Positions 1 to 32,000 of a stretch of DNA of 32,000 bases are shown one piece after another. The stretch is from the NCBI GenBank assembly GCA_963719035.1, contig CAVRAO010000006.1:109231-141230 (forward strand). The letters run 5' to 3'. The notes beneath the pieces are model-generated. The model ran no database searches, was not told the origin of the DNA, and saw nothing but the letters and a program-made list of their open reading frames with translations. Every line of letters starts with the position of its first letter. Position 1 is the stretch's first letter. This stretch comes from Methanobacteriota archaeon. Its GTDB lineage: Archaea > Halobacteriota > Bog-38 > Methanoflorentales > Methanoflorentaceae. The position numbers and the translations under genes were made by a program.

Positions 1-366
1 AAGCAAAGTCGTCCGCGACTGCGGCGAGTCCAAGTCGTGCTCTTCAAACGAGATGCCGTGTTCTACAAGGGATTTTTTCAGGACAGTACAATTGGGACAG
101 ACGGGCAACGTGTACACGTTCACGGTTTGCTTCGTTTCTGGTGTTATCACAGAAGTCCTTACGGTACTCACTTTTATAAAAGCCTTTCATATTGAGATAT
201 GCCCTTTCATACTGTCCCACTTTGATGCGTCTCGCGCAGTGCCCTTGGCCGAGCATTGCAACTTAGGTATTTGAGGTTGTAAAGAGAACAGGACCTTAAT
301 TAAATCGCGTTTGCCGATTTGCAGCGCTTAAACTGCGCTTGAGACGTGTTGAAACGAACGGGTGAA

Positions 367-885
367 CTATTCGAAGGTTCGCGTCAGCTCGCCTTGCTGC
401 ACAAATTCGTCCAGCTGCCAGATGAATTTGCCCTGTGCAGCGCGATCTTGATAGTCTATAAATATATCCGGTGGGTTCCCTTTGAAGCGTTCATAGGCAC
501 CGCCGGCTCCATAGGTGACGCCGGCGACTTTGTACCCGCTGTTGATCTGGAGGACGTATGCTGAGGCCGCTTTCGTTGAGAAGAAGCGGGTTATCGTGAA
601 GGTCTCTTGATAAGTGGCATTTTTGCTGGCGTTATCTTGTTGCGGATAGGTGTACGCCCACGTGACCTTCGCGGCGGTTGAATTGAGCCACGTGACCCTC
701 CAGGTCGTCAAGTTTTGAGGGTGCTCTTCTTGTATCGTTTGGTGCAGAATATCGAGGTACCCCTCGAGCCTTGAGTCGTGAACGAAGCCTTGTGCGTCAG
801 TGTTTGACGTTTGGGTGCAGCCTGCAACGAGAACTGCTGTAAGCGTGAGGAGGACGATAATGCTGCTCGTGACCATTTGTTTCAT
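367..885 (-). CDS. Secreted putative lipoprotein, unknown function
   Basis: 172-aa ORF with ATG at 885. The N-terminus MKQMVTSSIIVLLTLTAVLVAGC is a signal peptide ending in a lipobox-like VAGC. It lies 52 nt downstream of the large surface-protein gene and is co-oriented with it. Confidence 0.6.
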   Translation of the reverse strand: MKQMVTSSIIVLLTLTAVLVAGCTQTSNTDAQGFVHDSRLEGYLDILHQTIQEEHPQNLTTWRVTWLNSTAAKVTWAYTYPQQDNASKNATYQETFTITRFFSTKAASAYVLQINSGYKVAGVTYGAGGAYERFKGNPPDIFIDYQDRAAQGKFIWQLDEFVQQGELTRTFE

Positions 886-937
886 GAGAGTGCCACGTTA
901 TGACGCATTGATCACGTTAACCTACTACAAGAGCAAA

Positions 938-3900
938 CTACGAGGCGCTGCAGATGTTCGATTCCTCTTTGCCAAAGACAATTATCTGATCAGCTTTGTA
1001 GAGCTTGTACGAATCGTTGCCCGCTTTCACGTTGATGTTAACGAGGCCGTGGTTCACCGGTGAACACCCGCCGCTGGCCCAGTCCTTGGAGGTCATGGTC
1101 GAATTGACCGTCAACGATTCCCCAGGTTGAAGGATGAGCTTCTTGCCCGCAACGTTGCCGACTGACGAAGACTGCTTGCACACAAGCGCCTTGAGTTGTG
1201 TGGCGTTGGTCGTCGAGACTTTGCTCGTCGTTTGGTTTGTGCGGTTATGGCTTGTCAGATACTTGTTCCTGACGGACTTTCCGACGACGCCCGTCGCGTT
1301 AGTTTTGGTTGTCGCTTCGCTTGTCGTCGGTATGTTGAGCGTAGATCCGATGAAATCCAAATGAATGCCAGCGGCGTTGTGCCTCGTGCCGTCGCTCAAC
1401 ACCGTATTAGCGGAAGCCGAGCCGCTACACGTCGTGCAGTTCTGTTCTGCGGCAAATACGAACGGGGCACTCGTGCCAGTCCGGTTAACGTCGCACCCGT
1501 AGAGAGAGATGTAAGGCGAGACTTCTATCGGGATGTCTAACGTATTCTTTATATCCCACTCCATGTGGACCAAGCCGGTGTTGGTGTCGCGCACGAGCCT
1601 GAACCCGTCGCCCTCATAGGTGATGACGCCGTCCGCTTCGTATTTTTCAAGGCCGATTATTTCGTGAGGCGGCGCGGAGTTTGGAGCGATTTGGTATTCG
1701 TCTGTAGGTGTGGGCGTAGGGGCTGGAGCTTCTGGGGTTGGCGTCGGTTCAGGAGTCGGGATTGGAGTTGGTGTCTCTGGGGTTGGCGTTGGTGCAGGTG
1801 GAGGGGCGCTAACCGTGATGCCGTGAGTGACCGAATCGGTCGCGCCGCCGTTGTCGGTAACGGTCAGGGTGACGGTGTAACTACCGGCCGTGTTATACGT
1901 GTGGCTGGGAGACTGTGCCGTTGAAGAGGCCCCGTCGCCAAAGTCCCATCTATATGAAGTAATTGACCCGTCGGAATCAGAAGATGTAGAGCTGAAGGCG
2001 ATTGTGCCACCTGTTTGCACTGAAGTGGGAGAAGCTGTGAAGGCGGCGTTCGGAGCGGCATTTGTCGCGGTGACTGTGACCGTATCTGTACCTGTAACCC
2101 CATGGTCGTCAGTAACCGTGAGGGTGAGTCCATATGATTCGGTTGTGGATGTAGCAGGGGTTTGAAGGGTGGGGGTGGCGGTGTCAGCGCCGGAAAGGGT
2201 GGGGTTACTGCCCGCGGGTTTGGAGGTGATGACCCACGCGTAGGTGAGGGTGTCGTGGTCAGGATCGGTGCCAGAACCGCGGAGGGTTACTGAGGTGCCG
2301 GCGTGAATCGTCTGGGCGGGGCCGGCGTTTGCAGTCGGCGCATGGTCGATGATGACAAGGGTGATAGTGTCGGATCCAGTGGCGCCAGTGGGGTCTTTAA
2401 CGGTGACGGTGACCGGATAGTTGCTGAAATCGGTGGCACTAAAAGTGGCGGACGTGCCGTCGGCGCTGGGGGTGAGCGTTCCTCCTGATGCGACGGGCGC
2501 CCAGGTGTAGGCGAGGGTGTCGCCGTCAGAGTCGGAGGTCGCGGTAGTGAGGGTAATGGTGGCGTCGTTGTGCGCTGTAGCCGCGGGAGACGCAGCGAGC
2601 GTTACAGAGGGTGCCGTGTTTCGTGTGTCGGTTGTGAAGCGGTGGTGAGAGTGACCGGGTTGGCGATCACGTTATCGAGGGAGCCGGGGCCGCTCGTGAG
2701 TGCCCAGGTGTAGGTGAGGACGTCTCCCGCGTCGAGGTCGTGGGCGGCGCCGGTGATCTGGGCGGTTTGTGCCGGCGTGGACGGCTGACTGCGGTGGCGG
2801 TGTCAATTATGGGCGGCTGGTTCACCGGCACGACGACGTCGCCGTAGCCGACGATTTGTCGTTTCCGAAGTTGTCTCTAACAGTCGACTTCACGCTGTAC
2901 ATGCGCATCAGCGAATACGTTGGTCGAAGTGCGCTCGTTGACGTATGCGACTCGCCAAAGTCTGAAAGCACTGGTAGATGAAGCCTCCGTCATTAGGATC
3001 TGTTGAAGTGGACGTGAAGTTGACCTGTTGCCCGGCTTCCGGTGAGGTAGGCTCGTAGGCGAAGTTGGGGATAGGTTTATTCGAATGACCAGCCGCGACA
3101 ACGGTTACCGTTCGAACTGTTGTATCATCAGACCCGCTTCCGTCGCGAACTGTACAGGTAGATAGTGTAGGGACCCGCACTCGTGAAAGTGTGAGTTCTA
3201 GTAGGGTTGGTGCTAAAATTCAGCCAATTGCTTGGTGTGTCGAACCTCAATCCGACGTTGACGATTGGACCGACTGAATCACTCGCATCGAATGTGATCG
3301 GCTGCCCCGCCACCGGCGATATAGGCGTATAAGTGAATTCGGCCAAGAACTGCTGATTGAGCGTGCACGTCAAAGCTAAGGAGCCACGTTTGATCACATG
3401 CGCAATCGGCACCTGTACATGGATATTGTGATTGTGATCATTGAGACGACGCGTTGATGTGTATGTTATAGTGGCAACACCGTTCTCGTCAGTCATCGGA
3501 GGAGTAGTGCCGTAGGGGGTCATCGTTAGGATTGTTGGAAACAAAATAGACCTACATTCTGGAGCCGGAAGCTGGTAGGTAGCGTTAATGACTGTAACGG
3601 AGATTGTGTAAGGCGTATTTATATTTACATCGAGCGTCGGAACGTTGATGACGACTTCATAACCGTAAGGGTCGATAACGACAACCGAAACGGGATTGCT
3701 CGTGAGTTGAGTCCCGTTAATAGAAGTTGACGCCTCGAACGTATATGTACCAGGTGCGTTTTCAGTGACCGTGAGAGATGCGGAGCCACCTGGGCCGGTG
3801 GTTGTGGTTCCTTCGCGACCCGTCAGTGCTCGAAATGCTGACAGCGTGGCCTGATAAGGGGCTGCCGTTGTGATTAACGAGCGCAGCCGTGAGGGCAAAC

Positions 3901-5027
3901 GGCTTCCCAGCAACCACTTTCAAGGGGGCGCTGAGGGTAAGCGCGGGATCCTCTTGCGCCTTAATAGCAGTAGCGGAAGCAGCAGCAGGGGTTATCACAG
4001 GGATGATGCGGACAAGGAGCGGGTCACTGGCATAGCGGCTCGCACCCACCGTGGCGACAGCCTGGAAGGTGACGTTCCCAACCTCCGACTCGGTGCCCGT
4101 GAACGTCGCTGAACCGTCGCTTGCAGTAGTCGCGGTGCCAACCGTGGTGAAGCTATTGCTACCCGTAGCGCGCTGGAAGGTGACTGAAACATTCGTTAAC
4201 GGCGTGCTGTTGTTAACGAGCATCGCGATAAGAGTAAACGATTGGTTAACTGTTGCGTCCGCAGGGCCCGTTAAAGTGAGCACCGGGAGAACTCCGCTGA
4301 CGCCCAATGAGTCGATTATGGTCGATGAATTATTAGACGCCTGAGGGACAGACGCGTTAGACTGTGGTGTCGCCGTGGGAGAACCGCTTGGCGTTGGAGA
4401 GGGTTCCGGTGATGCTGACGGAGAAGGGGATGTCGAAGGTTGTAGTGAAGGCGATAGTGACGGTGTTGGCTGCAGGGCGTGAACGGTAACAATAATCTCA
4501 TTGCTCGTGCGGGTGGTGCCAGCGTCATCGATGCGGGCGGCCCACGTGACGGCGTGTGCTGTTGGATCACTGTGCGAAAATGAGGCGACACCGCTGCCAT
4601 CGGTCGTCGCGGTCCCAATTACGACGCCGTCAGCAGTGAACGTAACGGGCGTGTCAGAGCGGGGATTCCCGATGGCCTCTTTAAGCGTAGCGGTGAACGT
4701 GAAGGACTCATTGACATTCACGTCAGCTGGGCCTTGAAGCGTGAGTATTGGCGGTAAAGATGGGGTCGGAGAAGGCGTGGAAGTTGGAGAAGGCGTGGAA
4801 GTTGGAGAAGGCGTGGAAGTTGGAGAAGCAGAAAGCGAAGGTGACGGTGAGGGTTCTGGAGACGGAGTCGCCGTCGCGAGCGGTGTAGCACTCGCTGATG
4901 CGAGCGGAATAGTGGCCTGCGTGGTGTCTGCCGCACTCGTTTTAACTATGCTAAACGCACCGTTGCCGTAAAGGATCGAAACTAGGAGTACTACAACTAG
5001 TAGTACTGCAGAACCCTTATGTGCCAC
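938..5027 (-). pseudogene. Very large secreted PKD / Ig-like repeat surface protein, reading frame interrupted at least 6 times (pseudogene or indel-laden assembly)
   Basis: GTG start at 5027 preceded by SD-like AGGTGGTGA. Signal peptide MAHKGSAVLLVVVLLVSILYG. Then PT/S-rich linkers and Ig-like repeats (LTLQGPADVNVNESFTFTA, LTLTGPADATVNQSFTLIA). PKD repeats follow (HTFTSAGPYTIYL..TVRDGSGSDD; WDFGDGASSTAQSPSHTYNTAGSYTVTLTVTDNGGATD), plus repeats with D-x-D-x-D-x-LTY-x-W motifs. The C-terminal domain is sequon-rich and ends at TAG 938. Hand translation shows the frame switching at about 3790-3830, 3150-3158, 2965-2975, 2830-2850, 2770-2800 and 2605-2670. The 938-2020 ORF actually stays open upstream to 2671 without a start codon. 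Confidence 0.75.
4768..4829 (-). repeat. Perfect 18-bp tandem repeat x3 plus an 8-bp partial copy (GGAGAAGGCGTGGAAGTT on + strand) encoding the (PTSTPS)n linker
   Basis: Copies at 4768-4785, 4786-4803 and 4804-4821 are identical, and 4822-4829 is a partial copy. They translate on the minus strand to the repeated TSTPSP stretch of the surface-protein linker. Confidence 0.9.
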
Positions 5028-5458
5028 GTCACCACCTACGCGATACGAGTTGCCGTTTGACTACAATATTGCTAACTAACTACAGTCTTGTCGCCACTGT
5101 TAGAGTATAATCAATCTCCTAGGCTCATATATATAAATGACTGTGACAGGTAAATGTGACAATTACATGATAAGCAGTATAGTGCTGCAAAATCTGCAAA
5201 AAACCGTGAGCATCCACTTCCTGAAAGCTGGGCGATACTGAGGCGGCGAATCGAAAAAACAGGGGTTTCTCACTCGTAACAACGAGTTTGATTACATCCC
5301 CTTCTCTTTTATCGAGTCAGCAAAAACCGGAGTAACGTCGATAAGATCCGCTTTGCACAGCGCGCTTCGCTGCGCCGAAGAGATGTCATATCGTCCCGAG
5401 CAAACTTTTTATACTCTCACGAGAGCTATCGATACGAACAATTTTTCAACACCGCTAA

Positions 5459-6987
5459 TCATCCGAAAAACCTAACCAATCAAGTGGGGCTCTCGGACGG
5501 ACGCTAACAACCCGGGGTGATGACATAGCAAAACTGTCCTCCAATTATACCGATGATGATGCATCCTCTGAGCTATTTGCACTAAGTGCCGCTCTTGCGC
5601 ACCGGCGTGCCCGCGACGACGTCGAGCACGGCGAGATCAAAGAGTTCGCACGGACGAAGCTCAAGGAGTACTGGACTGAAGCGCGCCAGGGCCCCCCGAA
5701 TTCATGGACCTTCTACCGTATGGGTTTGGCCTATCTGTACCTCAATAAGCCCTATCCGGCGTTTGCTGCGTGTGCTAAAGCCCTTCAGCTGAGCGGGTCA
5801 GAGCTCGTGCTTGACGCCGCCTATGACGCGCTAAGCGCGCTCGACGAGTGCGAAGAGGGACTTATCGGATGCGAATGGCTGCGCCGATTGCTCCTCATCG
5901 GGGCCGCAGGAAGATTCCAATCAATGAGCGCGCTCGCGCGCGTACAGGTGGTGGCGTCGAACGCACCACCAATTAAACCCCCCGTCACGATTTTCGCGGG
6001 CGGGTGCAGAGCAGACGATCAAGGGTGTCTCTTGATTTATCGCCCACTCGTGCTTCAAGCCTTTAGCACATACACGGGCACGATCATCTCGGGAGGCACA
6101 GCCTCCGGCGTGTGCAGTCTCGCTGGAGACTTGCAAGAAGCGTGGCCAGAGTCCATCCACACAATCGGCTACGTCCCTCGCGATATGACCGAGGTGCCCA
6201 TAGACGATCGCTATCGTGAGATACGATACACACCAGGTGCCGAATTTAGCGCCACAGAGGTCATCCAGGTACTGGTGCGATCTCATCGCTTCCGGCGTGC
6301 CACCGGCACACGTTAAGGTGTTCGGCATCGACGGCGGCTCGATATCAGCGAGCGAATATAAAATGGCGCTCGCCCTCGGCGCTTCCGTTGCTTTGCTACA
6401 TGGAAGCGGACGCGAGGCGAAGAAGATTCTACATAATCGCCAATGGCGGGCCTCACGAGGGCTCATATGTGTTCCCGTCGATCCTTATGTGATCGAGGAA
6501 TTCGCTAAGCCACACCCAGTGCAACTCGACCCAACCGATAGAGAGCGGTTGGCGCGTGTTATACATGAAGAGTATCGGGCCAGTGAACAGGATCTCACAG
6601 CCGGACGATCCCGCTATTGCTTCTTGGGATGAACTTCCGAGCTACCTCAGACACTCGAATCGAGCGCAAGCCGATCGTGTCTGTGAGAAGCTACAGCGCA
6701 TCGGATGCTCTATCGAGAAGTCAGGGAACAAGACGCCGGTGACCGAGTTTACCCCTGAAGAGCTCGACATCATGGCGCAAATGGAGCACGGCCGGTGGGT
6801 AATAGAGCGCCTCGACGGCGGCTGGACGTCTGGACCGCGAAGAGACTTACGGCAGAAGATCAGTCCCTATTTTGTCCCGTGGCCTATGCTGTCAGAGGAC
6901 ATAAAGAACAAAGAGCGCAAGATGGTTCGTAACATACCACAGCTCCTTGCAACGATCGGCTTACAGGTATGCGAGACGCGCGAGTGA
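5459..6987 (+). pseudogene. TPR-like / SLOG (LSDAT_prok-like Rossmannoid) / 2x RyR-domain protein, frameshifted
   Basis: Three overlapping ORFs (5720-6316 frame 2, 6216-6632 frame 0, 6556-6987 frame 1) join into one protein.
- TPR-like segment: SWTFYRMGLAYLYLNKPYPAFAACAKAL.
- SLOG-like core: VTIFAGG..GTIISGGTASGVCSLAGD..IGYVP..(shift)..VKVFGIDGGSISASEYKMALALGASVALLHGSGREA.
- RyR-like unit 1: LARVIHEEYRASEQDL(shift)PDDPAIASWDELPSYLRHSNRAQADRVCEKLQRIG.
- RyR-like unit 2: ELDIMAQMEHGRWVIERLDGGWTSGPRRDLRQKISPYFVPWPMLSEDIKNKERKMVRNIPQLL.
Frame changes lie at about 6266-6272 and 6595-6606. Frame 2 is open from 5459, but there is no ATG/GTG/TTG before 5720. An ATGATGATG at 5553 lies in another frame. 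Confidence 0.65.
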
Positions 6988-7224
6988 TAGTCACATCCAG
7001 AGCGTTTTGCGCGCTGTCACTTGGCAGGTTTGCACGCATCACTTTTTGTACTGGGAGTACGCTAACAAGGCACACGCCATTAAGCCAGGCGCGCGCGCGA
7101 TGATTTTGCTTATCCACAACAGAATGGAGCTCGTTAGTCTGAAGCTGAGAGATCGTGTTCTGTCAAGAGCTGCGTTCGATTGCCGAGCGTTCGCCCGCCG
7201 CGCACAACGGGGAAAGGTGTGATT

Positions 7225-8409
7225 ATGGCGCCGTCATATGCTGAGACGAAAGATCAAAGCGTGGTCAGCGGCGACTATTGCGCCGGGCTTCAGGAACCAA
7301 CAGACGATATGCACGACACCCCCGAGGAGATGGCGCAGTGGGGACCGCTTGCTGCCGCTCTCCAAAGCTGCCAAGACATCGTCGAACCGGCGTATCAGGC
7401 GGCGGATCACACGGCTGTGCACTTCCAGAGACAACATCAGGCCATTACCGTCGCGGCCGCCGTCTTCGGTACCTTCGCTGTCCTTTTTGCGATCCTCCAG
7501 CTGCCCCGAATTATCAGCGGATTTGTCGTATCGATTCCCGTAGCTGAGGGCATCACGGCGGCAATCGCGTTCATAGCGGTCCTGCTCGGCATCTTCACGC
7601 TTCGACAAGTGAGGTGGATGTTCCTCCGCCATAAGGCTGAGCGGTTCAAGTTCCTCAAGTTCCACTTTTTGATTGACCCGCATCTTTGGGGCGCCGACCC
7701 CGACGAACGGGAACGAACGGCGCAATGGCTCAAATACTCGGCTAACAAGATCGCCGAACTGACGAACGAGGAGCTGGAGACCTGGGCAGAGCACGGCATC
7801 CTCCCAGAAGAGTCGGCCAGCTTAGCAGGCAGCAAGGCCGATGCGTACACGTTGTACAAGCTCGTCGATTATTACCTAACCAAACGCTGCAGAAATCAGC
7901 TGAAGTATTTTGAACGCAAGGCCCAGCAGTTTTCAAGCAGGGATCGCTACATTAAGGCGTTGCCTCGCCTTCTGTTCTTTGGGAGCATTTTTGCCGCGCT
8001 GATGCACTTCTCCCTCGACCTTTTCGAAACGTACCTCCTCCCGCACGGGGAGGTGGCGGCTCAGACCGCCGAAGCGGCGACAGAGACTGCACCCCCCATC
8101 AACCTGACCGTGGCTTTGATCCTCGTTGCCGCTTCGCTCCCCGTCATCGGAGCGGGCGTCCGGACGTTCCGATCGGCCTACCAGCTCGCCCGCAACACGA
8201 GCCGCTACAAGGCGGCTTTCGAAGCGATCAAGCTGCCAGCCGAACGACTTGAACTTGATGCCGGACGCCTCTATGGACTCTACGCTGAGGGGCACACGGC
8301 AGTCGACGCCCACGACGTCTTTCGCGACATGTGGCGCTGTGAGCAGATCTTAGAGGCCGAACATCGCGAGTGGTTGCGCTTAATGATGGAAGCCGACTGG
8401 TTTGGCTAG
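7225..8409 (+). CDS. Membrane protein with two SLATT-like (DUF4231-like) 2TM modules
   Basis: ATG at 7225 is preceded by GGAAAGGTG. Module 1 is AYQAADHTAVHFQRQHQ followed by TM AITVAAAVFGTFAVLFAILQL, TM ITAAIAFIAVLLGIFTL and RHKAERFKFLKF. Module 2 is YYLTKRCRNQLKYFERKAQQFSSRDRY followed by TM LPRLLFFGSIFAALMHFSL, TM LTVALILVAASLPVIGAGV and RTFRSAYQLARNTSRYKAA. The pattern of an amphipathic helix, a 2TM hairpin and a basic helix fits SLATT as I remember it. Confidence 0.6.
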   Translation: MAPSYAETKDQSVVSGDYCAGLQEPTDDMHDTPEEMAQWGPLAAALQSCQDIVEPAYQAADHTAVHFQRQHQAITVAAAVFGTFAVLFAILQLPRIISGFVVSIPVAEGITAAIAFIAVLLGIFTLRQVRWMFLRHKAERFKFLKFHFLIDPHLWGADPDERERTAQWLKYSANKIAELTNEELETWAEHGILPEESASLAGSKADAYTLYKLVDYYLTKRCRNQLKYFERKAQQFSSRDRYIKALPRLLFFGSIFAALMHFSLDLFETYLLPHGEVAAQTAEAATETAPPINLTVALILVAASLPVIGAGVRTFRSAYQLARNTSRYKAAFEAIKLPAERLELDAGRLYGLYAEGHTAVDAHDVFRDMWRCEQILEAEHREWLRLMMEADWFG

Positions 8410-8570
8410 TCCAGAAAAAAGCGCTTAGAAGAACGAAAAACGTCAAAAGGCGCTCTGTGGCGGCGGAATCGCCGATCGCGCATACAGCCGAAAAGCTTAA
8501 TATAAGAAGCGATCAACAAGCTTGAACAATTGTTTGTCACTAACTGCCACGGTATGTAAACTGGTGTACC

Positions 8571-9605
8571 ATGGGCGATAACATCTTCATCAGCTACTCT
8601 TCAAAAAATAAGGCCATCGCTGACGCCGTTTGTCATAAGCTTGAAGAACGGAAGATGAAATGCTGGATTGCGCCTCGTGACATCCTGCCTGGTGCAAATT
8701 ACGCTGAAGAGCTCATTAATGCTATTGATAACAGCAAGCTCTTTGTGCTCATTTTTTCCAAAGACTCGAACCAGTCACAACACGTGCTTCGAGAGTGCGA
8801 GCGCGCCGTCTCCCACGGGATTCCTATCATTCCGTTCCGCATAGAGGACGTGCTTCCCGGCGCTGCGCTGCAATACTTCATCGGGCCACAGCATTGGCTC
8901 GATGCGATAACTGCGCCGTGTGACGCTCATATAAATCGCCTCGCTGATACTGTTAACATTCTCCTTACCCAAGAAGACCTCACGCAGAAGAGCGCCGGCG
9001 AAATGCTCGCTGATGCCGAAGCGCTCGCGGTACAGCGGCAACAACAGGTCACAAAGATGAAGCGGACCACGATGGTGCTCGCTGCCGCGATAGTCGTGCT
9101 CGCCGTTATCGGCGGTGGGTGGTTTATTTCTCAACAGATGAGTCAGGCGAGCATGAACCTCGTGCCGTATGTGAACGCTGCTGCTGGATTCAAGATGGAA
9201 GCCCCGCAAGGATGGGAAAAGGTTGATCGGACACCCACTACCGACAATCCAATAGCAGCGATTTTCTATTTGCCGACGAATAATAAGTCCGAACAAGTTA
9301 ACATCATAGTGACGCCGGCAGAAGGTGCCGACTTTGATAAGGTGACGACGACTAACCTGGATAACGCACAAACGTTGGTGGACAATAAAAAGATCGACAT
9401 GATCGAGTCAAGCGAAACCACGTTAGGCGGTCAGACGGCGTACAAGATCGTCTACAACAATAATGCCGCCGGCTTGAGGAGTATGCAAATCTGGACCGTC
9501 AAAAACGATACGGTCTACCAATTCACTTATAACGCGCAGCCACAGCACTACAACGATTATATTGCGACCGTCCAAAAGATGGTCGACTCGTTCCAAATCA
9601 CGTAA
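8571..9605 (+). CDS. TIR domain - single TM - extracytoplasmic PsbP/DUF1795-like domain protein
   Basis: The N-terminus is IFISYSSKNKAIADAVCHKLEERKMKCWIAPRDILPGANYAEELINAIDNSKLFVLIFSKDSNQSQHVLRECERAV, a TIR_2-type pattern whose S-x-[WH]-V-x-x-E glutamate (E75) is retained. The TM helix is TTMVLAAAIVVLAVIGGGWFI. The C-terminal ~150 aa (FKMEAPQGWEKVD..VNIIVTPAEG..TLGGQTAYKIVY..VYQFTYNAQ..VDSFQI) resembles the PsbP/Mog1-like sensor fold. Confidence 0.7.
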   Translation: MGDNIFISYSSKNKAIADAVCHKLEERKMKCWIAPRDILPGANYAEELINAIDNSKLFVLIFSKDSNQSQHVLRECERAVSHGIPIIPFRIEDVLPGAALQYFIGPQHWLDAITAPCDAHINRLADTVNILLTQEDLTQKSAGEMLADAEALAVQRQQQVTKMKRTTMVLAAAIVVLAVIGGGWFISQQMSQASMNLVPYVNAAAGFKMEAPQGWEKVDRTPTTDNPIAAIFYLPTNNKSEQVNIIVTPAEGADFDKVTTTNLDNAQTLVDNKKIDMIESSETTLGGQTAYKIVYNNNAAGLRSMQIWTVKNDTVYQFTYNAQPQHYNDYIATVQKMVDSFQIT

Positions 9606-9607
9606 TT

Positions 9608-9643
9608 GGCGCGCGCGCCACGGAAGGTGCCTTTTTCTTTCTC
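9608..9643 (+). terminator. Possible terminator of the TIR gene: GC palindrome followed by a T-rich run
   Basis: GGCGCGCGCGCC (9608-9619) sits 3 nt after the stop and is followed by GGTGCCTTTTTCTTTCTC. Oligo-T tracts are archaeal termination signals. Confidence 0.3.
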
Positions 9644-9919
9644 AACTCACTATTTGGACATTTGCCTTCGCTTTAAACATCAGTTAAAAGGCGCCAAGGC
9701 GGTTCACGATCCAGCGGGCTTATCCAATTGTTTAGTTCATGTGGGGTCGCTGACTTAATAGGCTCGACGGTCACTTTAGCGGCTAGCGTTATGTCTATGC
9801 GTAAACGGCATAGCGGCGTTCAACAGAAACGTTTATGAGGGTAAACTCTGTCTTTTTTCCGCATGGTGCTGCGCTTTGCAGCAACAGCTACGTTACGTAA
9901 TTTTCACAAGGCGATCAAG

Positions 9920-11295
9920 ATGAATGACGACAGCAACTTAAAAAGCCTCCTTGCTGATTTAGGGAGTTCGGAATGGCACACGAGAGTTGAGGCCGTGCGA
10001 GCGCTCCGTAAGCTCGGCGACAAGCGTGCCGTGGAGCCCGTCATTGGTACGTTGAGCGACGAAAACAAGGTGGTGCGCAAGTACGCGGCATACACGCTCG
10101 ACAAGCTCGGCGACAAGCGTGCCGTGGAGCCGCTTATAACCACGCTAAGCGACGAGAGCACGAGCGTTAGGAGCATGGCAGCTCAATCACTCGGCCACCT
10201 CGGCGATGCGCGGGCCGTTGAGCCGCTTATAGATTCCTTGAACGACGAGGAATGGCTCGTTCGCGATGCAGCAGCACATGCGCTCAGTCACCTCGCCGAC
10301 AAGCGTGCCGTGGAGCCGCTCCTTACTGCAATCAACGACGAGCACTGGTTCGTTCGCGAAGCCGCAGTGCGCGCTGTTAGCAAGTTGGATGATGAACGGG
10401 CCCTGGAACCGCTCATTTCCGAGGCGTTTAATGACGAGCACTGGTTCGTTCGCGAAGCCGCAGTGCAATCGCTCGCATCGCTTGGCGACCCGCGGGCCGT
10501 TGAACCACTCATCACGATTGTGACGAGTCCAAAAAGCGACGCGGAGAGAAGTACCATGGGCGACATATACGTTCGAAAGGCGGCGGCACAGGCGCTGGGC
10601 ACGCTCCACGATAAACGAGCTATGGAACCGCTCATTGTCGCGTTGACCGACGAGTACCCGTAGTTCGTGAAGAAGCAGCCCGTGGTCTCGGTCAGCTCCA
10701 CGATAAACGCCCTGTTACTCGACTTATCCGCGCGTTGGACGATGAATATTGGACCGTCCGCGAAGCAGTAGCACGCAGTCTTGGCCAGATTAATGACGAC
10801 CGGGCCGAAGACGCCCTCTTTGACACCGCTGTGGGCAACCGGCCCTGGATTCGTGACCTGGATGACCAGGACAAGTACGTGCGCAGTGTGGCGACACACT
10901 CCCTCTGGAAAATGGGCGATATGCGCGCCATCGATGCGCTGATCGACAACCTGCAGAGCGAGGATCGCTTTGTGCGCAAAGCCGCAGCTGAAACGCTTGG
11001 GGAGCTCGGTGACAACCGCGCGGTTGATCCGCTCGTTGATGTTCTCGCCAATTCTGATAGCAACGACCGAGCGCACGCAGCTGACGCGTTAGGCAAGATC
11101 GGCGATGCGCGGGCCGTTGAGCCGCTGATCCACGCCTTAGGCAATGAAAATTCGTCAGTTCGTAACTACGCAGCTTACGCCCTCGGTCAACTCAAAGATC
11201 CGCGGGCGATCGATCCGCTCACTCGAGCTTCTAATGATGTTGACATCGACGTCCGAGATTCCGCTGCTCACGCATTGTGGAGGCTTCAACGCTGA
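9920..11295 (+). pseudogene. PBS-lyase-type HEAT-repeat protein (~14 repeats) with one frameshift
   Basis: Contains repeated units of the form W-x-VR-x-x-A-x-x-AL-G-x-L-GD-x-RAVEPLI. The ORF 9863-10663 stops at TAG 10661. Shifting one frame at about 10650-10660 (TACCCGTAG) continues a clean HEAT unit (PVVREEAARGLGQLHDKR..LDDEYWTVREAVARSLGQI) into ORF 10735-11295. The likely start is ATG 9920 (MNDDSNLKSLL). Confidence 0.75.
10013..10466 (+). repeat. Near-identical intragenic DNA repeats (HEAT-unit duplications)
   Basis: The 26-nt CTCGGCGACAAGCGTGCCGTGGAGCC occurs at 10013-10038 and 10106-10131, and with 1 mismatch at 10292-10317. The 34-nt GACGAGCACTGGTTCGTTCGCGAAGCCGCAGTGC is identical at 10337-10370 and 10433-10466. 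The offsets of 93 and 96 nt equal one HEAT unit. Confidence 0.9.
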
Positions 11296-11451
11296 AGAGA
11301 GTGTCTCTCGCTTATAGTCGCGCGACTTATTCGTACCTCGACCGCGGGCCCCCCTCAAGACCTATTTAGCCCGCTTTAGGTAAACAACGTTCTTTTTAAG
11401 GCGCGGTTTGAATAAGAGCCCAGAGCAGAAGTGGTCAGAAAAGTTAATCAA

Positions 11452-11500
11452 AAAAAGACCTGCAAAATCTTCCTCAAGCGGCGCACAAACTGCTGTGCGC
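11452..11500 (-). terminator. Hairpin plus T-run downstream of the flavodoxin-like gene
   Basis: GGCGCACA-aactgc-TGTGCGCC is a perfect 8-bp stem at 11479-11500, about 27 nt past the minus-strand stop. It is followed on the minus strand by T7 (the A7 run at 11452-11458 on +). The region lies between convergent genes. Confidence 0.4.
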
Positions 11501-11526
11501 CAAGTTTAGGCTACATGTCGTTTCTC

Positions 11527-12037
11527 TCACGCCGCAGAAGCTTTGATTCCCTTCTCAAGAGTTGAGACAAAGTTCTGGACCGTTGGGATGTGTTTTCCTT
11601 TTACAACCTCTTTCGTTGTCGTGTAGAAAGTCGCGACCGGAGGCTTACCGGCGAGTTCCTGCATATCCTGCAGCGTGGTCTTATTCCCAGAGAAGTCATA
11701 AGTGCAGAAGAACGCAGCGTTTTTTACTTTGCCAGCGTTTTGCACCATGTTACGTCCTAAGTGCACTGGCCACTGTATACGCCCATACCGGGCCGCCAAG
11801 TATTACGACGTCATACGACGAGGGATCGTACATCGTCGGCTTGATCGGAACCTCTTTCTTTTCTGTCGACTCTTGGTAAGAGAGTTTGTAGCCTGCAGTG
11901 CCCGCTCGATTGGTGGGATCGATGAGTTCCTCTAAGTCACATTTGAACGCCGTCTGTTGTCCAATAGTGCTCATAACCGTTCTCGCAACCTTTCTTGCCG
12001 TTCCGGTTCTAGAATAGTATGCGATGAGGCACTTCAT
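11527..12037 (-). pseudogene. Flavodoxin-like fold protein, one frameshift
   Basis: MKCLIAYYSRTGTARKVA..YDVVILGGPVWAY (ORF 11750-12037) continues in another frame as WPVHLGRNMVQNAGKVKNAAFFCTYDFSG..(ORF 11527-11799). The frame change is at about 11770-11785. Confidence 0.6.
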
Positions 12038-12214
12038 AAGTTTAGACGGTGCCTGAAATCCTATTTAACTTTTTCTAGACCGACCCAATCCTGGATTTAT
12101 CGCAAAAAGAACGAGTTGTAACTGCAGCACTGTTGGACACTGTTATCGCTGAACGCGACCCGCACCGCTCGAGTGATCGGGGACACCTGTGATCAGCGGC
12201 CGCGCCTTTAAACG

Positions 12215-12742
12215 TTAAGCTAGCAATGCCTTTCGCACTTCCCGCGCGTTTTCCTGGCTCGTCAGCACTGTTACAAGATCGATAGCAAAGTCGATGGCGG
12301 TTCCCGGTCCCTGGCTCGTGATGATCTTGCCGAAGTGCACTACCCGCTCTTCAACACGTCGCGCGCCCGCGATTTCGATTCCTGGAAAGCACGTCGCCGT
12401 CGCCCCTTCCATGATTCCTGCAACGCCGAGCACGTGCGGCGCAGCGCAAATCGCACCGACGTATTTGCCTGCGTCGTATGCTGCGCGTATAAGCTTCAAT
12501 ACGCGTTGATCGCGTTCGAGGTTGATATAACCGGGGTTCCCCCCTGGAAGGACCAAGGCGTCATACGTCTTGACGTCGTCGATAGAGAGGTCCGTCATCA
12601 CCTTGATCCCGTGCCCACCTTCTATAGGCGAAGGGGCTATACCAGCAAGGAGGACCGATATGCCCGCACGGCGAAGGACGTCAACAATCGTGACCGTCTC
12701 GAGTTCTTCAAATCCTGGGGCAAGAAGGACAACTACATTCAT
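12215..12742 (-). CDS. DJ-1/PfpI (ThiJ) family protein
   Basis: 175 aa. Motifs are VVVLLAPGFEELETVTIVDVLRRAG, ALVLPGG and the nucleophile elbow GAICAAPHVL. The length and order of motifs are typical of the DJ-1 family. Confidence 0.85.
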   Translation of the reverse strand: MNVVVLLAPGFEELETVTIVDVLRRAGISVLLAGIAPSPIEGGHGIKVMTDLSIDDVKTYDALVLPGGNPGYINLERDQRVLKLIRAAYDAGKYVGAICAAPHVLGVAGIMEGATATCFPGIEIAGARRVEERVVHFGKIITSQGPGTAIDFAIDLVTVLTSQENAREVRKALLA

Positions 12743-12852
12743 AGGTCCCTCTCAGGCCTCTAGGCTCTTAAGCGTTTTTAACTCTGCGCAGGTCCTTCTT
12801 CCTACAACCAAGGCTATAAGTAAGGTCGCTCATCCTCTGTCGAGGCAATGCG

Positions 12853-13153
12853 ATGCTAGAGATTATAGTTCAAGAGATTCGAGGGACATGCCCGGTGCAT
12901 TCAAAAGGGGATCGTATCGTCATTAGCGGGCCCAATATCGGTACTAGCGGAAAGCGACGCGCTCTGCACCCACGCGCTCTCAACCCTTCTCCACTACACG
13001 ACCGTCCTCGAACATGCGTGGTGCCCTGTTGATCTCGGCCTGACAACGCCCGAAGACCCTTCGCATGCCTATATGCAGTGTGTAGACCCGGGGCCGCCGT
13101 ATACGAAAGGTGGAACGGTCATCTTTAGGTGTCAGCAAATAGTAGGTAAGTGA
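12853..13153 (+). pseudogene. Small conserved Cys-containing protein (TIGR04076-like), one frameshift
   Basis: The ATG 12853 reading MLEIIVQEIRGTCPVHSKGDRIVISGPNI loses sense after about 12937-12943. The +1 frame continues VLAESDALCTHALSTLLHYTTVLEHAWCPVDLGLTTPEDPSHAYMQCVDPGPPYTKGGTVIFRCQQIVGK to TGA 13151-13153. The family name is from memory only. Confidence 0.45.
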
Positions 13154-13392
13154 GAGTATATCAGAGCACGTGTGTGCCGAAAGACGGATGTTTTCACCGT
13201 CTGTTACCGTTGAAACGACGTATAACTAAGGCTTCTCTTGCTTAACTGGCAGACAGGTAATAAGTTCTGACAGCGTGCTTCAAGTTTTCGGCAGCTTTCG
13301 GGCTCGCGCTGCGTGGAATCACTGGAACGGAAAACGTTTAATGGTTTCGCGTACACTTACTCCCGCTTCACGTGTAGGGGAAAGCAGTGCAT

Positions 13393-13932
13393 ATGGCGTC
13401 GCGAAAGTTGAAAGCAGTGCTCGCAGCAGCTGTGATAGCAACCGTTCTCACAAGCGGCTGTTTGTCTTCCCTTCCGTCAGGCTCCACCCCTACAGCCACG
13501 CCACAAGATTTATCCGCATCGTACGATGCTTCCTTCGTTCTGAGCGGCTGGCGTGCTGTTAGTAAATTCACTCAAATAAAGCCCAAAACCTATGTGGGCG
13601 CTTATGCAGATGCAAAAGGGCAAAAATGGAACTTCACAGTCGAACTATTTTCAGCCGAAAACAATTCATACGACAGGTATTTCGAGCTTATGAAAAAGAG
13701 GAGTGACGAGGGGTATATCAAAACGTCCGAATCGAAGATAGCGCTCGGAACCGGTCACACTGTCTTTGGGAGAATTGACGAGAAATGGTACGGCTACAAA
13801 GCAAGCGATTCAGCAAACCCCGCATTATATGCGTTGTTCTTTGGATATGATGAGACCGCTGAAAGCTGGGTGGTGGCAACTGCCTCAAGCGGTGCGATGA
13901 TCATGACACAGACTACTACCGCGTCGTCTTAA
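13393..13932 (+). CDS. Secreted protein / possible lipoprotein, unknown function
   Basis: MASRKLKAVLAAAVIATVLTSGC is a signal peptide followed by Cys. A T/S/P-rich stretch follows, then a globular ~140-aa domain. Confidence 0.6.
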   Translation: MASRKLKAVLAAAVIATVLTSGCLSSLPSGSTPTATPQDLSASYDASFVLSGWRAVSKFTQIKPKTYVGAYADAKGQKWNFTVELFSAENNSYDRYFELMKKRSDEGYIKTSESKIALGTGHTVFGRIDEKWYGYKASDSANPALYALFFGYDETAESWVVATASSGAMIMTQTTTASS

Positions 13933-13970
13933 CTGCCCGTTAAATGCAAAAAACTCCGACCTAAGACACA

Positions 13971-14015
13971 GAGGAGGACACCAGAGAGGAGGACACTAGA
14001 GAGGAGGACACCAGA
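13971..14015. repeat. 15-bp tandem repeat x3 (GAGGAGGACACYAGA) in a convergent intergenic region
   Basis: Units are at 13971-13985, 13986-14000 (one C>T) and 14001-14015, with partial matches on both flanks. No start codon opens the frame that reads through it. Confidence 0.9.
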
Positions 14016-14092
14016 GAGACGGCAGCCGCTTTCATTTTCAGCGCGGATCAACGCAGCAGTTCAGACCCATATCGGCTTGATGCGTTCCTGAC

Positions 14093-14359
14093 CTAGTACG
14101 CGTAACTGGATTCCTTCCACCCGTACGTATCGTGAAGACTCATCCACGTCCGAATCTTCGCGACTATTAGATAAACGTGGTTCCGCACCCGCTCCGGGAT
14201 TGTAACGTCGTACATTCTATCCTGGAGGTATTGAAATGCCTCACCACTGTGAGAGCACCTCTGCATGAGCTTTTCGACAGCGTTCTCCGCACCCTTGCCC
14301 GACAAGTCGCCGAGTTCAAAAAGCAACTCATCCACTTCGGCAAAGTCTTTAAACATCAC
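14093..14359 (-). CDS. Hypothetical protein (88 aa)
   Basis: The ORF has a protein-like helical composition (FAEVDELLFELGDLSGKGAENAVEKLMQR). No domain was recognised. Confidence 0.4.
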   Translation of the reverse strand: MMFKDFAEVDELLFELGDLSGKGAENAVEKLMQRCSHSGEAFQYLQDRMYDVTIPERVRNHVYLIVAKIRTWMSLHDTYGWKESSYAY

Positions 14360-14552
14360 AAAAAGGTTAAAACCGCTTTAAATAACGGTTTGGTAAGCAC
14401 AGCGCGAAAGTAATATGCTAAAAAAAACATTTTCACACCTTTCGTCAAACTGCTTTCTTGAGTGCTTTGCAGAACTCATTAGTCGAAAATCAAGCAGCTC
14501 TGCTCAAACTGCACGATACTGCTTCAGCGCTTCTCGCTTGAGCCCTGGATGG

Positions 14553-14762
14553 TTATGACGAATCGAGGCCACCAAAATATCGCTTGACAAACTGGTCAGC
14601 TTCTTCGTCTCGCGGTTCAAAAAGAATTCCTTGGTCGCCAGGAAAAGGTACGCGGTGATCATGTTCCCAAGACAGGATTGCCGGCTGGTATACCATCAGG
14701 ATACGCTTCACACGTCGCTCGAGGGAAAGACGACGTCGCGAAAGTGTTTGCATAACGAGCAT
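14553..14762 (-). CDS. Hypothetical small protein (69 aa)
   Basis: Supported by the ORF only. No recognisable motif. Confidence 0.25.
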   Translation of the reverse strand: MLVMQTLSRRRLSLERRVKRILMVYQPAILSWEHDHRVPFPGDQGILFEPRDEEADQFVKRYFGGLDSS

Positions 14763-14911
14763 ATTGGTGTCGCGAGTAAGGTCATGGGGCGATCACTCAT
14801 CTTAACGTGACAAGTGGCAAAAAAACTTTGTATGCCTTTGCACACGTTGCGAAGAATAATCTTGGCGAGTTCCGCTTGAGCGAGCTACAAGTCGCGTACT
14901 AGCTTAAGAGG

Positions 14912-14925
14912 ATTTTTTATATAGA
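14912..14925 (+). promoter_or_regulatory. TATA-like box upstream of ppa
   Basis: ATTTTTTATATAGA ends about 30 nt before GTG 14956. This spacing fits an archaeal promoter giving a leaderless or short-leader mRNA. Confidence 0.4.
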
Positions 14926-14955
14926 TCGGGCGGGTATAGGGCAGCAGGTGTTAAC

Positions 14956-15486
14956 GTGACTAATTTGTGGAAATCGCTTCCTGTAGGCCCCAACCCACCC
15001 GACGTAGTGTATGCGCTTATCGAGGTGCCAAAGGGGTCGCAGAACAAGTACGAATATGAGAAAGAGCTTGGTATCTTTGCCGTCGACCGCGTGCTATATT
15101 CGCCTGTGCAATATCCAACTGACTACGGGCTCATTCCCCAGACGTACTATGATGATGGAGATCCGTTGGACGTCATGGTGGTAATAGACGAACCAACCTT
15201 CCCTGGTTGCCTCATTGCGGTCAGGCCAATCGGCTTGATGAAGATGATCGATAGCGGCGATAACGATGACAAGGTCTTAGCCGTACCAGATAAAGACCCA
15301 ATGTACGCAGAGGTCAAAGACCTTGAAGACTTACCCCCGCACAAAATGAAAGCGATTGGACACTTTTTTGCAATATATAAACAGCTTGAGGGAAAGACGA
15401 CCGAAGTAGTTGGTTGGGAAGGCGCCGTTAGTGCTAAAAAAGCGATAATGCATTCAATAGAACTCTATAACGATAAATTCGGTTGA
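14956..15486 (+). CDS. ppa: Family I inorganic pyrophosphatase
   Basis: Motifs are EVPKGSQNKYEYEKE, DRVLYSPVQYPTDYGLIPQT, DGDPLDVMVV and the length of 176 aa. All are classic soluble PPase signatures. Confidence 0.95.
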   Translation: MTNLWKSLPVGPNPPDVVYALIEVPKGSQNKYEYEKELGIFAVDRVLYSPVQYPTDYGLIPQTYYDDGDPLDVMVVIDEPTFPGCLIAVRPIGLMKMIDSGDNDDKVLAVPDKDPMYAEVKDLEDLPPHKMKAIGHFFAIYKQLEGKTTEVVGWEGAVSAKKAIMHSIELYNDKFG

Positions 15487-15656
15487 TTGATTTCTCGGCG
15501 TCTACAAGCTCACAAATCTAAGGTTTATTCACGAACCCAAGACTCAAAGCTTAGATCTGGCTCGAGCGTCTCTGATGTGTTAGATCATAAAGCGCGCCGA
15601 GCCGGTCCTACTGTCAAGATTTCATCGTATTAAGACTGTGCAGTGAGACAGGTGTT

Positions 15657-16478
15657 ATGGATATTACACAGCTGATACAGGCAATCGTCCTCGGGATCGT
15701 GCAGGGAGTCACTGAGTGGCTCCCCATAAGCAGCAAGGCGATGGTCTCGCTCGTTATGATAAGATTCTTCAACGCTGATGTCACCCTCTCCGAGGCCGTC
15801 TACTATGCGATCTGGCTTCACCTTGGGACGCTCTTTGCGGTCATCCTTTTTTACAGGGTCCAAGTCGTGCAAATCGTCAGAAACCTTCCCCATTATCTCT
15901 CCAACGTGCGCTCCCCGAGTGCCTATAACCGGCTTACGACGTTCTTGATAATTGCTACGTTTTGTACAGGACTCATCGGCGCCCCGCTGATCGTCTTCGG
16001 ATTAGACAAAATCCACATCACAGGCAGCGTTGCCTTTTTCTTCATCGGCGTTCTGCTCATCGTGACAGGCATCTTCCAAAAGCTCGCTCGAAGAACGGTG
16101 AGTGCGAACAAGAGTATGTCAGTCAAGGATGCATTGCTCGTCGGCGTCATTCAGGGATTTGCCGCCCTCCCTGGACTAAGTCGATCGGGTCTCACGGTCT
16201 CCACGTTGCTGCTACGCCGATATGCGCCGACAGACGCACTCAATCTCAGCTTCCTTCTCTATATCCCGGCCGTTATCGGCGCTGAGATCGGTTTGCAGAT
16301 CCTAAAGGGGGGTATTTATTATAACGCGTATGCGCTCCTAGCCGTCGTCGTCGCCTTCGCCTTTGGATTGCTGACAATAAACGTCCTTCTTAAGATCGCT
16401 GAACGCATCGATTTCAGCTACTTTGCGATTTTTATCGGCGTTCTTTGCACGCTGGCTATATTTGTGCCGTTAACTTGA
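15657..16478 (+). CDS. uppP: Undecaprenyl/polyprenyl-diphosphate phosphatase (BacA/UppP family)
   Basis: 273 aa with about 8 TM segments. Contains GVTEWLPISSKAM and the SRSG motif (PGLSRSGLT), both characteristic of UppP. Confidence 0.9.
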   Translation: MDITQLIQAIVLGIVQGVTEWLPISSKAMVSLVMIRFFNADVTLSEAVYYAIWLHLGTLFAVILFYRVQVVQIVRNLPHYLSNVRSPSAYNRLTTFLIIATFCTGLIGAPLIVFGLDKIHITGSVAFFFIGVLLIVTGIFQKLARRTVSANKSMSVKDALLVGVIQGFAALPGLSRSGLTVSTLLLRRYAPTDALNLSFLLYIPAVIGAEIGLQILKGGIYYNAYALLAVVVAFAFGLLTINVLLKIAERIDFSYFAIFIGVLCTLAIFVPLT

Positions 16479-16548
16479 AGTTCGCAGTTCCGGGACGCAG
16501 ACTCACCGTTGCGAACAATTTAACAACTTAACGTAAGCATCGTCACAC

Positions 16549-18039
16549 GTGCGAACGTTTTTAACCATTCGCGAGAACAGCGGCTTGGTGAAACCGCTGA
16601 AAATTCTCTTTGTCGAACCGCCAAAGGCTGAATGGTTCGTGATGGGCGAATACTTGCCGCCTCCTTTGGGAATTCTGCAATTAGCTGCTTATGTTGAGGG
16701 AAGTTGTAAAAACATTGAAATCGACTTACTCGATTGTCAAGCGGCAAACGTCGACTGGAGAGGACTAGAGAAGCAAATCGAGATGGTAAGCCCTGACGTT
16801 GTAGTCCCAAGCGCACTGGCCACCTGCAATGCTTACGTCACGGCACGCACTGTCGAAACCGCCAAGACTGTCAACCAAGAGATCTTGACGATTGTCGGCG
16901 GTCAGCACTTTACCGCTACCGCTAACGAGAGCCTTGCAATTTATCCGGAAATAGACCTCGTGATCAGGGGAGAGGGCGAACAAACGCTCGCAGAAGTCCT
17001 TCACGCGCATAGCGAAGGACGATCATTTTCCAATGTGCAAGGGGTCTCGTTTGCACACAACGGCGCTATACATCACTCGCCCGATCGACTATTGTTAACA
17101 AATTTGGATATGTTGCCTTATCCGGGATACCATTTCGTCGAGGACGTCATCGAGAAGTATCACTTCAGGCAGATGACAGACGCCTCAAAACGATATGCAC
17201 TCATAGAAGGTTCGAGAGGGTGTGCTAACGACTGCGCTTTCTGCAGCCAGTGCGCTTTTTGGCGACGGAAGTGGCGGAGTAAATCTCCAAAGAGGATAGC
17301 CGATGAGATGCAGCATATGTATGAACACTACGGGATGAAATTCCAGTGGCTCACCGACGATAACTTTGGATTAGGTGCGCATACCCAAGAACTATGCAAG
17401 GAGCTCATCGAGAGAGGGCTTTCGCACGATATAATGTGGTTCATGCAGGCGCGCTGCGATGACATCAGACGTCACGAAAATGTGCTCCCCACGTTGAGCG
17501 AAGCCGGCCTTCGCTGGATACTCACCGGCGTCGAAAGTGGGAGCGAGTCCACATTGGACGCGTTTAACAAAAAAATCCGGCCCGAAGACGCTCAGCATGC
17601 GATATCACTCTTAAAGCGCAATGATATCTTCTCTCAGGCTATGTTTATCATCGGCGAGCGACACGATTCTGCTGAGTCAATTGCTCGCTTGCAGGCATTT
17701 GCCAACGATATAGACCCGGACCTAGCGATTTTTGGCATACTGACGCCTTTTCCGGGAACGAGGATGTATGATGAAGCACTGAGTAACGGCTGGCTTGAAG
17801 ATCGTAATTGGGCGCACTACGACATGATGCATGCCATAATGCCGACGCAGCACTTGTCACGACTCGAAGTCCAAGAAGAACTTTACAACTGTTATCGTGG
17901 TTTTTACGGCTCTTTCTCAAGGCGATTAAAAGGGATGTTCTCGACAAATGCTTTGACGCGTCATACCTATCGGTATTTAGCCGGGCAAGGTCTCTTGAAA
18001 GCTTTCAAAGACTTATTCCGGAGGGCCCCTGATGCCTGA
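16549..18039 (+). CDS. B12-binding (class B) radical SAM protein
   Basis: The N-terminal cobalamin-binding Rossmann region is KILFVEPP..LGILQLAAY..IVGGQHFT..DLVIRGEGE. The radical SAM cluster motif is GCANDCAFC (C-x3-C-x2-C). The C-terminal region is BchE/P-methylase-like. The true start may be TTG 16585 or GTG 16588 (..KPLKILFVEPP). Confidence 0.9.
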   Translation: MRTFLTIRENSGLVKPLKILFVEPPKAEWFVMGEYLPPPLGILQLAAYVEGSCKNIEIDLLDCQAANVDWRGLEKQIEMVSPDVVVPSALATCNAYVTARTVETAKTVNQEILTIVGGQHFTATANESLAIYPEIDLVIRGEGEQTLAEVLHAHSEGRSFSNVQGVSFAHNGAIHHSPDRLLLTNLDMLPYPGYHFVEDVIEKYHFRQMTDASKRYALIEGSRGCANDCAFCSQCAFWRRKWRSKSPKRIADEMQHMYEHYGMKFQWLTDDNFGLGAHTQELCKELIERGLSHDIMWFMQARCDDIRRHENVLPTLSEAGLRWILTGVESGSESTLDAFNKKIRPEDAQHAISLLKRNDIFSQAMFIIGERHDSAESIARLQAFANDIDPDLAIFGILTPFPGTRMYDEALSNGWLEDRNWAHYDMMHAIMPTQHLSRLEVQEELYNCYRGFYGSFSRRLKGMFSTNALTRHTYRYLAGQGLLKAFKDLFRRAPDA

Positions 18040-18781
18040 GGGCACGTGGAAGACCCGATACCTGCTCTTTCTCGTCTTCGTGTCTTTTTCGACCCTTTGT
18101 TTGATCGCCGCGATTGCCTTTCTTTCGCCGCGCGTTTCTGACGTATTTGCTTGGCGAAGGCAGCTTACCGGATTAATATTCTCGGCGTTGTGCATCTTAG
18201 GGATACTCGCTGTCTTCTTTCCGCAGCACTGTGCTCGAACCCCTCACAAAGAACGCTTGATTAGCGAGCGTTATAATTTTTCCCTTCAAGGAGAGCATGA
18301 TTTGCAAAAATCGTCTTCGATCGGCGGCGTAACGGTATCGCATGGACACCACCCCCTATGCCTCCGATATTATCAGCACGAGTTCGTCTTCGGCAAAAAA
18401 ACGCTATGCTCCGCGTGCATGGGATTGTTCTGTGGTGCCCTCATTTCACTTGCAGGTGCGTGGTACGTCTTTATTCAACAATTCCCTTTCAACCTGCCCT
18501 ACGGAATCGTTTTTACCCTCGGGGCGGTCTTGATCGTGGTCGGCATTGCCCCTTACGTGATCGCTCATACGCTGGGACCAGTACGGCGTTTTTCCTTTAA
18601 CGCGCTTATGATCGTTGGGATGTTGCTCGCGCTCGTTGCAGTTGACGGCAGAGCTCAAAGTGTCGCGTTGAACGCGTTCCTTATCGGCTTGTTTGTTTTT
18701 GTGCTATTTACCAGGATCAGCCTTTCGCAGGACAAACACGAGCAAATCTGCGCAACGTGTGGACAGACGTGTGCGATTTGA
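18032..18781 (+). CDS. Polytopic Cys/His-rich membrane protein (DUF2085-like)
   Basis: ATG 18032 overlaps the radical SAM stop by 8 nt (ATGCCTGA), with GGAGGG 7 nt upstream. It has about 6 TM segments. The motif SHGHHPLCLRYYQHEFVFGKKTLCSACMGLFCG resembles the DUF2085 C..C-x2-C-x-G core. The C-terminus is CATCGQTCAI. Confidence 0.7.
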   Translation: MPEGTWKTRYLLFLVFVSFSTLCLIAAIAFLSPRVSDVFAWRRQLTGLIFSALCILGILAVFFPQHCARTPHKERLISERYNFSLQGEHDLQKSSSIGGVTVSHGHHPLCLRYYQHEFVFGKKTLCSACMGLFCGALISLAGAWYVFIQQFPFNLPYGIVFTLGAVLIVVGIAPYVIAHTLGPVRRFSFNALMIVGMLLALVAVDGRAQSVALNAFLIGLFVFVLFTRISLSQDKHEQICATCGQTCAI

Positions 18782-18797
18782 CAGAAAGATGTTTTTT

Positions 18798-19142
18798 TTA
18801 TTTGCGGCTCCTAAGTTGGTAAATCGCCCCAGCGATAATCAATATCGCAATGAAAATCAACACTATTGGTCCGATCAACTCTCCGTTAACGTTAATTGCG
18901 ATGCCTAACACGTTCTGAAAGATTAATACTACTCCGGCGATTAGAAGAAGCAAACCGAAGAATATTCCGACGATAATACCGCCATGGGGGAGTCCAAAGC
19001 ATTCCTCTTCCGGGCGTTCCTCCCCATAGCACCCATCTCGGCGAGCGCGCCTGCGACGCGTGTCATATAGGGGCTGTTGACAATTGATGCAGATATCGGC
19101 TCCCTCGGCATTTTTAGTCCCGCAATTTTGGCAATATGGCAT
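18798..19142 (-). CDS. Zinc-ribbon domain membrane protein
   Basis: MPYCQNCGTKNAEGADICINCQQPL is a C-x2-C..C-x2-C ribbon. It is followed by two TM helices. Confidence 0.75.
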   Translation of the reverse strand: MPYCQNCGTKNAEGADICINCQQPLYDTRRRRARRDGCYGEERPEEECFGLPHGGIIVGIFFGLLLLIAGVVLIFQNVLGIAINVNGELIGPIVLIFIAILIIAGAIYQLRSRK

Positions 19143-19273
19143 AAAACCACCATAATAGCGTAGTTGGCTATATTCATAACGCTTGTCATTTGCGGCAAAT
19201 TAGATGTGTGATTTACTAATTGTATTTAATCCGAGTCGTGTGTAGTCTGCCAGCTTGGGAATCTCGACACATA

Positions 19274-19309
19274 AGTTTAAATCTGATTATATGAATAGAT
19301 ATTCATATA
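19274..19309 (+). promoter_or_regulatory. cadC promoter region: TATA-like box plus perfect 10-2-10 palindromic operator
   Basis: GTTTAAATC lies at about 19274-19283. TATATGAATA-GA-TATTCATATA (arms 19288-19297 and 19300-19309) is a perfect inverted repeat that ends on the A of ATG 19309. ArsR/SmtB repressors bind TGAA/TTCA-type imperfect 12-2-12 palindromes. Confidence 0.6.
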
Positions 19310-19668
19310 TGAGTCATATCTGTGATGTCTTCTGCATAAACAAAGATGCCGTTAATCACGTGCGATCGCAGATGCTTAATCATCAGCTTTTTGCTAATAC
19401 TGCAGAAATCTTTAAGGTGCTCGGCGATCCGACGAGAATGCGACTTCTTTACGCCCTTGCACAACGCGAGCTGTGCGTGTGCGATCTCTCTGCGGTGCTT
19501 GGCATGACGCAATCCGCGATTTCTCACCAGCTCCGGGTACTAAGAAGCGCACGGTTGGTCACATACCGTAAAGCAGGCAAGGTCGTGTACTACACACTTG
19601 CTGACGCTCACGTTACGCAGTTCATCGATGTTGGAGTTGACCATGCCCGAGAATCACAGCCACGGTGA
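19309..19668 (+). CDS. cadC: ArsR/SmtB-family metalloregulator, CadC-like
   Basis: MSHICDVFCINKDAVNHV carries the N-terminal Cys pair. LCVCDL is the alpha3 Cys pair. The wHTH is LGMTQSAISHQLRVLR. It is closely collinear with CadC as I remember it. The upstream in-frame ATG 19291 and TTG 19255 fall inside or before the operator, so 19309 is preferred. Confidence 0.8.
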   Translation: MSHICDVFCINKDAVNHVRSQMLNHQLFANTAEIFKVLGDPTRMRLLYALAQRELCVCDLSAVLGMTQSAISHQLRVLRSARLVTYRKAGKVVYYTLADAHVTQFIDVGVDHARESQPR

Positions 19669-21580
19669 AGAGAGCTGCTCTACCTGCGCAACGGACATCT
19701 TTGAGGAAAAAAAGCCGTTGTGGAAGCAGAAAGAAGTTGTCATCATTAGTATAGCAGGTGCTCTCTTTCTCATCGGCGTATTTCTCGACGCTGGGCTCTC
19801 TCAACACGTCCTGGCCCAAATCGCATTCCTCGGTGCGACACTCATCGCAGGGTACTCCATCATCAAAAAGGGTCTATTGGGGGTTATCCGAAAGCATCGG
19901 CTTGATATGAATCTGCTGATGACGATCGCTGCCGCAGGGGCATTCTCGATCGGCCACGGCGAAGAGGGTGCAGCAGTGATGCTCTTATTCTTTATCGCAG
20001 AGTTCCTCGAAGACTACGCCGGCGATAGGGCACGACAAGAAGTCAGGTCACTGCTCAGGCTTGCGCCAGAGACGGCAGTCGTCGTGCGCGAAGGGCGTGA
20101 GATCATCGTTCACGCCCACGAGGTCGAGGTCGGAGAGGTGGTCATCGTAAAGCCCGGAGAAAAGGTACCACTCGACGGCGTCATTATTAGCGGCATCTCA
20201 TCACTAAATCAAGCCGCCCTCACAGGAGAGAGCGTTCCAGTGGTCAAGACGATCGACGACACGGCATTAGCTGGTACAATCAGCGAGGACGGATATCTCG
20301 AAGTACGCGTTACGAAGAGGTCTGATGAAACGATACTGTCGCGCATCGTGCAGCTGGTTGATGAGGCTCAGCGGAAGAAGACGCCGACCGAGGCGTTTAT
20401 CGACCGGTTCTCGCACTATTACACCCCCATCGTCATAACACTCGCAGCGCTAGTAGTTATCCTTCCCGTCCTCCTATTTGGCCTACCATTTAGCGAGTGG
20501 TTTTACAGAGGCCTCGTACTTCTCGTCGTCTCTTGTCCGTGCGCTATGGCGATCTCTACGCCGGTTTCTATGGTGTCAGGCCTCACCGCAGCGGCCAGGC
20601 GTGGCATCCTGATAAAAGGCGGTGACGTAATCGAGGAGCTGAAGGACGTTAAAGTAGTCATCTTTGACAAAACGGGGACGCTCACCGAAGGACGACTAGC
20701 CGTGACAGATGTGATCGGTCTCAATGGCGCGACAGAAGGCGAAGTAGTGAGGATAGCAGCGTCTTTGGGGATAAAATCGACCCATCCTGCGTCGCAAGCG
20801 ATCGCGAAGAAGGCAGACAACGACAAGGTCGTGTCAGCGCCGATCACCGATTTCAAATCGATTGCCGGAAAAGGCCTCACCGGGAGATTAAACGGCGCCG
20901 ACTTCTACGTTGGCAGCCGAAGCTTCCTCAGTAGCGTCAACTCGCGCCTGCCTCATGACGTTATTGACCGACTCGAGGCTGAGGGGAAGACGCTCATGCT
21001 GGTCGGCACCGATACCCACATCATAGGTGTCATCGGCCTCAAGGACCGGATTCGGGACTCATCGGCGGGGATGCTGCGAGCCCTGAGCGCACGTGGCATC
21101 AAAACCGTCATGCTGACAGGTGATAATGAGCGCGCAGCGGCTGCGATTGCTAATGAACTTCAGCTGAGCGAGTGTTATGCTGGGCTGCTGCCTGAAGATA
21201 AGGTGCGACACGTTGAGGAGCTGGCAACGGTATACAAACACGTCGCAATGGTCGGAGACGGCGTCAACGACGCTCCTGCGATGGCCCGGGCGAACGTCGG
21301 CATCGCAATGGGAGCTGCCGGCTCGGATGTTGCGATTGAAACTGCTGATATCGCGCTGATGCACGATGATCTCTCGAAAGTGACGTATCTCATCGATCTT
21401 AGTAAGAAAACGATGTCTGTGGTCAGAGAGAACGTGATCGTATCGATCCTCGTCAAAGGGTCTTTTGCAGTGCTCGCCCTTCCGGGAATCATCACTCTCT
21501 GGCTTGCCGTCGGCGTCGGCGATATGGGCCTAAGCCTCGCTGTCATACTCAACGCCCTCCGCATAGGTAGAAAGCAGTAA
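19643..21580 (+). CDS. cadA: P1B-type heavy-metal (Zn/Cd/Pb-type) translocating ATPase
   Basis: Motifs are TGES, CPC (VSCPCAMAISTP), DKTGTLT, STHPAS, GDGVNDAP, and GDMG in the last TM. There is no HMA (GMxCxxC) domain; the N-terminus instead carries HSHGEESCSTC. It overlaps the cadC end by 26 nt. An alternative start is ATG 19628. Confidence 0.9.
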   Translation: MPENHSHGEESCSTCATDIFEEKKPLWKQKEVVIISIAGALFLIGVFLDAGLSQHVLAQIAFLGATLIAGYSIIKKGLLGVIRKHRLDMNLLMTIAAAGAFSIGHGEEGAAVMLLFFIAEFLEDYAGDRARQEVRSLLRLAPETAVVVREGREIIVHAHEVEVGEVVIVKPGEKVPLDGVIISGISSLNQAALTGESVPVVKTIDDTALAGTISEDGYLEVRVTKRSDETILSRIVQLVDEAQRKKTPTEAFIDRFSHYYTPIVITLAALVVILPVLLFGLPFSEWFYRGLVLLVVSCPCAMAISTPVSMVSGLTAAARRGILIKGGDVIEELKDVKVVIFDKTGTLTEGRLAVTDVIGLNGATEGEVVRIAASLGIKSTHPASQAIAKKADNDKVVSAPITDFKSIAGKGLTGRLNGADFYVGSRSFLSSVNSRLPHDVIDRLEAEGKTLMLVGTDTHIIGVIGLKDRIRDSSAGMLRALSARGIKTVMLTGDNERAAAAIANELQLSECYAGLLPEDKVRHVEELATVYKHVAMVGDGVNDAPAMARANVGIAMGAAGSDVAIETADIALMHDDLSKVTYLIDLSKKTMSVVRENVIVSILVKGSFAVLALPGIITLWLAVGVGDMGLSLAVILNALRIGRKQ

Positions 21581-21794
21581 ACATCTAAATCTCCTTACCG
21601 GGGTGTTGTCACTGACTTAGAACCTAGACATGGAGCCGCACTATAAAAAACTCCGACAGGAGCTAACACGTCAGAAGGTCACCGCAAGATTAAAATGACA
21701 GCACTTTAAAATTAATAGTGGATCATAGACAGAGGTTGCAGATCCGCGCTCTGTTTTTACCTTTGCAAGCAAAGCGCAGATCTGCAGCACAGTC

Positions 21795-21827
21795 CCCGAG
21801 CCGAACGCGGCTCGGGTTCTCTTTTTT
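21795..21827 (+). terminator. Perfect 9-bp hairpin followed by a T-rich tract
   Basis: CCCGAGCCG-aacg-CGGCTCGGG (21795-21816) is followed by TTCTCTTTTTT (21817-27). It lies 215 nt beyond the cadA stop and is not adjacent to any annotated ORF end. Confidence 0.45.
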
Positions 21828-22030
21828 GGGTCTAAGAGCGTGTACGGTAATCGCGCGGTTTTACGTTTTAAACGTTTCGATTTATCCTGATTATCGAAGC
21901 CATAGGCATCTTAAAAAGTAAAGCTCTCGACTGACAACACCAGATGCTTTCACGAATCGAGGTTCCATACTGTAAAAAAAGGAGAAAGTCTTATCGATAA
22001 GAATCCCTACTGAACTACAGGTGATATCTC

Positions 22031-22183
22031 GTGTGCTCTGGTGGCGGTCCGGTAGTCACGATGGAGACGAGTTGGTTCGAGAAATATAGCTGCAGCAGTT
22101 GCGGCATGAAATTCAAGGCAATGGGGAAAAAACCGGCTTGTCCGTCTTGTCGATCGGAAGACGTCACGAAGCTTTCTGACTAG
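22031..22183 (+). CDS. Small zinc-ribbon protein (40-50 aa; not in the ORF track)
   Basis: GTG 22031 has AGGTGA 6 nt upstream; ATG 22061 is an alternative start. The protein reads METSWFEKYSCSSCGMKFKAMGKKPACPSCRSEDVTKLSD, ending at TAG 22181-22183. The C-x2-C..C-x2-C layout resembles FmdB-type ribbons. Confidence 0.5.
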   Translation: MCSGGGPVVTMETSWFEKYSCSSCGMKFKAMGKKPACPSCRSEDVTKLSD

Positions 22184-22269
22184 ATATAAAGCACGGCTAA
22201 GAATTCGTGTCTCTGCCTATCTTGCCATCTTCTCCATCTGATGTTTTTGTAGCGTCGCGTGTATAGAGT

Positions 22270-23100
22270 TCATTGCCCCCAGAAGTCTAAAAGCGTGTAC
22301 TTTAGACTGCCCACTCCGCAATCAGCCGCAAAGGCAAGATGTGCGACGTCCTTGACATTCTTGTGAGTAAGTGAACGATCCCGCCACTGCAGCAGGTCAA
22401 AGCCCGCACTGTCAAGCGCGACGGGATCAGTGCCGGCCAGCATGTATCCTAGAAAGGCTTTCTTACCCCCATGCCGCACCTCTTCTGCTATGAGTAGCGT
22501 CTCAACGGCGTCGAGTATGTAAAGGTTGCAAGGCTCCACCGCTGCAATCGCGGCAAGCCCCTTATGTATATTAGGGGTCCCGCGGTGCATCTCGCTTCGC
22601 GCGCTTAGGTCAAGCAGACCGAATTGATTCTTAACCGCTCCAGTCACCGTGCACGTGATGTGGCGCTTAAGAACCGGAAGGGAGAGTATCACATCAAACG
22701 AGCCCGGAACAACAGACAACGGGAGGGTCAACCCGTAAGGCGTCTCGCGCTTGACGTGCTCGCGCTGGTTAAGGTTAATCCACTCAACTCCATGGTCATC
22801 GCATACAGTGCGGAGCGGATGCTCGTGCGACACCGCTCCCGCTTTCCCACCCCATCTATAATCGTATGCCGGCCCGTCACCTACCACCACGCTATGGCTG
22901 GACAGGTGCGTAAGGACGGTATCGAGCACCTGTGGATCGGTCGTAGTCGGATACGGCTCGTCTGAGACGATATTAGGCTTTACGAAAACTGTCTCAGCCT
23001 CCTCGAACATATCGGTATACTGTGTGAGCACACGGTCGACAAACCCACGCTTCGTCGCGGCTCTCTCAAAGGCGACTAAGACGTCCGACATAATGTACAA
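22270..23100 (-). CDS. DUF362 domain protein
   Basis: VFVKPNIVSDEPYPTTTDPQVLDTVLTHL..VVVGDGPA matches the DUF362 N-terminal signature (KPN..TTdP). 276 aa. Confidence 0.7.
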   Translation of the reverse strand: MYIMSDVLVAFERAATKRGFVDRVLTQYTDMFEEAETVFVKPNIVSDEPYPTTTDPQVLDTVLTHLSSHSVVVGDGPAYDYRWGGKAGAVSHEHPLRTVCDDHGVEWINLNQREHVKRETPYGLTLPLSVVPGSFDVILSLPVLKRHITCTVTGAVKNQFGLLDLSARSEMHRGTPNIHKGLAAIAAVEPCNLYILDAVETLLIAEEVRHGGKKAFLGYMLAGTDPVALDSAGFDLLQWRDRSLTHKNVKDVAHLAFAADCGVGSLKYTLLDFWGQ

Positions 23101-23386
23101 CCTATTAAGAGATGCGTCCTAAATACTTTGAGGTGCATTGCTCGTATCGAGTTTCAGACTCAAAGCTGGTGTCGCTGGCACAATCCCCTTTTCGGCTTAG
23201 AATTATATCTAAACCCTCGAGGAAACCTTTTTTCCGCTCTCGGTTTGGGGGGCTCAATGCGCCAAAAAGCAGTTCATGGAAATGCTATGTCAGCAAAAGA
23301 GAGCGGATCCGTCGTACACACGCTTTCTTGCGCACATTTGCGCGCTTATAGGTAATTTTTTTACGACGCACGAGAACAGAGAAAAC

Positions 23387-24037
23387 ATGCCGCTAGATCT
23401 AAGGGAGTCTGATCGCAACACACGTTTCTGGCGCCTCGATACTTTCAGTGATGCTATCTTTGCCGTCGCTATGACGCTCCTCGTTTTCAGCTTTCCTATT
23501 TCTGGTTTGCCCTCAAACCTCGGACAAGCTGAGGTTCAGGCACTTCTCGAAAGTTTATCGCCGCAGTTTGAAACGTTTGTCATTAGCTTCCTTGTGGTCG
23601 GCGCTTTTTGGGCCGGACATCACCGTATCTTTGACGCAATCGAACGCTATGATCACACGCTCGTGTGGCTTAACTTCTTCTTCTTGTTATTTATCGTCTT
23701 TATCCCGTTCCCCACTGCAGTGTTGGTCAGCGCCGGAAGCTTCTGGCTTCCCACCGCATTTTACGCCTCGACCCTTGCTGGCGCCGGATTTGCTCTGACA
23801 TTCGTGTGGCTGTACGCATCACACAACCATCGATTGATCAATATAAGCGTGCCTGTGCGCGAGATCCGACTGCGCACGCTGACGTCAGTCGTGGTGCCGA
23901 GCGTCTTTCTGCTCTCGATACTCGTAGCGTTTTACAACCCGCATCTTGCCCAGTACTTCTGGCTTTTGAGCTTTGTAGCACAATGGTCGATAGCTAAACA
24001 ATGGAGGAGGGACGAACGTCCTTTAGCCAAAATTTAG
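23387..24037 (+). CDS. TMEM175/DUF1211-family potassium channel homologue
   Basis: RLDTFSDAIFAVAMTLLV is the R-x3-FSD signature of TM1. There are six TM segments. ATG 23387 is preferred, with a T/A-rich box (CTTATAGGTAATTTTTTTA) 25-40 nt upstream. The ORF track start at 23276 adds a non-hydrophobic extension. Confidence 0.8.
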   Translation: MPLDLRESDRNTRFWRLDTFSDAIFAVAMTLLVFSFPISGLPSNLGQAEVQALLESLSPQFETFVISFLVVGAFWAGHHRIFDAIERYDHTLVWLNFFFLLFIVFIPFPTAVLVSAGSFWLPTAFYASTLAGAGFALTFVWLYASHNHRLINISVPVREIRLRTLTSVVVPSVFLLSILVAFYNPHLAQYFWLLSFVAQWSIAKQWRRDERPLAKI

Positions 24038-24610
24038 AAGTTCAACTGCACAGTGCTAGCCTTATCGGAAGTGGTGGAGCTGATAGGCTCGCTTTTGGAT
24101 AGAGCTAACTGCAAAAACGTTGGCGACGCCGTCGATTCAAGCTCATGACATTCAGCGCGACGCGAAGCGTCGCGCTAATAATGGTGTAGTGAACCCAACT
24201 CCGCGGCCATATAGAGTGTTTGAAGGGAACATCGGGTTTGTCGACGCATTAGCTACACCCCTGTGCCCTCTTGAATGCAGGCCTTTTATGAATCTTTCGA
24301 GTACATCGACTATTAGTAAATGCCGAGATGCGAAGGCGCTTAAGAGGGGTTTGACGAATATCTCTGATAATAGAACAATTCATCACGAACTGCGATCTAG
24401 CTTTGCGGTCGAGTCAGAAGCGCTTACCTAAAGCAAACTAGTGGAAATTCGCTGAAATATCCAAGCATTGCGCGGCTGAGACGGCTTTCGTTGGCACAAC
24501 ACCTTTGTAGCAATGAAGAGGGACTTCAGTCGGAAATTAGATGAAGAACCATCGTAACATTTATCACAAGCACGTTTTCGGAGTCTCCAAGAGCAGATGG
24601 CATCACACAA

Positions 24611-25468
24611 ATGATTTCCATAATTTGCGTTTATAACAACGAGTGGATTTTGCGGAACTACTTACTAAAGAGTCTTTCACAGCAAAAAACTGATTTTGAG
24701 CTCATCACCATCGATAATACTGAGTATCGATTTGGGTCAGCAGCTGCAGCGCTTAATTGGGGGGGCAAGCAAGCAGCCGGGGACTGGTTGATGTTCGTGC
24801 ATCAAGATGTCGATCTTTGTTCAGGTTCGTGGTTGGACAACTTAGAAGCGCTGCTGGGTTCCTTACCCAATCTCGGCATTGCCGGAGTAGCGGGAATGCG
24901 TGAGAGGGGTGCTACTCTTAAAGAACGCTACAGAAATATCCCAAATCAAAGGCCGTTAGGGAGGGCCAGAAATGCGATTACTCACGGGCCGCAAAGACAG
25001 CAGTGGGGGGCCCCAATACTACAACCCGAACCAGTGCAAACCCTCGACGAGTGTCTCGTAATAATTCCAAAATCTGTATTCAAGGTCCTGCAATTTGATG
25101 AAGCTACCTGCAGCGACTGGCACCTCTACGCGGTAGACTACTGTTTGAGTGTTAAGACGCGCGGGTTTGGCGTCTATGTAATACCCAAGTACCTCCATCA
25201 CCAGTCAATGGGCGTTGAAAAGAGCTCATTACAGGTCCTCACCTCCTTCAGCACGTACTCCGAAGAATATTACCGCACTTTAAAAAGAATTATGAAGAAA
25301 CACAAGAATCAGTTTAAGTGGATTCATACATCGTGCGGCTCATGGAACGTCGCTTATCCATTCACTTTACAAAGAGTTAACATCGCGTTAGATTACGTCA
25401 TAATAGCGCCTGTATTCAGGCACCTCTTGTCGCCTTTATTTAGAAAACTAACGTCGGTGGGAAGATAA
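24611..25468 (+). CDS. Glycosyltransferase (GT-A fold, GT2-like)
   Basis: ISIICVYNNE..FELITIDN..AAALNWGGKQAAGDWLMFVHQDVDL follows the GT2-like N-terminal pattern with a D-x-D-like QDVD. Confidence 0.7.
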   Translation: MISIICVYNNEWILRNYLLKSLSQQKTDFELITIDNTEYRFGSAAAALNWGGKQAAGDWLMFVHQDVDLCSGSWLDNLEALLGSLPNLGIAGVAGMRERGATLKERYRNIPNQRPLGRARNAITHGPQRQQWGAPILQPEPVQTLDECLVIIPKSVFKVLQFDEATCSDWHLYAVDYCLSVKTRGFGVYVIPKYLHHQSMGVEKSSLQVLTSFSTYSEEYYRTLKRIMKKHKNQFKWIHTSCGSWNVAYPFTLQRVNIALDYVIIAPVFRHLLSPLFRKLTSVGR

Positions 25469-25571
25469 CAGCGAATGGCGCTTTCTTCTGCAAGTCTGAG
25501 CAATGATTCACATAGACGTGCGGCGTAAACTGTATCCACGATTGTCAATCAACTTTCTGATCGCTCGTGGT

Positions 25572-27017
25572 TCATTTTTGATCTCCTTCAAGGCGGAGGA
25601 TTTGGGTAAGCAGCTTTGCATCTGTTTTTCCAACAACTCCTGTGGCTAACAACACCACGACGTATATACAAACTGCTGCACCTGTTAAAAGAACATGATT
25701 GAACATGTTGAATGCAAGAATCGTCACAACCATGAGCATGCCAGCGAAAGCGGTTTTGCCCACGGCTGGCAGGCTACGGCGGATGGTCCGTTGAGCTGTT
25801 GCTCCGCTTATATATAGGACCAACAAGAACGAAATGCATTCCGTAACTACCGTAACCACGCTGGCTGCTATTAGTCCGAAGGGGGGGATAAGAACCAAGT
25901 TCAGCGCGATATTCTCAACCATGCAGATCAGTGCGACTTTGGTCAGCGCGACCTGTCTGTCAGCTGATACTAAGAAGTTAGTGAAAGGACTTCCAAGAAA
26001 AATAAAAACCGATGCCCACACTAATATCTGAAGCGCTATGATTGAATTTGTATATCCAGCACCAAAGACTAACAAAATAATCTTGTCAGCCAAGAAAGTA
26101 ATACCGATACCCATCGGCACACTTATAACCGCTATGTAGCGGAAATATGTATCGCGCAGCAACAAAAGCGAGTCTTTGGCCTCAACGAAAAACCGCGACA
26201 TTACAGGAAGAACTGCTACGTTCATCACCGTCGGAATTACTAGTAATACGACCATTAGCCGGTAAGCGGCGCTATACCATCCAACGACCTCGACTCCTTT
26301 AATTACCGACAACAAGACTGAGTCAATCCAAAAAAAGATAGTTACAAAAATGCTGGTAACGGCAAACGGAATAGCTGTGCTTATGGTTACTCTCCAGAAT
26401 TCTGGGTCGATGTCCAGCTTTGGTGAGGTAAACTTCCAACGAAAAATAGCCCAGCTATACGTTAGTACCATAGCGCCGGCAACTACGTAGATGGCGGCAA
26501 AGCTGACAACGTCGAAGCTTAGCTTTATCGCGATAAGAACGCCGCATAAGAAAATGGCGCTGTTTAGAACTATCCCAATAGACTGATACTTCATCTTCTC
26601 GAATGCTTGGAATACCGAATTATACATCGCGGTAAGACTGGTGAAGACTATCGAAAATGCGAGAATGCTTATGACGTATATCGTCTGTAGAGCATAGCCA
26701 AGAATTACCGCGGTTCCCACAATGAGGCCAAACGTTAAGACCGCGAGAAAAACCCGTATCACGGTGATGTTACCAACATACTTGCTTACAAGCGATTTGT
26801 TTCGCGCAACTTCGCGCGTCGTGAGTGTGCTTAACCCTAAATCGCTGACCACCCCAAAAATACCAGCAAATGCCAATGCGAGGCTCAGCACGCCGAACAA
26901 CTCAGCCCCCAGGTAACGGCCGGTGATGCTGAGGGAGATAAACCCTAACAGCATGGTCACAACATTTGCTATGAACAAAACAGAAGCATTTCTAGCAATC
27001 CTTTCGACCGTATTCAT
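25572..27017 (-). CDS. Wzx-like oligo/polysaccharide flippase (MOP superfamily)
   Basis: It has about 12-14 TM segments. The N-terminus is ARNASVLFIANVVTMLLGFISLSITGRYLGAELFGVLSLALAF. ATG 27017 is preceded by GAGGAG. The ORF track start at 27101 adds 28 non-hydrophobic residues. Confidence 0.85.
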   Translation of the reverse strand: MNTVERIARNASVLFIANVVTMLLGFISLSITGRYLGAELFGVLSLALAFAGIFGVVSDLGLSTLTTREVARNKSLVSKYVGNITVIRVFLAVLTFGLIVGTAVILGYALQTIYVISILAFSIVFTSLTAMYNSVFQAFEKMKYQSIGIVLNSAIFLCGVLIAIKLSFDVVSFAAIYVVAGAMVLTYSWAIFRWKFTSPKLDIDPEFWRVTISTAIPFAVTSIFVTIFFWIDSVLLSVIKGVEVVGWYSAAYRLMVVLLVIPTVMNVAVLPVMSRFFVEAKDSLLLLRDTYFRYIAVISVPMGIGITFLADKIILLVFGAGYTNSIIALQILVWASVFIFLGSPFTNFLVSADRQVALTKVALICMVENIALNLVLIPPFGLIAASVVTVVTECISFLLVLYISGATAQRTIRRSLPAVGKTAFAGMLMVVTILAFNMFNHVLLTGAAVCIYVVVLLATGVVGKTDAKLLTQILRLEGDQK

Positions 27018-27365
27018 TTCGCTCCTCGTTTGATTTCGATTGATATAAAAGGTCTGATTGTCGCCTACTAGTGGTTTGTCGGGGGCAGCTAGCTGCTTCA
27101 AGCATTACTTGTGAGCGACAGGTAATACAATTCTTCTGTTTTGCTGGATGGCGGTGTCGGAGAGTTCCCAAGAAGTCCCAGTTAGGAGAGAGCCCCGCTT
27201 AATATGCTGCGTGCCTTTGGTAATGCGTTGCTTCAAAAGATAATCTCGCTAAGACCAATTAGATACTGCACGGCTGGCTGCCCTCGACTGTCGATGGGAA
27301 GCTTAAGAATTAATAGCAAAACATGAGCATAGCATAACATCGAATTAAATCGTCATTGAACCTCC

Positions 27366-28331
27366 ATGTCAGCGCAAGATCGAGTGCCATTAGTTAGCGT
27401 ATTTATGAAATCATACGAGCACGAGCAGTTTATCGCTGAAGCAATTGAAAGCGTCTTACAGCAAGATTTTACGGATCTCGAGCTGATTATTGTAGATGAT
27501 GCCTCTACAGACGCGTCAAAACAAATTATCGAACGCTATGCTGAGCAGGACCCCCGAATTCGGGTGATATTTCACGAGATTAATCTAGGCATTACGAAAG
27601 TCGTAAACGACGGCATTGACGCGGCACGCGGAAAATTCATTGCCCAAATAGACTCTGATGATGTCTGGGTGAAAGACAAGCTGCGAAAGCAACTTGCCGT
27701 TCTTGAATGCAATGAGGATTTAATCGTCTGGTCAGAAGGAGCGCTCATTGATCAAAGTGGACGACTCGTAGGCAAGACCTTTAGTGAGATGTCCTCTAGC
27801 GTGCAAAGGAAGAAAGGCGGAGATATCTTTCAAGAACTTTTGATAGGGCCATACATTTTTGGCACGTCCTTGCTTTACAAAAGGCAGAACTTAGGCGACC
27901 TGCGATATGACGAATGCTTATCATATTTGAACGACTACAAATTCGAACTCGAATTGGCACGCAAATATCAGTTTTATTACGTAGCCGAACCGCTCGCAAA
28001 ATATCGAATACATGGGCAAAACACGCTAGTAGGTTCAGGTCCACACGCCAAAGAAAGACGACGCAGAGGCGTTGCCGAAGAAATATCAGTTCGTCAAGAA
28101 GCGTTACGGCAGTATAATCATGAAGTACCGGATACCGTCATGGCCAAGATCTGCGCTAGCAGCGGGTTCTGTTACAGTAAGTTAGGCGCACATAGAACGG
28201 CACTACGCTCTTTTTTGCGTGCGATCCGACGTAATCCGTACAACTGGAAAAATCTTGTCTATTCAGCCATAATTCTCGCGCTAGGACTCCAAACGCTGCT
28301 CGATGCTCGAATCCGCGAAGAGAAGAAATGA
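27366..28331 (+). CDS. Family 2 glycosyltransferase with C-terminal helical extension
   Basis: The sequence PLVSVFMKSYEHEQFIAEAIESVLQQDFTDLELIIVDDASTDAS and the motif IAQIDSDDVW are the canonical GT2 signature. Confidence 0.9.
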   Translation: MSAQDRVPLVSVFMKSYEHEQFIAEAIESVLQQDFTDLELIIVDDASTDASKQIIERYAEQDPRIRVIFHEINLGITKVVNDGIDAARGKFIAQIDSDDVWVKDKLRKQLAVLECNEDLIVWSEGALIDQSGRLVGKTFSEMSSSVQRKKGGDIFQELLIGPYIFGTSLLYKRQNLGDLRYDECLSYLNDYKFELELARKYQFYYVAEPLAKYRIHGQNTLVGSGPHAKERRRRGVAEEISVRQEALRQYNHEVPDTVMAKICASSGFCYSKLGAHRTALRSFLRAIRRNPYNWKNLVYSAIILALGLQTLLDARIREEKK

Positions 28332-28523
28332 GCCGCAAAGCTTGTCTCATCTAGCGGTTGCTTCGATGCCACGACGCAAAAAAACGGTTTTCGACATCAA
28401 GCATCTGTGAAAAGTCTCAACTGACACTGGTCTTTATAGCATTCGTGACTGATAAGGAACAAAAGAACGTTACATGTTATCGAAGTCCACGTTAAACTCT
28501 CGCTGTTGTCATCCTATGAGAAT

Positions 28524-29600
28524 ATGAACCCAGAAGTGACCATTATCACGCTAAATTGGAACGGATGGCTTGATACCTTAGAGTGTTTAGAGTCTTTATT
28601 TCACATCGATTATGACAACTATCGTGTCATTCTTGTGGATAACGCTTCCACCGATGATTCGCTAGTCAAGATAGATGCCCACTGCACGAACGAGCTTAAG
28701 TTCGCGTCTTATTTGTCTGAGCACTTGGTCAGAAATAAGCCAATAAAAGCCGTGTATTACACCAAAGTGGAAACAGAACTGGCAGATCGCAGCGAAGCAG
28801 CTGCACAACAAGTAGACCTTGCGCTCACCGTAATACAGAACGATAAAAACTACGGTTTTGCCGAGGGTACTAACATTGGCGTTGCATATGCCTTGAATGC
28901 CTTTGATCCAGATTACATCTTGGTACTTAACAATGATACCATTGTTGACCAGCATTTTTTACGTGCTCTAGTTGACGCCGCTGAGAACGATGAGCAAATA
29001 GGACTGCTCCAACCTAAGATCCTACGCTATGCTGACGCACTGATCGATAACACCGGGAGCTTATGTGATCGCTTAGCGTATTGCAAGCCCCGAGGCCTTG
29101 GTGAGATTGATGCAGGCCAGTACGATCGCGACCTGAAAGATAATTTTTTTTACGTAACCGGCGCCTGTATGCTTATTAGAAAAAGCGTGCTTTCAGCATT
29201 GTCAGGCGAGTGCTTCGATCCATATTTATTCGCGTACTATGAAGACGTAGATCTGTCGTGGATGGTGCGACTGCTTGGATTTAAAGTCGGCTACTGTCCG
29301 GATTCCGTGTGCTACCACAAAGGGAGTGCGACTTTCGGCGACAACAGCCCCTTCATCGCATATTTAAGCGACAGAAACAGGCTGAGGGTGTTGATCAAAA
29401 ACTATGCGCTAATATCGCTTTTTTTTGTCTTGCCTTTAACCATCGTGTTGAAGTCCGCGGCGCTCGCCGCGGAATGCATAATCGGCATTGATCTCCGCTA
29501 CATAGCGAGCTTCGTCAAGGCGCTCGCCTGGAACACTTTACAGCTTCGAAATACGCTTGCATTAAGAAGGAAGACTCCAATCGAAGCGCAAAGTGTCTGA
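28524..29600 (+). CDS. Family 2 glycosyltransferase (rhamnosyl/GalNAc-transferase-like) with C-terminal TM region
   Basis: Motifs are VTIITLNWNG..YRVILVDNASTDDS, NYGFAEGTNIG, LVLNNDTIV and YEDVDLSWMVRLLGFKV. The in-frame ATG is at 28524, and TTG 28506 is also possible. Confidence 0.9.
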   Translation: MNPEVTIITLNWNGWLDTLECLESLFHIDYDNYRVILVDNASTDDSLVKIDAHCTNELKFASYLSEHLVRNKPIKAVYYTKVETELADRSEAAAQQVDLALTVIQNDKNYGFAEGTNIGVAYALNAFDPDYILVLNNDTIVDQHFLRALVDAAENDEQIGLLQPKILRYADALIDNTGSLCDRLAYCKPRGLGEIDAGQYDRDLKDNFFYVTGACMLIRKSVLSALSGECFDPYLFAYYEDVDLSWMVRLLGFKVGYCPDSVCYHKGSATFGDNSPFIAYLSDRNRLRVLIKNYALISLFFVLPLTIVLKSAALAAECIIGIDLRYIASFVKALAWNTLQLRNTLALRRKTPIEAQSV

Positions 29601-29830
29601 TAACGACATGGTGCAGCATATGAGTTCCATTCTCTTTCAATCCGCACGCAGAGCTTTTAGAACGGTGGCGGCATCAACGAGTTTAAGCTACCTTAACAAA
29701 TGCTTGCCTCGTAGAAATCGGCTATTAGCTAGAAAAAAACATCGGGGCTAATCAAATGGTGCTCCAAGAATTGTTGCTTTCCGCGTAACCAAGGGGGTAA
29801 GCACAATCTTCATCACAACGCGCAGTTCTG

Positions 29831-30691
29831 CTATACACAATCGATTCGATTCGATCCGACGCATTTTGCCAGCTGAATGAGGTCCTGCTTTGCTTCGCTC
29901 GATTTGAGGTGCCATAAGCTTTCGATAGCCTCATTGACTTTTGTTGCCGCGATTTCCCGAAGATATTCGTCTTGGGAACAATTGGTCTCGTCCAGATCGA
30001 GCATTATCGTTCGACTTTGTGCCCAATCAACAATGTCATCGCAAATTTGATATCCGACGCCGAGTGCGTGCCCATAAGTAGCGAGGGTTCTGACATCATC
30101 GGGAGTCCCTCCGCCTATTAGTGCCCCCACGGTCGCTGCGGCCTCAAAGAGGGATGCTGTCTTTTTTGAAACCATCTTTTGGTACACGCGCGGGCGCACC
30201 TTTTTTGTACGATAAATGAACCGTTCAGTAAGCTCACCCTCGCACATAAGGGCAGTCGCTTTGGCCAGCGCGCTCGTGATCCGCGGATCCGCATAACGCG
30301 TAGTTATGCTTAAAATCATTGAGAGGATAAAATCAGCGCTTAAAAGCGCCATTTCTTGACCGTGGGCTGCGTGAAAAGCTTTGACATTGCGGCGTACGCC
30401 ATCGCCGTCGATAATGTCATCGTGGATAAGCGACTCCATATGCGCAAGTTCTACCGCGACGGCAGCAGGAAGAGGGTCACCAGCTCGTCCTCCCACTCTA
30501 TCATAAGCGATGAGGACGATGATCGGCCGCAGGCGCTTGCCTCCAGCGAACGCATCTACAAAAGCAGCAAAGAAAGGGGAACCCTCCCGCTGACGCAGCT
30601 CTTTGTGCAGTGCGAGGTCTACTTGGACACGGTAAAAATCAATTCTCGTTGAAAAGCTGTCTAAAGGAGTGTTCCGCGGACTTCTCTGCAT
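29831..30691 (-). CDS. Polyprenyl (geranylgeranyl-type) diphosphate synthase
   Basis: GGKRLRPIIVL, the first Asp-rich motif LIHDDIIDGDGVRRN, and the second Asp-rich motif GYQICDDIVD. 286 aa. Confidence 0.9.
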   Translation of the reverse strand: MQRSPRNTPLDSFSTRIDFYRVQVDLALHKELRQREGSPFFAAFVDAFAGGKRLRPIIVLIAYDRVGGRAGDPLPAAVAVELAHMESLIHDDIIDGDGVRRNVKAFHAAHGQEMALLSADFILSMILSITTRYADPRITSALAKATALMCEGELTERFIYRTKKVRPRVYQKMVSKKTASLFEAAATVGALIGGGTPDDVRTLATYGHALGVGYQICDDIVDWAQSRTIMLDLDETNCSQDEYLREIAATKVNEAIESLWHLKSSEAKQDLIQLAKCVGSNRIDCV

Positions 30692-30836
30692 CTGTTTGCC
30701 TCATGTGATGTGTTAGATCGTAAATAACCTAGCATTATCGATGTACAACGCGAGCCGATTGCAAAAGACTGTCTGCGACTCTCTGGCACATCGAAACACA
30801 ACGCTTTCATCGATGAGAGAAAAATAGGGAGGCTAT

Positions 30837-31250
30837 ATGGCGATTGACATACGGATGTTAGCGACAGCAAACCTCGTTGTACAGCTCGCCCTTATCGGTT
30901 TTGTCTTTGGCGCGGTGTATCTTGCGCGCAGGGGGAGAGTCATTCGACATTGCACCATCGTACGAGGTGCCGTCATCGCCCAAATCATTGCGATATTAGC
31001 GATAATGCTGCCCTCGCTGCTCGGATACGTCGAAAACGTTCCGCTGATTCCCTTCCTGTACCCCGAGCTCCTCACGCATCACATTTTGGGGCTCGTGCTG
31101 ATCGGAATCTTTGTGCATATTAACCTCGAAGTCGGGCGCGTAGTCCGCCCTGTTGTCAAACGCAAAAGCGTGATGCGCCTTGCTCTTGGTATATGGCTTG
31201 TCGCCCTCGCCCTAGGCATCAATATTTTTCTCACCATCTACTACGCCTAA
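30837..31250 (+). CDS. Small 4-TM membrane protein, unknown function
   Basis: ATG is preceded by GGGAGG (aaaatagggaggctatATG). There are four hydrophobic helices. It is divergent from the polyprenyl synthase gene. Confidence 0.65.
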   Translation: MAIDIRMLATANLVVQLALIGFVFGAVYLARRGRVIRHCTIVRGAVIAQIIAILAIMLPSLLGYVENVPLIPFLYPELLTHHILGLVLIGIFVHINLEVGRVVRPVVKRKSVMRLALGIWLVALALGINIFLTIYYA

Positions 31251-31265
31251 CGCGTACGATCTCGA

Positions 31266-31819
31266 ATGCAGTTCGGCCCCAATTCTGAGCTGGAGCTTAA
31301 AAAGGACTCGATGCTAGACGAACTCATCCCTTCTTTGACGCGCACGCCGCTATCGCAGCGCTTATCACTTTCGATTGACGCGCTTGTTAGCAGTGGCCCT
31401 TATCCAACGAGCAAGATGCAGAAAGGACCAGTGCTTTTGTGCGGATCTACCGATTTGTCCAGAGAGGGCGTTGGGTTAGGAGTGCCCATAGCGAAGTTCG
31501 CGCATCGTGTCTTTTTCCCTGGGGAAGCGCGCATCATCGAGCGACTAACAGACGATCAACTACGCACTGATGGTGGACTACGAGCTCAACCTCGAAGAGC
31601 GCCTGACGTTGAAAAGTGGCAAGAAGATACGGAGCGAGAACTTCTATGCACTTAAGGAGTGGTTTGCGGGCCTCCGATTTCTCAGAGACCAAGATGAAGT
31701 TCGCCATTGTAAAGGGCCAGATCACGTTCTTGCTGAAAAAAAAGCTCGGAAAACCCGCAGACGCAGTAGTCAGACCATTTGAGGCAGTAACAGACTTCAT
31801 ATTCCGATCCGTGAATTGA
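31266..31819 (+). pseudogene. Hypothetical protein, apparently split over three frames
   Basis: ORFs 31266-31655 (frame 0), 31570-31782 (frame 1) and 31616-31819 (frame 2) overlap head-to-tail. Each is protein-like only over a consecutive segment: ..GEARIIERLT / TINYALMVDYELNLEERLTLKSGKKIRSENFYALKEWFAG / DFSETKMKFAIVKGQITFLLKKKLGKPADAVVRPFEAV. The frame changes are at about 31550-31560 and 31665-31695. Confidence 0.4.
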
Positions 31820-32000
31820 CCTTAAATGCAGATAATACTGTCAACGCTAGAACGAACTGGGGGAAACAGCGGAAGCTCACTCGTGCAGTTTCCACGCTAG
31901 CAGAACGATCTTGATGAAGCTTACAATACCACTTGCAATGGATCCAAGTTTCTGTCTTTCAACACTGAAAAAAAAACGCGTATCACCTGAATTTAAACGA

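What the first reader, a model, noticed from the sequence alone, without database searches (positions are those of the whole stretch)
5459..9605. TIR / SLOG-RyR / double-SLATT gene cluster: a Thoeris-like nucleotide-signalling module in an architecture I do not recognise as described
Three consecutive same-strand genes carry the three functional classes that make up nucleotide-second-messenger conflict systems.
- A TIR-domain protein (8571-9605) retains the conserved glutamate position.
- A protein has a SLOG/LSDAT-like Rossmannoid core (GTIISGGTASGV..LLHGSGREA) fused to two RyR domains and an N-terminal TPR-like segment (5459-6987).
- A membrane protein is built from two SLATT-like 2TM modules (7225-8409).

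Established knowledge supports the parallel. In Thoeris, ThsB (TIR) makes an ADPR-derived signal that is sensed by the SLOG domain of ThsA. SLATT was named for its association with SMODS and SLOG domains and is predicted to be a membrane-perturbing effector.

Here producer, sensor and effector would be three separate polypeptides. The SIR2/Macro effector is absent, RyR domains are attached to the sensor, and the TIR protein is itself membrane-anchored with an outward-facing domain. The host appears to be an archaeon, and few such systems have been tested experimentally in archaea. The functional linkage is inference from adjacency only. The genes are separated by 237 and 161 nt, so they may not form a single operon.
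Basis: partly seen in the sequence, partly recalled or inferred. Interest (0 to 1): 0.85.

Follow-up and report, generated by a model that had tools for sequence, protein, structure and literature searches.

The report
Archaeal TIR, SLOG-RyR, SLATT signalling trio
Three neighbouring archaeal genes (a membrane-anchored TIR enzyme with an outward-facing sensor domain, a soluble protein with SLOG and ryanodine-receptor-type nucleotide-binding domains, and a four-helix SLATT membrane protein) recur together across archaea and bacteria, so they are very probably a Thoeris-like NAD-derived signalling system of a layout not yet catalogued.

Summary
Profile searches confirm the following:
- TIR_2 plus PsbP (8571-9605).
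- A 4-TM protein made of two SLATT_1 modules (7225-8409).
- A TPR-like/SLOG(LSDAT_prok)/tandem-RyR protein (5459-6987).

The SLOG-RyR gene is split by two 1-nt insertions. Both are absent from near-identical contigs, so they are probably assembly errors.

Linkage is more than adjacency:
- The trio persists down to 46% identity, with changed gene order and a different TIR type.
- Around 80 species-level homologues of the SLOG-RyR gene (75 carry an N-terminal RelA/SpoT domain), genes for TIR, SLATT and other RyR proteins pile up within 2.5 kb.
- The same TIR-TM-ectodomain subfamily sits beside RyR-domain genes in 9 of 29 long metagenome loci.
- An Acidobacteriota locus pairs this TIR type with a RyR-double-SLATT fusion.

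Two 2026 preprints show that phage RyR (Repeat12-like) domains bind or cleave TIR-made cADPR isomers. The RyR module, not only SLOG, is therefore a likely sensor.

TIR+SLATT is already named (type VII Thoeris) and TIR+SLOG is types I/III. This three-protein, RyR-containing, receptor-like layout matched no PADLOC v2 system for genes 1 and 2 and is not in the Thoeris survey. Verdict: new variant of a known kind. Function is untested, and the neighbourhood is housekeeping rather than a defence island.

The parts
5459..6987 (+). Gene 1: TPR-like / SLOG (LSDAT_prok) / tandem RyR protein, broken in this window by two 1-nt insertions. The reading frame is open from 5459, and the first canonical start is the ATG at 5720.
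   Evidence: An intact 421-aa version (P0001) is 100% identical on contigs L001 and L002. AlphaFold2 model of P0001: mean pLDDT 93.6.
6268..6269 (+). First frameshift: an extra G relative to L001/L002 (CCAGGTAC against CCAGTAC).
   Evidence: indel list; sequence.
6603..6604 (+). Second frameshift: an extra G relative to L001/L002 (GCCGGACG against GCCGACG).
5459..5971 (+). N-terminal helical, TPR-like region. In bacterial homologues it is a longer TPR array preceded by a RelA/SpoT domain, and in some it is annotated TPR-S.
   Evidence: TPR_1 E=9e-4. Helices in the model. TPR, TPR-S and RelA_SpoT hits in homologues.
5972..6506 (+). SLOG domain of the LSDAT_prok type, with the GTIISGGT and GIDGGSISASE motifs invariant in the family.
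   Evidence: Pfam LSDAT_prok 26.6 bits, cut-off 25.4. Invariant columns. Foldseek matches to TRPM2 with ADP-ribose, E=1e-5.
6531..6987 (+). Two tandem RyR repeats forming a Repeat12-like module. Repeat 1 has H..Y. Repeat 2 has H..W, and has S and E where RyDEP has H100 and D117.
   Evidence: Pfam RyR. PDB profile hits to RyR1-3 and the Bacteroides RyR domain. Foldseek to RyR3 Repeat12 with ATP/ADP, E=3e-7. Phage RyR proteins in BFVD.
7225..8409 (+). Gene 2: 4-TM membrane protein made of two SLATT_1-like 2TM modules (about 7405-7788 and about 7873-8406), with an invariant C-terminal EHREWLRLM..EAEWFG helix.
   Evidence: profiles; TM helices; conservation; model, pLDDT 85. There is no solved structural relative.
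8571..9605 (+). Gene 3: N-terminal cytoplasmic TIR (8583-8975), single TM helix (about 9054-9134), C-terminal extracytoplasmic PsbP-like domain (9156-9599).
9863..11295 (+). Possible accessory gene: a HEAT_PBS-repeat protein, split here by 1-nt indels at 10286 and 10657. It follows the TIR gene in all close relatives but is absent in the 46%-identity clade.
   Evidence: HEAT_PBS repeats are fused to TIR proteins of this subfamily in L020 and L057.

Best explanation
This is a three-protein, TIR-based nucleotide-signalling module.

Proposed sequence of events
1. The TIR-TM-PsbP protein is a single-pass membrane receptor. Its PsbP-like domain faces outward and its TIR domain, with an intact catalytic Glu75, faces the cytoplasm.
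2. A stimulus at the cell surface makes the TIR convert NAD+ into an ADP-ribose-derived signal, most likely a cyclic ADPR isomer.
3. The soluble TPR-SLOG-RyR protein receives the signal through its Repeat12-like RyR pair and/or its TRPM2-like SLOG domain.
4. That protein controls the four-helix double-SLATT protein, which changes membrane permeability. The outcome would be growth arrest or abortive infection if this is a defence system, or a regulated ion flux if it is not.

What is shown and what is inferred
- Shown: domain identities, membrane topology features, conservation of key residues, and recurrent genomic linkage of the three partner types.
- Inferred: every biochemical step, which domain is the sensor, the order of events, and the biological trigger.
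For: Domains.

Catalytic Glu is conserved in 121 of 122 family TIR domains.

The trio is kept in the following loci:
- L003/L010 (86% identity), L011 (69%), L008/L015 (59%) and L094-96.
- L004-6 at 46% identity. Here the order is SLOG-RyR, TIR, SLATT, the TIR is a soluble non-orthologous type, and an AAA-RyR gene is added.

Around 80 species-representative homologues of gene 1:
- TIR genes: 4.9 per 100 kb within 2.5 kb, against 0.6-1.3 further out.
- SLATT genes: 1.7, falling to 0.
- Other RyR genes: 7.5, falling to 0-1.2.

The adjacent TIRs in Chloroflexota, Omnitrophota, Bacteroidales, Thermodesulfovibrionia and Bathyarchaeia belong to the same TIR-TM-variable-ectodomain subfamily.

Searching from the TIR side:
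- 9 of 29 metagenome loci of at least 8 kb carry a RyR-domain gene, mostly within 1.5 kb.
- 2 of 4 hand-picked distant TIRs abut TrkA_N-RyR genes.

Rosetta stone: a RyR-double-SLATT fusion (P0189, P0184) lies next to a TIR-TM-ectodomain gene in Acidobacteriota.

Literature:
- Type VII Thoeris is TIR+SLATT signalling through cADPR.
- Phage RyR/Repeat12-like domains bind gcADPR/cADPR with nM-to-sub-uM Kd, or cleave them.
- TRPM2 MHR1/2 (a SLOG domain) binds ADPR.
Against: - No experiment exists on any member.
- 38 of 80 homologues of gene 1 have no TIR, SLATT or RyR partner within 5 kb, and 75 of 80 carry a RelA/SpoT domain that this protein lacks. The family can evidently work without a TIR.
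- Type VII Thoeris needs no third protein, so SLATT may sense the signal directly.
- RyR repeat 2 has Ser where RyDEP has the phosphate-contacting His100, and repeat 1 has Asp/Asn at the His100/Asp117 positions. Ligand binding is therefore not assured.
- The genes are separated by 237 and 161 nt, with a T-run after gene 1 and a TATA-like box before gene 3. A single operon is not shown.
- The locus lies among envelope and housekeeping genes and is syntenic across relatives. That is unlike a typical mobile defence island.
- Gene 1 is frame-broken in this very sequence.
Confidence: 0.6

Rival explanations
1. The working pair is TIR plus SLATT, as in type VII Thoeris, with SLATT sensing the signal itself. 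The SLOG-RyR protein is a governor. It would sponge or hydrolyse the cADPR-type signal through its RyR module (RyDEP-like) and/or its LOG-like SLOG domain. That would set a threshold, prevent autoimmunity or reset the system.
For: - Type VII Thoeris works with two genes.
- Phage RyR domains act as sponges or glycosidases on these signals.
- Repeat 2 keeps the His (H443) and an acidic residue (E485) at the positions of the RyDEP catalytic dyad.
- SLATT-plus-TIR pairs without a detected RyR gene occur in L107 and L113.
Against: - RyR is fused directly to the SLATT effector in P0189 and P0184, which suits a sensor better than a quencher.
- RyR domains are also fused to other effector-like bodies (TM-TrkA_N, AAA/STAND) next to the same TIRs.
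- L107 and L113 are short contigs (6.1 and 4.4 kb), so a RyR gene may lie beyond their ends.
Confidence: 0.2
2. The same machinery is used for a non-defence job. It would be an outside-in transmembrane signalling pathway in which the variable ectodomain (here PsbP-like) senses an envelope or environmental cue. The nucleotide signal then adjusts ion flux (SLATT, TrkA_N-RyR) or, in bacterial relatives, alarmone synthesis (RelA/SpoT).
For: - The whole window is envelope and housekeeping genes: surface Ig/PKD protein, UppP, pyrophosphatase, glycosyltransferases, flippase and P-type ATPase.
- The locus is syntenic with the flavodoxin and DJ-1 genes across relatives down to about 59% identity.
- No relatives were found in IMG/VR.
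- This TIR subfamily carries receptor-like ectodomains: lectin, LRR, WD40, PQQ propeller, PPC, Sel1 and HEAT.
- GC content is like that of the flanks.
Against: - Every characterised prokaryotic TIR-plus-SLATT or TIR-plus-SLOG system is antiviral.
- Some homologous loci sit beside defence genes. Qat A/C/D, ThsB, PifA and AriA models hit among 130 neighbour ORFs. L007 holds several TIR paralogues, a NUDIX gene and an Apyc1-like gene. An integrase and an HNH gene lie near L183.
Confidence: 0.3
3. Roles are reversed. The SLOG-RyR protein senses a nucleotide made elsewhere (in relatives, by its own RelA/SpoT domain), and the TIR protein is an NAD+-depleting effector alongside SLATT.
For: - 75 of 80 homologues carry a RelA/SpoT synthetase related to small alarmone synthetases.
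- TIR domains serve as NADase effectors in other systems. Pfam and PADLOC list CAP12/Pycsar-TIR and SAVED-TIR models, which give weak hits here.
Against: - The window protein has no RelA/SpoT domain, so no producer would be left in this locus.
- A hypervariable outward-facing domain fits a sensor better than an effector.
- RyR and SLOG relatives bind NAD-derived ligands.
Confidence: 0.08
4. There is no working system here. Gene 1 is a pseudogene with two frameshifts and no canonical start for its conserved N-terminus, and the adjacency is inherited synteny.
For: - Frame breaks at 6268 and 6603.
- The same gene is also split in another MAG (L008/L015).
- No start codon between 5459 and 5720.
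Against: - Two near-identical contigs carry the intact gene.
- The window has a similar density of 1-nt indels in neighbouring genes, with an indel-to-substitution ratio of 8:17. This is typical of assembly error.
- Linkage is seen across phyla, with gene-order changes and a domain fusion.
Confidence: 0.04

Closest known systems
Type VII Thoeris (ThsB TIR + ThsH SLATT effector; canonical cADPR signal; bioRxiv 10.64898/2025.12.03.692087)
   Same: A TIR gene sits next to a SLATT-domain membrane protein. The TIR is expected to make an ADPR-derived signal that drives a membrane effector.
   Different: - This locus has three genes, not two.
- The SLATT protein is a tandem (4-TM) form.
- The TIR is a TIR_2-type, membrane-anchored protein with an ectodomain. 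It shows no detectable similarity to two type VII ThsB sequences.
- A SLOG-RyR protein is added.
- The host is an archaeon.
- No PADLOC hit.
Type I Thoeris (ThsB + ThsA SIR2-SLOG) and type III Thoeris (several TIRs + a SLOG effector)
   Same: A TIR producer is paired with a SLOG-domain receptor for an ADPR-derived signal.
   Different: - The SLOG here is the LSDAT_prok/TRPM type.
- It carries no SIR2, Macro or other enzymatic effector.
- It is fused to RyR repeats and TPR instead.
Phage RyDEP / RyR Tad (RyR Repeat12-like proteins that cleave or sponge 2'/3'cADPR and cADPR; PMC13232231; bioRxiv 10.64898/2026.06.04.730250)
   Same: It shares the same Pfam family (PF02026) and the same fold. The His-x-x-Trp ligand motif is kept in repeat 2.
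   Different: - This is a cellular protein, not a viral one.
- It is a tandem single-chain pair rather than a homodimer.
- It is fused to SLOG and encoded beside a TIR, so it is presumably a receptor or regulator of the host's own signal.
- The His100 equivalent is Ser.
Animal TRPM2 (SLOG/MHR1-2 binds ADPR) and ryanodine receptors (Repeat12 binds adenine nucleotides)
   Same: Both ligand-binding modules of these two Ca2+ channel families occur here in one polypeptide.
   Different: - It has no channel domain of either family.
- The membrane component is a separate SLATT protein.
- The relationship is at the level of domain homology only.
RelA/SpoT-TPR-SLOG-RyR proteins of bacteria and archaea (uncharacterised; annotated 'ppGpp synthetase/RelA/SpoT-type nucleotidyltransferase')
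   Same: They are true homologues of gene 1 over TPR, SLOG and RyR, at 35-46% identity.
   Different: The window protein and its clade lack the N-terminal small-alarmone-synthetase-like domain. Only a few of the 50%-identity clusters listed have this short form (for example P0009 and P0036).

Membership tests
Thoeris (generic: TIR signal producer + signal-activated effector conferring anti-phage defence) | TIR-domain protein with the catalytic glutamate | tested here: met
   TIR_2 at 79 bits. E75 is conserved in 121 of 122 family members.
Thoeris (generic: TIR signal producer + signal-activated effector conferring anti-phage defence) | Adjacent gene(s) with a domain known to bind ADPR-derived signals and/or a known effector domain | tested here: met
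   SLOG, RyR Repeat12-like (ligand data) and SLATT are all present. Linkage is recurrent.
Thoeris (generic: TIR signal producer + signal-activated effector conferring anti-phage defence) | Recognised by current defence-system models | tested here: not met
   PADLOC v2 gives no hit for genes 1 and 2. The TIR gets only sub-threshold ThsB-like hits (E about 1e-3) and a SAVED-TIR hit at 9e-9.
Thoeris (generic: TIR signal producer + signal-activated effector conferring anti-phage defence) | Infection-triggered signal production and protection against viruses | not testable with these tools
   This needs experiments.
Type VII Thoeris | Two-gene operon of a ThsB-type TIR and a single SLATT effector (ThsH) | tested here: not met
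   This is a three-gene cluster with a tandem SLATT. The TIR is unrelated at sequence level to two type VII ThsB examples (blastp E>=0.14, no HMM hit).
Type I Thoeris | ThsA effector with SIR2 (or TM) N-terminal domain fused to a STALD-type SLOG | tested here: not met
   No SIR2 or Macro hit on gene 1. The SLOG matches LSDAT_prok only. TRPM2, not ThsA, is among the top 50 PDB fold matches.
SLATT (SMODS and SLOG-associating 2TM effector domain) | 2TM module matching a SLATT profile above its curated cut-off | tested here: met
   N-terminal module: NCBIfam NF033634 at 43.6 bits, cut-off 41. C-terminal module: Pfam PF18181 at 26.4 bits, cut-off 26.3, with homologues at 29-33 bits. The full-length protein on its own was below the Pfam cut-off (22.5 bits).
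SLATT (SMODS and SLOG-associating 2TM effector domain) | Internal duplication (two homologous modules) | tested here: inconclusive
   Each half hits SLATT_1 separately. A direct profile-profile comparison of the two halves was not significant (hhalign probability 0.5%).
SLOG superfamily, LSDAT_prok family (PF18171) | Profile match above the gathering score, and Rossmannoid core with Gly-rich loops | tested here: met
   26.6 bits against a cut-off of 25.4, on the frame-repaired protein only. This is marginal, but GTIISGGT and GxxGGxxxxxE are invariant in the family, and the fold matches the TRPM2 N-terminus.
RyR domain (PF02026), Repeat12-like pair | Two tandem RyR repeats forming a Repeat12-like unit | tested here: met
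   Pfam at 48-54 bits. About 190-205 residues align to RyR3 Repeat12 crystal structures, E=3e-7.
RyDEP-type glycosidase | Catalytic dyad His75/Asp117 plus Trp78 and His100 | tested here: inconclusive
   Repeat 2 has H443, W446, S468 (for His100) and E485 (for Asp117). Repeat 1 has H369, Y372, D and N. The mapping goes through the Bacteroides RyR sequence and the alignment. The RyDEP sequence itself was not available.
PsbP / Mog1-like fold (PF01789) | Profile match above cut-off, located beyond a TM helix | tested here: met
   44.4 bits against a cut-off of 23.5, aa 196-343. TM helix at about aa 165-188.

The most novel reading that the evidence does not exclude
Cellular RyR (Repeat12-like) domains, alone or with a TRPM-type SLOG domain, are the natural receptors of TIR-made cADPR-type signals in archaea and bacteria.
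- The large TIR-TM-variable-ectodomain family would be a prokaryotic outside-in receptor class. Like a Toll-like receptor, it would sense at the surface and signal through a cytoplasmic TIR.
- Its outputs would be RyR-tagged effectors: SLATT pores, TM-TrkA_N channel-like proteins, AAA/STAND ATPases and RelA/SpoT alarmone synthetases.
- This would be the prokaryotic antecedent of both cADPR-to-ryanodine-receptor and ADPR-to-TRPM2 signalling.
Probability: 0.35. Interest if true: 0.9.

Novelty: new variant of a known kind. Interest (0 to 1): 0.72.

Why it matters
1. It would add a receptor-like, three-component layout to TIR signalling, in an archaeon, where few such systems have been tested.
2. 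It gives a cellular, genomically anchored context for the very recent finding that phage RyR-type domains bind TIR-derived cADPR isomers. The hosts' own RyR-domain proteins sit beside TIR genes, so the phage proteins may mimic or derive from host sensors.
3. One prokaryotic protein unites the two ligand-binding modules (SLOG and Repeat12) that sit on the animal Ca2+ channels TRPM2 and RyR. Their regulation by ADPR and cADPR has been debated for decades, and a tractable soluble protein could settle which ligands these folds recognise.
4. The membrane-anchored TIRs with diverse ectodomains suggest surface sensing. Cytoplasmic detection of infection is the only trigger class known for Thoeris.

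Tried and rejected
- Pseudogene reading of gene 1: rejected as the main explanation. Both frame breaks are absent from two near-identical contigs, and the window carries similar 1-nt indels in neighbouring genes.
- Internal duplication of the SLATT protein by hhalign of its two halves: not significant. The two-module claim rests on separate profile hits instead.
- Foldseek of the SLATT model against the PDB: no meaningful match, best E=0.02 to ABC transporters.
- PDB sequence search for the SLOG part: only the RyR, RelA/SpoT and TPR regions hit. The link to TRPM2 came from fold search only.
- PADLOC: nothing for genes 1 and 2.
- NCBIfam: nothing for gene 1.
- tRNA and Rfam scans of the window: nothing.
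- IMG/VR scans for relatives of genes 1 and 2: none.
- tblastn of the RyR pair against phage genomes: three weak hits, and the RyDEP phage was not recovered. Residue mapping therefore had to go through the Bacteroides and human RyR sequences.
- Burroughs et al. 2015 (the paper that defined SLOG, LSDAT and SLATT) is not in the held library. I could not check whether a RelA/SpoT-TPR-LSDAT-RyR or LSDAT+SLATT+TIR neighbourhood is already drawn there. The domain name itself records that a SLOG-SLATT association is known.
- The sigma-70 promoter and terminator scanner was not used because the host is archaeal. Intergenic regions were only inspected by eye.
- Defence-island test: a PADLOC scan of 130 neighbour ORFs from 19 related loci gave a handful of real-looking hits (Qat A/C/D, ThsB, PifA, AriA) among generic ones (DndA/SspA, RtcR, DrmD). 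This is too few and too mixed to call.

Full report
WHAT IS IN THE SEQUENCE

Three + strand genes occupy 5459-9605.

Gene 3 (8571-9605, 344 aa) is intact.
- Pfam gives TIR_2 (E=4e-22, aa 5-113) and PsbP (E=2e-11, aa 196-343).
- One hydrophobic helix lies between them at about aa 165-188, with Lys/Lys/Arg only on its N-terminal side. By the positive-inside rule the TIR is cytoplasmic and the PsbP-like domain is outside; this is inference.
- Glu75, the position of the catalytic glutamate of TIR NADases, is kept in 121 of 122 aligned family members.

Gene 2 (7225-8409, 394 aa) has four TM helices.
- The N-terminal 2TM module passes the NCBIfam SLATT_1 cut-off (43.6 bits against 41).
- The C-terminal half, scanned alone, reaches the Pfam SLATT_1 cut-off (26.4 against 26.3). 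The C-terminal halves of homologues score 29-33 bits over the full model.
- A direct profile comparison of the two halves was not significant. 'Double SLATT' therefore rests on two separate profile hits.

Gene 1 (5459-6987) is read in three frames.
- After repair it gives RyR (48 bits), LSDAT_prok (26.6 bits against 25.4) and a weak TPR.

THE FRAME BREAKS

- A 421-aa protein 100% identical to the repaired gene exists on two other contigs (P0001; L001, L002).
- The window differs from them by single extra G's at about 6268 and 6603.
- Between 5000 and 12212 the window shows 8 one-base indels against 17 substitutions relative to L001, and the indels also break the HEAT-repeat and flavodoxin genes.
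- I read this as assembly error (inference). A true pseudogene is not excluded, and I give it about 4%.
- The 5' end is unsettled. The frame is open and conserved from 5459, but the first canonical start is the ATG at 5720. A relative uses TTG where the window has ATA at 5525.

STRUCTURE OF GENE 1

- AlphaFold2 on the intact protein with 47 homologues is confident (pLDDT 93.6).
- Foldseek against the PDB puts human RyR3 Repeat12 crystal structures first, with ATP, ADP or dantrolene bound (E=3e-7, about 200 aligned residues).
- TRPM2 with ADP-ribose comes next for the Rossmannoid part (E=1e-5).
- In the viral structure library the best matches are phage RyR-domain proteins, followed weakly by LOG/DprA-type SLOG proteins.
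- The protein therefore carries two modules whose relatives bind adenine or ADP-ribose nucleotides.

IS THE LINKAGE REAL?

Five lines of evidence go further.

(a) Close and middle-distance relatives keep the trio.
- L003/L010 (86% identity, Methanomicrobia MAG), L011 (69%), L008/L015 (59%) and L094-96. These share flanking genes, so synteny alone could explain them.
- The 46%-identity clade (L004-6) is more telling. Its order is AAA-RyR, SLOG-RyR, TIR, SLATT, and the TIR is a soluble 367-aa protein of a different subtype. A partner of the same class has been swapped in and the order reshuffled.

(b) A scan of one genome per species found 80 loci with a homologue of gene 1, in more than a dozen bacterial and archaeal phyla, all of them MAGs.
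- 75 carry an N-terminal RelA/SpoT domain related to small alarmone synthetases.
Within 5 kb there is a second RyR-domain gene in 26 loci, a TIR in 19, a double SLATT in 8, both TIR and SLATT in 6, and none of these in 38.
- Densities fall steeply with distance. This serves as an internal control:

| Partner gene | Within 2.5 kb (per 100 kb) | Beyond |
|---|---|---|
| TIR | 4.9 | 0.6-1.3 |
| SLATT | 1.7 | 0 |
| RyR | 7.5 | 0-1.2 |

(c) The TIRs that directly follow the gene belong to the same subfamily as the window's TIR.
- They occur in Anaerolineales, Dehalococcoidales, Omnitrophota, Bacteroidales, Thermodesulfovibrionia and Bathyarchaeia.
- They share the FISYS..DK..A.AVC..LE...IRCWIAPRD...HWLDA.TPP pattern, followed by a TM helix and a variable C-terminal domain such as HEAT, TPR or WD40.

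(d) Starting from the TIR side gives the same picture.
- A metagenome scan for this subfamily gave 80 loci, 29 of them at least 8 kb long.
- 9 of those 29 contain a RyR-domain gene, mostly within 1.5 kb.
- Of four distant members looked up individually, two abut TM-TrkA_N-RyR genes and two have nothing relevant nearby.

(e) A domain fusion.
- P0189 and P0184 are the same double SLATT with a single RyR repeat fused at the N-terminus.
- In Acidobacteriota the P0189 gene is the convergent neighbour of a TIR-TM-ectodomain gene of this subfamily.

Together these show a recurring network: a TIR (usually membrane-anchored with an ectodomain), RyR-domain proteins, and SLATT. The window holds one three-protein version of it.

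HOW IT PROBABLY WORKS

Established knowledge:
- TIR domains of Thoeris make cADPR isomers or His-ADPR from NAD+.
- SLOG (type I/III) and SLATT (type VII, canonical cADPR) proteins are their effectors.
- TRPM2's SLOG region binds ADPR.
- Two 2026 preprints show that phage RyR/Repeat12-like domains bind 2'cADPR, 3'cADPR and cADPR with nM to sub-uM affinity, or hydrolyse them. They do so through a His-x-x-Trp motif plus His and Asp residues.

In the window protein:
- Repeat 2 keeps His443 and Trp446 and has Glu for the Asp, but has Ser for the second His.
- Repeat 1 has His/Tyr, Asp and Asn.

My best reading, at 0.6, runs as follows. The outward-facing PsbP-like domain controls the cytoplasmic TIR. 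The TIR product is received by the RyR pair and/or the SLOG domain of the soluble protein. That protein gates the 4-TM SLATT protein. Every biochemical step is inferred.

Rival readings:
- SLOG-RyR is a sponge or hydrolase that governs a type VII-like TIR+SLATT pair (0.2).
- The same mechanism serves non-defence surface sensing (0.3; this concerns the role and overlaps with the main mechanism).
- Roles are reversed, with the TIR as an NADase effector (0.08).
- The locus is a dead remnant (0.04).

DEFENCE OR NOT?

Against a classical defence island:
- The 32-kb window holds only envelope and housekeeping genes.
- GC content is unremarkable.
- The locus is syntenic among relatives.
- No relatives occur on viral contigs.

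For a defence role:
- All characterised relatives of the parts are antiviral.
- Some homologous loci lie near defence-type genes.

I leave this question open.

COMPARISON WITH WHAT IS KNOWN

- It works like Thoeris.
- It is not type VII: it has three genes, a tandem SLATT, and an unrelated TIR subtype.
- It is not type I: it has no SIR2, and the SLOG is LSDAT-type.
- PADLOC v2 has no model for genes 1 and 2.
- The 2025 Thoeris survey's held text and tables mention neither RyR nor LSDAT.
- I could not read Burroughs et al. 2015, which defined these domains. A prior depiction of an LSDAT-SLATT or LSDAT-RyR neighbourhood cannot be excluded, and the SLATT name itself records a SLOG association.
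- The family of gene 1 is sizeable, with 672 clusters at 50% identity at E<=1e-30. Almost all are the RelA/SpoT-bearing form, and the short form seen here is a minority.

VERDICT

It needs the RyR domain moved to the centre and the claim of novelty narrowed.
- Novelty: new variant of a known kind.
- Interest: 0.72.

Noticed in passing
window 2600-12212 (indels at 3151, 3815, 6268, 6603, 7043, 10286, 10657, 11514, 11750, 11822 and a cluster at 2666-3914): Relative to the near-identical contig L001, the window carries many single-base indels that split several genes. Affected genes include the surface Ig/PKD protein at 3128-5027, the HEAT gene at 9863-11295 and the flavodoxin gene at 11527-12037. 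The sequence looks like an error-prone (long-read) assembly.
   Followed up: partly
window ~2629; L001 1-7915: L001 encodes a 2882-aa PKD-repeat surface protein with about 840-nt tandem repeats. The window matches L001 on both sides of position 2629 but lacks about seven repeat copies. This is either a collapsed repeat array or a real length polymorphism.
   Followed up: no
window 5459-5720: The conserved N-terminal 87 codons of gene 1 contain no ATG, GTG or TTG. A relative (L003) starts at a TTG where the window has ATA (5525). Gene callers on related contigs chose 420, 487 or 533 aa. The true start, possibly non-canonical, is unknown.
   Followed up: partly
window 9863-11295: A HEAT_PBS-repeat gene follows the TIR gene in every close relative (459-469 aa in L003, L008, L094). 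HEAT_PBS repeats also form the C-terminal domain of TIR proteins of the same subfamily in L020 and L057. It may be a fourth component.
   Followed up: partly
L017 7006-8811, L030 11724-13562, L065 6931-8772, L090 7227-9065 (-), L100 4013-5773: A protein of about 610 aa with N-terminal TM helices, TrkA_N (NAD-binding KTN) domains and two C-terminal RyR repeats recurs in many bacterial phyla. It lies next to RelA/SpoT-SLOG-RyR genes and next to TIR-TM-ectodomain genes. It looks like a channel-type effector of the same network.
   Followed up: partly
L004 5167-7893, L027 3593-6238, L100 761-3379: Proteins of about 870-910 aa with a P-loop AAA/STAND-like region and C-terminal RyR repeats sit in the same neighbourhoods. 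They are a third class of RyR-tagged partner.
   Followed up: no
L183/L184 7001-9564: A single RyR repeat is fused to the double SLATT (P0189). Its gene is convergent with a TIR-TM-ectodomain gene in an Acidobacteriota genome, with a phage-type integrase and an HNH gene about 4-6 kb away. This is a compact two-gene version of the system.
   Followed up: yes
L007 1-17071: This archaeal/ENA contig holds RelA/SpoT-SLOG-RyR, an 85-aa ORF and the double SLATT. It also holds at least five TIR genes or fragments (TIR-PsbP_2 and two TIR-PQQ propellers among them), a NUDIX hydrolase, an Apyc1-like metallo-beta-lactamase and an Nmad3 protein. This is a much richer island than the window's.
   Followed up: partly
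P0322, P0063, P0065, P0070 (homologues of gene 1): Some homologues have their N-terminal repeats annotated as TPR-S (PF20308). The Thoeris preprint says this kind of TPR domain was earlier predicted to take part in TIR signalling. It would be a third candidate ligand-sensing module in this protein family.
   Followed up: no
L107 946-2412, L113 867-2318: A more distant SLATT-like gene lies immediately upstream of a TIR-TM-type gene, with no RyR gene detected on these short contigs. It may be a type VII-like pair that uses the membrane-anchored TIR subfamily.
   Followed up: no
window 23276-24037 and 19598-21580: A TMEM175-type K+ channel homologue and a P-type ATPase lie downstream. They are ordinary genes with no evident link to the cluster.
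   Followed up: no
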